DNA of 62,855 nucleotides, the filler included, from Nemertoderma westbladi (lineage: Eukaryota; Animalia; Xenacoelomorpha), in NCBI GenBank assembly GCA_032718475.1. It is 4 parts of 4 records of this genome, joined end to end, with 100 filler letters (N's around TTAATTAATTAA, not from the genome) between each part and the next. Parts side by side here need not be neighbours in the genome. Positions count along the whole stretch, not along the records: positions 41,001 to 58,543 come from JAUCBJ010000378.1; 3 more parts are not named here. One strand, 5' to 3'. Below the pieces are notes generated by a model. The model ran no database searches. It was not told the origin of the DNA and saw only the letters and a program-made list of their open reading frames with translations. How positions within the stretch are numbered: position 1 is the stretch's first letter; every line of letters starts with the position of its first letter. This document shows, one piece after another, positions 1 through 62,855 of the stretch. A program made the translations under genes and the position numbers.

Positions 1-149
1 AACTCTAGTAAACTGCTTGAATTATCGAAAGTATAAACTGTTACCTTAACGAATCGAACCTTAACGCATCTTAACATACTTACTTAATTTAATTGCATTA
101 ATCATATTGTTTGTACTGTTATTTTACCGTCAGTTATTAATTGTACCTA

Positions 150-2076
150 TTTGTTGATGGAAATATTGCTCTTTGGATAATACGGATAAATCACCCAAAT
201 TCCCAATTTTCTTGATACACTACAGGTTAGAGAGACCGGTTATACATAACAATTGCGATTTATATTAATGTGGTGTGTATTGAATCCAATGTTATTTAGC
301 AGACCCTACGTGAGTCAATTACTGCTCTCTTTATGTGTGATCAAATATACTGACTGTCGGCAGAATAGTGTGTACGATCGTGAATGGTAACAAAGTATTT
401 CCTAAAGAATACGCTTTATACTTTAATCATAAGCAGTATCGTTGCGTTTTAGTATAAGTCTTAGTTCTGTTTAAATAGATAAAGCGCCACGTCCTAAAGG
501 AACTGTTAATATTTCCCGAAAGCCAATAATATCTGTCAGAGATTAATTATTAACGATCTATTGAATAATACAGTAGGTATACACTGCAACCTTACACTGC
601 AATAATAAAATTCAAGCATCCGAATTCAGTCTCCCGGGTGTAGATCCATCGGGTGAATGATCGCGCATGGGCTGGCTTCGGCTAATGTTTTGTTTATTAG
701 CATAAAATATTGTCGTATGCTAAAGGTGTTTTAATTAACTAAAAGACATATAAATTTTGGCAGGTTAAACTGCTAAAGGTCTTCAAAAGCGCGAACAAAG
801 GTGAAGGAGACCGCGTAGAGTCTTCCGGTAGTAGGCGTCTAGTTTATTGGTGTCTGTTCCTGTTAGTCTCCCTATGTCAAGTTTGAGTCGGTACAGCACA
901 ACTGGGACAGCCAGGGTTCTCCAGAGCATGAATACTACATCAGGATGCAGCCATTGTGTTGTCCAACCCTTAGTATGAAATATTTGAGAAAGTTGCGCCA
1001 GAATTTGTATGGAGTCTGTCAGTACACTGGAGTGTGGTGAGAGTTTATACCCCAAGAAAATCAAGTGATTGCTGCTCGGTATTAGAGATCCGTTAATGTT
1101 GATGAAGCATGGTAGGTGTGCTGAGCCCCGTCTCATCATGATCCATTTTGTTTTGGATAGTTCTAGTTTCAGGTCGACTTTCAACGCTTCAGCTTTGGTT
1201 ATGTCTGCCATGTTCTCAATGTCTTTAGGGGAGGTCGCTAGCAGAATGAAGTCATCAGCATATGCGAAAGTCCCCAACCAAATCGAGTCTACCCAGCGCC
1301 AGCACCCAAGCTGCGAGTTCTTTAGGGCTTTGATCATGTCCATGGTGTACAGGTTAAAGAGGGTCGGAGATAGTAGCGACCCCTGTTTAATTTCTTTGTG
1401 TACTAAGATTGGTGTACAGTCTATGTTCGAACCGAACTTGAGGAAAAATTTGCTTGAGAGGTAGTAGGACAGTATGGTGCTGACGATATGGGGATTCACG
1501 TACTCAAGGAGCTTCTTAGTCAGTAGTGCGTAGTCAACATCTTCAAACGCCGATTGTATGTCTATTTGGCAGGCGAACACAGGGGAACCGTTAGATAGGT
1601 GATACTCGATACACTCTAGGATTGTGCTGACGACGATGTCCGCGCCAATATTCTTCTTATAGGCAGTCTGGTATTCATGGGGTAGGACTGGATCCAGGAC
1701 GTGTACTAGGAGGATGTGTTCAGTATTTTTGCAAATATGTTAATCAATGCGATCGGACGATACGAAGTAGGTTTTAGTTTATCCTTGCCTTTGCCTTTAT
1801 AAATACTACTGAGGGCAGATTGGCCAAATATAGAGGGGACTGACTTCAGTTCGAAGCAGTTGTTGATGATGTTGGCTAGAATGTCACAAATGGACTCTGG
1901 TTCCAAGTGGAGTAGATGTTCAAGAGTGAGGGATGCAGCGTCTGGGGCTTTGCCAGTTGAGAGACTCAGAATAGCTTTCTTCACAGCCAGCGGAGATATT
2001 GTGGGAGTTTTCATATGTTTACATTTGTCTGCAAGCTCTTTCTGAATTTCTTCTATGCCGCTCTTATTCAGATCAC
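150..2076 (-). mobile_element. 5'-truncated, decayed non-LTR retrotransposon (LINE) with RT domain, downstream of Rh exon 7 (probably intronic)
   Basis: ORFs 1706-2014 and 783-1580 give GKAPD..., YRPIALINIFAKIL, KQGSLLSPTLFNLY and FAYADD, with a frameshift near 1706. Region 150-800 is homologous to 41001-41470 (reverse complement) and 58644-58890. Clade unresolved. Confidence 0.85.
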
Positions 2077-2221
2077 CTGAAAATTACAACTACATTACAA
2101 ACTACAAAAAACACGATTGATTCCCCACCACTATCTATCTACCCCTACCTGCTCCTGTTTAATTGGTTACCTGATTTCTTAACGGATCTCTCTACATTTT
2201 CTCACGTGGTTTCAGTTGAAT

Positions 2222-5200
2222 CTCATCTGGTTCCGTAATAACTTCCAGCTGCAACTCACCTGGTTCCGTAATAACTTTCTATCTGCAACTCACCTGGTTC
2301 CGTAATAACTTTCTATCTGCAACTCACCTGGTTCCGTAATAACTTTCTATCTGCAACTCACCTGGTTCCGTAATAACTTCCAGCTGCAACTCACCTGGTT
2401 CCGTAATAACTTTCAGCTACAACTCACCTGGTTCCGAAATAACTTCCAGCTACAACTCACCTGGTTCCATAATAACTTTCAGCTGCAACACACCTGGTTC
2501 CGTAATAACTTTCTATCTGCAACTCACCTGGTTCCGTAATAACTTCCAGCTGCAACTCACCTGGTTCCGTAATAACTTTCAGCTACAACTCACCTGGTTC
2601 CGAAATAACTTCCAGCTACAACTCACCTGGTTCCATAATAACTTTCAGCTGCAACACACCTGGTTCCGTAATAACTTTCTATCTGCAACTCACCTGGTTC
2701 CGTAATAACTTTCTATCTGCAACTCACCTGGTTCCGTAATAACTTTCAGCTGCAACTCACCTGGTTCCGTAATAACTTTCTATCTGCAACTCACCTGGTT
2801 CCATAATTACTTTCTATCTGAAACTCACCTGATTCCGTAATAACTTTCTATCTGCAACTCACCTGGTTCCGTAATAACTTTCTATCTGCAACTCACCTGG
2901 TTCGGTAATAACTTTCTATCTGCAACTCACCTGGTTCCATAATAACTTTCTATCTGCAACTCACCTGGTTCCGTAATAACTTTCTATCTGCAACTCACCT
3001 GGTTCCGTAATAACTTTCTATCTGCAACTCACCTGGTTCGGTAATAACTTTCTATCTGCAACTCACCTGGTTCCATAATTACTTTCTATCTGAAACTCAC
3101 CTGATTCCGTAATAACTTTCTATCTGCAACTCACCTGGTTCCATAATAACTTTCTATCTGCAACTCACCTGGTTCCGTAATAACTTTCAGCTGCAACTCA
3201 CCTGGTTCCGTAATAACTTTCTATCTGCAACTCACCTGGTTCCATAATTACTTTCTATCTGAAACTCACCTGATTCCGTAATAACTTTCTATCTGCAACT
3301 CACCTGGTTCCATAATTACTTTCTATCTGCAACTCACCTGGATCCGTAATAACTTTCTATCTGCAACTCACCTGGTTCCGTAATAACTTTCTATCTGCAA
3401 CTCACCTGGATCCGTAATAACTTTCTATCTGCAACTCACCTGGATCCGTAATAACTTTCTATCTGCAACTCACCTGGTTCCATAATTACTTTCTATCTGA
3501 AACTCACCTGATTCCGTAATAACTTTCTATCTGCAACTCACCTGGTTCCATAATAACTTTCTATCTGCAACTCACCTGGTTCCGTAATAACTTTCAGCTG
3601 CAACTCACCTGGTTCCGTAATAACTTTCTATCTGCAACTCACCTGGTTCCATAATTACTTTCTATCTGCAACTCACCTGGATCCGTAATAACTTTCTATC
3701 TGCAACTCACCTGGTTCCATAATTACTTTCTATCTGAAACTCACCTGATTCCGTAATAACTTTCTATCTGCAACTCACCTGGTTCCATAATTACTTTCTA
3801 TCTGCAACTCACCTGGATCCGTAATAACTTTCAGCTACAACTCACCTGGTTCCGAAATAACTTCCAGCTACAACTCACCTGGTTCCATAATAACTTCCAG
3901 CTACAACTCACCTGGTTCCATAATAACTTTCAGCTGCAACTCACCTGGTTCCGTAATAACTTTCTATCTGCAACTCACCTGGTTCCATAATTACTTTCTA
4001 TCTGCAACTCACCTGGTTCCGTAATAACTTTCTATCTGCAACTCACCTGGTTCCGTAATAACTTCCAGCTGCAACTCACCTGGTTCCGTAATAACTTTCA
4101 GCTACAACTCACCTGGTTCCGAAATAACTTCCAGCTACAACTCACCTGGTTCCATAATAACTTTCAGCTGCAACTCACCTGGTTCCGTAATAACTTTCTA
4201 TCTGCAACTCACCTGGTTCCATAATAACTTTCTATCTGCAACTCGCCTGGTTCCGTAATAACTTTCTATCTGCAACTCACCTGGTTCCGTAATAACTTTC
4301 TATCTGCAACTCACCTGGTTCCGTAATAACTTTCTATCTGCAACTCACCTGGTTCCATAATTACTTTCTATCTGAAACTCACCTGATTCCGTAATAACTT
4401 TCTATCTGCAACTCACCTGGTTCCGTAATAACTTTCTATCTGCAACTCACCTGGATCCGTAATAACTTTCTATCTGCAACTCACCTGGTTCCATAATTAC
4501 TTTCTATCTGAAACTCACCTGGTTCCGTAATAACTTTCTATCTGCAACTCACCTGGATCCGTAATAACTTTCTATCTGCAACTCACCTGGTTCGGTAATA
4601 ACTTTCTATCTGCAACTCACCTGGTTCCATAATTACTTTCTATCTGAAACTCACCTGATTCCGTAATAACTTTCTATCTGCAACTCACCTGGTTCCGTAA
4701 TAACTTTCTATCTGCAACTCACCTGGATCCGTAATAACTTTCTATCTGCAACTCACCTGGTTCCATAATAACTTTCTATCTGCAACTCACCTGGATCCGT
4801 AATAACTTTCTATCTGCAACTCACCTGGTTCGGTAATAACTTTCTATCTGCAACTCACCTGGATCCGTAATAACTTTCTATCTGCAACTCACCTGGTTCC
4901 ATAATAACTTTATATCTGCAACTCACCTGGATCCGTAATAACTTTCTATCTGCAACTCACCTGGTTCGGTAATAACTTTCTATCTGCAACTCACCTGGTT
5001 CCATAATTACTTTCTATCTGAAACTCACCTGATTCCGTAATAACTTTCTATCTGCAACTCACCTGGTTCCATAATTACTTTCTATCTGAAACTCACCTGA
5101 TTCCGTAATAACTTTCTATCTACAACTCACCTGGTTCCATAATAACTTTCTATCTGCAACTCACCTGGTTCCGTAATAACTTTCTATCTGCAACTCACCT

Positions 5201-8200
5201 GGATCCGTAATAACTTTCTATCTGCAACTCACCTGGTTCCATAATAACTTTCTATCTGCAACTCACCTGGATCCGTAATAACTTTCTATCTGCAACTCAC
5301 CTGGTTCGGTAATAACTTTCTATCTGCAACTCACCTGGATCCGTAATAACTTTCTATCTGCAACTCACCTGGTTCCATAATAACTTTCTATCTGCAACTC
5401 ACCTGGATCCGTAATAACTTTCTATCTGCAACTCACCTGGTTCCATAATTACTTTCTATCTGAAACTCACCTGATTCCGTAATAACTTTCTATCTGCAAC
5501 TCACCTGGTTCCATAATAACTTTCTATCTGCAACTCACCTGGATCCGTAATAACTTTCTATCTGCAACTCACCTGGTTCCGTAATAACTTTCAGCTACAA
5601 CTCACCTGGTTCCGAAATAACTTCCAGCTACAACTCACCTGGTTCCATAATAACTTTCTATCTGCAACTCACCTGGTTCGGTAATAACTTTCTATCTGCA
5701 ACTCACCTGGTTCCATAATTACTTTCTATCTGAAACTCACCTGATTCCGTAATAACTTTCTATCTGCAACTCACCTGGTTCCGTAATAACTTTCTATCTG
5801 CAACTCACCTGGATCCGTAATAACTTTCTATCTGCAACTCACCTGGTTCCATAATAACTTTCTATCTGCAACTCACCTGGTTCCGTAATAACTTTCTATC
5901 TGCAACTCACCTGGTTCCGTAATAACTTTCTATCTGCAACTCACCTGGTTCCGTAATAACTTTCTATCTGCAACTCACCTGGTTCCGTAATAACTTTCTA
6001 TCTGCAACTCACCTGGTTCGGTAATAACTTTCTATCTGCAACTCACCTGGTTCCATAATAACTTTCTATCTACAACTCACCTGGTTCCGTAATAACTTTC
6101 AGCTGCAACTCACCTGGTTCCGTAATAACTTTCTATCTACAACTCACCTGGTTCCGTAATAACTTTCAGCTGCAACTCACCTGGTTCCGTAATAACTTTA
6201 TATCTGCAACTCACCTGGTTCCGTAATAGCTTTCTATCTGCAACTCACCTGGTTCCGTAATAACTTTCTATCTGCAACTCACCTGGTTCCGTAATAGCTT
6301 TCTATCTGCAACTCACCTGGTTCCGTAATAACTTTCTATCTACAACTCACCTGGTTCCGTAATAACTTTCAGCTGCAACTCACCTGGTTCCGTAATAACT
6401 TTCTATCTTCAACTCACCTGGTTCCGTAATAACTTTCAGCTGCAACTCACTTGGTTCCGTAATAACTTTCTATCTACAACTCACCTGGTTCCGTAATAAC
6501 TTTCAGCTGCAACTCACCTGGTTCCGTAATAACTTTATATCTGCAACTCACCTGGTTCCGTAATAGCTTTCTATCTGCAACTCACCTGGTTCCGTAATAA
6601 CTTTCTATCTACAACTCACCTGGTTCCGTAATAACTTTCAGCTGCAACTCACCTGGTTCCGTAATAACTTTATATCTGCAACTCACCTGGTTCCGTAATA
6701 GCTTTCTATCTGCAACTCACCTGGTTCCGTAATAGCTTTCTATCTGCAACTCACCTGGTTCCGTAATAACTTTCAGCTGCAACTCACCTGGTTCCGTAAT
6801 AACTTTATATCTGCAACTCACCTGGTTCCGTAATAGCTTTCTATCTGCAACTCACCTGGTTCCGTAATAACTTTCTATCTGCAACTCACCTGGTTCCGTA
6901 ATAACTTCCAGCTGCAACTCACCTGGTTCCGTAATAACTTTCAGCTACAACTCACCTGGTTCCGAAATAACTTCCAGCTACAACTCACCTGGTTCCATAA
7001 TAACTTTCAGCTGCAACACACCTGGTTCCGTAATAACTTTCTATCTGCAACTCACCTGGTTCCGTAATAACTTCCAGCTGCAACTCACCTGGTTCCGTAA
7101 TAACTTTCAGCTACAACTCACCTGGTTCCGAAATAACTTCCAGCTACAACTCACCTGGTTCCATAATAACTTTCAGCTGCAACACACCTGGTTCCGTAAT
7201 AACTTTCTATCTGCAACTCACCTGGTTCCGTAATAACTTTCTATCTGCAACTCACCTGGTTCCGTAATAACTTTCTATCTGCAACTCACCTGGTTCCGTA
7301 ATAACTTTCTATCTGCAACTCACCTGGTTCCGTAATAACTTCCAGCTGCAACTCACCTGGTTCCGTAATAACTTTCAGCTACAACTCACCTGGTTCCGAA
7401 ATAACTTCCAGCTACAACTCACCTGGTTCCATAATAACTTTCAGCTGCAACACACCTGGTTCCGTAATAACTTTCTATCTGCAACTCACCTGGTTCCGTA
7501 ATAACTTCCAGCTGCAACTCACCTGGTTCCGTAATAACTTTCAGCTACAACTCACCTGGTTCCGAAATAACTTCCAGCTACAACTCACCTGGTTCCATAA
7601 TAACTTTCAGCTGCAACACACCTGGTTCCGTAATAACTTTCTATCTGCAACTCACCTGGTTCCGTAATAACTTTCTATCTGCAACTCACCTGGTTCCGTA
7701 ATAACTTTCAGCTGCAACTCACCTGGTTCCGTAATAACTTTCTATCTGCAACTCACCTGGTTCCATAATTACTTTCTATCTGAAACTCACCTGATTCCGT
7801 AATAACTTTCTATCTGCAACTCACCTGGTTCCGTAATAACTTTCTATCTGCAACTCACCTGGTTCGGTAATAACTTTCTATCTGCAACTCACCTGGTTCC
7901 ATAATAACTTTCTATCTGCAACTCACCTGGTTCCGTAATAACTTTCTATCTGCAACTCACCTGGTTCCGTAATAACTTTCTATCTGCAACTCACCTGGTT
8001 CGGTAATAACTTTCTATCTGCAACTCACCTGGTTCCATAATTACTTTCTATCTGAAACTCACCTGATTCCGTAATAACTTTCTATCTGCAACTCACCTGG
8101 TTCCATAATAACTTTCTATCTGCAACTCACCTGGTTCCGTAATAACTTTCAGCTGCAACTCTCCTGGTTCCGTAATAACTTTCTATCTGCAACTCACCTG

Positions 8201-11200
8201 GTTCCATAATTACTTTCTATCTGAAACTCACCTGATTCCGTAATAACTTTCTATCTGCAACTCACCTGGTTCCGTAATAACTTTCTATCTGCAACTCACC
8301 TGGTTCGGTAATAACTTTCTATCTGCAACTCACCTGGTTCCATAATTACTTTCTATCTGAAACTCACCTGATTCCGTAATAACTTTCTATCTGCAACTCA
8401 CCTGGTTCCGTAATAACTTTCTATCTGCAACTCACCTGGATCCGTAATAACTTTCTATCTGCAACTCACCTGGTTCCATAATAACTTTCTATCTGCAACT
8501 CACCTGGTTCCGTAATAACTTTCTATCTGCAACTCACCTGGTTCCGTAATAACTTTCTATCTGCAACTCACCTGGTTCCGTAATAACTTTCTATCTGCAA
8601 CTCACCTGGTTCCGTAATAACTTTCTATCTGCAACTCACCTGGTTCGGTAATAACTTTCTATCTGCAACTCACCTGGTTCCATAATAACTTTCTATCTAC
8701 AACTCACCTGGTTCCGTAATAACTTTCAGCTGCAACTCACCTGGTTCCGTAATAACTTTCTATCTACAACTCACCTGGTTCCGTAATAACTTTCAGCTGC
8801 AACTCACCTGGTTCCGTAATAACTTTATATCTGCAACTCACCTGGTTCCGTAATAGCTTTCTATCTGCAACTCACCTGGTTCCGTAATAACTTTCTATCT
8901 GCAACTCACCTGGTTCCGTAATAGCTTTCTATCTGCAACTCACCTGGTTCCGTAATAACTTTCTATCTACAACTCACCTGGTTCCGTAATAACTTTCAGC
9001 TGCAACTCACCTGGTTCCGTAATAACTTTCTATCTTCAACTCACCTGGTTCCGTAATAACTTTCAGCTGCAACTCACTTGGTTCCGTAATAACTTTCTAT
9101 CTACAACTCACCTGGTTCCGTAATAACTTTCAGCTGCAACTCACCTGGTTCCGTAATAACTTTATATCTGCAACTCACCTGGTTCCGTAATAGCTTTCTA
9201 TCTGCAACTCACCTGGTTCCGTAATAACTTTCTATCTACAACTCACCTGGTTCCGTAATAACTTTCAGCTGCAACTCACCTGGTTCCGTAATAACTTTAT
9301 ATCTGCAACTCACCTGGTTCCGTAATAGCTTTCTATCTGCAACTCACCTGGTTCCGTAATAGCTTTCTATCTGCAACTCACCTGGTTCCGTAATAACTTT
9401 CAGCTGCAACTCACCTGGTTCCGTAATAACTTTATATCTGCAACTCACCTGGTTCCGTAATAGCTTTCTATCTGCAACTCACCTGGTTCCGTAATAACTT
9501 TCTATCTGCAACTCACCTGGTTCCGTAATAACTTTCTATCTGCAACTCACCTGGTTCCGTAATAACTTTCTATCTGCAACTCACCTGGTTCCGTAATAGC
9601 TTTCTATCTGCAACTCACCTGGTTCCGTAATAACTTTCTATCTGCAACTCACCTGGTTCCGTAATAACTTTCTATCTGCAACTCGCCTGGTTCCGTAATA
9701 ACTTTCTATCTGCAACTCACCTGGTTCCGTAATAACTTTCTATCTGCAACTCACCTGGTTCCGTAATAACTTTCTATCTGCAACTCACCTGGTTCCGTAA
9801 TAACTTTCTATCTACAACTCACCTGGTTCCGTAATAACTTTCTATCTGCAACTCACCTGGTTCCGTAATAACTTTCTATCTGCAACTCACCTGGTTCCAT
9901 AATAACTTTCTATCTGCAACTCACCTGGTTCCGTAATAACTTTCTATCTGCAACTCACCTGGTTCCATAATAACTTTCTATCTGCAACTCACCTGGTTCC
10001 ATAATAACTTTCTATCTGCAACTCACCTGGTTCCATAATAACTTTCTATCTACAACTCACCTGGTTCCATAATAACTTTCTATCTGCAACTCACCTGGTT
10101 CCGTAATAACTATCTATCTGCAACTCACCTGGTTCCGTAATAGCTTTCTATCTGTAACTCACCTGGTTCCGTAATAACTTTCTATCTGCAACTCACCTGG
10201 TTCCGTAATAACTTTCTATCTGCAACTCACCTGGTTCCATAATAACTTTCTATCTGCAACTCACCTGGTTCCATAATAACTTTCTATCTGCAACTCACCT
10301 GGTTCCATAATAACTTTCTATCTACAACTCACCTGGTTCCGTAATAACTTTCTATCTGCAACTCACCTGGTTCCATAATAACTTTCTATCTGCAACTCAC
10401 CTGGTTCCGTAATAACTTTCTATCTACAACTCACCTGGTTCCGTAATAACTTTCTATCTGCAACTCACCTGGTTCCATAATAACTTTCTATCTGCAACTC
10501 ACCTGGTTCCATAATAACTTTCTATCTGCAACTCACCTGGTTCCATAATAACTTTCTATCTGCAACTCACCTGGTTCCATAATAACTTTCTATCTGCAAC
10601 TCACCTGGTTCCATAATAACTTTCTATCTGCAACTCACCTGGTTCCATAATAACTTTCTATCTGCAACTCACCTGGTTCCGTAACAACTTTCTATCTGCA
10701 ACTCACCTGGTTCCATAATAACTTTCTATCTGCAACTCACCTGGTTCCGTAACAACTTTCTATCTGCAACTCACCTGGTTCCATAATAACTTTCTATCTG
10801 CAACTCACCTGGTTCCGTAACAACTTTCTATCTGCAACTCACCTGGTTCCATAATAACTTTCTATCTGCAACTCACCTGGTTCCGTAACAACTTTCTATC
10901 TGCAACTCACCTGGTTCCATAATAACTTTCTATCTACAACTCACCTGGTTCCGTAATAACTTTCTATCTGCAACTCACCTGGTTCCATAATAACTTTCTA
11001 TCTGCAACTCACCTGGTTCCGTAACAACTTTCTATCTGCAACTCACCTGGTTCCATAATAACTTTCTATCTACAACTCACCTGGTTCGGTAATAACTTTC
11101 TATCTGCAACTCACCTGGATCCGTAATAACTTTCTATCTGCAACTCACCTGGTTCCGTAACAACTTTCTATCTGCAACTCACCTGGTTCCATAATAACTT

Positions 11201-11995
11201 TCTATCTGCAACTCACCTGGTTCCGTAACAACTTTCTATCTGCAACTCACCTGGTTCCATAATAACTTTCTATCTGCAACTCACCTGGTTCCGTAACAAC
11301 TTTCTATCTGCAACTCACCTGGTTCCATAATAACTTTCTATCTACAACTCACCTGGTTCCATAATAACTTTCTATCTGCAACTCACCTGGTTCCATAATA
11401 ACTTTCTATCTGCAACTCACCTGGTTCCGTAACAACTTTCTATCTGCAACTCACCTGGTTCCATAATAACTTTCTATCTACAACTCACCTGGTTCCATAA
11501 TAACTTTCTATCTGCAACTCACCTGGTTCCATAATAACTTTCTATCTGCAACTCACCTGGTTCCATAATAACTTTCTATCTACAACTCACCTGGTTCCAT
11601 AATAACTTTCTATCTACAACTCACCTGGTTCCATAATAACTTTCTATCTGCAACTCACCTGGTTCCATAATAACTTTCTATCTGCAACTCACCTGGTTCC
11701 ATAATAACTTTCTATCTGCAACTCACCTGGTTCCGTAACAACTTTCTATCTGCAACTCACCTGGTTCCATAATAACTTTCTATCTACAACTCACCTGGTT
11801 CCATAATAACTTTCTATCTGCAACTCACCTGGTTCCATAATAACTTTCTATCTGCAACTCACCTGGTTCCGTAATAACTTTCTATCTGCAACTCACCTGG
11901 TGGCGTAATAACTTTCTATCTGCAACTCACCTGGTTCCGTAATAACTTTCTATCTGCAACTCACCTGGTTCCGTAATAACTTTCAGCTGCAACTC
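2222..11995. repeat. ~9.8-kb satellite, 33/34-bp unit CTCACCTGGTTCCGTAATAACTTTCTATCTGCAA (~290 copies), derived from the Rh exon 7/intron junction
   Basis: Direct tandem periodicity. The minus-strand unit GTGAGTTGCAGATAGAAAGTTATTACGGAACCAG matches the last ~30 nt of exon 7 plus its donor. Confidence 0.97.
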
Positions 11996-12098
11996 CGGTG
12001 GCAATAATTCCCGCTATACCCGACATAATTCCCGGCATTCCATGGAGATTGTTGACGCCGCAAGTATCGTGAATCTTCAGTTTAGAAGCTAAAAATGG
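11965..12098 (-). CDS. Rh50: Rh-family ammonium transporter, exon 7
   Basis: ctccag|[44 protein letters not shown], ends AG|gtgagt (phase 2); contains the DxCG..NLHG.PG Rh motif. Downstream exons not found in the window. Confidence 0.92.
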
Positions 12099-12736
12099 CT
12101 GGAGACAAAACAGTGATAACATGTAACAGCGTGAATCGTAATAGTTATTAACTAGTGCTGGATCTATGTAATACTCTGACTATGATAGTTCAATAAAAGT
12201 AAGTTTTCCATTTGGTTTTCACGTCTTAAAGATATATAGGCTGACCACCACGTTTATATATGTATTTATATATCACCATGTTTAATAGGCCGTCCACGAT
12301 CTATTAGTTGCTATTGAACATGATGAACAATGATGTGCAATTAATGATGAGTCATACAAACATACAAACATCATGATGTGCAACTCACATACGGCGTCAT
12401 TGTCCAATACTAAGTCCACAGAAAAATACGACCTAGGGATAGATATGTTGATAATATTTTTATCTGGTCCTGCCACTTACTCCATTGCGTCTGCAAACTA
12501 ACAGTTTTTTCGTTCCAACCTAAATCTGCCTTCCACATCCTCTGAAGTATAATTCTACCGACGATTTAGAATGGACAAAGTATGTTCAAAGTTTGAACGA
12601 ACAATGAATGAGTTCATCGATGAACATGATGATGAGGGGGCCTAATATTATACCGAATGACACTAATAAAATTGATAATGTGGAAAAATATAGTTATAGT
12701 TATACGTTTTATATCGTATAAATATATATGACTTAC

Positions 12737-12874
12737 AGTTACGTATTGGAAACCGATAACAGATAAGGCGCCAGACAACATTCCTATTAGTAGAGAGGCC
12801 CATGGGTCAATGAGAATATCAGCTACGGTGCCAACAGCAACACCGCCCGCTAACGTTGCGTTCTGTATGTGAAC
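12737..12874 (-). CDS. Rh50: Rh-family ammonium transporter, exon 6
   Basis: tttag|[46 protein letters not shown]|gtaagt; 138 bp, phase 0/0. Confidence 0.93.
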
Positions 12875-13289
12875 CTAAAGACCCAAACAATATCAATAAT
12901 TAAACACATAACACCCCCCCCCCCCCCTTTTTGTTTCCTATCTGTAATTCCCGATGTTATGCGCATCCTACCATAGTGTATTTCGGCTATACGCTGTGCA
13001 CACTCTTATCTCAGTTTGTTTCTCATGCTGTTGTATAATTATTGAATAATATAATACCGGTTCATCCGGGGGTTTTTATGAAATGAAAAATACTAGTTGT
13101 TTTGTGCATAGGTGTAGGTAGCCTCATGCTATACATCTGCCTCATTGATGTTGGAATATGATGAAAACAATACCTATGCATCCTATGGGAGGATCAACAA
13201 GTCTCCGAGACTATCCTACCCTGTCGCTCTTTGTTCAACACTGACATTTCAGCGCCTCAAATATAAAACAAAGTACTAAGGTAACTAAC

Positions 13290-13598
13290 CATGTTAAACT
13301 TTTTCTTTTTGCTTAAGGAGATGGATAGAGCGAACGCGACCACACAACAGGCGCTAAGAGAGAAGTATGTGTTAATGACAGCGCGTTGTTGGGCAGAGCC
13401 AACAGCCAGAGCCGAGTTGAAACTGGGCCAAAACATCCACAGGAACAGCGTTCCTATCATAGAGAAGAGATCCGAGTGGTAGACGGAACCCTCTGCGTCG
13501 CACGTGTGGTGCTCCTGGCGGTCGATTACTCGGGACACGGCTAGTCCGAAGTAAGCGCCGAACGCGTGGACAAACATCGAACTACCGGCATCCACGGC
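13290..13598 (-). CDS. Rh50: Rh-family ammonium transporter, exon 5
   Basis: ttacag|[19 protein letters not shown]...[22 protein letters not shown]...KFNM|gttagt; hallmark Rh motifs. Confidence 0.95.
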
Positions 13599-13877
13599 CT
13601 GTAAACAATAAATCAACGGACGTTAATTAACAATAACATTTGTCTGCTGGGACTTTCTTAAATAGTTAATTAAGAATTCATAGTCTGACAAACGATTTAA
13701 TTATTGTTATGTACAAATTTTTACTCTAAATCTGTTGAAATTAATTAAAATATTTGATAGTAAGTTTTGTTAGTTAGAAGTCAGTTATATTCAGTCACGT
13801 TATATTAGTCGGTATATACTAAACTGTATATTGATGTTCATATTTGTACTTTATAAATCATTTATTTTTAAACTTAC

Positions 13878-14028
13878 TCCGAGTAAAGTAGCTCCAATAT
13901 AGGCATTAACATTGTATGCGATAAGTTCCATTGAAGCCATTACTAGAAGTTGGAGAGGGGTAGTCTTCCCTAGAACAGCGCCAAAGGATATGAGAACAGC
14001 TGCGGCAGCAAAGTCAGCATTTAGCATA
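13878..14028 (-). CDS. Rh50: Rh-family ammonium transporter, exon 4
   Basis: ttcag|(N)MLNADFAAAAVLISFGAVLGKTTPLQLLVMASMEL...LLG|gtaagt; 151 bp, phases consistent with neighbouring exons. Confidence 0.93.
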
Positions 14029-14420
14029 CTGAAACAAAATAGAACAGTTTACATCTACAGTACAGATTAGTGTAAATAATGGTCGGGTAGGCCTACTTTG
14101 GCCAGCGTTTGGGCTGTTTCCAATATTGTCAATACCATCTGCTGGCCACCCCTGTATGCCTGGGACTAGATAGGCTGAAAATGGCGGATGAAATAGCCTA
14201 GTCAACTTGAGTGACAGGTTGACTATTGCAATCATAATATTTTATATTTGTTAACATTTTCTGCCAATATTAATACATTTTTTACAAAATGTACTACTTG
14301 TACATCTTCTCCGCAATCTAGGCCTCTACTTTGAATGATCAATTTTTAACTTGGTTCATGTAGTTAGTTGGTTTGGCCAGATAGTCTTCGATTTATCTAT
14401 ATCCTATTAAATACACTAAC

Positions 14421-14610
14421 TTCTCTAAACCAATATAGATGGTGTTTTTATTTTCTCTAAGATGAATGAATCCCTCCATGAGCGTGGAGAACTGTAGCAC
14501 GTAGGCCGCCAGTAGGAAGTTGAAACCGATGCTTCCGTAACCGTAGCGTTTCAGAAACGTCATGAGGAAACCAAAACCCACAAATATCATCACATGGGTA
14601 TCTTGGAACA
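14421..14610 (-). CDS. Rh50: Rh-family ammonium transporter, exon 3
   Basis: ttcag|(M)[32 protein letters not shown]...IGLE AA|gttagt. Confidence 0.95.
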
Positions 14611-14837
14611 CTGAAATGTAAATAAGTGGTATATCTTAATACAGTAAAATAATATTACAACCAGATGCCATTGTAATAATGAAATAATTATATTAACAAG
14701 GTGTTGTTAGGCTATATTGTCTTGCATACTTATCTTGAATGAGATGGGTACTGTTTCACCGTGTACTGTAGTGTGCAAATTTAGGAATCACGAAACATTA
14801 TAATTAAATTCATAATAATATCTCTCCAAACCACGTA

Positions 14838-14934
14838 CTCGTATCGACCTTAACGGGTCTCATTGCAGCTTGGTGACGGATTCGAACCTGGGACCTCGAG
14901 GTGGAAGCCGAGACAACAACCTCTACGCCACATG
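14838..14934 (-). mobile_element. tRNA-derived SINE head (Pol III A and B boxes) in an Rh intron
   Basis: Minus-strand TGGCGTAGAGG (A box, 14930-14920) and GGTTCGAATCC (B box, 14888-14878); no acceptor stem, so not a tRNA gene. Confidence 0.6.
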
Positions 14935-15296
14935 TTCTTGAGATATGAAATATGAATTTCAAAGCGAGCTGCCGTTTTTTTTCTTCTTAATCATTGTAAA
15001 AAGGTGTTGGCAAACTGTATTTTCTAGCTGTTTATATATAATGTAATAAATATTGCGGAAAAGTAAATTACAGTGCAACCCAAACATTTTAAATTTTTGA
15101 ATAACTCATAAAAAATAAAATTGTTTATAAAAAAAAAATAAATAAAAAAATTAATGCAGTATAACTTTAATAAAGATTTGTGTAATGGAACCCTCTAACC
15201 CTCAGGTACTATTACTTTAATAGGACTGTAAAGTTCTTGTGGTGGTCGACCGGAACACGAATATTAAACGAAATATAGGCCTACTATAATACTTAC

Positions 15297-15345
15297 TTGG
15301 GTAATAACGGGTGATGGGGTCAGTGTTCGTAGATACTTTATCTAC
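15297..15345 (-). CDS. Rh50: Rh-family ammonium transporter, exon 2
   Basis: ttcag|VDKVSTNTDPITRYYP A|gtaagt; joins exon 3 to rebuild the conserved RYYPMFQD. Confidence 0.88.
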
Positions 15346-15809
15346 CTGAAAATAAACAGAATTTTATTTGAATAATAGATAAGAATGTGACGACCCCCCC
15401 CCCCCCCCCCCCCCCCCACAAACACATCCACCTCAGACTTTATATTTTCACTTTCAAACTTAACTTTCACTACAGGCGGTTAAAAACGTGTTTCTCCGTA
15501 AATTCTATGCCATGTTACACAGTTACAGCGCAGTTATTCTTCAAACTATTAAAATTATGTAAAACATCTGAATTTGGATGAGAAATATCTGATAATAGAT
15601 ATACATATTTTATGAGTGTTCAAAATCGATAGCAAAATTCTAGAATGTGTTTTTTCTAATATTAACAAACTATTTAGTGTTCTAGAATTTGGGCCGTGTC
15701 GCTGAATTACAAATTTCCTGGAAATGGTGTATTTAAGTACTGAATCCACTCAACTTCGATTAATATTATAATCAATTGCTCGACTGAACATATTAATTAG
15801 GCTACTTAC

Positions 15810-15950
15810 CTCTGTGGTGGTATTTTTTTGATCTTGTGGAGTAGGGGAGGCATCTTCGTTGAACCTCACAAAAATACCAAAGAGAAGAAGAAACAACAGC
15901 TGAATGGAAATCGCAAATGTTGCGAATCGCGACAAGGGAAATTTCATCAT
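15810..15950 (-). CDS. Rh50: Rh-family ammonium transporter, exon 1
   Basis: MMKFPLSRFATFAISIQLLFLLLFGIFVRFNEDA...TTE|gtaagt; first TM helix typical of Rh proteins. Confidence 0.88.
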
Positions 15951-16245
15951 AATTGTAATTTATAACTTATTATAATATTATATATTCCCAATAAATTAAT
16001 GTAATTAATTCCTAGTGCTATATCTATAGAGGAATGGAATTTTTTAGCGGACTCGAATTTGAGAATTAAAAGAGATTGACAGTGTGATGTATATTGAAAA
16101 AGAGTTTGTCGAAAATTTTATATATTACTTTGCGACAACAGATCGCTTAAATAAAACTTCATGGAATACGGAATAACCGAATGATATATCGCCGATTCGA
16201 CTCATGTTTCGTTATTTGTTATTGTTATCGTTTAGTTTTGAGCTT

Positions 16246-16870
16246 AGGTGCTATCAACAAATGCCATGGTACTGTCAGGTGAGGACCTTCGAATACGCAA
16301 GGGAAAGGCTTGTGCAGCCTTGAATAGGCTTTCCAGGATTTGGAAGTCATCGAGAATTAATCGGAAACATAAGGTATGATTATTTAGAGCAGCAGTATTT
16401 CCAGTACTCCTATATGGGGAGTCCATGCTGGGCTCTAACTGCTGAGGACACCAAATCACTGGATGGCACATTCACAAGAATGCTACGCCGGGTTCATAGT
16501 GTCAAGTACAATGCACACATCTCAAACCAGACACTATATAACGGTGTATATAAAGGTGTCTAATTGGTTCCCCCAAGCTTGACACTAGAACAAAATCGCC
16601 TCCGCTTTGCAGGACATTGCTTTCGCAGTGAGGACCAGCCAGTGCATAATCTTGTACTTTGGCAGCCTCATGGAGTGAATAAGCATGGTGGACAGCCCAT
16701 GACTTTCTTGAGACGCATCTTAAAGGACACTGGCCTTGAAGATGCGGATGATCTAGCAAATTTCATTGGAGATAGGGAGTTGTGGCGGTGCAATTTTGTG
16801 TGGCGGCACAGCATTCTTAAAAATGCAGCTGCAATGCAGCATGCCGATCCTAGTACAGCAGTAGTAGTAT
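16246..16870 (+). mobile_element. RTE-like LINE 3' fragment (decayed)
   Basis: DLRIRKGKA..ALNRLSRIWKS, FRAAVFPVLLYG, RLRFAGHCFRS...LVLWQP with stops and frameshifts; ends in a GTAGTAGTA tail. Confidence 0.75.
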
Positions 16871-18055
16871 GGTACTGTCCGTCAATTATTTAAAACAAAG
16901 GAGCAGGTGGCATATATGTGTCTTAATTTGGAATTCAAAACTTATTTTTCCAAATAATTGATACTAAATGTACAGATCAAGTAATTAACTAACTCACTAC
17001 AGTATAAATAATATGTAAAGAATAAGGATCGGTCGGAAAACAGACACTTCAACGAACATCAACAATATCGGCCTAATCCTAGACTTGGCAATATGGCCTC
17101 TTGGAATATATTATGCATATTTGTTAAGGAGACAGAGGGGGGGGGAACTGGACGCAAATCCATATTCGGCGAATTAATATCCCGCCTCAATGTTAAATTC
17201 TCAATTTATGGAAAGGAGCAGGTTACAGTAGCAATAAACTATATATACAATAAACTAAACAGTATGGAACAGGTTACAGTTTTATTTTTGAGAGTAATCA
17301 GCTGTTATTTGCGTCGAATTTCCGCTGGAGAGGGATGAATTTTTATTGCGTTGAAAGTCCCCATCATGACGCAGAAAAGTGCAACTTTGCTGCTTTTAAG
17401 GACTAAAGGAGGCGATCACACCCAAAGCTTTGACTAGCAGACTAGAGAGCTACCTACTGAAATTCCATTCGAGATCTAAAGCCCTCAGACCATTCCATAT
17501 TGAATATGCCAAGAGCCCACTATCAGATGGGATGATATCCATTGAACTTGCAGTTGTTTGTTATAGGAATAACAATAATGAATTGCATAAATTAATATGA
17601 ATATCATCTTAAATTAATATTAATTTTCCTAAACGATACAATATTTAATTTATTAATTGAGTTTTCAGAACGCCGTTGAAGGTGGTTCATCACTCCCACC
17701 TACATATCTTCCCAACAGACATAATCTCCTTTCCTCTGTGCAGAAACAAACTCGGGCCAAAACTCGGGGGTGCATCATTCACAATGTACTTCCAAGGTTT
17801 ATGGTCTATGGGAGGTCTGACTGACGCGTAAGCTAGACTACAGTAGTCGATACAGATTATACCGCTTATACTGTATGTGTATTAATAAACAAATGACTTC
17901 CTTGCCAACTGATAGCTAACACAATACACATACGTTGAGACACATACGTTAAATAATAGTACACGGATTATAGACAGACATGGTTTAAAAGAAAACGTTT
18001 TAAAAATCAATTTCTATAAAACATAAAATAATGATAAGTAGGTCTATCCATATCT

Positions 18056-18155
18056 NNNNNNNNNNNNNNNNNNNNNNNNNNNNNNNNNNNNNNNNNNNNT
18101 TAATTAATTAANNNNNNNNNNNNNNNNNNNNNNNNNNNNNNNNNNNNNNNNNNNN
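18056..18155. other. Assembly/contig spacer
   Basis: 44 N + TTAATTAATTAA (stops in all frames) + 44 N. Confidence 0.95.
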
Positions 18156-18468
18156 ACTAAGAAGTTTTACTGCGTAAGGTGGGACTGCATATTTAAGCGA
18201 TTTCCTTACGTCAGTGATCAGTTATCACTCCTGCAGGAAGGTGAAGAACTGCATCCCCGATTGGCTGCTTCACATGTCTTTTTACTTAAGAACGAATTCG
18301 ATATTGACATTCCAATTCCAACCTAAGGTAGGGATGGCATAACGAAACGAAACGAAAGACATTTCAATTTCGTTTCGTTTTCATTAATTTAGTTTCGTTT
18401 TGTTTTTACCATTATGATCAAATATTCGTTTCGTTTCGTTTTTTAACAATCTATGAAATTTTCGTCTG

Positions 18469-19747
18469 TGGTCTGTGTTTTGTACCTGGGGGGGTCTGTG
18501 TTTTGTACCTGGGGGGGTCTGTGTTTTGTACCTGAGGGCGGGTCTGTGTTTTGTACCTGGGGGGGTCTGTGTTTTGTACCTGGGGGGGTCTGTGTTTTGT
18601 ACCTGGGGGGGGGGTCTGTGTTTTGTACCTGGGGGGGTCTGTGTTTTGTACCTGGGGGGGTCTGTGTTTTGTACCTGGGGGGGTCTGTGTTTTGTACCTG
18701 GGGGGGGGGGGTCTGTGTTTTGTACCTGGGGGGGTCTGTGTTTTGTACCTGGGGGGGTCTGTGTTTTGTACCTGGGGGGGTCTGTGTTTTGTACCTGGGG
18801 GGGGGGTCTGTGTTTTGTACCTGGGGGGGTCTGTGTTTTGTACCTGGGGGGGTCTGTGTTTTGTACCTGGGGGGGTCTGTGTTTTGTACCTGGGGGGGTC
18901 TGTGTTTTGTACCTGGGGGGGTCTGTGTTTTGTACCTGAGGGTCTTGGGTCTGTGTTTTGTACCTGAGGGTCTTGGGTCTGTGTTTTGTACCTGAGGGTC
19001 TTGGGTCTGTGTTTTGTACCTGAGGGTCTTGGGTCTGTGTTTTGTACCTGAGGGTCTTGGGTCTGTGTTTTGTACCTGAGGGTCTTGGGTCTGTGTTTTG
19101 TACCTGAGGGTCTTGGGTCTGTGTTTTGTACCTGAGGGTCTTGGGTCTGTGTTTTGTACCTGAGGGTCTTGGGTCTGTGTTTTGTACCTGAGGGTCTTGG
19201 GTCTGTGTTTTGTACCTGAGGGTCTTGGGTCTGTGTTTTGTACCTGAGGGTCTTGGGTCTGTGTTTTGTACCTGAGGGTCTTGGGTCTGTGTTTTGTACC
19301 TGAGGGTCTTGGGTCTGTGTTTTGTACCTGAGGGTCTTGGGTCTGTGTTTTGTACCTGAGGGTCTTGGGTCTGTGTTTTGTACCTGAGGGTCTTGGGTCT
19401 GTGTTTTGTACCTGAGGGTCTTGGGTCTGTGTTTTGTACCTGAGGGTCTTGGGTCTGTGTTTTGTACCTGAGGGTCTTGGGTCTGTGTTTTGTACCTGAG
19501 GGTCTTGGGTCTGTGTTTTGTACCTGAGGGTCTTGGGTCTGTGTTTTGTACCTGAGGGTCTTGGGTCTGTGTTTTGTACCTGAGGGTCTTGGGTCTGTGT
19601 TTTGTACCTGAGGGTCTTGGGTCTGTGTTTTGTACCTGAGGGTCTTGGGTCTGTGTTTTGTACCTGAGGGTCTTGGGTCTGTGTTTTGTACCTGAGGGTC
19701 TTGGGTCTGTGTTTTGTACCTGAGGGTCTTGGGTCTGTGTTTTGTAC
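18469..19747. repeat. Two-phase G-rich minisatellite (~23-bp unit with variable G run, then a perfect 28-bp unit)
   Basis: GTCTGTGTTTTGTACCT(G)n to ~18935, then GTCTGTGTTTTGTACCTGAGGGTCTTGG x~29. Confidence 0.95.
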
Positions 19748-21025
19748 ACAACCCACAAAAGGCATCGTTCCATTACATTAACTCATTATTATGAGGGTAC
19801 TTATGCAGGTACCTGCCCCCCCCCACCCCAATTTTTTTTTTGGGGGGGGGGGGAGGTGCCTGAATAACGACACTATATTCCAGAACATGGTGTATGTTGT
19901 TACACTTTTTTATCACGTTTATCACTAAATTAAATTAAATATTTATATTTAATTTTCCTGTAACTAGGGTTGTTTCATGATATATTTGTGTCTTTGTTTA
20001 ACGACGTGTGTCTAACGTTTGTCTTTGTCTAATTCACAAGCAACCATAATAGTGACTCACGATGGCAAACCGATATAGTACTTGGAATCAGTCTATGAAA
20101 ATTGATCAGAAAAGTTATAATTTTATTTTATGCTGTAATGTTTAGAAAAATTAAAATTAATGGGCCCGGACCGTGAAAAAACCGGCCCATGTCCATATCT
20201 GGCTCTGATACTACATATACATACGCACCAAGTTTGGTTTACTTTAATCAAGGAATGACCCGAGTTTTTAGCGATCAAAAATTAGACAACGATAGACGAC
20301 TCTTTTAATGGTACCCCTATGCTAAGGCTTCGCTCTCTTCGTGGCTCGCCCCACAATATAATGGTGATCCGCGAAAAACTAAGTTGAATGACATGCAACG
20401 CCAACTTCCCTTCCTAGTTCCTTTCCTACGTGCCAGCTGACTCTTAATGACGACGAACTTATTCGTTCACTGGAGGGCGTGATCGATAGTGACGTCATCT
20501 TTAAACTATAATTTAGCCCCTGATCCGATGTCATAATGTTGATACAGCCAGCTGTTTTGTTCTATTTTGCTTTATATTCACAATTCAATGGAAATAGTCG
20601 AGTGTAAGGAAGTGGGTCTGTCTACAATCTCGTTACATGTCTTCTGTAACATCCACTATGTTATTTATCTATGTTTTTTCTATTTCCCGATAAAACACAT
20701 TTTCTAGGACATGTTGAACACCATGCTGCCATGTACTGTACATTTGTTTGTTGCCGTTACCTTTTCCTTACTTTATACTGTATGTTATATTTTAATGCTA
20801 TCATTAGTGCTTGTTTTAACTGATTTAACGTCAAATAAAAAAATTCCAATTCCAATTCCTACGGTACGTCAGCTCAGTAACTGGTATTAATACTGCCACC
20901 CCCCGGCCTCGCATCCCTCTAACTACCGCTACAGTTTTAATGCCAATAACTGACTGACTGAAGGAGCGGCGTCATTCAGTAATTCGTAATCAGTTGCATA
21001 GCCAGGGAACCGGTGCTGTACTGCG

Positions 21026-21136
21026 ATGGATGCAGAGATACCTCCTAAAGGTCCTATGGGGGCGTTGAGCTCCGATGTGGATTGGTGTGAACCGAATTAT
21101 CAGATCTTCTCAACTGTTGCCGAATTTTATAATACG
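21026..21136 (+). CDS. ACER: Alkaline ceramidase (ACER1/2-like), exon 1
   Basis: MDAEIPPKGPMGALSSDVDWCEPNYQIFSTVAEFYNT|gtacgt; DWCExNY and EFYNT motifs. Confidence 0.92.
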
Positions 21137-21497
21137 GTACGTTCATTTGTAGGTACCGCTACACGGTGACGGTACCGGTAGTTTTCGTATCGGTAAACGG
21201 ACGTATCCTAAATTCTGCGCGGCGGATTAAGTTCATTATTCAGTTGCTGACGCTCAGTTATTAGGTATTGTTGATGTAGGGTCTGTTTCAGTATTACATT
21301 CTACCGGCAGACCGGTAACAGATACAGTACCGGTATTATTCTATTTCTGGATATACTGATATCAGGATATAGTTCAATGTAGTTGACTACAAACACCAGA
21401 CAACCTCTTGTTAAATTCTTAGGTCTCGGGAATAGACTGAACGATTTTTGTGTATTACAGATTTTTATTGTACTTTGTAACGCTTTGTTTGTTACAG

Positions 21498-21649
21498 GTT
21501 AGCAATGCTTTGTTTATTCTCCTCCCGTTATTATTGATATATCTATTGGTTCCCTACGTTAAGCGAGCAGCCGACCCCACTTCCATTATAATGTGCTCCT
21601 TGTTACTCACCGTCGGGGTTGGGTCTATTTACTTCCATGCGACTTTAAG
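21498..21649 (+). CDS. ACER: Alkaline ceramidase, exon 2
   Basis: ttacag|VSNALFILLP...GVGSIYFHATL AG|gttagt; CREST SxxxH motif. Confidence 0.93.
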
Positions 21650-21682
21650 GTTAGTCAACTAATATAGGTGTATAAGTAAAAA

Positions 21683-22162
21683 GGATACATGACCGAACGT
21701 AATCAGGATCGAATGTAACATAGTTCAGTAGGCCTAGTTATTACGTATCGAACGTAACCGCAATTATGTTACATTTGATCTCATAACTATGTTACATTCG
21801 ATCTACAAATTACTAAGCCCGAATGTAACATTAACATTTAAAGGGGCAGGTTGCAGAGGTGTGTTGGGGGAACCAAAACAGTAAACGAAAGTTAACATAT
21901 GTTACATGATTATGCAAGTTACTTAATTGGGTCTTTGTTTTGTACTCACCAAACTGTTTCTTCCTGTAAATAAACGAAGCATTTCATCGGTTAACTCCTG
22001 AAATCAAAACACATCAGAAATAAATATATGTTACATTCGGGCTTAGTAATTTGTAGATCGAATGTAACATAGATATAGGATCCAATGTAACATAATTGAG
22101 GTTACGTTCGATTCGTAAAAACTATGTTACATTCGATCCTGATTACGTTCGGCCTGTCACCC
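21683..22162. mobile_element. Mutator-like MITE in ACER intron 2
   Basis: ~140-bp imperfect terminal inverted repeats (CCGAACGTAATCAGGATCGAATGTAACATAG...) and a 9-bp TSD AAGTAAAAA (21674-21682 / 22163-22171). Confidence 0.8.
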
Positions 22163-22720
22163 AAGTAAAAATACAACAGTTTGTTTTTGTTAGTATCATA
22201 TTGACCCTAATTATAATTCCAACTGTCGAATAATTGTAGGGGAATCCCTAAAATAATTTGAAGTGAAGTCGTATCTATATTTTATTTCGCATGGCGAGTT
22301 TTACCCTGGATTAGTTGTAAATTTCGCCCGACTTTTCTTTTTTTATGAATACGAGATTATATTCTGACATTTTATCATTTTTGTAGTTTCCATAGATAAG
22401 TTTGTGGATGTTAACAGGCCTGGCCTACCTCTGGAGTCCGGAGTTCTCCGTACTGGCAGATCTACAATATTTAACAAATTGGTTTAAAACCACGAATATT
22501 TATCACTAGTTTACCGGCCAACTTGTATATTTACCATATTTATGTAAATAATATAAATAATCATATATAATTAAGATAAAAATTTGAACTCCTTAATGAA
22601 AAAATGGTAAAAAATACTATTTAATAATAAATTATTAAATATCATTTAATAATATATTACGTAGCGGCACCGGACCCTTTTGTTGACCATTTTTAATATT
22701 ATGAATTTATTGTATTACAG

Positions 22721-22825
22721 CTTGGCTGGGCAACTCTTGGATGAGCTGAGTATACTTTGGGTTATAATGTTGGGTATATCGATGTGGACACCTAAAAGGT
22801 TCATCCCAGAGTCCCTCTATTATAA
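22721..22825 (+). CDS. ACER: Alkaline ceramidase, exon 3
   Basis: ttacag|(S)[36 protein letters not shown]|gtaagt; QLLDEL motif. Confidence 0.93.
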
Positions 22826-23400
22826 GTAAGTTCTAGAGCTATTTAGTTCTTATGTAGAACTTATATTAATTGTGATTGACATATTTACTGTTAATAATGT
22901 ATCTCATAATATTATAGGCCATCCCGGATGGGTGTAAGTAAAGTTGTGTAAACCCGATTTCCGGGATCCCACCGGGAATGCAATTTTGAATTCCACTTTA
23001 ATTAACTAATATATATTAAATGTCTGTCTATGTTTGTTAAATATTATGTGGCGGTGTAAATATGAAACAGTTTTTTTGGCAACTTTTTATAACTTTATTT
23101 TACACCGCTGAAATATTATTTAGGATATATTTAATATTTATATTAAAATTTATTTATTTATATAATTACTAGGATATCTTAGGATATTAATTCGATATAA
23201 TCAATACATTTCTGTTTTCTTGCAACTATTCATATGATATTCACCAAATTTACTTCACTAAATTTAGACTTCGGGATCCTGTTTTTAAAAAGTCGGATAG
23301 GGATTACATTTTTCGCCGGAATCCCTATTTTTCGGGATCGGGATCCCATTTAAGCACTCAGTGTGCACTTATTTAATAATTAATTGATATTACATTGCAG

Positions 23401-23538
23401 TAATGGTTGGAAGAAGGTTATGTTTAGCGCCACTGTGTTACTAACTGTTGCCTCTTTCTACCTACCCAAACTCAACAACATCGCTCTTCAGTTTTTTACT
23501 TTCCCTTTGGTCACCATCTTGATCGCCTATCTAAAACG
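23401..23538 (+). CDS. ACER: Alkaline ceramidase, exon 4
   Basis: ttgcag|(N)NGWKKVMFSATVLLTVASFYLPKLNNIALQFFTFPLVTILIAYLK CG|gtaagt; phases consistent. Confidence 0.88.
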
Positions 23539-23650
23539 GTAAGTTATATTAAGTGTTTTATGCGCTTATTTCTATATAACCTGTATAGATACTAATTTGT
23601 TTATTGTTTTGGTTAAATTCAGCCCTTCTGTAACCTGTGTTTTTGGTGAA

Positions 23651-23938
23651 AACCTGGTATTCTTCACATGGGGGTAACTGCAAAGTGAAATATAACGGCA
23701 GAAAGTCTGGTATTCTTCATATGGGGGTAACTGCAAAGTGAAATATAACGGCAAAAAGTCTGGTATTCTTCACATGGGGGGTAACTGCAAAGTGAAATAT
23801 AACGGTAGAAAGTCTGGTATTCTTCATATGGGGGTAACTGCAAAGTGAAATATAACGGCAGAAAGTCTGGTATTCTTCATATGGGGGGTAACTGCAAAGT
23901 GAAATATAACGGCAGAAAGTCTGGTATTCTTCACATGG
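23651..23938. repeat. ~54-bp tandem repeat, ~5.5 copies
   Basis: CTGGTATTCTTCA(C/T)ATGGGGGTAACTGCAAAGTGAAATATAACGGCAGAAAGT units. Confidence 0.9.
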
Positions 23939-25334
23939 GCCGGGGAGGGGGGGGGGGGGGGGGGGGGGGGGTTCCGTTCCATTAAGCAATCCGTCGGACT
24001 TGAATTCCGAATATTTGAACGCTATTAACTGAAATATTGACTATTAAGTTATCACTCCTGACTGTCCGACATATATTCAATCAGATATATTTTAGACCTG
24101 TCGTATTCGCCCAAATACGGCAGTATAACTCTGGGTTCAGAGAACGTGTACATATTGACAGGCGGCAATCCCCTGATACAGTACCAAGCATGTGTTTGAT
24201 ATAAATATTAGATTTCTACTTCCATACAATTCTCATTGATTCCGCATGTCAATGTTATAATTAAAACAGTCAATTTGATATATTCTTCCGATTCCATAGG
24301 CGGCTTACACACCAACTCCCACCCTACAGCCCTATTTATCCCAATTCATCAATTTTTGTCACAGGTGTGGTCTGAGGATACTACATTATACAAAATGAGT
24401 TTTCCATCCTGATAACTCTGTTTAATTTGACAATGTTTATAATAATAACTTCACCTCTATCCATATACCATAAGCATCAAACAGTCTTGCAATGTAATAA
24501 ATCTGCCCAATAACTCATTGAACCGGAAGGACGCCCCGGGCTGACAACATAAATCAAAGCTAGAGTAAACATTATCTCTCCTTCATCTAGACTTATGTCT
24601 TCAATATACTACCCAGAGACAGTCAGTCCCAGGCTATACAAAATTAGTTACCTCGGACCCAGCAGCTGCTACAGAGTATTACATAACACAAATCCATTTA
24701 CTATAACATTGCCTTTCTTTCCATTTCTTTGTCACATTTTCTCAGTTACCCCACCCCCCCCCCCCCCCCCCCCCCCACACCCCACCCCACCCCTAAGCAG
24801 TATCATCAAACCACCTGAATTATTGCAGGAGTTAAAAGTATCACATTGTCCTAATCCAAATCAACTTGAGATACAAAGAGCAGCGTTGATTTATTTATTT
24901 TTCAGATAAATTGCCAACACTTTCTTCTTTATGCTCATATTAAGTATACCGTAAAAAACTCTTAACCCAGTGGCTCCCTACTGTAAGAAATTTACATACG
25001 CCAAATATCAATATGTGCGCCGCCTCGTCGGATTCCGAGTGGCCCACACCCGCTCAGGTGTGCCCTCTGCGGATCTTCCGTAGTAAACCAATTTGGTCAG
25101 GTCAAATCCAAACATTCAATGGAGATCACCAAATGGGGCGCTATGTGAAGTACCGTGCAGACACGATGATGATATATTTTAGATAACACAATTACACCGG
25201 TAGGCATGATATTACAGAGTACTACAGTACAACGGTACAGCAGTAGACTTTTCTGCACTTACGGTCCGGACAGATTACCAGTAGAAACAGTCATTACTAG
25301 TGATCCTAACATTAACGACTCGGTCAATCCTGTG

Positions 25335-27558
25335 GAGTGAGTGAGTGAGTGAGTGAGTGAGTGAGTGAGTGAGTGAGTGAGTGAGTGAGTGAGTGAGTGA
25401 GTGAGTGAGTGAGTGAGTGAGTGAGTGAGTGAGTGAGTGAGTGAGTGAGTGAGTGAGTGAGTGAGTGAGTGAGTGAGTGAGTGAGTGAGTGAGTGAGTGA
25501 GTGAGTGAGTGAGTGAGTGAGTGAGTGAGTGAGTGAGTGAGTGAGTGAGTGAGTGAGTGAGTGAGTGAGTGAGTGAGTGAGTGAGTGAGTGAGTGAGTGA
25601 GTGAGTGAGTGAGTGAGTGAGTGAGTGAGTGAGTGAGTGAGTGAGTGAGTGAGTGAGTGACTGAGTGAGTGAGTGACTGACTGAGTGAGTGACTGACTGA
25701 GTGAATGAGTGACTGAGTGAGTGAGTGACTGAGTGACTGAGTGAGTGAGTGACTGAGTGAGTGAGTGAGTGAGTGAGTGAGTGAGTGAGTGAGTGAGTGA
25801 GTGAGTGAGTGAGTGAGTGAGTGAGTGAGTGAGTGACTGAGTGAGTGACTGAGTGAGTGACTGAGTGAGTGACTGAGTGAGTGACTGAGTGAGTGACTGA
25901 GTGAGTGACTGAGTGAGTGACTGAGTGAGTGAGTGACTGAGTGAGTGAGTGACTGAGTGAGTGAGTGACTGAGTGAGTGAGTGACTGAGTGAGTGAGTGA
26001 CTGAGTGAGTGAGTGACTGAGTGAGTGAGTGACTGAGTGAGTGAGTGACTGAGTGAGTGAGTGACTGAGTGACTGAGTGAGTGAGTGAGTGAGTGAGTGA
26101 GTGAGTGACTGAGTGAGTGACTGAGTGAGTGACTGAGTGAGTGACTGAGTGAGTGACTGAGTGAGTGAGTGACTGAGTGAGTGAGTGACTGAGTGACTGA
26201 GTGAGTGACTGAGTGAGTGAGTGACTGAGTGAGTGAGTGACTGAGTGAGTGAGTGACTGAGTGAGTGAGTGACTGAGTGAGTGAGTGACTGAGTGAGTGA
26301 GTGACTGAGTGAGTGAGTGACTGAGTGAGTGAGTGACTGAGTGAGTGAGTGACTGAGTGAGTGAGTGACTGAGTGAGTGAGTGACTGAGTGAGTGAGTGA
26401 CTGAGTGAGTGAGTGACTGAGTGAGTGAGTGACTGAGTGAGTGAGTGAGTGACTGAGTGAGTGAGTGAGTGAGTGACTGAGTGAGTGAGTGAGTGAGTGA
26501 CTGAGTGAGTGAGTGACTGAGTGAGTGAGTGACTGAGTGAGTGAGTGAGTGAGTGACTGAGTGAGTGAGTGACTGAGTGAGTGAGTGACTGAGTGAGTGA
26601 CTGAGTGAGTGAGTGACTGAGTGAGTGAGTGACTGAGTGACTGAGTGAGTGAGTGACTGAGTGAGTGAGTGAGTGAGTGACTGAGTGAGTGAGTGACTGA
26701 GTGAGTGAGTGACTGAGTGAGTGAGTGACTGAGTGAGTGAGTGAGTGAGTGACTGAGTGAGTGAGTGAGTGACTGAGTGAGTGAGTGACTGAGTGAGTGA
26801 GTGACTGAGTGAGTGAGTGAGTGAGTGAGTGAGTGAGTGAGTGAGTGAGTGAGTGAGTGACTGAGTGAGTGAGTGACTGACTGAGTGAGTGACTGACTGA
26901 GTGAGTGAGTGAATGAGTGACTGAGTGAGTGAGTGACTGAGTGAGTGAGTGACTGAGTGAGTGAGTGACTGAGTGAGTGAGTGACTGAGTGAGTGAGTGA
27001 CTGAGTGAGTGAGTGACTGAGTGAGTGAGTGACTGAGTGAGTGACTGAGTGAGTGAGTGACTGAGTGAGTGAGTGACTGAGTGAGTGAGTGACTGAGTGA
27101 GTGAGTGACTGAGTGAGTGAGTGACTGAGTGAGTGAGTGACTGAGTGAGTGAGTGACTGAGTGAGTGAGTGAGTGAGTGACTGAGTGAGTGAGTGACTGA
27201 GTGAGTGACTGAGTGAGTGACTGAGTGAGTGACTGAGTGAGTGACTGAGTGAGTGACTGAGTGAGTGACTGAGTGAGTGACTGAGTGAGTGACTGAGTGA
27301 GTGAGTGACTGAGTGACTGAGTGACTGAGTGAGTGAGTGAGTGACTGAGTGAGTGAGTGAGTGAGTGACTGAGTGAGTGAGTGACTGAGTGAGTGAGTGA
27401 CTGAGTGAGTGAGTGACTGAGTGAGTGAGTGACTGAGTGAGTGAGTGACTGAGTGAGTGAGTGACTGAGTGAGTGAGTGAGTGTGTGAGTGAGTGTGTGT
27501 GTGTGTGTGTGTGTGAGTGAGTGAGTGAGTGAGTGAGTGAGTGAGTGAGTGATTGAGT
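25335..27558. repeat. 2.2-kb (GAGT)n microsatellite with GACT interruptions in ACER intron 4
   Basis: Direct inspection. Confidence 0.97.
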
Positions 27559-27676
27559 GGGTGATTAGAGTACGCCTCGCGCATGTCCCTCGTGCTGGAC
27601 GCGTTCTTTATGTTTTATGATAAATAGTTAACGCGTTTCTTTGATAAACTCTACGTGGCTATATTTATCTTTACAG

Positions 27677-28010
27677 GAGCGCTAGTTCTCGGCTTACGTG
27701 GATGCTATTGGTCAGTCTCGTACTGGGTATATGCGCGCTGGGTTTCTGGATCTCGGATAGGTTCTTCTGCACCCTGTGGGTGCGACTGCTGGGGTTCTCC
27801 TGGGGTCACGTCATCTGGCATCTCCTTATGGGCGTCACCAGCGCGCTCTTTATCGGTCTCTTCTCCTTCATTCACGCCTCCGACGAGAAGAGGCATCTAG
27901 ACCCCGTACTCAAACTGTGGCCCTGCGATACCTGGTGCGTAGGTCTTCCATACGTCGCCATAACAACCTGGTTGCCCCCTAGTAAGGAGCCTAGACATCG
28001 AAGTGTCTAA
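27677..28010 (+). CDS. ACER: Alkaline ceramidase, exon 5 (terminal); total CDS 840 bp, 279 aa
   Basis: ttacag|(R)SASSRLTW...FWISDRFFC...GHVIWHLL...LWP...GLPYV...TAA; HxxWH zinc-ligand motif. Confidence 0.93.
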
Positions 28011-28074
28011 GTAAGCAAGCAGGCAAGATTAAGATAGTAGATTATTTTATTTTATTATATTTATGTATAAATCA

Positions 28075-28322
28075 TAGGGGGGGGGGGGGGTCCACAAGTT
28101 AATAAAAAAATATTGTGACATGGGGGATGTGTCCGTGACGTCACAAAATGAGGTGGTATGTATTTTTAGCGAAAGCTGTTGAACACATACCGAATTTGCC
28201 CTACGACATTTGTCACCTCAGAGGATTTTAATTTAAAATATGTTACAAAATGTAACACGGGGGTGATGGGTGTGTATCAAATTATTACGGAAAAGCCGTG
28301 ACGTAATTCGTGAAAGGCCCTT
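28075..28322. mobile_element. Possible PIF/Harbinger-type MITE remnant
   Basis: Right-end-like CGTGACGTAATTCGTGAAAGGCCCT followed by TTA; left end degenerate. Confidence 0.35.
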
Positions 28323-28624
28323 TAAGGTCATATTTTATTATTATTACATTTATTAATTATTCCCCCATCATGTGATAACGTAACGTGATATTTTATTTTC
28401 ACTTTTGGTCAAATTTTGTTTGGTATTCTAAAAGTGTTTTTGATCGTTTAGACCATTCATAAATATATTTACGAAATCCTATATTCATTTAATTTTTAAA
28501 TCATTTTATTAGATAAATCTTCTGTGATATAGATTTTTTATTAAATACAGGTTATTAGTACTAACTAACTCACATGTAGTGGAGGGGGGGGGGGGTTATT
28601 ATGTTTATATTGTATTATAATAAT

Positions 28625-29974
28625 TAGTGTTGAGAACTGTAACTGTAATTATACTGTAACTGCAACTGTAACTGAATGGTTTTGATGATTTTTTTGATAC
28701 TGTAACTATAACTGTAACTGTAATTGCGAATTTTGAATACTGTAACTGTAACTGAAACTGTAATTACGAATTTTGAATACTGTAACTGAAACTGAAATTA
28801 ACAAAATCCGATTCAGTTCTCAACCACACAATTAACATGAATGAGCATTTAAAACAGTATTGTAATAAAGTATAGAGTATAGTTTAATAAATGAATAACA
28901 GTGGTTACCATAGGTATCATTTTTAAAACATTGTTATAAAAAAAACAATCTCATTTTTTCCACATCTGAACAAAACCATAATATTACACAATATAAAATC
29001 AAAGACCCATTGTCCACTTAGCTCAAATGTGATTTATTTGGCGAGTCAAGTTAGTGAACGAAGATCTACAGTAGCATAAAGTCTATGTTTATCTGTCTCA
29101 ACTATTAGACTATCACCTATCAGCCTTATCACCACTTTGGTTTCATATTAAATGTAAATGTTTTAGATAAACAAAGTTAGGCCTAATGGTAGAGGGATAT
29201 TAACGGATTTTACATTATTAATTATTAATGTTTTTACCGGTACTATTAATATCACAATCACACTAGAGGCACACTGGAAATTAAATTTTGATCAAGTTTG
29301 CCATTATAAATTACAAAATTAAACTTAAAAGTGAAAGGAGCAGCTTATCGAGGTGGGTCTAACCAAAACAATAAATATATGATTACTAAAACAAATTACG
29401 AATTAAGGAAAATGAGCAGGATTCAGAACCATGGCTTTATAACCAAAACAATAAATGATAACAATAAGTGTACAAGCACTGAAACAAGTTGTACAGTAAA
29501 ATGTGGGTGCCTTTAGTTGATCTTGTGACCGCCACTTTCATTACATACAGTACTATCAGTAGGCCCTATATTAGTTACAAACTATTACCATAGAGTGGGT
29601 CCAACTTTCCTACAACAACTACCTATTAGCTCTAGAAAGAGGACGTTTCGTAATGAACATTATTATTAGCATATATAACAGTAATATATTAAAGTGCCTC
29701 ATTTTTAGTTTCAGATGACTGCTTACTACGTGAGATCATATATATTGAATCTATAACTGAAACTGTAACTGAAACTGAAATGCTCAATTTTGTAATACTG
29801 AAACTGTAACTGTAACTGAAATGTTACACTTTGTAATACTGAAACTGTAACTGTAACTGAAATGTTACACTTTGTAATACTGAAACTGCAACTGTAACTG
29901 AAATGCAAAACTTTGAATACTGAAACTGCAACTGTAACTGAAATTAGTCAAAATTGATTCAGTTCTCAACACTA
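28625..29974. mobile_element. Non-autonomous hAT-type element (1350 bp)
   Basis: TIR TAGTGTTGAGAACTG / CAGTTCTCAACACTA, 8-bp TSD ATAATAAT on both sides, subterminal AACTG(T/A) arrays. Confidence 0.8.
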
Positions 29975-30546
29975 ATAATAATATGTTTATTATATTCTTT
30001 TACATATTATTTGGTGCTTCTTTTTCATTTCCGTGCCTTCTTCCATTTATGTAGGAAACTTTAATATACATGGCGAGCCACGTAAGTGAGCGAGTAGAGC
30101 TTACGTGTCACTGGCACTGGCAGTGTCTTGACAACTTTGCGCCTAGAACTAATGGGTCGTTGGCCGCATTAGAACACTGTGTCCGCGGTGTAACACATAG
30201 TATAGCTGGTCAGAATAACTTTGCTGCTACGTTTATATTCGTAAAATGATCCTTCCAAGTAGTATTATTGTCGTTTTAATATAAAATAAATTTCAAAGCC
30301 GTTAATTTCAAGTTTCACAATCTTTCGAATGATATTCATACAATTTCGCAATTTGACTATGTCAAAAAACCTTATAATTTTTGGTCCAATTAGCCACTTT
30401 TGGTATTTTCAAATTTCAACGACATCGTTCGATCTTCATACTACTCACAGTGTTACAACTGGTGCTGATGTAGCCAGCAACTAAATGTGACCCATCTAAA
30501 TTCAGAAAAAAAATATCTGCTAGGATCGGAGGATGCAATTTACACC

Positions 30547-33500
30547 GCCAGTCGGCACCACTGATGGGGTCTGGTGCACCGAGACCCAACCAGTCGGCAC
30601 CACTGATGGGGTCTGGTGCACCGAGACCCAGACAGTCGGCACCAGTGATGGGGTCTCGTGCACCGAGACCCAGCCAGTCGGCACCACTGATGGGGTCTGG
30701 TGCACCGAGACCCAGACAGTCGGCACCACTGATGGGGACTGGAGCAACGAGTCCCAGACAGTCGGCAGTTCGGCACCACTGATGGGGACTGGAGCAACGA
30801 GTCCCAGACAGTCGGCACCACTGATGGGGACTGGAGCAACGAGTCCCAGACAGTCGGCACCACTGATGGGGACTGGAGCAGCAACGAGTCCCAGACAGTC
30901 GGCAGTTCGGCACCACTGATGGGGACTGGAGCAACGAGTCCCAGACAGTCGGCAGTTCGGCACCACTGATGGGGACTGGAGCAGCAACGAGTCCCAGACA
31001 GTCGGCAGTTCGGCCCCACTGATGGGGACTGGAGCAACGAGTCCCAGCCAGTCGGCACCACTGATGGGGACTGGAGCAACGAGTCCCAGACAGTCGGCAG
31101 TTCGGCCCCACTGATGGGGACTGGAGCAACGAGTCCCAGACAGTCGGCACCACTGATGGGGACTGGAGCAACGAGTCCCAGACAGTCGGCACCACTGATG
31201 GGGACTGGAGCAACGAGTCCCAGACAGTCGGCACCACTGATGGGGACTGGAGCAACGAGTCCCAGACAGTCGGCAGTTCGGCCCCACTGATGGGAACTGG
31301 AGCAACGAGTCCCAGACAGTCGGCACCACTGATGGGGACTGGAGCAACGAGTCCCAGACAGTCGGCACCACTGATGGGGACTGGAGCAACGAGTCCCAGA
31401 CAGTCGGCACCACTGATGGGGACTGGAGCAACGAGTCCCAGACAGTCGGCACCACTGATGGGGACTGGAGCAACGAGTCCCAGACAGTCGGCACCACTGA
31501 TGGGGACTGGAGCAACGAGCCCCAGACAGTCGGAAGTTCGGCACCACTGATGGGGTCTGGTGCACCGAGACCCAGACAGTCGGCAGTTCGGCACCACTGA
31601 TGGGGACTGGAGCAACGAGACCCAGACAGTCGGCAGTTCGGCACCACTGATGGGGGCTGGAGCAACGAGTCCCAGACAGTCGGCACCACTGATGGGGACT
31701 GGAGCAACGAGTCCCAGACAGTCGGCAGTTCGGCACCACTGATGGGGACTGGAGCAACGAGTCCCAGACAGTCGGCACCACTGATGGGGACTGGAGCAAC
31801 GAGTCCCAGACAGTCGGCAGTTCGGCCCCACTGATGGGGACTGGAGCAGCAACGAGTCCCAGACAGTCGGCAGTTCGGCCCCACTGATGGGGACTGGAGC
31901 AACGAGTCCCAGACAGTCGGCAGTTCGGCCCCACTGATGGGGACTGGAGCAGCAACGAGTCCCAGACAGTCGGCAGTTCGGCCCCACTGATGGGGACTGG
32001 AGCAACGAGTCCCCGACAGTCGGCACCACTGATGGGGACTGGAGCAACGAGTCCCAGACAGTCGGCAGTTCGGCCCCACTGATGGGGACTGGAGCAACGA
32101 GTCCCAGACAGTCGGCACCACTGATGGGGACTGGAGCAACGAGTCCCAGACAGTCGGAAGTTCGGCCCCACTGATGGGGACTGGAGCAGCAACGAGTCCC
32201 AGACAGTCGGCAGTTCGGCCCCACTGATGGGGACTGGAGCAACGAGTCCCAGACAGTCGGCACCACTGATGGGGACTGGAGCAACGAGTCCCAGCCAGTC
32301 GGCACCACTGATGGGGACTGGAGCAACGAGTCCCAGACAGTCGGCAGTTCGGCACCACTGATGGGGACTGGAGCAACGAGTCCCAGCCAGTCGGCACCAC
32401 TGATGGGGACTGGAGCAACGAGTCCCAGACAGTCGGCAGTTCGGCCCCACTGATGGGGACTGGAGCAACGAGTCCCAGACAGTCGGCACCACTGATGGGG
32501 ACTGGAGCAACGAGTCCCAGCCAGTCGGCACCACTGATGGGGACTGGAGCAACGAGTCCCAGACAGTCGGCAGTTCGGCACCACTGATGGGGACTGGAGC
32601 AACGAGTCCCAGCCAGTCGGCACCACTGATGGGGACTGGAGCAACGAGTCCCAGACAGTCGGCACCACTGATGGGGACTGGAGCAGCAACGAGTCCCAGA
32701 CAGTCGGCAGTTCGGCACCACTGATGGGGACTGGAGCAACGAGTCCCAGACAGTCGGCACCACTGATGGGGACTGGAGCAACGAGTCCCAGACCGTCGTC
32801 AGTTCGGCACCACTGATGGGGACTGGAGCAACGAGACCCAGCCAGTCGGCACCACTGATGGGGACTGGAGCAACGATTCCCAGACAGTCGGCAGTTCGGC
32901 ACCACTGATGGGGACTGGAGCAACGAGTCCCAGACAGTCGGCACCACTGATGGGGACTGGAGCAACGAGTCCCAGACAGTCGGCACCACTGATGGGGACT
33001 GGAGCAACGAGTCCCAGACAGTCGGCAGTTCGGCACCACTGATGGGGACTGGAGCAACGAGTCCCAGACAGTCGGCACCACTGATGGGGACTGGAGCAAC
33101 GAGTCCCAGACAGTCGGCACCACTGATGGGGACTGGAGCAGCAACGAGTCCCAGACAGTCGGAAGTTCGGCACCACTGAGGGGGTCTGGTGCACCGAGAC
33201 CCAGCCAGTCGGCACCACTGATGGGGTCTGGTGCACCGGGACCCAGCCAGTCGGCACCACTGATGGGGACTGGCGCAACGAGTCCCAGACAGTCGGCACC
33301 ACTGATGGGGACTGGAGCAACGAGTCCCAGACAGTCGGCACCACTGATGGGGACTGGAGCAGCAACGAGTCCCAGACAGTCGGAAGTTCGGCACCACTGA
33401 GGGGGTCTGGTGCACCGAGACCCAGCCAGTCGGCACCACTGATGGGGTCTGGTGCACCGGGACCCAGCCAGTCGGCACCACTGATGGGGACTGGAGCAAC

Positions 33501-33965
33501 GAGTCCCAGCCAGTCGGCACCACTGATGGGGACTGGAGCAACGAGTCCCAGACAGTCGGCACCACTGATGGGGACTGGAGCAACGAGTCCCAGACAGTCG
33601 GCACCACTGATGGGGTCTGGTGCACCGAGACCCAGCCAGTCGGCACCACTGATGGGGACTGGAGCAACGAGTCCCAGACAGTCGGCGCCACTGATGGGGA
33701 CTGGAGCAACGAGTCCCAGACCGTCGTCAGTTCGGCACCACTGAGGGGGTCTGGTGCACCGAGACCCAGCCAGTCGGCACCACTGATGGGGTCTGGTGCA
33801 CCGGGACCCAGCCAGTCGGCACCACTGATGGGGTCTGGTGCACCGAGACCCAGCCAGTCGGCACCACTGGTTGGTCTGGTGCAACCGAGACCCAGCCAGT
33901 CGGCACCACTGATGATGTCTGGTGCACCGAGACCCAGTCAGTCGGCACCACTGATGGGGTCTGGT
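30547..33965. repeat. GC-rich minisatellite, 42-bp core unit with +3 and +8 variants (~75 copies)
   Basis: CAGTCGGCACCACTGATGGGGACTGGAGCAACGAGTCCCAGA and variant ...GGGTCTGGTGCACCGAGACCC; the 8-bp indels break frame. Confidence 0.95.
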
Positions 33966-35914
33966 CGTGATGCAGTTAGTCGTTGCCAAGCGCTCTCGCT
34001 CGCGGGTGTGTTGGGAGGTATTCGGCGGAGACTACCTTCTCCGCTCCATCTGTCCTCTGCTGAGACCATGAGGAGGCCTAGGGTTCGGCGATGGTGCGGG
34101 ACTGACTGCGTGGCTTCAGTCTTGCTGGGCAGTTCTAACCCATCTCCCAATACAATTAGACTTCTATGCCGGCAGTAAATCGTTTTACATTCCCTAAAAT
34201 TTGACTCAATTTTGTTGTCTATAAATCTATTATTTGTTATTCTTTATCTGTTGAATATAAATATTTAAAATAAAAAAATGTGATCCATCTATGATATTGT
34301 GTTTCACTTGACGTACAGAACCCACAAACGTCTATTTTATTATTGAGTGTAGTGCAATTTAAAGTGCTTTGCATTTGCAGTTTCCGTATATTAGTAGTTA
34401 TTTATAATTTGTTTTAATATAATAAGGTGCGTTAATTATATTTGGTAGCTTTAAAAGAATTTATACATAATAACATTTTTATTAAACTATAGGGTAGTTA
34501 GATGTTGTAGTGTGTGGACAGAGCGGATATCGGTTATAAACTCGATTGATGTGATTTCAGTAAAAAAAAAGCAAATATAGAAATAATCGACATATTTGTT
34601 ACGTGAGTCGGTAAGGCTGATATTTATAATCGGGGATTTTTAATTTTAAAATTGGTTTGGTCGTTTTCTAAGTTCAAATTCCCACACTGGTTGGCATTAA
34701 TATAAAGACACTTCAAATAATATTATCTGGTCTTTATTCCCAAAACAACTTTGCTAACACAGTGAAAACAGATTCACCTTGCGAGACCTCCCATAAATCG
34801 ATATTTCTGTTATAAGTTTTACAGGTAAATTTAACTTTCAGTTACTAGTTTAGTGGGTATAGTTATAAATTTAGAGATCGTTTATATTTTTTTAACATGT
34901 ACTTAACTAAAACGTATTTCAGTAGAGTGCAGGTAACCAACAAGGTTTTTTTTTTCTTAATTAAAACTTTGTTAGGAAGTCGAAAATATCAGTTCCGTTT
35001 CTGGTTGTGCAATATTGCAATCTGTTGAAAGTCTGGAAGTAATGTAGTCGTGCAGTTGTTATGGTCAGTCATGTTTAATATTTTCAATTATTTTAGGTAT
35101 AATAATTTATATTAATTATTGCATTTATTCCAGTATTTTATAAATATAATATTTATAATTGTATTTGTTTCGATAATAAACACATTTATTTATTGACTCT
35201 ACATATTTACTTTTTGCTTAATTTGCTTTAACAGTTTACTATGCAGAACTAATTTGCTCAGTTATTTTTTATACAAGATCCTGATTAGATCAGTTCGAAA
35301 TCTGTAACATCATAAATAGATGCATAATTAATTACTGTGAAAATTGAAAATTTAAATCCAACTCTAAGCTTCACATATTATATTTATTGACAATAATTCC
35401 TTCCATAAATTACAAACATTTAACCAGAAATATTCCGAATATTAATATGATGACAGTATTCCAGTCCATGAAAAGAAATGTAAGCAACAATTATTATTAA
35501 AGTTAAATTGTATACCCCGGCATCATCCATTGCATTACAAGTCAGCGGTATAACGACAACCTGGACTAACTGCTTTGCATTGATTGTATGCAATATAAAC
35601 TGGGTTCTCTGGTTTCCAATGGAACTTTAGTCGGAGCTCGGAGTGAGGATTGATTTTGGAATGTTACGACCATCTATAACGCCTGGCACTTCAGCCTAAA
35701 CAGTTCGACAAAACATTAATGACGGTGTAGTTGTAATTAATTACCCACTCACATTTAATCCAACTTTTAGTAGTTTGTATATGTTTTTTATTTATTTCCT
35801 GTCGGCTTGAATCACTAAGTGTCAATACTATATCATCGGTGATGTTCAAATTCTTCACTTTGATACGAAATGGCTGGAAACCTCATGGTTCAATCCTCAA
35901 TCCTTCGCGGTGAC

Positions 35915-36243
35915 GCGCTGTGGATTTGCGTCACATTTTGAACGCTCTTTGACAGCGCTGTGGATTTGCGTCACATTTTGAACGATCTTTGACAGCGCTG
36001 TGGATTTGCGTCACATTTTGAACGATCTTTGACAGCGCTGTGGATTTGCGTCACATTTTGAACGATCTTTGACAGCGCTGTGGATTTGCGTCACATTTTG
36101 AACGCTCTTTGACAGCGCTGTGGATTTGCGTCACATTTTGAACGCTCTTTGACAGCGCTGTGGATTTGCGTCACATTTTGAACGATCTTTGACAGCGCTG
36201 TGGATTTGCGTCACATTTTGAACGCTCTTTGACAGCGCTGTCA
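35915..36243. repeat. 40-bp tandem repeat, ~8 copies
   Basis: GACAGCGCTGTGGATTTGCGTCACATTTTGAACG(A/C)TCTTT. Confidence 0.92.
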
Positions 36244-36716
36244 CTGTGTTCTCCCAGCGTTCTAGTGATTGTCCTCCAAAGCGTTTTTTCAGCGCTAATG
36301 TCACATGAAAGTGTATCTGTGTACCAGGCTGCCATTTAAATCTATGTAAATTATGATTTTATGTAGTTTAGGTAGGCCTATGGCAATGAATCGTCGATTT
36401 TTTATGATGTCACTAGATACTATTGGAATTATTAAGTATATGGTGGAGTAAATGTCCTTTATTATGTGCCAAGTAAGATAAACCATTGGGGTTCGTTGCA
36501 CAATATAGCCAACTGCTTATCCAATGATTTATTTATTATTCACCAACCAAATTAATTAGTATAATGAAATTCATCATAAGCGCTGTTATTCTATAACTCA
36601 TACACCTTGTTTAATTATTAATAATTTGTTTATAACATGACTCGTTTATATACAAAAAAAATAATTTTCTAAAATAGTTACTAAGATTTATTAACGTGTT
36701 AGAACTGGAATTTGCA

Positions 36717-38879
36717 ATGGGTTGTGTCGGTAGCAACCCCACAGTGCGTGAGTCGAATACGTTCCCTCAATCTCAGGTTCAGTCACAGCAATGTTTATCA
36801 AACTCCGTTCCACAAAGTCCCTCCAGTGAAAACTTCGGAACGCCTCGCCTGTTCGCATCAACAGTCGGGCAACAACTACCAACTCAACCGCCTATTCCAG
36901 TCCATTCGAATGAGACGCCAGTGAAAGTAAATTCAAACGATTTACAAACAAGATGTGAAGGTGACCCAGAATTGATCATTAAACAATTTTCTGAATCGAG
37001 TAATCTGATGGGACCGTTTTTTTATAATTTTGCGACATTCATAAATGACATTTCCGAAAAACAGATATCTATGTGGTATGACACAATAATTAAAAAGGTC
37101 AAGTCATCGATTCAAGACCTAGAAACTATTACTGATTACGCAACACGGGAAGCTGATGATAGAATGCAAGCAATACAATACGCATTCCAAGTCTTACAAA
37201 TTACTGATGGTGAACTCTACACTAAAGTAGCTGATGATATTAGTTCACCATTTGTAAATCTTAACGCACAAATTTTAAAGATAATTAATCCGCTCCATTT
37301 ACTTTCTAGTGATAACTTCGTTGTATATCCTGGTGGAAAATTTGGTTTCCCTAAAGTACCACGTGATCAATGCTCAGTTAAATTGCTCCTTCTGAAGGTG
37401 TATTCCAACTACAAAGCCATTCTATGGAATACCACTGATAAGTCACAAATTCTGTGTCGGGAGCTGCTAAATTCACCATTCCTGACACATTTATTTCATG
37501 AAATTAGCTTACCGGAGATGAGTCCAAAAAATCACCATTGTTATCCCATTACGTATCTCATCAGCGAGTCACTCGGTATTCTTCATAATATCGCCAGACA
37601 CACCGACTGTCGGGCTGTATTTCGCGACAACAACGCCGTCCATATATTGGAACAACTTCTCTCCACTGAGTCGCAATTACTTAAACTTAAGTGCCTCTTA
37701 ATTTTGGGTTATATTCTCGAGGAAGATGAAAACAACAAGTTGCATTCGTCGCCGGAAAACATGAAGTTTCTTCTCGAAATGGTTGGAGATGCGATGGAGA
37801 GCAACGATCATTGTTGTTGCAGGGATGATAACAGGTTCAGTCTCTGTGAACTTCTACAAGGCCTGAACGGAATTATAGTGAACGACGTCAACAAAAGACA
37901 CGTATTCGAAAACAAAGGGATTGAAATCTTTAGCAAGATTATTAAAAACAGCGATGCGTTTAATACCGGAGAACAAATTGAAGCGGCGAAGGGTATTTGG
38001 CTGTTGTCTTTTGTGATTGATGATTTTTTTAAGAAAGAAACAGATTGCGTTGCTTTGTTACAAGATATCAAGGAGACCTCGTTAAGCAGTGATTTGAAGA
38101 AAGAATGCGCCGGAGCTTTATTTTCAATTTTAGGCCCTGAAGACGACGATGAAGACGAGGTCGCTGAGGCTACCAGCGTGGACGTCATGATAAGTTACCA
38201 ATGGGATCACCAGGCGACGATGTTAAAACTGAAGGATTTACTTCAAGAGGCCGGATTTAAAGTTTGGATGGATGTGGATAAGATTAATGAAGATGTATTG
38301 GAGTCTATGGCAGACGCGGTCGAGACCTGCCGTGTCGTCATCATGAGCATATCGCATCGGTACAAGGACAGCAGGTATTGTAGAACCGAGGCTAAATACG
38401 CCTATCAGCTGGACAAACCTGTGATACCGGTGCTCGTGGAGAAGGGGTACAGAGCCAGCGGTTGGCTGGGAGCCATGGTGTCCACCTCTCTCTACTATCA
38501 TCTGTACGACGAGGCACTAATAGAACAGGAATGGCCTAAAATACAGGAACGTGTGAGAAAGTATTGCGGTGAAATAGTGTGTGGCAATGATACTAATACT
38601 AAATATGTGGGGAAAGCCCCTTTGCAGCGAGCAATTTCAATGACAACAGTGGCAAATTGGTCAGCAGATGACGTTCGCAAGTGGTTGCTTGATAACAATT
38701 TAGAAGAAATATCTGATAAGTTTGGTAACTGTAATGGGGAACTTCTTATGGAACTGTCTAGGATCGGTAATGAGTCAGTGGTTGCTTTGCATAGTCGTAT
38801 AGAAGCATACACGGGCTGTAGTGATTTATTTTTTTTGTTACGATTTAGCGCTGCATTGAGCAAGCTTTCGAGCCGCTAA
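36717..38879 (+). CDS. ARM-like repeat / TIR (TIR_2-type) / SAM-like domain protein, 720 aa, single coding exon
   Basis: First ATG at 36717 (MGCVGSN). Helical ARM-like region (ESLGILHNIA, EAAKGIWLLSF, ECAGALFSI); TIR box DVMISYQW...VWMDVD...MADAVE...SRYCRTEAKYA...PVIPV; SAM-like WSADDVRKWL. Confidence 0.88.
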   Translation: MGCVGSNPTVRESNTFPQSQVQSQQCLSNSVPQSPSSENFGTPRLFASTVGQQLPTQPPIPVHSNETPVKVNSNDLQTRCEGDPELIIKQFSESSNLMGPFFYNFATFINDISEKQISMWYDTIIKKVKSSIQDLETITDYATREADDRMQAIQYAFQVLQITDGELYTKVADDISSPFVNLNAQILKIINPLHLLSSDNFVVYPGGKFGFPKVPRDQCSVKLLLLKVYSNYKAILWNTTDKSQILCRELLNSPFLTHLFHEISLPEMSPKNHHCYPITYLISESLGILHNIARHTDCRAVFRDNNAVHILEQLLSTESQLLKLKCLLILGYILEEDENNKLHSSPENMKFLLEMVGDAMESNDHCCCRDDNRFSLCELLQGLNGIIVNDVNKRHVFENKGIEIFSKIIKNSDAFNTGEQIEAAKGIWLLSFVIDDFFKKETDCVALLQDIKETSLSSDLKKECAGALFSILGPEDDDEDEVAEATSVDVMISYQWDHQATMLKLKDLLQEAGFKVWMDVDKINEDVLESMADAVETCRVVIMSISHRYKDSRYCRTEAKYAYQLDKPVIPVLVEKGYRASGWLGAMVSTSLYYHLYDEALIEQEWPKIQERVRKYCGEIVCGNDTNTKYVGKAPLQRAISMTTVANWSADDVRKWLLDNNLEEISDKFGNCNGELLMELSRIGNESVVALHSRIEAYTGCSDLFFLLRFSAALSKLSSR

Positions 38880-40589
38880 ACCCTAACGAACTCAGCGCCG
38901 ACCGTCCCTATAAACACCTAACCCCCTCTTCAGTCCCCGATCAGCCTTGTACAGCTAGGTCCCCTATTCATCTGAATTATCAAGACTAACAGTGTCTTTG
39001 GTAGGCTATATGCCGCAGTTCAGATACTGTAGTATAGTTACAGAACTACGTTATGGTCATAAATATTTATTATTTGGGTGAAAGTTTAAAAAATGGATTA
39101 ATTACTGGATGATGATGACAGATCGCTTCATGGTAATATACTCCAGGACGCTGTGTAGGATTAACGATATAAAGATACAATACTCTCTTAACAAACGATA
39201 CATTGGAACATTATCGGTAGTAACCTCTTTGTTGCCAAAAACCCACCACCACCCTGCAGACCTTACGGCTGCCGCTGCGACTTGCTGGCTACTACTGTTA
39301 CCGTATAACATATGAGTCTGTGCATTATATTGTTATATGATATGACAGCGGACTGTTGAGAGGAAACGTGGTGCTGACTGAGCCTTTGACATTCGTGAAT
39401 CAACTATAAAGACACCGCAGTAGTTTGTGATAAAGCAGATTAATTGGATTGGGGATCGCTAACTGTGAGGAGTTGCGGCTGGCACACAGTACATCCTATT
39501 GGTGGGGGTCTCTAGAGTAGTTCTTGACTGACACTACACTAAGTATGTTGGAGGTACAACACAATGAAGTTTATTGGTACAGTAATCCCCATCAGTGAGT
39601 GGCCTAGGCCTACTACTGTATGTAAAGTAATTTGTGCCATGTGTCTTTTATAGCATCATTTTGTCTATTACTGTAACGATTCAGATATATAGTATTGTAT
39701 TTTATAGTAATCTTCCTATCCAAATAATTATACTATATTATAATGCAGGATGCCTTGCCTATACTTTATTTTCATTGGATATAGGGCCTAGGCCTACAGT
39801 GTACTGTATCTGTAAATACCAGTAAAATAAAGCAGTCACTTTCCCTAAATTGATAAAGGCCTTTATTTATCGATCTACTAAAAATAATAATTTTTAACTA
39901 AATTTTAACAGGAAAATATTCAAATACTAAATTTTCAGTTTCCACTAAAATTGATTAAATTTCATTAAATTAATATTTTTAATTTAATATTACTAATAAA
40001 ATATAATAATTAATTTATTGAATTATAAAATTATCATTGAATGAGGGAAATGAGCATGAGCAGGTCACAATAACAACTTATTCTAACCAAATGGGTTTAA
40101 TAATAAAAAAAACATTTCAATGATAATTATATACGGTATATAATATTTTATATTCCACTAAAATTATGAATATATTATATATATTTGAAAAAAAATTAGT
40201 GATAAAAACATTTAATTTAGTGGAAACGCCAGTTGTTTTAGTGGCCAATTAAATTAATGCGATTGATAAATAACATACCCTGTAACCCTGGTAACATGTT
40301 TGCTGTCAGCGGAAGATTCTTTCTCCCTAAACCCCTTATGTTCTTCCTTGTAGTTGAGCATCAGAAGTGATTGCGAGTCGGTTTGTTATCTAAAACTCCC
40401 CCATTAAATTGTTCGCCGGTCCCGTACCTTTGATAGGATCATGAAGCCGTGCTCCCACTCGCTTTCCCTGCCAAATGATGAGAATTAGTTCCAATTTCGC
40501 TGAGCGAAAAACACCATTAAAGCTTACCTGAGTTAGCCTCACTAGGCGTATTTGGCCTGAAGTAATGTTGTTTCACTGACTTGTTGTGC

Positions 40590-40758
40590 GCGTAATCCTC
40601 ACGTAATCCTCACGTAATCCTCACGTAATCCTCACGTGATCCTCACGTAATCCTCACGTGATCCTCACGTAATCCTCACGTGATCCTCACGTAATCCTCA
40701 CGTGACGGTCACGTAATCCTCACGTAATCCTCACGTGACGGTCACGTAATCCTCACGT
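40590..40758. repeat. 11-bp tandem repeat CACGT(A/G)ATCCT, ~15 copies
   Basis: Direct inspection. Confidence 0.9.
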
Positions 40759-40900
40759 GTTCATCTTTATAAGTATGTAAGAGGTCTAACCGATCCCCAG
40801 AGTAAATTGACGAAAATACCAGCTGATAAAATAGATAACGATTAAATATGAATATGTGCTATGTATGTCACCCGTTTATTGGTATAGTAGAATGGCCTGA

Positions 40901-41000
40901 NNNNNNNNNNNNNNNNNNNNNNNNNNNNNNNNNNNNNNNNNNNNTTAATTAATTAANNNNNNNNNNNNNNNNNNNNNNNNNNNNNNNNNNNNNNNNNNNN
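40901..41000. other. Assembly/contig spacer
   Basis: N44-TTAATTAATTAA-N44. Confidence 0.95.
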
Positions 41001-41470
41001 CGGTTTAATTTTTATTGCTATGTAAGCCTAATGTATTATTCGACTGACAGTATTATATAATCTCTGACAATATTATTCACCTTCGGTAATATTAACAGTT
41101 CCTTTAGGACGTGGCGCTTTATCTACATAAACAGAGTTATGACTTAAACTACTCGCAACGATATGGCTTAATTATAATCCACATATATGGCGCATTCTTT
41201 AGGAATTGCTTCTTTAACAGACTCACTCATACACTATGCTGCACAATACTGCACACTAATCTGCCAATCTTCACTGATTTTAGTCACATATAAAAGGAAC
41301 ACAGGCTGACTCATGTAGGGTCTATCAAATAACATTAGATTCACTTCAAACCACTTTAACATAAGTCACAATCGTTATTGGTAACCTTTCTCTCTTACCT
41401 TCGGTATATCAAGAATATTGGGTTGCGGGGTGATTTATCGTTATTCCAAATATAATGATTCATCAACCAT
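41001..41470 (+). mobile_element. 3' fragment of the same LINE family as 150-2076
   Basis: AATATTAACAGTTCCTTTAGGACGTGGCGCTTTATCTA is the exact reverse complement of ~476-513; homology continues to ~41470. Confidence 0.75.
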
Positions 41471-42263
41471 ATTATGAAGAACTGACAGCAAATAGCAGTA
41501 TAAAACAACAACTGAACAGTTAGGTACATCGGTACATCAGTACCGGTATATCAGCAGTGAGATATTTACGGAGTGATATTTATCAGATGTGTCGTTTGAA
41601 TATATCAATCAGTTAAAGGATATATGCCCTTTATAATTAAACCTACCAGTGTACGACTAAAAAGCAGTACAGCACAAAATATTTATAAGCCGTTCTTTCT
41701 TTGGCTCAAGACTGAATGAAAACACTGCACATAGGCATTGCGTCATTTCTCGGAAATTCTCTGTACAAGGAGCCACAAAAACGCTCTCATTGGCTGACTG
41801 AGCTGAGAGACGCCGTAGAACAAAGGAAATCAACACGTATGAATGTCAGCTGTTAACCGTAGTCATAGTAACTACTGTTCAAGAGTAGCTATCACTCCTT
41901 TGCGTCACAAATTGCCATAGAATCATAAAATATACCTTTCACAATACACATACGGAGGAAATAAGTCTTAGATCCTCTAAAAACACCGATACAGTAATAA
42001 TACGGTCTCTTACACTTATTAAATCAACTACAGAGTATTTTAATGTAAAAGATAATAAAAATAACGGGGCAATTCAGCAAAGGCTTTTACATCGCCCCTG
42101 ATGAGGAGGGTCGGGGGAGGGGAGGTAGGCCGAGTGGAGAGTGAGGGATTGGAGAGATAGTGGACCTGTGTACCGGTAGTGGAAATTAGAGGTTTCAGGG
42201 TTTTGGTGATTTATCTTGTTGATATTGAAGAGATTAAATACAAAGATTGTTTATTGACAGACT

Positions 42264-42873
42264 AAACGATGCCTTTTCGGTAACTCAGTCTCAAGCCTAC
42301 CAATTATTTAAAACACGCATTGTGAAACCGGGCGAATCTTACGATGTTTATTTAGTGGAATTAAGGAAGTTGTTATTGCTTTCTGGTGTAACCGACGTCG
42401 ATTCAGCTACGCCTATTCTTCGGGGACAGTTTTTGGCAGGTCTACCAAGTAATGTAACCCAACATCTAACAGCTGCCATTGAAGCTGAGGGAGTTGAACT
42501 GCAACTTTCGGAGTTAGTGGCGCGTGCTAGAAGAGTATCCGGTATGTTAAAGGAAAAAGATGCTGGTAATGGTACCTACGATCGCGTTGTGGGTGCCATC
42601 GAACGGCAGGGGAATGTTGGTGTACGAGGGAATGGTCCAATCCAAGCTGTCTGCTGGAATTGCAGTGAAGTGGGACAAATTGCCCGACAGTGCCCCCGGG
42701 GTCGGAATCGAGGAAGTGGAGCACGCGGTGGGATACAATGTTACGGATGCCGAGGGTTTGGTCACACGCAGCGTGAATGCCCAACTGTCCAACGGAAGTT
42801 GGGTTCGGAAAACTTTTCCAGGGGGGTGTATTCGCAATCCTCGGTCACCCCCCGCGCTTCCTTCCAACCGTAA
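42264..42873 (+). pseudogene. gag: Gypsy gag (5'-truncated) with two zinc knuckles
   Basis: PGESYDVYLVELRKL, QFLAGLP, CWNCSEVGQIARQC (H lost) and CYGCRGFGHTQREC. Confidence 0.82.
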
Positions 42874-45800
42874 CATGTCAGTTAACATTTCCTTGTAATA
42901 AAGGAGATATTTTTACGTTTACAGCCGGGTTGGACACGTTTTGTACAGAGTCTTTAATAACTAAGAAGTTGTTGCTTAACAATTGTATTAACTTTCGGTG
43001 TTCAGAATTTAATAATACTCTTGGAACATTAGGGGATAGTGTAGCCGTACATGGTAGTGTGTGTGCTCATATCAATGGTATAGATGGAACTGATACAAGT
43101 GTCGAAATATGTTTGAAGGTTGTTGACACTGAGTGTTTGTTTGGTGTGGATATATTATTGGGGGCAGATTGTCTAACTATTTTTGGAGAGTTAAATGTAG
43201 TGTATGACCGTGACATGGGGGTGTGTAATGTAAAATTGCCATTGATGCATGAGTGCGTACATGGTACCCAAACTAAGCTGCTTGGGGCCCTTAATAATGA
43301 GCGTAGCAAGCCATTGTCGCTGCTGCAATGTCTGATAAGTCTGGTGGCAGTTGTGAACAATCATTACTTAATGTCAATGCTAAAGAGTGGTACCCAAAAT
43401 GTCCATTGCAGACGGTATATAACCATAGTTTGTTGTCACAAACTAATCGGTTAAGAAAATTTATTCGTGTAGAACAATTTTTGAATGGTGATATATGTTT
43501 GCATGATAAAGATTTTAATGTAACATGGCATAACATCGATAAGCGGTGGGTTCTAGAGTGGAAGTGGATATCTGGAATTCCACCTGTTGGTCATATAGGT
43601 TCCGGCCTAGGTGAATATAACATTAAAATTTCTGATAGACAGCTAGACCTATTTAGTGGTGAAGTGAATAAGTGGGTTACCAATGGTTGGATGGTTAAGC
43701 ATGACCCTCAGGTTCATGGTGAGCTTAAAGGAGTACTACCCCTAATGCCAGTTCTACAGGAACATAAACCGACAACTCCCGTACGGCCTGTGCTAGATTA
43801 TATCCTATTAAACAAGTTATTGTGTGCTGATCCCGGTCGGCAAGTGGCGGTTTGTAGCGAGTCAGTTAGAACATGGCGTAAAATGGGTAACAATACCAAA
43901 CTTTTAGACCTATCTAAGGCTTACCTACAGGTTCATGTAGTTCCATATCAGACTGTGTATCAGGGGGTGATTTGGAATGATGAAGTGTATATTATAAATC
44001 GAATGGGATACGGGCTCGAAATCGCTCATAAAGTTTTACATGCGATAGTTTCATTTATTTTTGACACCGGTGGTTACACCATGGAACAGGTTGATAAGTA
44101 TGTGGATGAAATCTATGTCAATGAAGATTTAATAAGTGTAACTGAGGTTCGTGCGTTACTAGTGCGGTTTGGTTTAGAAAGTAAGGACCCTGAAGGTCCC
44201 CAAACAATGAGTCTTCTGGGAATGAATATTTACCAAGATCCTTGTGGTGTGCTACAGTGGACAAGGAAAGATAAAGATACGTTAGCATTGCCTAGTAGGT
44301 CAACCAAACGAGAAATATTTTCCTGGTGTGGGAAATTAGTGGCCCATTACCCTGTTGTTAGTTATATTAGAGTTTGCTGTGGGTGGTTAAAACGTCTCTG
44401 CGACAATCATTGGGATGATCCAGCTAATTATGCTGTGAAAGAACTTGCTATTGATTTGTATAACATGGTCAGGGATAACAATACAGTGAGTGGAGTTTGG
44501 TCTGTGCAGAACACTATCCATAGTAAAGTAGAGTTGTGGGTGGATGCCAGTGATATAGCCAAAGGTGTTGTACTTGAAATTGATGGTAGTGTTGTTGAGG
44601 ACGCATCCTGGTTACGTAAGGCAAAGGATTTTTCGCATATCAATGTAGCTGAGTTGGACGCATTATTGGAGGGCATTAATCTCCTTGTAAAGTGGAATTT
44701 GGTTTGCAAACGGTGTCTAATATATACGGACTCTGAGGTAGTGAATAATTGAATGCAACAGATGTTGAATAACACTTGCAGGTACCACATTGGCGGAATG
44801 ACAGAAGCAGTAGTTAGACGCCGATTGCAAATAATAGAGGAAGTCATTGACAGTTATGATCTAGAATTGACAGTTAGCAAAGTATCTTCCAAACTGAATA
44901 AGGCAGATAAGTTAACGCGGATTCCAGAGCGTTGGCATAAGATCACTAAGCAAGTAACATTGTGTGGGGGGGTCTTTGCAGCTCAAGTTGTTGAAAGTGT
45001 TCCTATATCAAGAATCCTTGAACAACAGTATTTAGATACTGTACTAGCGGAAGTGCGAAATACTATTCTGAACGGCAGCTGGGGCGATATGTGTAGTGAT
45101 AACCCATATAGAAACTTGGACAAGCAACTGTCCATAGATCAGAATACAAAGTTATTGGTACGGGAAGTGAAAGTACCTCCACATGACATTGTTGTAGTTC
45201 CTGTTGTTCCGGAATCTTTACAATTAAGCATAATATCGCATTGTCATTCATCAAGTGGGCATGCGAGTTGGGGATTGACTAGGGAGAAACTCAGAAGGGT
45301 TTGTTATTTCACATGTATGTCTGCCAAGTGTCAACTGTTTATTAGCAATTGTAAATCGTGTTCTCTCGCGAGTGTCAAACGTCATATCAGTAGTTTCCCT
45401 TCAGACCGTACAGTCATTGCAGATAAGCCCTGGCAAGTTGTTTACGTAGACACTCTCAAAGCTGATAATCGGAATATCTTAGTAATGGTCGATTTTTTGA
45501 CTAAGTGGATAGAAGTAGAGATGCTGAAATCAATGAAAGCTGGTGATGTTGCTGATGTGTTTCTAGACAAATGCCTTTTATGGGGACCGCCTGAAGTCGT
45601 AAGGAGTGATAAAGGGAGTGAGTTTGTCAATGGAATTATTGAGAGTATCTGGAAAGTTTTTAAAGTTAAAGAAATACATGGCGCAGTAGGTAATCCCCGA
45701 AATCAAGGGGCTGTAGAACGTTGTCATGGAACCATTTTGATAATATTACGTAAAATTATCAGTGATGAATCTGACGATTAGTCAGATTAAGTGATTAAGT

Positions 45801-46483
45801 GGGCCCTTCATGCTTACAGGAACCGTCCAACCACCACCACGGGTATTTCCCCAATGAGAGCGTTTTGTGGCTGGGAGGGTCAACAGGTAAATTGCGGTTC
45901 TATGAATAGTTACAGTTGTAACACTTAGATTGGTCGTCAGTTAGTTGAGGGTGCAAAGATAACTGATTATGTAGAGCAAAAACTGTCGAAACTTGATTAC
46001 GTGCCTAACAACGAAGATGTACGACAGTTTGAAGTCGGTACTCGTGTATATTGGCATAAGGGTATGAGGCTTGGTAAGAAGGATACACCATGGATGGATG
46101 GGTGGAGAGTTAGTGCTGTGCTGGGGCCGTCGAATTATGAGATTTCACATGATTCACCTAATCGTAGAGCAAAGGTGGTGAATGTCGACGCCATCAAAGA
46201 GGCAGTAGGAAGTGGTAATGTGTTGCATCACGGTAGTGCTCGTGGTAGTGATCCACCAGCGGGAACTAGGGTCGTCGAGGTAGTCACTTTGAATGGAGAG
46301 TTAGAATTAGGTGACTTAGTTTTACCAAACATAAGTAACAGTCAGATATCTTGCACTCAGCCTGAAGTATCTACTGTTACAACAGATGTCGCGAATGAGT
46401 CCTCGAGTAGTGATAATGATTCACAAGTGGTAACAAAGAGTGGACGTGTTATAAAACCACCCAGTTATTATGGATTCACGTAA
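42870..46483 (+). pseudogene. pol: Gypsy pol (protease, RT, RNase H, integrase), interrupted
   Basis: LDTFCTESLI, RPVLDY, LDLSKAYLQV, RMGYGL, YVDEI, WVDAS...INVAELDA...YTDS, H-H-C-C zinc finger, VYVD / RSDKGSEF / GAVERCHG. Frameshift ~43330-43450; stops at 44750 and 45779. Confidence 0.88.
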
Positions 46484-47329
46484 ATGAGTTGTGGATGTAT
46501 TTCTTGTAGCCAAACACAATTCCAGGGAGGGTTGTGGTGTTCTATGTTGTATGGTGGAATTGTGTGGTGGAATGGATGGCTCGCCCCTGATGAGGAGGGT
46601 CGGGGGAGGGGAGGTAGACCGAGTGGAGAGTGAGGGATTGGAGAGATAGTGGACCTGTGTACCGGTAGTGGAAATTAGAGGTTTCAGGGTTTTGGTGATA
46701 TATCTTGTTGATATTGAAGAGATTAAATACAAAGATTGTTTATTGACAGACTTCCGCCATTTTCCCACACCCCCCCCCCCCCCCCCGGGTTTAATAGGGT
46801 TAATTTAGGATCTTTGAATTTAGAATTTATAATAGGATCATTTTCTAGAATTAATAAAATCTATTGTGCAATGTTATTCGATGTTTGCGCATTGTATGTT
46901 GTTTTACATTGTGTAATTGAGCTCAAGATTTGTTTTATTTATGAAGTCGTAATGTCAGAATGGGTGATAAGAGAGAGTGCTCTAACTTTCCTCTCAGTTT
47001 GAATATTTGTTTCCATGAGAGACATTGTTTCCATTAGATGAAAGGTAATAATTACCGCCATTAATTTGTCTGTAACCTCCAAAGCGGAGCTCTAGGAGAT
47101 CTTGCAACATCTTACGTGTAAGATCATAATTAAACTTTAATGTACCTTACTACATTGACTAAAGCATTCGTGGTATGAATAAGTGCGTCTTGGATATTTG
47201 GAGGGATCGCGTTTCCGGGAACCTGCTGTTGTTGTATCAACATTCACTATATTCCAATACCTCACAATGAATGCTACGAAATCTGCAGTACCCTTGAAGT
47301 CATATACCGATTTACTGTACCACTCTAAT

Positions 47330-47600
47330 GGCCCGTGGCTTCATTTTGTACTTATAGTTCTGACTATGGCTACATTTTGTTTCTATAGTTCCGCCCGTGG
47401 CTACAATTTGTTCTTATAGTTCCTCCCGTGGCTACATTTTGTTCTTATAGTTCCGCCCGTGGCTACATTTTGTTTTTATGGTTCCGCCCGTGGCTACATT
47501 TTGTTCTTATAGTTCCTCCCGTGGCTACATTTTGTTCTTTAGGTCCGCCCGTGGGTATAATTTGTTCTTATAGTCTGCCCGTGGCTACATTTTGTACTTA
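47330..47600. repeat. 31-bp tandem repeat (~8 copies) with an inverted copy at ~48897-48920
   Basis: GCCCGTGGCTACATTTTGTTCTTATAGTTCC; AAAATGTAGCCGCGGGCGGAACT is its reverse complement. Confidence 0.85.
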
Positions 47601-47703
47601 TAAACAAGTCTCCATATAATTGCATCATGTCCCACATATGGGCACATCAACTCAATAGAGTCCAGATTAGATGGCGAGGCATCTGGCTAAGAGAGTAATT
47701 TAA

Positions 47704-48841
47704 GGGGGGGGGGGGGGGGGTAGCGCATTTTCAGACCAAAAAGTCGAATTTTCGAAACATATCCTATCTGATGGAGAATTTCATGCTGAATCCAAATATG
47801 GAAACCGTTTTCCAATATCTTGCTTAGTTTTTGAGATATCTGGGATAGAAGATACTGGCTCCGATGTATCGCGATATCGGTAAAGGCGATGAAGTTTGGG
47901 GTTTGCATTCAATTTCTGAATATTTCAGTGCTCAGTGGTGCTAATTGGATGTCTCCACGAGAAAGAGCACAAAATTTTAATTGAGAAGATATTTTATTAT
48001 GATTATTGGACCTACTGATCAGTTTATAAGACAACTTCAAGTCTCCGGAATGAAGACGGGACTCGAATAAGCGACTCTGCGGTCTTTGCGGGATTACACG
48101 GAATAGACTTATCGGTCATCGGAGATCTTCAAAATGAATAATCTCCAGTTCTATTGGTCGTACGAAGTTCGTTTTGGGCTCATTCGAAAGCTCTTTTCTT
48201 AGAGAACAAAGTTACCATTTGGTTTGGCAAACTCTTGAAAGCTGCCTGAGCAATCATAACTTGAACAAAATTTGCAAGGCATATTTTACCCAAATTCATG
48301 TTATGTTGCTTTACAACCATTTTGTCTTAAATCAAATGGTAACTTTGTTCTCTAAGAAAAGAGCTTTCGAATGAGCCTAAAACGAACTTCGTACGACCAC
48401 TAGAACTGGAGATTATACATTTTGAAGATCTCCGATGACCAATAAGTCTATTCCGTGTAATCCCTTAAAGACCGTAGAGTCGCTTATTCGAGTCCCGTCT
48501 TCATTCTGGAGACTTGAAGTTATCTTATAAACTGATCAGTAGGTCCAATAATCATAAAAAAATACCTTCTCAATTAAAATTTTGTGCTCTTTCTCGTGGA
48601 GACATCCAATTGGCACCACTGAGCACATAAATATGCAGAAATTGAATGCAAACCCCAAACTTCATCGCCTTTACCGATATCGCGATATATCGGAGCCAGT
48701 ATCTTCTATCCCAGATATCTCGAAAACTAAGCAAGATATCGGAAAACGGTTTCCATATTTGGATTCAGCATGAAATTCTGCATCAGATAGGATATGTTTC
48801 AAAAATTCGACTTTTTGGTCCGAAAATGCGCTACCCCCCCC
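47704..48841. mobile_element. Near-palindromic non-autonomous DNA transposon with TTAA TSD (Kolobok-like)
   Basis: TTAA|GGGG...TAGCGCATTTTC ... GAAAATGCGCTACCCCCCCC|TTAA; ~520-bp inverted arms around a ~100-bp spacer; RR..YY termini. Confidence 0.82.
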
Positions 48842-50416
48842 TTAAAACCACAAAAAGTGAAAACACTAGCTAGTAAAAAATACAGTTAAAAATCCAAAAA
48901 TGTAGCCGCGGGCGGAACTGACCCCTTTTTTTTACTACTAATTTGCTTAAGCAATACATGTTATGTTGTCAATAATACTCATCAATTTTTTATGGAATGT
49001 ATAATTATATAGATCAAACAATATTAATTTATTTAAGCAAACATCTTACTATGTACAAAAATATAAATTTAATTATGACCTACTGTATATAATAATCACT
49101 ACAAATGTGTAGGCCTATATCATGTTCACAATTACAGTATTACTATTAGCAGTAATTAATAAGTAGGCCTCAACTGATATTTTTATTTTGCCTATAGCTA
49201 CCCAGTTTTCAGTCCTGGTATACATAATATTCTAGAAGTCCATGCGTGCTTACAGATTACTGTAGTAGTGGTTTTATTAATGGCTATTTTATGCAAAACC
49301 TTATGATATGCGGAGCTATATCCATGAGTCAGCGAGCCTTTCAATAGGCCTAATCTATGGCGTTCTATTAAAATGTATATATTTGCAATAACCAGCGCTA
49401 GCCAGTTAGATTTATTATATCCAAACCATAGTCTGTCTCTTTCTACAATTAATAGAGTGACCACAACCGCCAACTTAGTGACTCCTTGCTGGGAGAGCCA
49501 GAATTCTAATTTTAGCTTTATTTCAATAGATACAAGTGTTTACAAAAGGTGTTAATCTCGGTACTTTTGCAGTTTCCGCCCCATATTTAAAAAATATTTT
49601 TCTTTTACAAATTCACTCTATATTCACGCAAAAATTCGGACATAAAGACTTTTTTGTCCGCATATGCGGACGAAAAAGTCATTTTCCAATTAAAATTCCA
49701 AAAAGGCGGTAATGAAATATTTATCAAGGGAACAGTTCCGTATGTGCCAACATTTTCGTTGTTTTTTTTTTTCAACAAATTTTCATGCTTTTTTTGTCAG
49801 GTTTTTCTCTTGATAAATGTTCTAGAACGTATATTGAGTATTCTAGAACTTTAAAAAAATGTTTTAAAACATTTTAATTATGAATTTTTGAGAAAATAAA
49901 TTTCTTACTCTTAAAAAGAAAATTATTAAAAAAATTGTTCAATTTTAAAATTGCTTATGCTATTTTGCCTGGTTTTTTTCTATTGACAAGAGATCTAGAC
50001 CATTTATTAAATGTTCTAGAACATGTACCAAATGTTCTGGAACATTTTTGTTATAAATTTTCGAGAAAAAAAAATATTCTAGAATATTTGTTCTTTTAAA
50101 AATAATTATTAAAATGATTGTTTAATTAAAAAGAATTGGAATACAGAACAACTAACCATAACGATAGCATCCCACAACATTTTTTAAAATGTTAGCTAGG
50201 GCTAGATATAGATATAACTATAGACTATAGGCTATAGCTATAGATGTAAATTGCTAGCTTTAATTGTAAATTATTACTTGAGTACATAAAATTACTAGAT
50301 ATATGTTAATTATAAAAGTTAATTATAAAAAAAGTGTTAAAATAACAAAAAAATAAATTTTTTAAAAATGTTCTAGAACAAAAAATTATATGTTCTAGAA
50401 CATTATTTAACAAAAA

Positions 50417-50995
50417 TGTGACGGGATCGATCCGAAGATCCCGATATTTCCGTTATCCTACCTACGCGTCCCCGCCGTGTCTGTATGAAAAGAGTTCCGG
50501 AGTTGTTGACTGATCGGTATATATATAATATAGGGTATAATAGTATAAGCACAGTAGAAGCTGATATAATGATAAAGTGAATGAATACCGGTAATGTATT
50601 GAACGGTGATGGTGGCAGTGGACGGAGACGGTGATAAGAGTCTCGGTACTACCCTAACTAACTGACTTACTAAAGTGAATGGGATAACATGATGACTGGT
50701 AATAATATATATTGCACGGTTGGCCATATTGCGTTACTCAGTCGATGCTTGCCCCCCATTGGCTGATAACCTAGTTTTTGCCCTCTCACCTCCCTTGGAG
50801 TGTTTCCCCTTGCTGCTGTTGTTCCCTCTCTCTCAGGGGTGTAACCCCTGACCCCTATTGTGTGTGTGTTCTCTTGGGGCCTGTTGTCCCCGTTTATTGG
50901 GGTGACACGAGGTTGATTGGTAATCAACCTTGTGCTCCCAATATTGCTTAAAGCCTACTTTGTGGGGCTGGCTAGCGGAATTGAATACGCTAACA
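50417..50995 (-). repeat. Putative 3' LTR (~579 bp)
   Basis: Begins TGTTA directly after the polypurine tract (plus strand TAACA|CTCCCCCCCA); ends CGTCACA at a sharp switch to AT-rich flank. The second LTR is not visible. Confidence 0.6.
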
Positions 50996-51693
50996 CTCCC
51001 CCCCAATGCTATCTTCCCGGTGAGAAGATAGCATCCACCTCTAGTGCGCTACAATTCCACTGGATCCCGATCTAGTATCGTGGAACTATTTTTTTCGGAG
51101 CCGGCTTTCCAGGCCGCTCCCTATGGGTATGATATCGCTACCCTGTTAACCTGGCGTCCCATGTCGGGCCGATCGTGCACTCCTCTCACACAATTTTTGT
51201 TTCCCCAACACTTTCGCCACTAACTCCGCTCCACTTTCACCCTGACCCTCCTCTACTTCTCCTCACTCTCGCTCTAACCCTCGGACCTCCTTGTCCCTCA
51301 CTCTGCTTCTCACTTCTCCCCCCCACACTTGAATTGCGCCCACACTCTCTCCACACTCCGCACTATTACTCCGTTACTCAACCGCCATTCTCACTTACTC
51401 GTTTCCGACGAGTCTCACGCCCCTCCTGCGCCGTCGCACTCAAGAAGAATGATGTCGTCCATGTCCTGTCTGTGGTTGCAGTGCCATAGTCAACTAGTCC
51501 CCAGTCCCAGTAGCTAATTGGAAAAGGTTATATGGCTATAGTACTTACTTTGAATATATATTTGTTACTAGACTACTGATTACTACGTACGTATATACAA
51601 ATTGCACCTTTTCAATTATTTAAGTTATTTGAATTTGTACTTAAGAGTTCGCACGTCTCCCGTGGTGCCTTCCAGGCATGCCACGTCGAAGTC

Positions 51694-54285
51694 TTAGTTC
51701 GTTCCACCTGGCTTTGGGAACCACCTCAACTCTTTCCCTCTGTCGTCCTCCTCCCTTGGTCGTTTCTTGGCCGTTGCCGCTCCCTTGGCTTTATCTCCCT
51801 TCAGGCCCCTGACCTTCGCCGTCACCTCTCTACTTATCCCGGTCGTCGACTCCTTGGGCGCTGGTGTTATCAGTTCCCGGTATCGCTTCGCGGGTGGCCC
51901 CTCCGAGTGGCCCTGTTGTCTCCCCCTGGTGGCGTCCCATAGGATCACTTTCATTGCCCGCGGCACGTGCTCTGCCAAGAAATCTCTGAACTCCCCTCGG
52001 TTCTGTGGCATCCACCTGTCCAGATACCTCTGCGTATTTATCACTCCGGCATACGACGCCGCCGTTGCTACCTCCTGGTAGGTAAATGGAAGTCTTCGCT
52101 TGATAATCTCCAAGTGAGCCTCCTGATTAATACTGAAGAAGCCCCACCTGAACTCCTGGGCCTTCATACGTTGCCGTGTCATGGAACCAACGTCGGCCCA
52201 CTCCTCGAAGATTCTGAACTTCTCTTCGTCGTCCATCCGGTCGCACTGGCGTCCGTAGTGCCCCCGAAAGTTACACTTCGAACATCGGTTGTGCAACCGT
52301 GGACACGCTCCCATCCTGTGGCTCGACTCGCGGCAGTAGAGACAACTAGTCCCTTTCTGGAATCGGTACAGACAGCTCCTTTCCTGGTGGGTTTGTCTCC
52401 CACTGTAGTCACAACCGAGCACCAATGTCTCCCGCCCCACGTCGTCTTTCGTCCCAAGCGATATCCGCGGTCTGTGGAGTTGCTGGTAAGCGAACTTTTG
52501 GACATTAGCATCCCTGTCCACATCGATCTCCTCGCCCCTCCCGGGCATCGTCTCCCCGAATCCTACCCGTGGTGCCGTCCCCGGTTGCTCGCCCAACCTG
52601 ATGGTGCTCCCCGCGAAATCCATCGCCGGCTCCTCATGCATCCAGGCCCGCTTGCCGGGTCTATCCCAGAAGGCTCTCGCCCCACTGGCCGTCACCACCC
52701 TTCCGCCAACCCAGTCCGTGTCTGAGTGGCCTATCCTTGTGATGGGCGGCATCTCTCCGAACTCGTCGTCATCCTCATCCTCCTCTGGGAGTGGCTCCAA
52801 CCCCGGTATCCCAGCGGACCCACTGTGTCCCTTCCCACCTTGGCTCTCGCCCGTGGCTCTCCACCCCTCTAGCTCTCCTAGCCTCCTTAGCGGGTGATAG
52901 CCCTCAGCGCCCGCTTTTATGGGCGTCGCCTGCGATCCCGATGTCGACTGTTTCGGTGATCCCACCGTCCATCCTAGTTCTCGCCCTAGAGACTCCCCCG
53001 AACTCCCTGATGATGTCCAACGAAGTTCGTCTAAGGCCGCCTGTTCCTCGAAGCCGTAGCTCTGCGCCCTAGCTTCCTCCTCCCTTTCTTCTGCCTCTCT
53101 CCTTTCTTGTCTAGCGATTTCTTCCAATCGCTTCGCTTCTCATCTATCCGCCTCTAGCTGCTCCCATCTCTGACATGGCGTATCTAAGTCCCTGTCTACC
53201 AGATGTCGGTAATTATAGTACACCGACTCGCCTTTCATCCCCGGGTGGTCTACCAGACCCTCGAAAGCCATCTTAAAGGCTCTTCTGTAGCTCAGGGGTG
53301 ACCCCGATAGCAGGAATGCCGTTGGTTCCTTCCCAATGACGACGGTCATGAATAGGTTTAGCAAACCCATCATTATCCAGTCCTCCTGCAGGATATATCA
53401 CTTCTGATATACCTTTATCGCTCCTCTCCGGAATTGATACACCTCTTGTTTCCCTGGCCTCGCTCCCCACTTCAGCGAGTTCGCTAACTTTGCTCCGTAC
53501 TCTTCTCTGAACTTCCCCCAGTCCATTGGTTTGTGACACACGAGCCCCAATAGCTGGCCCATCGCCACCGCTCCACAATGGCCTGCGTTCTCCACTAGTC
53601 CCAACCCATCTGGTGCTGTCATAGCCATGAAGACCGTCTGCATGTCCAGAAGATTGGGGGTGTCCGGACCGATGATTCTCTCCGCATCGTCGCGAATCGC
53701 CGATCCCACCTTTGTCGTCGACTTCTCTCTCACTAGGACTTGCACTGCCTTCGGCAACCGGTTCAACTTCGGCCCATCCTTCTTCCCATACGTTCCCAGA
53801 TCGAACAGGAAAATATACCCATTTGGCGGGGCCAAATGTAGGAGTATGGTTCTGGCCGACCCCGCCGATCTTCTCCTCGAACCTTCCTCGTCTTCCACGG
53901 TTCCTTCATCGTCTAGGATCATGTATCCTCCCCTGCTGACGGACTCTACGAACCTCTTCCAATCTTTCTTCGGTGACTCTCTCGCGTACTTCGGAATCCC
54001 GAACTTTGCCTCGTCTCCTTTCACCACGTAGTGGAAATGCTCGAAGATCGCATTGTCCAGCGACGGCGTCTTGTAGGTCCCGACCAGCCGCTGTTCGTGC
54101 ACTTCCCTGAAATGGTCTTGCAGCGCTCGCGCTTTGTGACCCTTCTCCAGCCGCTCGTAGTATCCCCTCGTCTTCACTTCCGGATGCCTCTTGGTGAAAT
54201 CCACCTGTATCTCCTTTCCTCCTAGCTCCGCCTTTCTCTTTCGCACAAGTTTGCCTGCCATCTCAAACTCTCCCCGATCGCTCAC
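51694..54285 (-). pseudogene. Extra retroelement ORF: DEDDy/WRN-like 3'-5' exonuclease + coiled coil + zinc knuckles, with two in-frame TGA stops
   Basis: ORFs 53398-54285, 53140-53373 and 51694-53127 share one frame. Motifs MILDDEG, LLHLA..FLFDL, LPKAV, KVGSAIRDDA, LLDMQ, Q.*YILQED; CLYCRESSHRMGAC and CSKCNFRGHYGRQC. Confidence 0.65.
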
Positions 54286-54758
54286 CCGTTGGGTGGTGCC
54301 TTGCCAAGGCGCAATAGGATGAGTGATAGGTTAGGATGGTTTATTTAGTTCGAAAGTGGCCTATCTCTCCCTGAATTGTTAAGTTATCGCCTATTTACAC
54401 TACTTAATTCATAAAACGTTAAATTGTACCCTAAATTGTAAATTTGTCCTTTACTTTAATTATGTTCCAGAATTTTCTTACTACTGTTACCATAATTTGT
54501 TAATTTTCTAGCCCTATTCTATTTTTAATATATTAATTTAATTCAATCCTACTAATGTGCTACTACTTACTATTGCCAATGGATTATTCTATTTCATAAT
54601 CCACCTTCTGGCCTACTCTGTGGGTTTGTGCAGTACAACAGTATACGTCGCGTGGCCTACACGATTTATCCAGCTGTACTCATATGCCCCCCTCTCGCTA
54701 CTCACTACTAACTAATATCTATACTATATATATCCTTCTACCACTATCTCTTACTAGC

Positions 54759-55364
54759 CGGTACTACGTACCCTCTTACTAACCTCTAACACTAACTCCT
54801 TCTAACCGGTACTATGTACCCCCTTACTAACCTCTAACACTAACTCCTACTGACCGGTACTATGTACCCTCTTACTAACCTCTAACACTAACTCCTAACC
54901 GGTACTACGTACCCCCTTACTAACCTCTAACTCTAACTCCTACTAGCCGGTACTACGTACCCTCTTACTAACCTCTAACTCTAACTCCTACTAGCCGGTA
55001 CTACGTACCCTCTTACTAACCTCTAACTCTAACTCCTACTAGCCGGTACTACGTACCCTCTTACTAACCTCTAACTCTAACTCCTACTAGCTGGTACTAC
55101 GTACCCTCTTACTAACCCCTAACTCTCCTAACTAACGGTACTACGTACCCTCTTACTACTCTAACTCTCCTAACTAACGGTACTACATACACTCTTACTA
55201 CTCTAACTCCTCTAACTAATGGTACTACGTACCCTCTTACTACTCTAACTCTCCTAACTAACGGTACTATGTACCCTCTTACTACTCTAACTCTCTTAAC
55301 TAACGGTACTACGTACCCTCTTACTACTTCTAACTCTCCTAACTAACGGTACTACGTACCCTCT
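54759..55364. repeat. ~40-48-bp tandem repeat (~14 copies) inside the LTR element
   Basis: CGGTACTACGTACCCTCTTACTAACCTCTAACTCT... units. Confidence 0.9.
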
Positions 55365-55501
55365 ATCTGCCTACTTACTGCGTACCTATTGTGTACTATT
55401 ATTATTTTTTTTTATTTTTATTTATTTATGTGTGGGAAGGGCGTCTCGCCCTCAATCCCACCCCCCTCAGTCCAAAACTTGGACGACTAAACTCAACTCT
55501 A

Positions 55502-58489
55502 CTAAGGTGCTCCCTCCAAGAGGCAGTTCTCCCACTGCCCCCCTGTAGGACCTCTAACTCTTCGCCCCGCTCTCCTTGTCAATTCCAACTCTCTTGGAAT
55601 CCTACCCTTTCCTCTTGGAAGACCTACCCTTTTTCCTGGCTGTAAATTTGGAAAGTGCTGCCTATTCTCTATATCTCTGATCTCCTCGTGGTCGTCCCTT
55701 GGCGGCAAAGTGCCACCCTTCAACTTGTCGTTCGGTGGTATAATGCCGCCCCTGTTTTCATCCTTAATCTTAGATGCCATCTCTGCTGGCCTCCCCCTTA
55801 ATATGTGTGCTGGCATTAAAGGCCTCGACGACCCCCGTTTGTCCTTCGGCATGCACGGTGTCTGCCCATATAATGCCCCCTCGCACTCTGTCAGTCCCAC
55901 GTGCGTATGCAACACGCCTCCTACTCTCCTGACTCCTTTATTATGTCCACCCATGGGCCTCTCTGCCCCTGGTCCAATCCTCTCACATCCTCTCCCTTTC
56001 CATCCTGTCTTCTTACTCGACCTCCCCCTTGTTGGTATGCCTCTCAACCGGACCGGTGTCTCTTCCGGACACTCCTCTGAACACTCCTCCGGACACTCCT
56101 CTGGACTATTGTCCTCCTGACACTCCGCCGGACACTCCTCCGGTTTGTCCTCCGGACATCTCGCTGTCCGCTCCTCTCCATCTCCATACTGATACTTGCT
56201 GGGACCATTGTTCCAATCCATTGTCTCTAAATCTTCTACTTCCAAGCCATTCTCCTCCGCCCACTCTCTTGGTGTTCTCTCTCTAGGTGCTTCCACTTCT
56301 AGCTGTCTCCCCCTATCGCCCGTATCTGGCCTCTCCTCTACCTTCTCAACAGTCCCTGGCACCATGCACCCTGAAGTCTCGGTTACGCTGAATGGTATAT
56401 TGGTTCTGATTGGGCCGGTTAGCGTCCACCCAAATGGTGTTAATATCGCCACTGGGTCACACTGCCTGTCTTCGCCGAAGACCGTTTGCATTCTCTCGTG
56501 GGTCATCGGGCAGTCCATTCCTACTATGATGGATACCTTCCTAACGTCCACCTCTGGGATTGAGAAATCAATACTGTCCAGGAATCTATATTGTTCGACC
56601 TCGATGTTGGTTGGCCGCCTGGCATTGATATTTATCGACTCTATCACCTGGATGGGGTCGATGCTCGCCCCATAGTCGCATCCCGGTGCTATTGCTGCTA
56701 TCGCGCACCGTCCGGTCCTCATCTCCAGGACCTCATCTTTGCTGGAGATGGTTGTTACCGCCATTCTACTTGGCCTCGTTCTCAATCCTCTCTCTTCGGC
56801 CACCCAATCCTCAACTAAGGTGAAGGCTGCACCACTGTCGACCAGCATCAGTGTGGTCACTGATCGATTGCCTTCTCCAATCACTCGCACTGGTACTACC
56901 CCAAGTAGTACCGTTCCTCTCTTCTTTGCTCCCACGGTGCTCGTTGCCATTGTCTGACCTTTATTTTGACCGAACTTGATTTGCGTTTCCTTGCATTGGT
57001 TAGCCCTATGTCCACTCATCACACATCGCGAACAGATTTAATTTCTCCTCGCGTATTCTACCTGATCTTCTCTGGGTAGCGCCTGCCAGTACCTGCAGTT
57101 CATGGTCTGATGAAGTGAATTTGTATGTAATTGGCATTTGCTCTTTGGGTTGTAGCCATCCTTATAAAGTGCGTTGCATATCGCACCTATATTTGTACCA
57201 AAGTCCCTACTATTCTTATTGTTTGGGTTCGGCCTACTGGGCATGCTGGGGTTATGTTTATTTGTGTTGTTATTTTTCCCCTGTCCGCTCCATGATGTGG
57301 TCTTACCCCCGGCTACCTGTGGACTAGCAGTCCCCTGCGTCGCTGCGTACGGCAGTGATTGCCTGAGCTTTGGTAATGCGTTCGACGCGTTGTGTTCTGG
57401 TTTCGGTCTATGGTAATCGGTCTTGGGTCCCTTTCCCAGGCTATCCTCGCTATAGACTGGGTCCATTATTAGTTCAGCTTCATAATTTAAGAAGCTCGAC
57501 ATCTCTTCTAAACCCGGTTCCGCGCCCTTCTTATCTCGAGTGGTGAAAGCGATTTTTCTCCACTTATTGCACAGCCAAATGGTAGTGCCTGCGCTATCGT
57601 AGTGATGTTGTTAGATGCGTTGAGTTCGTATGGCGCGTCCAGTGTCTTTAGTATGATTAGCGCCTTCTCAACCTTGTTCGCAAACGTCTTTATGCTAACG
57701 GGATTATCCTGTAGGCCACCCGATGTTATGCCTCTCAGGGTTTGCCGAATGATCTTGGCCAGGTGCCCGTATTCCCTGTCCAGTGCCCGCCATGCCATCG
57801 TGAAGCCGCCCTCGATGCCCTGGTATTGCCTCACGATGTCGTATGCTGGGCCTCCTGTGTATACTTGCAAATATTTTAGGCACTCCGCCTGCGTCAGGTT
57901 CTTTGTTAGTATTTCATTACTATACATGCGCCGAAACTGTAGATATTCTTCCGGCCTACTCCCATCGAATTTAAATGGTTCCACAGGTGGTAACTCGATC
58001 CTGGTTTTCAACGCATCGATTAATGTGGCCATCCCCATTGCTTGCGCTTCTAATGGGTTTGATGGATATTGTATAGATTCTCCTTTTGGGTGCGGTCCAT
58101 TCGTCCTGTTTGCCGTTTTCTTTTGACTTGGATATATCATTGGGGGTAGCGGCCCCCTCCATATTTCGGTATCGCATGATCTATTCTCGTCCAAAGGGTT
58201 CGATGTCCTTGCTCCTATTGGGTTTATTGTCGATATTGTGATGGGGGAATGTCACCCTGCCCCCCCCCCCCCCCCCCACCGGTATATTTGGTACTGGGGT
58301 TGATGTTAATATATTGGGGCCCATGCACCTATCCGCAATAATCCCCCCCTCCCCTGGGTATATGTTATGTCCTTGCATGCTGTAGTCATACTGTTGTGCT
58401 GGTACCGGTATAGGCCTATCAACTTCTGGCCTACCTGCCGGTATGTACTCCGCGACTTCCGGGTTTAATCCCGTCATCCGCGCTATCAT
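55502..58489 (-). pseudogene. gag: BEL/Pao gag (DUF1759-like) + zinc knuckles + aspartic protease, frameshifted, no RT
   Basis: FDGSRPEEYLQF, LKYLQVYTGGPA, AWRALDREYG; CQLH...H...C and CSRC...GH...C; LVDSGAAFTLV; TPFGWTLTGP, followed by a low-complexity CPEE tail. Confidence 0.8.
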
Positions 58490-58543
58490 ATCGCCTACAT
58501 TATCTCTCCCAGCATGGCCTATAGTATGTGCAGTAAGGCCTAC

Positions 58544-58643
58544 NNNNNNNNNNNNNNNNNNNNNNNNNNNNNNNNNNNNNNNNNNNNTTAATTAATTAAN
58601 NNNNNNNNNNNNNNNNNNNNNNNNNNNNNNNNNNNNNNNNNNN
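58544..58643. other. Assembly/contig spacer
   Basis: N44-TTAATTAATTAA-N44. Confidence 0.95.
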
Positions 58644-58890
58644 CTCAATAATATTGTCAGAGATTATATAATACTGTCAGTCGAATAATACATTAGGCTT
58701 ACATAGCAATAAAATTAAACCGTCGAACCCAATCTCCCGGGAATCTCCAGCGGGTGAATGGTCGCGCACGGATTGGTTTCGACTAGTGTAGTGAATCAAA
58801 TACTTGTCATAGACTAAAAACTGATTTAATATCTAGAAGACATCTTAATTTGGTGGGTTAAACTGCCAAAAGTCTGAAAGCGCGAACAAG
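58644..58890 (-). mobile_element. Fragment of the same LINE family as 150-2076
   Basis: Matches ~525-800 (TCTCCCGGG...CGGGTGAATG.TCGCGCA...AAAGCGCGAACAA). Confidence 0.75.
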
Positions 58891-61428
58891 CTAACTTACT
58901 TAACTAATAACTAACTTAGCAGCGGGTGCCAAATTTTGGTGCCAGCCCCAAATTTTGAAATATTTCAATCTTGTAAATTTAATATTTGAAGCTGTTTTTT
59001 CCGCAATAGGGCAGTCTGGCAGTAGGGGTTTTAGGAGTTCTAGTCTCGTTGGAATATATGAATTGCACAAGGCATGTTGGCACGTTGTATTTTTCGGTGC
59101 TTTGGTCTTTGGTTAGAAATTTCCGCCGCTGTAACCTGCTATTTTCCTTCAATTGGAAGGTTACAACATCGTTTATTGATTCCCACCTTCCTTAATCGTC
59201 TGGGTATAAACTCCGCCGTATCAGCTGTCAAACAGGGCAATATGGGGCATATTAAAGTGTTTCGCCATATTCGTTACGCGCTTTTACTCAAATACGGAAT
59301 TAAAAGAAATTCCACAAATTTAAGAAATTCCAACAAAAATATTTTATTTGACGTTTTTCGCCGGGAAAAAAGTAAATTCAATACAATCCTATTGAAAACT
59401 TTTCTCCCTAGGGAAAAAAAGTACATTGTACTTTTTCGTTCATAACTCCATTAGAATTTACACATAACATAACACATGGGCATAATAGCATAACTACTGT
59501 ACAAGATTACCTATTATCTCTAGGTATTACGCAAGCCCAATATCAGAATATAGGGAATTAGAGAGACAGATGAACGGAGATTTCGAGTAGAAATGTTTTA
59601 ATTGGTCGCGTTCTAGAGTCCAGCAGGACACAGGAGGGAGAGCTCGTTACCAGCGATATAGGTGATAGGGATAGTACTTCAGTACTTACAGACTTAAGTC
59701 ATATCTGAACCCAATCTGGACCCAATCTCGAGAATTATACCAAATCTGAACCCAATCTAAATCGAAAATAGAAAGAGGGGTGCAAATTATTAATTTTTTT
59801 CATGAACAATTTTGAAATTTGAAGAAATTTTACATATCTTTTTTCATATTTCAATTTGCTAATTTTCAATTGGCTACACCGGCGTAGCCGGCGGAGCACT
59901 GGAAATGATAGAGATGCTGCGCTCGGCGCAGCACTGCATACGGATACGACAAATGCATACGGATATGGATACGGCGAAAAGTTATACCCTACCAGTCTGC
60001 CAGATGTCATTAGGCCTAAACAAAACAATTTGACCGGTCCCAAACTGCTCTCGAATGCTCTAGGCCTACTGCTGTTGCTGTAGGCCTACTGCTCTACAAT
60101 TTACAGATTTATCAATCCTGCAGTCCTGCAGTCAGCCAGTCCTGTGGTGTAGCTGTGCTCATGCTGTGGCAGTACTGCAGTACACACCGGCTGACCGGTA
60201 CTGCAGCTGCAGTAGGGAGCAGATCACTGATTTCAGGATTTAGTGCTTTTAAACCTAATTCTGTAATTGAAGACCTACCACACTGCCCTGCCAGCCTGCC
60301 ACAGTACAGCAGTACTGGTGTACTGCATTAGCTGATTAGCATTACCATCCTACCGCTACCGTCTGACCGGTCAGCCGGTAGCCCATTCAGCCATTCCAGC
60401 ATTCTGCTACGTAGGGCATGTACGTACAGATGTACGCCGAACGCGTTCGGCGCACAACTGCACAATTTTATCCAAAAGTATTTATTTATTGAGAGGGCGG
60501 CGCCGCACCCAGTGACCAGTGGTAAGGTTGCAGGTGAGCAGGCCGGCAGGCAGCAGGCAGACAGTCCCTACCTAATAATTGCAAAATTTCTTGGTGAATG
60601 CCGCAGGCGCACATTTTTTTTATGCTCCAGGTTGCGTTCGGCTTCGGCGCACAAAAAATCACTTAGCAGAAGCGCCGGTAGTCGTAGTGGGTAGCGCGGC
60701 AGCCTAATCCTGTAAGCCCACCAGACTACATACAGTACATAACAGTTTTTTAACAATTACCAGTTCGCAGGTTCGCGGTACCATTGATTGCTTGTCATGC
60801 TTGTTGATTTAGGCCTAGTGCATTTAATACTGGCCAAGATTAGCAAGTAATCACATAACAACCAATCAAACAGAACAGCCAATAACAACTTAAAGCATTT
60901 ATAAAACAGGCAATATCATTCTGTCATTGGATGTTCAGAAAATGATTGCTTGGGTGTTTACTCTCATGTGATGTAGGCCTAACCCCAACTGGAAGGCTTT
61001 CTCGGGAGGTGGGAGGCTAAATCCAACTACACAACTACCGGTACCGGTATCATACAGTCAAAATATAAATATAGCAGTATAGTGCTGTAGGTAGGATGGC
61101 ACATACTGAGATATCGGTTCAATGACAGGACAGCATAATGCTGGTATATTTTATTAATATTTTACCTCAATATTAAATTATCAATTAAGGGAAAGGAACA
61201 GGATACAGTGCACGACTCACGTTATTCTGACCATAATCCGATACCGGTCTGCCGGTAGACGATAATCAAATAAACAAAATTTAAAAAATATCGGTGTAGA
61301 CCTATATAGCTGTAGATTGTGATAGCAATAGTCGTGACGCGATATTTAACTTACTTTAGGTCATTGACCATAGTGGTTGTTAGGTTTGTGTTAGTGAACC
61401 TATACTAACCTCTACCACCGATGTCGTA

Positions 61429-61602
61429 ATGGCCGCTAAGGATTATGATTATTTGTTTAAGCTGCTGATTATTGGTGACAGCGCTGTTGGTAAAAGCAGT
61501 CTTCTCCTTCGGTTTGCTGATAATACTTTTACAGGAACTTTTATTACAACAATCGGCGTTGATTTCAAGATCAGAACAATTCTAATGCCGAGTGGTGAAA
61601 AG
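61429..61602 (+). CDS. RAB35: Ras-related protein Rab35, exon 1
   Basis: [34 protein letters not shown]...[10 protein letters not shown]...GEK|gtaggc; 174 bp. Confidence 0.92.
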
Positions 61603-62129
61603 GTAGGCTATGCGCAAGTGTTTTCAGAATTACACTTCTACCTACCTATATTTAAATAAATAAAATTGCAACGTACAATAATTAATTACACATGCGTACA
61701 CGCCAGCACGCGTAACCTACAGTATATGCATGTGGTAATACAACACTGATAGTTAGTAAGTGATGAAGCCTATCTTAGTAATGGAGATTAGTCAATTACA
61801 GTGTTGTAAATAATCTAGCAATCATTGTCCTGAAAACAGTTTGATCTTTTCCCCACTGGGCTACTGGACTTAAAAACAGAAATAAATTTGCATTAGGGTA
61901 GTCGAATCCAACCAAATCTCATCCACAATTTATGTGTATACATTATGTAAAATCAATAACAAATACACCAAACAATGGTGTATATAGTAAATATAACTTT
62001 ACTATCTAAGTTAATTAGTCCAGATTCAGAAAAGTCATCTGGAGTTACGTGGTGTATGTCTAGGTCTATCATCTTTAATAAATCTGAGCAAACAATTATT
62101 ATTATAAATATAAATAATTTATATTTTAG

Positions 62130-62582
62130 GTAAAACTGCAGATTTGGGATACGGCTGGCCAGGAGCGCTTCCGTACAATAACATCGACATATTACCGCGG
62201 CACGCACGGCGTTATCGTTGTGTATGACGTCACGGCCGCTGATACATTCGTTAGCGTTAAAAGATGGCTCAATGAAATAGCGCAGAATTGCGACAACGTC
62301 GGCAAATTGTTGGTCGGCAATAAATGCGACTGTGAGCCGGGTCAACGCGCCGTAGTATTCGCAGATGCCACCTCGTATGCCGAACAAAACGGCATTGAAT
62401 TGTTTGAGACTAGTGCGAAGGAAAATATTAATGTCGAGCCAATGTTTAATCGGATTACGGCCATTGTTCTTAAGCATAAAAAAGTACTGGCTTCATCGGC
62501 TTCTTCTAGAGAAACTGGCGGCCTCCACGTCCAGGGTGCTAAGCATAAACGCAAGAGCAAATTGAAGTGCTCTGTATTGTGA
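62130..62582 (+). CDS. RAB35: Ras-related protein Rab35, exon 2 (total 208 aa)
   Basis: ttttag|[27 protein letters not shown] (Rab35 signature), GNKCD, ETSAK, C-terminal [11 protein letters not shown]. Confidence 0.92.
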
Positions 62583-62855
62583 TCGACCCAATTTGGTTTC
62601 GTTTCAGTCAATTCGATATTAATTACGTAGTGTTTATTTAATATGATATATACGGTATATACAGACAAAACCAACCAATTCCACATTCAGGCTGATTAAA
62701 CACACTGGTACCGGTAATGAAGTTAAGGATTATTTAAATGGCACGTCGCGCTTATTTTCGTTTTATATCATACAAAATCCCATTCTCTACCACCAAACAA
62801 ATTAACATATTAATTATGTTACATTGAATTATTGATTCTCCATATAATTATTATT

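What the first reader, a model, noticed from the sequence alone, without database searches (positions are those of the whole stretch)
2222..11995. ~9.8-kb satellite made of ~290 copies of the Rh exon 7 / 5' splice-site junction
Seen: Rh exon 7 ends ...GGAGTTGCAGCTGAAAGTTATTACGGAACCAG|GTGAGT, and the satellite starts at that donor. Each 33/34-bp unit on the sense strand is GTGAGTTGCAG(ATA/CT)GAAAGTTATTACGGAACCAG, so almost every junction recreates a consensus CAG|GTGAGT donor preceded by the real exon end. The GAGT overlap between exon and donor explains a slippage origin. Any downstream donor would add AGG-TGA, an immediate in-frame stop before the last TM helix. Inference: the pre-mRNA carries hundreds of strong U1 sites and AG|GT junctions. 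These could act as poison donors tuning Rh output via NMD, a U1 sponge, or recursive-splicing steps; the array could also be a neutral expansion that splicing must ignore.
Basis: partly seen in the sequence, partly recalled or inferred. Interest (0 to 1): 0.8.

Follow-up and report, generated by a model that had tools for sequence, protein, structure and literature searches.

The report
Splice-donor minisatellite in Rh intron 7
In an animal's Rh ammonium-transporter gene, the end of exon 7 with its splice signal is repeated about 290 times into the next intron, yet the one assembled transcript seen uses the first signal, so this is likely a large but tolerated example of a repeat type already known from lancelet and human genes.

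Summary
An array of 288 full 33/34-bp units (window 11964 to 2227, minus strand) copies the end of Rh exon 7 plus its donor; 277 of 289 junctions read CAG|GTGAGT. A second individual shares the start and the decayed far end, so it is no assembly artefact. One run that behaves as RNA gives an unbroken spliced contig that leaves exon 7 at the first donor and continues in frame into Rh exon 8; no contig of that run lies on the first unit. The poison-donor and recursive-splicing ideas gain no support; rare NMD-cleared use is not excluded. The arrangement is known: human F7, CBS, 6-16, LMNB2, PDGF and lancelet 'mirages'; ABCA7 alleles reach similar size. One loose end: by copy number the donor 9-mer is the least variable part of the unit (P 0.008-0.07 by test; distinct alleles P 0.31). 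The scan found this arrangement before on other DNA, often in this genome (unchecked notes). Verdict: new member of a known kind.

The parts
15810..16015 (-). Rh exon 1 (holds the start codon)
   Evidence: spliced contig of run X4; GT..AG and open frame
15297..15345 (-). Rh exon 2 (49 nt)
14421..14610 (-). Rh exon 3
13878..14028 (-). Rh exon 4
13290..13598 (-). Rh exon 5
   Evidence: PF00909 E 4e-24
12737..12874 (-). Rh exon 6
11965..12098 (-). Rh exon 7 (134 nt, ends in phase 2); its last 31 nt (11995-11965) are the coding copy of the repeat unit
11959..11967 (-). first (authentic) donor CAG|GTGAGT, the one used in the transcript contig
   Evidence: X4 contig ends at 11965 and goes on into exon 8
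2227..11964 (-). array of 288 full units (234 x 34 bp, 54 x 33 bp; 30 variants; block duplications, the longest 36 units at a spacing of 78)
2206..2226 (-). decayed 21-nt terminal unit starting ATGAGA (dead donor; 13 of 17 matches to the 33-bp unit)
   Evidence: same letters in X2/X3
2200..2208 (-). remnant junction CAC|GTGAGA, likely the ancestral donor (inferred)
   Evidence: X3 contig 2184-2262 with 0 differences
2103..2199 (-). short unique intron tail; in X2/X3 it runs on into a T-rich tract ending in CAG (likely the exon-8 acceptor), which is not in the window
   Evidence: loose ends
780..2085 (-). frameshifted reverse-transcriptase retroelement piece next to the tail in this haplotype; X2/X3 alleles lack it at this place
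   Evidence: PF00078 E 9.3e-19

Best explanation
This is a tandem repeat of the Rh exon-7 end plus its splice donor, likely born by one 33-bp duplication at a short GAG(T) overlap and likely tolerated because the spliceosome takes the first donor, as the one assembled transcript does. Shown: the anatomy, the exon identity, the shared ends in a second individual, the first-donor junction, and the stop after any later donor. Inferred: (1) slippage or unequal exchange between the exon's GAG and the donor's GTGAG made two copies, placing a consensus CAG|GTGAGT first and the old donor last; (2) repeated unequal exchange with block duplication grew the array and homogenised its inside while the far edge decayed; (3) exon definition and 5'-to-3' first-site choice, as shown for human F7, keep the later donors silent; (4) rare use of a later donor would give a stop before the last helix and would likely be cleared by NMD, so the cost is low.
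For: X4 contig (1,792 nt, depth 284) has six GT..AG joints, covers exon 7 as exactly 134 nt and leaves at 11965. Its next letters read S-F-N-D-L-F-P-N-R-E, in register with the family's S-L-Y-E-I-F-P-A-R. X4 depth in bin 11930-12069 is 213 = 284 x 105/140, so nothing lies on the first unit. Exons 1-7 join into an open frame. The unit's residues match the family (Ala in 91, Tyr in 77, Gly in 76 of 94 homologs), so the unit came from the exon. Variants fall on codon positions 1/2 (13 alleles in 16 columns) as freely as on position 3 (3 in 8), so the units are not coding. The decayed edge matches what is described for lancelet mirages (PMC3087553). First-site use is shown for F7 (PMC1557585).
Against: Only one RNA-like run, kept as contigs that drop rare variants, and NMD would hide poison products. 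That X4's animal carries the array is inferred: its exons differ from the window at 1 of 1,131 listed letters, and the more distant X2/X3 carry the array. In CBS and 6-16, two pseudo-sites are used beside the first, and in ABCA7 a one-unit retention is seen. Donor positions are quieter than strict neutrality predicts by copy number. The F7 rule was shown in mammalian cells with about five pseudo-sites.
Confidence: 0.77

Rival explanations
1. The mRNA is still made from the first donor, but the donor motif itself drives or preserves the array. U1 bound to the nascent units would either bias the copying that expands them or help transcription through the long intron (telescripting; recalled, not from a call). 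Donor-damaged units then fail to spread.
For: The donor 9-mer carries 11 of 337 unit-changes and is the quietest 9-nt window (2 of 34 windows tie). Position permutation P 0.008 and allele-frequency test P 0.029; allele-dropping P 0.025-0.048 with base matching and without CpG. None of the 13 alleles seen in 8 or more units hits the donor (P 0.018). Unchecked scan notes list many unrelated donor-seeded arrays in the same genome.
Against: Distinct alleles are not depleted (4 of 21, P 0.31); other thresholds give P 0.03-0.30. A neutral block-duplication simulation gives P 0.07 (1,089 of 6,000 runs kept). The array has no AATAAA or ATTAAA to suppress. The scan notes are chosen for looking odd and are not independent.
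Confidence: 0.13
2. The later donors act as regulated poison sites: some transcripts use them, gain AGG-TGA and are degraded, which tunes Rh output.
For: The stop is real and 276 later junctions are perfect donors. Pseudo-site use is reported for CBS, 6-16 and ABCA7. One unchecked note reports use of an inner copy at another locus of this genome.
Against: No X4 contig on unit 1 or on the last unit other than the mRNA itself. Two or three donors would serve; 288 add nothing obvious. In ABCA7 the one-unit retention did not scale with array length.
Confidence: 0.06
3. The AG|GT junctions are recursive splice sites that remove the intron in steps.
For: Every unit ends in AG directly before GT.
Against: The 20 nt before each AG are 30-40% pyrimidine, while the gene's six real acceptors have T-rich tracts. 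Units of 33-34 nt leave little room for a branch point (inferred).
Confidence: 0.02
4. The array is an assembly artefact, or a dispersed satellite unrelated to this exon.
For: No genome is held, so dispersal is untested, and no read spans the array, so its length is unconfirmed.
Against: Both ends and many unit contigs are in a second individual about 1-2% divergent. The 30 variants come in ordered blocks and only 4 alleles are singletons. The unit encodes conserved Rh residues, and no copy lies elsewhere in the window.
Confidence: 0.02

Closest known systems
Human F7 intron 7 37-bp VNTR (Borensztajn et al. 2006, PMC1557585; seen: abstract, introduction, first results section, discussion), with the 6-16, CBS intron 13, LAMIN B2 and PDGF intron 4 arrays as cited in its introduction
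   Same: The first monomer spans the exon-intron boundary, the donor is reiterated in the intron, and the most upstream donor is used.
   Different: 5-25 copies there, 288 here. The F7 unit is mostly intronic (4 exon + 33 intron bases); this one is mostly exonic, with a near-consensus donor. CBS and 6-16 also use two pseudo-sites.
Lancelet 'mirage' minisatellites (Adh3, globins BflGb6 and BflGb9, troponin C, PGBD5; PMC3087553 and PMC3902484, seen: passages)
   Same: Tandem copies of an exon-intron boundary in an invertebrate, normal mRNA, homogenised inside with the edge units left out; the generating mechanism is called unclear.
   Different: The globin cases have 3-6 units of about 150-160 bp. 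This array is about fifty times larger in copy number and would fill about 98% of its intron in the second individual's alleles if their array is as long.
Human ABCA7 intron 18 25-bp VNTR (De Roeck et al. 2018, PMC5954066; seen: passages)
   Same: Starts at the donor, reaches 10,678 bp (about 427 units), and a second-donor use gives a premature stop.
   Different: Its unit begins at the GT and is not described as holding exon sequence. Its length effect is on skipping of the next exon, which could not be tested here.
Rh / ammonium transporter family PF00909 (host gene)
   Same: Exons 5 and 7 match PF00909 above its cut-off; about 70% identity over exon 5 to invertebrate Rh proteins.
   Different: No close relative among the 120 hits listed; exon 8 onward lies outside the window.

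Membership tests
Junction-spanning minisatellite ('mirage', F7 IVS7 type) | tandem repeat whose first monomer spans an exon-intron boundary | tested here: met
   array 11995-2222 overlaps exon 7 (ends 11965) by 31 nt
Junction-spanning minisatellite ('mirage', F7 IVS7 type) | the splice-site sequence is reiterated in the intron | tested here: met
   277 of 289 junctions CAG|GTGAGT
Junction-spanning minisatellite ('mirage', F7 IVS7 type) | regular mRNA is made from the authentic, most upstream site | tested here: met
   one RNA-like run, contig level; minor forms not excluded
Junction-spanning minisatellite ('mirage', F7 IVS7 type) | concerted evolution inside, edge units excluded | tested here: met
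   93% matches inside; terminal unit 13 of 17 with a deletion
Junction-spanning minisatellite ('mirage', F7 IVS7 type) | copy number varies between alleles | not testable with these tools
   short-read contigs break in the array and depth is no copy number
Regulated AS-NMD (poison donor) | the alternative donor brings a premature stop | tested here: met
   YYGT-R-stop
Regulated AS-NMD (poison donor) | the alternative donor is actually used | tested here: inconclusive
   not seen in X4, but contigs drop rare and NMD-cleared forms
Regulated AS-NMD (poison donor) | use is regulated and rises when NMD is blocked | not testable with these tools
   needs an experiment
Recursive splice sites | AG|GT with a pyrimidine tract before the AG (feature recalled) | tested here: not met
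   30-40% pyrimidine before all five AGs of the unit
Recursive splice sites | saw-tooth nascent RNA, exon-to-site junction reads | not testable with these tools
   no raw RNA reads were listed
Dispersed satellite family | the unit occurs at other loci | not testable with these tools
   no genome held; no copy elsewhere in the window

The most novel reading that the evidence does not exclude
In this animal lineage the 5' splice site is itself the seed and the preserved core of giant intronic satellites. A U1- or splicing-coupled process amplifies exon-end-plus-donor units to hundreds or thousands of copies in many unrelated genes and favours units with an intact donor, while first-site choice keeps the mRNAs normal. 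That would link the spliceosome to satellite birth and give a natural test bed for donor choice among hundreds of identical sites.
Probability: 0.14. Interest if true: 0.75.

Novelty: new member of a known kind. Interest (0 to 1): 0.3.

Why it matters
Taken alone the locus is an extreme natural test of 5' splice-site choice: the first of 277 identical strong donors wins in the one transcript seen, which would extend a rule shown for about five sites in mammalian cells to an invertebrate and to fifty times the copy number. It does not point to a new control device for Rh. The larger question is why this genome seems to make such arrays again and again, and whether the donor motif is preserved in them. 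The origin of mirages is called unclear in print, and a pooled test over this genome's arrays would address it.

Tried and rejected
Whole genome: none is held, so neither dispersal of the unit nor the genome-wide count of such arrays could be tested. Run search: no RNA holder listed; X4, listed as 'DNA?', proved to be spliced, and no raw RNA reads were on offer. X1 has no contig on 2099-2212, which proves nothing. Exon 8 in the window: not found by tblastn with 110 C-terminal pieces of homologs, by the X4 loose end or by the acceptor motif. Copy number from depth: rejected; X2 and X3 are one sample yet give ratios of about 42 and 216 at 11951. Coding use of units or filtering by the exon's reading frame: rejected. 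Ongoing exchange between exon end and array: the 31 of 31 identity fits it, but so does a recent re-expansion; not resolved. Other arrays of the window as donor copies: 10 checked; none starts at one of the four exon ends that I checked in the neighbouring gene, and one holds CAG|GTACAA in 48 places with no exon identified. Paper searches with no hit. One search gave one paper and six, seen as listings only. PMC10078293 and PMC2630376 (passages) added only the CBS repeat's range of 16-21 units. No supplements were read. I did not find the genome-wide pattern in print in these seven searches; the library lacks most subscription papers.

Full report
Observation. Tandem Repeats Finder gives one array at 2222-11995, period 34, 289.1 copies, 93% matches. 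Read on the minus strand it holds 288 full units after the exon's own copy: 234 of 34 bp and 54 of 33 bp, in 30 variants. Of the 289 junctions from 11964 to 2226, 277 read CAG|GTGAGT. Four have lost the GT: two GC, one GA, and the last, AT. The variants come in ordered blocks, for example a run of 36 units repeated exactly 78 units later, and only 4 alleles occur once, which is what a well-resolved real array looks like.

Host gene. Exons 5 and 7 match PF00909 above its cut-off. Exon 5 has about 70% identity to invertebrate Rh proteins at best (120 of 2,228 hits listed). Homologs map five exons. Seven exons from 16015 to 11965 join over six GT..AG introns into one open frame. The repeated stretch encodes family-typical residues (Ala in 91, Tyr in 77, Gly in 76 of the 94 homologs with the anchor motif), so the unit came from the exon and not the reverse. 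Reading through the first donor gives YYGT-R-stop, ahead of the hydrophobic C-terminal helix that the homologs carry. Exon 8 is not in the window. The window appears to be several contigs joined by N linkers at 18056, 40901 and 58544; no whole genome is held.

Which donor is used. The run search listed six runs, four holding the stretch, none on record as RNA; I laid those four. X4 behaves as RNA: one 1,792-nt contig at depth 284 skips six introns, each GT..AG on the gene's strand. It covers exon 7 as record positions 1044-1177, exactly 134 nt, ends at 11965 and goes on for 255 letters or more that are not in the window. Read by hand on the gene's strand, the junction gives S-F-N-D-L-F-P-N-R-E, in register with the family's S-L-Y-E-I-F-P-A-R. 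X4 depth in the first bin equals this contig alone, so nothing lies on unit 1; at the far end only the same contig matches the last unit. The first donor is therefore the dominant one. Limits: one run, contigs drop rare forms, NMD would thin poison products, and X4's animal is only inferred to carry the array (1 difference in 1,131 listed exon letters, and the window's letter at all 10 listed exonic sites where X2 differs).

A second individual. X2 and X3 (one sample) differ from the window by about 1-2% in unique DNA. They have unit contigs at high depth, a unique contig that stops at 11966, and contigs that run from the last unit into the tail with the same decayed end (X3 2184-2262, 0 differences). 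Beyond 2103 in one allele and 2149 in the other, their sequence leaves the window and, read on the gene's strand, is a T-rich tract ending in CAG, in one allele followed by C, the first base of exon 8 in X4. This is likely the exon-8 acceptor. It is absent from the window, where a frameshifted reverse-transcriptase element lies at about 780-2085 instead. If their array is as long, it fills 98.5-98.9% of intron 7. The retroelement is then likely a polymorphic insertion just ahead of the acceptor; a contig misjoin is not excluded.

Origin. After the last full unit come a dead donor (CAG|ATGAGA), a 21-nt unit that matches the 33-bp unit at 13 of its first 17 letters and lacks about 12, and then CAC|GTGAGA at 2205. 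I infer that this is the ancestral donor. A 33-bp duplication between the exon's GAG and the donor's GAG would put a new CAG|GTGAGT first, with its sixth base taken from the exon, and leave the old donor last and free to decay. Unequal exchange then grew the array, the 34-bp type took over, and the edge was left out of homogenisation, as described for lancelet mirages (PMC3087553, passages).

Is the donor conserved? After merging two compound changes there are 21 derived alleles. Four fall in the nine donor columns (5.6 expected, P 0.31). By copy number the donor columns carry 11 of 337 changes and form the quietest of 34 circular windows, tied with one neighbour; position permutation P 0.008, allele frequencies P 0.029, frequency thresholds P 0.018-0.30. 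Dropping alleles at random gives P 0.025-0.048 with base matching and without CpG; a neutral block-duplication simulation gives P 0.07 (1,089 of 6,000 runs kept for similar allele number and load). So donor mutations arise at the usual rate but have not spread far. This is a hint from one array, not a result. Coding constraint does not explain it.

The proposed functions. Recursive splicing: the 20 nt before each of the unit's five AGs are 30-40% pyrimidine, unlike the gene's real acceptors. Poison donors: the stop is real, use is not seen. U1 sponge or telescripting (recalled concepts): not testable here; the array has no AATAAA or ATTAAA.

What is known. PMC1557585 (abstract, introduction, first results section, discussion) describes the human F7 intron 7 VNTR, whose first unit spans the exon-intron boundary. 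Its pseudo-sites work but do not compete, the most upstream site is used, and knocking it out moves splicing to the next. It cites 6-16 (25 pseudo-sites) and CBS (15-20 units), where two pseudo-sites are also used, and LAMIN B2 and PDGF, where only the first is. Lancelet mirages are the invertebrate counterpart; they do not disturb the mRNA and their origin is called unclear (passages). ABCA7 alleles reach 10,678 bp and about 427 units starting at a donor (passages), so the size here has a precedent. The locus meets four of the five features of the family; length polymorphism could not be tested.

Earlier scan notes. They gave me the word 'mirage' and its paper, which I checked. They list the same arrangement in other genomes and often in this one: 53 of 79 notes fit the words 'splice donor satellite', and those shown include PRP8, GALNS, lysyl-tRNA synthetase and CstF-77, several far larger. 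I could not test these, and a word match is not a count of arrays. No note matched this sequence.

Verdict. The open point is whether the donor motif helps such arrays spread or persist in this lineage (0.13-0.14). Interest 0.3.

Noticed in passing
window 780-2085 (minus strand): A frameshifted reverse-transcriptase element (PF00078) lies between the array tail and where the exon-8 acceptor sits in the second individual's alleles: likely a polymorphic insertion about 30 nt ahead of the acceptor. X4 has a contig identical to 1700-1959.
   Followed up: partly
window 2103-2148: The second individual has two alleles of the tail; one leaves the window's sequence at 2149, the other at 2103, so one likely lacks about 46 bp.
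   Followed up: partly
window 18056-18155, 40901-41000, 58544-58643: Three linkers of 44 N, a 12-base all-frame stop motif and 44 N: the window looks like several joined contigs, so neighbours across them are not linked.
   Followed up: yes
window 25335-27564 (+): A 2.2-kb (GAGT)n array with 321 GTGAGT hexamers ends about 110 bp before the acceptor of the last exon of a gene at about 21027-28000 that resembles an alkaline ceramidase (name recalled, not searched).
   Followed up: partly
window 18470-19747 (-): A 28-bp array with CAG|GTACAA in 48 places, whose first copy lacks the CAG; it could be another donor-like array, but no exon was identified.
   Followed up: partly
window 30547-33964: A 3.4-kb GC-rich array of mixed 42/92/134-bp periods with long open frames; no donor-like motif found.
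   Followed up: no
window 62130-62579 (+): An open frame with a small-GTPase (Rab-like) look, by recalled motifs only.
   Followed up: no
window about 42000-58000: Long frames that look like LTR-retrotransposon protease, integrase and gag pieces (recalled likeness, not searched), and a 733-residue frame at 36678-38876.
   Followed up: no
window 14730-15009: A very high-copy short element in Rh intron 2 (summed contig depth 10^4-10^5 in the DNA runs).
   Followed up: no

Follow-up and report, generated by a model that had tools for sequence, protein, structure and literature searches.

Does an exonuclease-like gene lying between the gag-protease region and the LTR of a retroelement belong to that element, or is it a host fragment that came to rest there, and what could its product do for a retrotransposon? 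The question is raised by a locus in the genome of Nemertoderma westbladi (assembly GCA_032718475.1), studied here in a window of 62,855 nt, i.e., the whole stretch of DNA that was analyzed, in which the element lies in the part derived from JAUCBJ010000378.1. A preliminary description of this DNA had proposed an LTR retroelement in which a DEDDy 3'-5' exonuclease of WRN/EXD/Mut-7 type, fused to zinc knuckles, occupies the position that env has in some elements. The analysis reported here indicates that the ORF very probably represents an accessory gene of BEL elements with a DEDDy plus knuckle architecture. The ORF of this particular copy is a decayed version of a BEL/Pao accessory gene that is carried after pol.

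The BEL/Pao element and its accessory frame

The features of the element are collected in Table 1. Its assignment to BEL/Pao is given by a DUF1759 gag, knuckles, and a BEL-type aspartic protease which matches the BEL polyprotein of a related metagenomic locus, L001 (E 5e-8), while the layout of polypurine tract and 3' LTR is the same in loci L001, L003, L004, and L005. The Pfam scan between the protease and the accessory ORF detected no RT, RNase H, or integrase, and none of the pol features (RT, Peptidase_A17/RNase H, integrase, DUF5641) was found in this copy, which is a non-autonomous derivative of a BEL/Pao element. At the place where pol would be expected, the post-protease tail (55505-56398, minus strand) consists of 298 open low-complexity codons (P 3e-7 by composition), and other copies show length variants in this tail. 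No second LTR was found within the window, where the 5' side of the element is cut by an assembly gap (58544-58643), and Rfam gave no matches in the window at the gathering threshold. A perfect 14-bp hairpin (51004-51034, minus strand) directly precedes the polypurine tract and might serve as a binding site; its role as a conserved cis element was not supported, with z < -2 in only two of six elements.

Table 1. Features of the N. westbladi BEL/Pao copy, in window coordinates
Feature	Position	Strand	Basis or remark
BEL/Pao gag, DUF1759 (E 2.7e-10)	57038..58251	(-)	Pfam; split over frames in this copy
Gag end (knuckle), BEL-type aspartic protease (~56399-56950), open low-complexity tail	55502..57037	(-)	Pfam, ORF scan
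48-nt tandem array, 13.8 copies	54737..55364		Spacer between gag-protease and accessory ORF
Candidate branch point, pyrimidine tract, AG acceptor	54300..54334	(-)	Putative, from sequence
Accessory ORF, DEDDy exonuclease + zinc-knuckle module	51694..54285	(-)	Stops at 53398-53400 and 53140-53142
DnaQ/DEDDy exonuclease domain, residues ~80-348	53242..54048	(-)	D125-x-E127, D200, Y297-x3-E301
Long E/R-rich helix, residues 384-422	53020..53136	(-)	Predicted model
Acidic linker, low-confidence, probably disordered, without conservation among relatives	52498..53019	(-)	Alignment, model
Conserved Cys/His module	51916..52434	(-)	Degenerate knuckle + two CX2CX4HX4C, then FExxADxG..T..R..WGF helical part
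Strict CX2CX4HX4C knuckles	52303-52344, 52243-52284	(-)	Pattern match
Polypurine tract	50996..51005	(-)	Followed by TGT at 50995
3' LTR	50417..50995	(-)	Start TGT at 50995 seen; end probably near 50417

As had been proposed, three ORFs join into one frame interrupted by two single stops, giving a protein of 863 residues in which the stops, read as X, fall at codons 296 and 382, and this frame lies between the DUF1759 gag plus aspartic protease and the purine tract with its TGT. Two stops in 863 codons compare with 37.4 expected from base composition (P(<=2) = 2e-14), the remaining two minus frames over the same interval containing 48 and 19 stops. The first in-frame ATG is codon 9 (54261). The CTAAC at 54334-54330 and the AG at 54301-54300, which had been put forward as splice signals, are present as described, and when the element's 846 sense-strand AGs are ordered by the pyrimidine content upstream of them, this AG ranks first. 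In L003 a TTTTAG stands directly before an in-frame ATG and falls outside the top eight of that locus by the same score, and L001 has no strong acceptor before its ORF by the same pyrimidine scoring. These signals would be compatible with a spliced subgenomic mRNA.

The window also carries a second decayed LTR-type element (42238-46483, plus strand) with zf-CCHC, DUF7047 (E 8e-18), and integrase, in which the five ORFs scanned gave no RT match, as well as a reverse transcriptase fragment, probably LINE (783-1739, minus strand; RVT_1 E 9e-19). A 34-bp tandem array extends from 2614 to ~12000 (at least 211 overlapping matches), a 513-nt inverted repeat, 96% complementary with a 103-nt spacer, is found at 47713-48841, and a GC-rich region at 30416-34031 (minus strand), where each of the three minus frames contains long ORFs and the longest has no Pfam match, is probably a repeat. 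An uninterrupted 733-codon ORF (36678-38879, plus strand) encodes ARM-like repeats, TIR_2 (E 1.8e-20), and SAM, which we take to be a SARM1-like domain set.

Fold and active site of the encoded protein

The exonuclease is invisible to searches that start from a single protein: Pfam and PDB sequence searches with the N. westbladi ORF protein alone gave no exonuclease match, the exonuclease domain of L001 alone likewise gave none by sequence search, and relatives were therefore needed to detect the fold. Word-index homolog searches returned nothing for residues 40-400 and three hits for the family alignment; among longer proteins they returned none, which is weak evidence. A single-sequence structure model was discarded (pLDDT 33). 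A full HMMER scan yielded 73 distant relatives, all of them via the C-terminal Cys/His module, of which 61 carry the double-knuckle pattern and 27 have at least 500 residues. Twenty-four of these 27 also align over the N-terminal region, a count which is circular in that the 24 are in the profile, and the other three (P0025, P0063, and P0071) had no exonuclease-profile score and were left out of the tree. The knuckle tree is a quick tree with little support, and Atlas leads for the knuckle module of a relative were only generic zf-CCHC (<0.9).

The 31-row family profile matches EXD2 (E 3e-13), WRN (5e-4), and Egalitarian (7e-3), and it matches Trypanosoma brucei RNase D over both domains. The suggested fusion of exonuclease and knuckles is supported. 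When the N. westbladi protein was left out and 28 relatives were realigned, the profile gave its residues 106-322 a score of 73.8 bits, whereas the best shuffle reached 5.5 (1000 shuffles, 489 reported; domain bounds from an alignment including the ORF protein). The alignment-based model, mostly at pLDDT 70-90 across both domains, aligns with the apPol exonuclease (Z 14.6, 3.9 Å, 190 aligned), Nibbler (Z 14.2, 3.2 Å, 199 aligned), WRN (Z 13.7, 3.6 Å, 179 aligned), RNase D (Z 12.9), and EXD1 (Z 12.6). With many members matched at Z 12-14.6 over 170-210 residues, and with Foldseek and the profile in agreement, the protein belongs to the DnaQ-like DEDD superfamily, so that the fold on which the preliminary description hinged was recovered by profile as well as by model.

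The highest structural matches include Nibbler, EXD1, RICE1, and Egalitarian, with which PolA, RNase D, and diDNase are tied; the DnaQ/DEDDy fold is settled, but because of these ties the subgroup is not. The earlier WRN/EXD/Mut-7 label is favored by the profile, which prefers EXD2, but the fold scores are tied with RNase D and PolA. A structure search of BFVD returned generic viral DEDD exonucleases and PolA, and three viral contig scans gave no confirmed relatives. PF01612 matched two of 37 relatives, both below the cut-off, and Pfam HRDC was found neither in the ORF protein nor in the 37 relatives, noting that Pfam likewise missed the nuclease; the structural alignments to Rrp6 and RNase D end at the nuclease domain.

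All motifs previously read from the translation are present, i.e., ILDDEG (D125, E127), KVGSAIRDDA (D200), LLDMQ, and YILQED (Y297), and D125, E127, and D200 align with the family columns for the ExoI D-x-E and the ExoII D. The ExoIII motif does lie just past the first stop with its tyrosine, Y297, in place, but its acid is Glu301 (Y-x3-E) in place of Asp, and not the D that follows E301. Similarly, two strict CX2CX4HX4C knuckles (at C648 and C668) occur as proposed, but together with one degenerate knuckle, and all lie within a larger conserved module. The ExoIII Glu is common to the ORF protein, P0008, P0030, and P0006. Since the ORF protein groups, on a long branch, with the Glu-type rows P0008 and P0030 at 99/95 support, this residue was likely inherited rather than produced by decay; a literature search returned nothing on the activity of an ExoIII Glu variant.

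Across 30 rows (26 relatives, three locus ORFs, and the N. westbladi protein, two rows being near-identical) ten active sites are canonical DEDDy and five carry an ExoIII Glu, with 14 rows degenerate and one truncated. One relative, P0002, combines a degenerate nuclease with a duplicated knuckle module. Because 14 of the 30 rows have lost catalytic residues while fold and knuckles were kept, RNA binding is likely the core job of the family and trimming optional, in a set of relatives which, having been recruited by the knuckle module, is biased toward knuckles outlasting catalytic residues.

Related loci and sister copies

The metagenome scan confirmed five loci out of 352 pattern matches, whereas an earlier scan with the window's own knuckle module had given none out of 75. 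L001 and L003 contain a complete BEL gag-pol (Peptidase_A17, DUF5641, RT, integrase) followed directly by the exonuclease-knuckle ORF, a purine tract, and TGT. In L004 (2-5857) BEL pol shares a single frame of 1952 codons with a catalytically degenerate exonuclease and the knuckle module, the pol features being present except for an rve match. L005 shows the end of the knuckle ORF, a purine tract, an LTR, a primer site, and a DUF1759 gag-protease, and L002 is too short to show context. The accessory gene therefore directly follows BEL/Pao pol in three of the five fetched loci and adjoins an LTR and a BEL gag in a fourth; none of the five falls in the Glu clade of the N. westbladi protein itself. 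L001, L003, and L004 branch in three separate regions of the family tree, which suggests that the association with BEL elements is old. This BEL/Pao context in four of five loci argues for an old accessory gene and not a stray host fragment: its proposed status as cargo of BEL/Pao LTR elements is upheld by the same position in related loci, and its linkage to LTR and gag recurs outside this copy.

Sister copies were sought in four DNA runs of one organism which contain the stretch (three studies, two runs from one sample). In three of these runs contigs cover all 30 bins, from the LTR through gag, protease, and the ORF, and 12,105-22,625 contigs were matched per run, so that the family is very abundant; no contig spans the whole element, and contigs alone do not prove the linkage of LTR, gag, and ORF. 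Inside each stop codon 97-100% of the summed contig depth differs from this copy, hence both stops are nearly private to it. Over 591 bases of the nuclease domain, 28 variable sites lie in the third codon position, 11 in the first, and one in the second (P 2.4e-6, for the 40 listed of 70), with no indels among the variable sites listed. This third-position excess among sister copies is as expected under purifying selection on the ORF frame. The signal may come from pol-bearing relatives, the contigs being short and none spanning the element.

Possible roles and comparison with known systems

We favor, with a probability of roughly one half, a reading in which the protein binds RNA of the element itself and, in members with an intact active site, trims RNA 3' ends, by analogy with T. 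brucei RNase D. Its translation would proceed from the putative spliced subgenomic RNA, whereas the pol-fused form would be released by the element's protease; the zinc knuckles would hold single-stranded RNA and pass it on to the nuclease, as in the trypanosome enzyme, and an intact active site would then shorten the 3' end. The benefit may lie mainly in cis, where the genomic RNA particle would be tidied, protected, or routed, and the retention of the gene beside gag in a pol-less element fits such a benefit if this layout is typical of the family. In the available part of PMC9181182 the knuckles of T. brucei RNase D are described as passing RNA to the nuclease and as required for activity; they are termed N-terminal there, whereas our profile search places them after the nuclease. 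The exonuclease domain of Egalitarian is described as binding RNA stem-loops with its catalytic residues dispensable (PMC13186709, in part).

A doubtful alternative is that the protein suppresses silencing, by binding or trimming piRNAs, siRNAs, or their precursors or by acting as a decoy for Nibbler/Mut-7/EXD1-type factors, and so shields the element. The high fold scores of Nibbler, EXD1, RICE1, and Egalitarian would agree with this, as would the abundance of the family, the catalytically dead members (compatible with a decoy), and the weak suppressor activity reported for retrotransposon-borne helicases (available text of PMC6338049); but the fold matches carry no pathway information because PolA, RNase D, and diDNase are tied with them. 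Strong purifying selection, and not fast change, was observed; a suppressor acting in trans would be a shared good and might be weakly selected in a non-autonomous element; and the bdelloid DEDDy ORF3s are covered by small RNAs with no clear tracking of copy number in the accessible portion of PMC5408684. The broader form of the same reading, that BEL/Pao elements across many invertebrates carry a long-standing mimic of small-RNA trimming enzymes (a Nibbler/Mut-7/EXD1 fold with knuckles, in active, Glu-variant, dead, and pol-fused forms) that disarms piRNA/siRNA silencing, is speculative and a shade more doubtful still.

A role of the nuclease on DNA in the course of reverse transcription, whether as proofreading or as trimming of the 3' ends of cDNA prior to integration, is improbable. 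PolA-type exonucleases and WRN are equally good matches, and the pol fusion in L004 means that the accessory domain would be packaged with RT and integrase, but 14 of the 30 rows lack catalytic residues, the pol-fused L004 among them, and the present element has no pol. Largely refuted, and very improbable, is the view that the ORF does nothing for the retrotransposon and is either a fragment of a host gene captured once or a nested element of other origin. This copy is indeed broken and pol-less, with its 5' LTR and target duplication outside view, but the shared position in four of five loci, the selection among copies, and the contig cover in three runs all stand against it.

The preferred reading, an RNA-binding accessory protein with optional trimming, can be set beside several known systems. 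EXD2 (the best profile match), the WRN exonuclease, Nibbler/Mut-7, EXD1, and Egalitarian share fold and motif spacing with it but only 10-17% structural identity; their other domains were undetected here, and the present gene is borne by a mobile element. T. brucei RNase D (PDB 7C42, 7C45), which combines a DEDDy domain with several CCHC knuckles, ranked second in Foldseek and was the top Atlas lead (0.89) for a relative; it is a cellular mitochondrial enzyme with no long linker and 17% identity, and is likely an analogue in layout. The DEDDy-bearing clades of rotifers are gypsy-type, whereas the host lineage here is BEL/Pao. DEDDy ORF3s are described in the bdelloid LTR elements Juno and Vesta and in Athena/Terminon, with a DEED motif and unproven function (PMC5408684, PMC6431247, both in part), and are mentioned again in PMC6338049 (in part). 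Like the present gene, these exonuclease ORFs take the place of env in an LTR element and lack env features; the motif is DEED there and DEDD, DEDE, or degenerate here, and, compared by description in the available text, they have only a Cys-His-Cys motif in two families, without a multi-knuckle module or pol fusion. The env-like third ORFs of BEL/Pao (Roo F-type, mosquito gB-like) resemble the present gene as extra ORFs, but encode fusion glycoproteins and not a nuclease fold, and glycoproteins are the only BEL/Pao third ORFs mentioned in the accessible part of PMC13524379.

In the literature outside Repbase and subscription journals no report of DEDDy cargo in BEL/Pao was found, and the only published DEDDy cargo of LTR elements that was found is that of bdelloid rotifers. 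The kind as such is known from these (PMC5408684, in part). The BEL host, the knuckle fusion, and the pol fusion appear new, as does the mix of active-site states. The N. westbladi copy suggests that a pol-less element can keep such an accessory gene. Compared with the bdelloid ORFs, this is a conserved, divergent family that Pfam misses and that belongs to another superfamily. Its natural variants (active-site, dead, and pol-fused), together with its unbroken natural members (e.g., L001), make the role of retrotransposon exonucleases testable in vitro and in silencing reporters.
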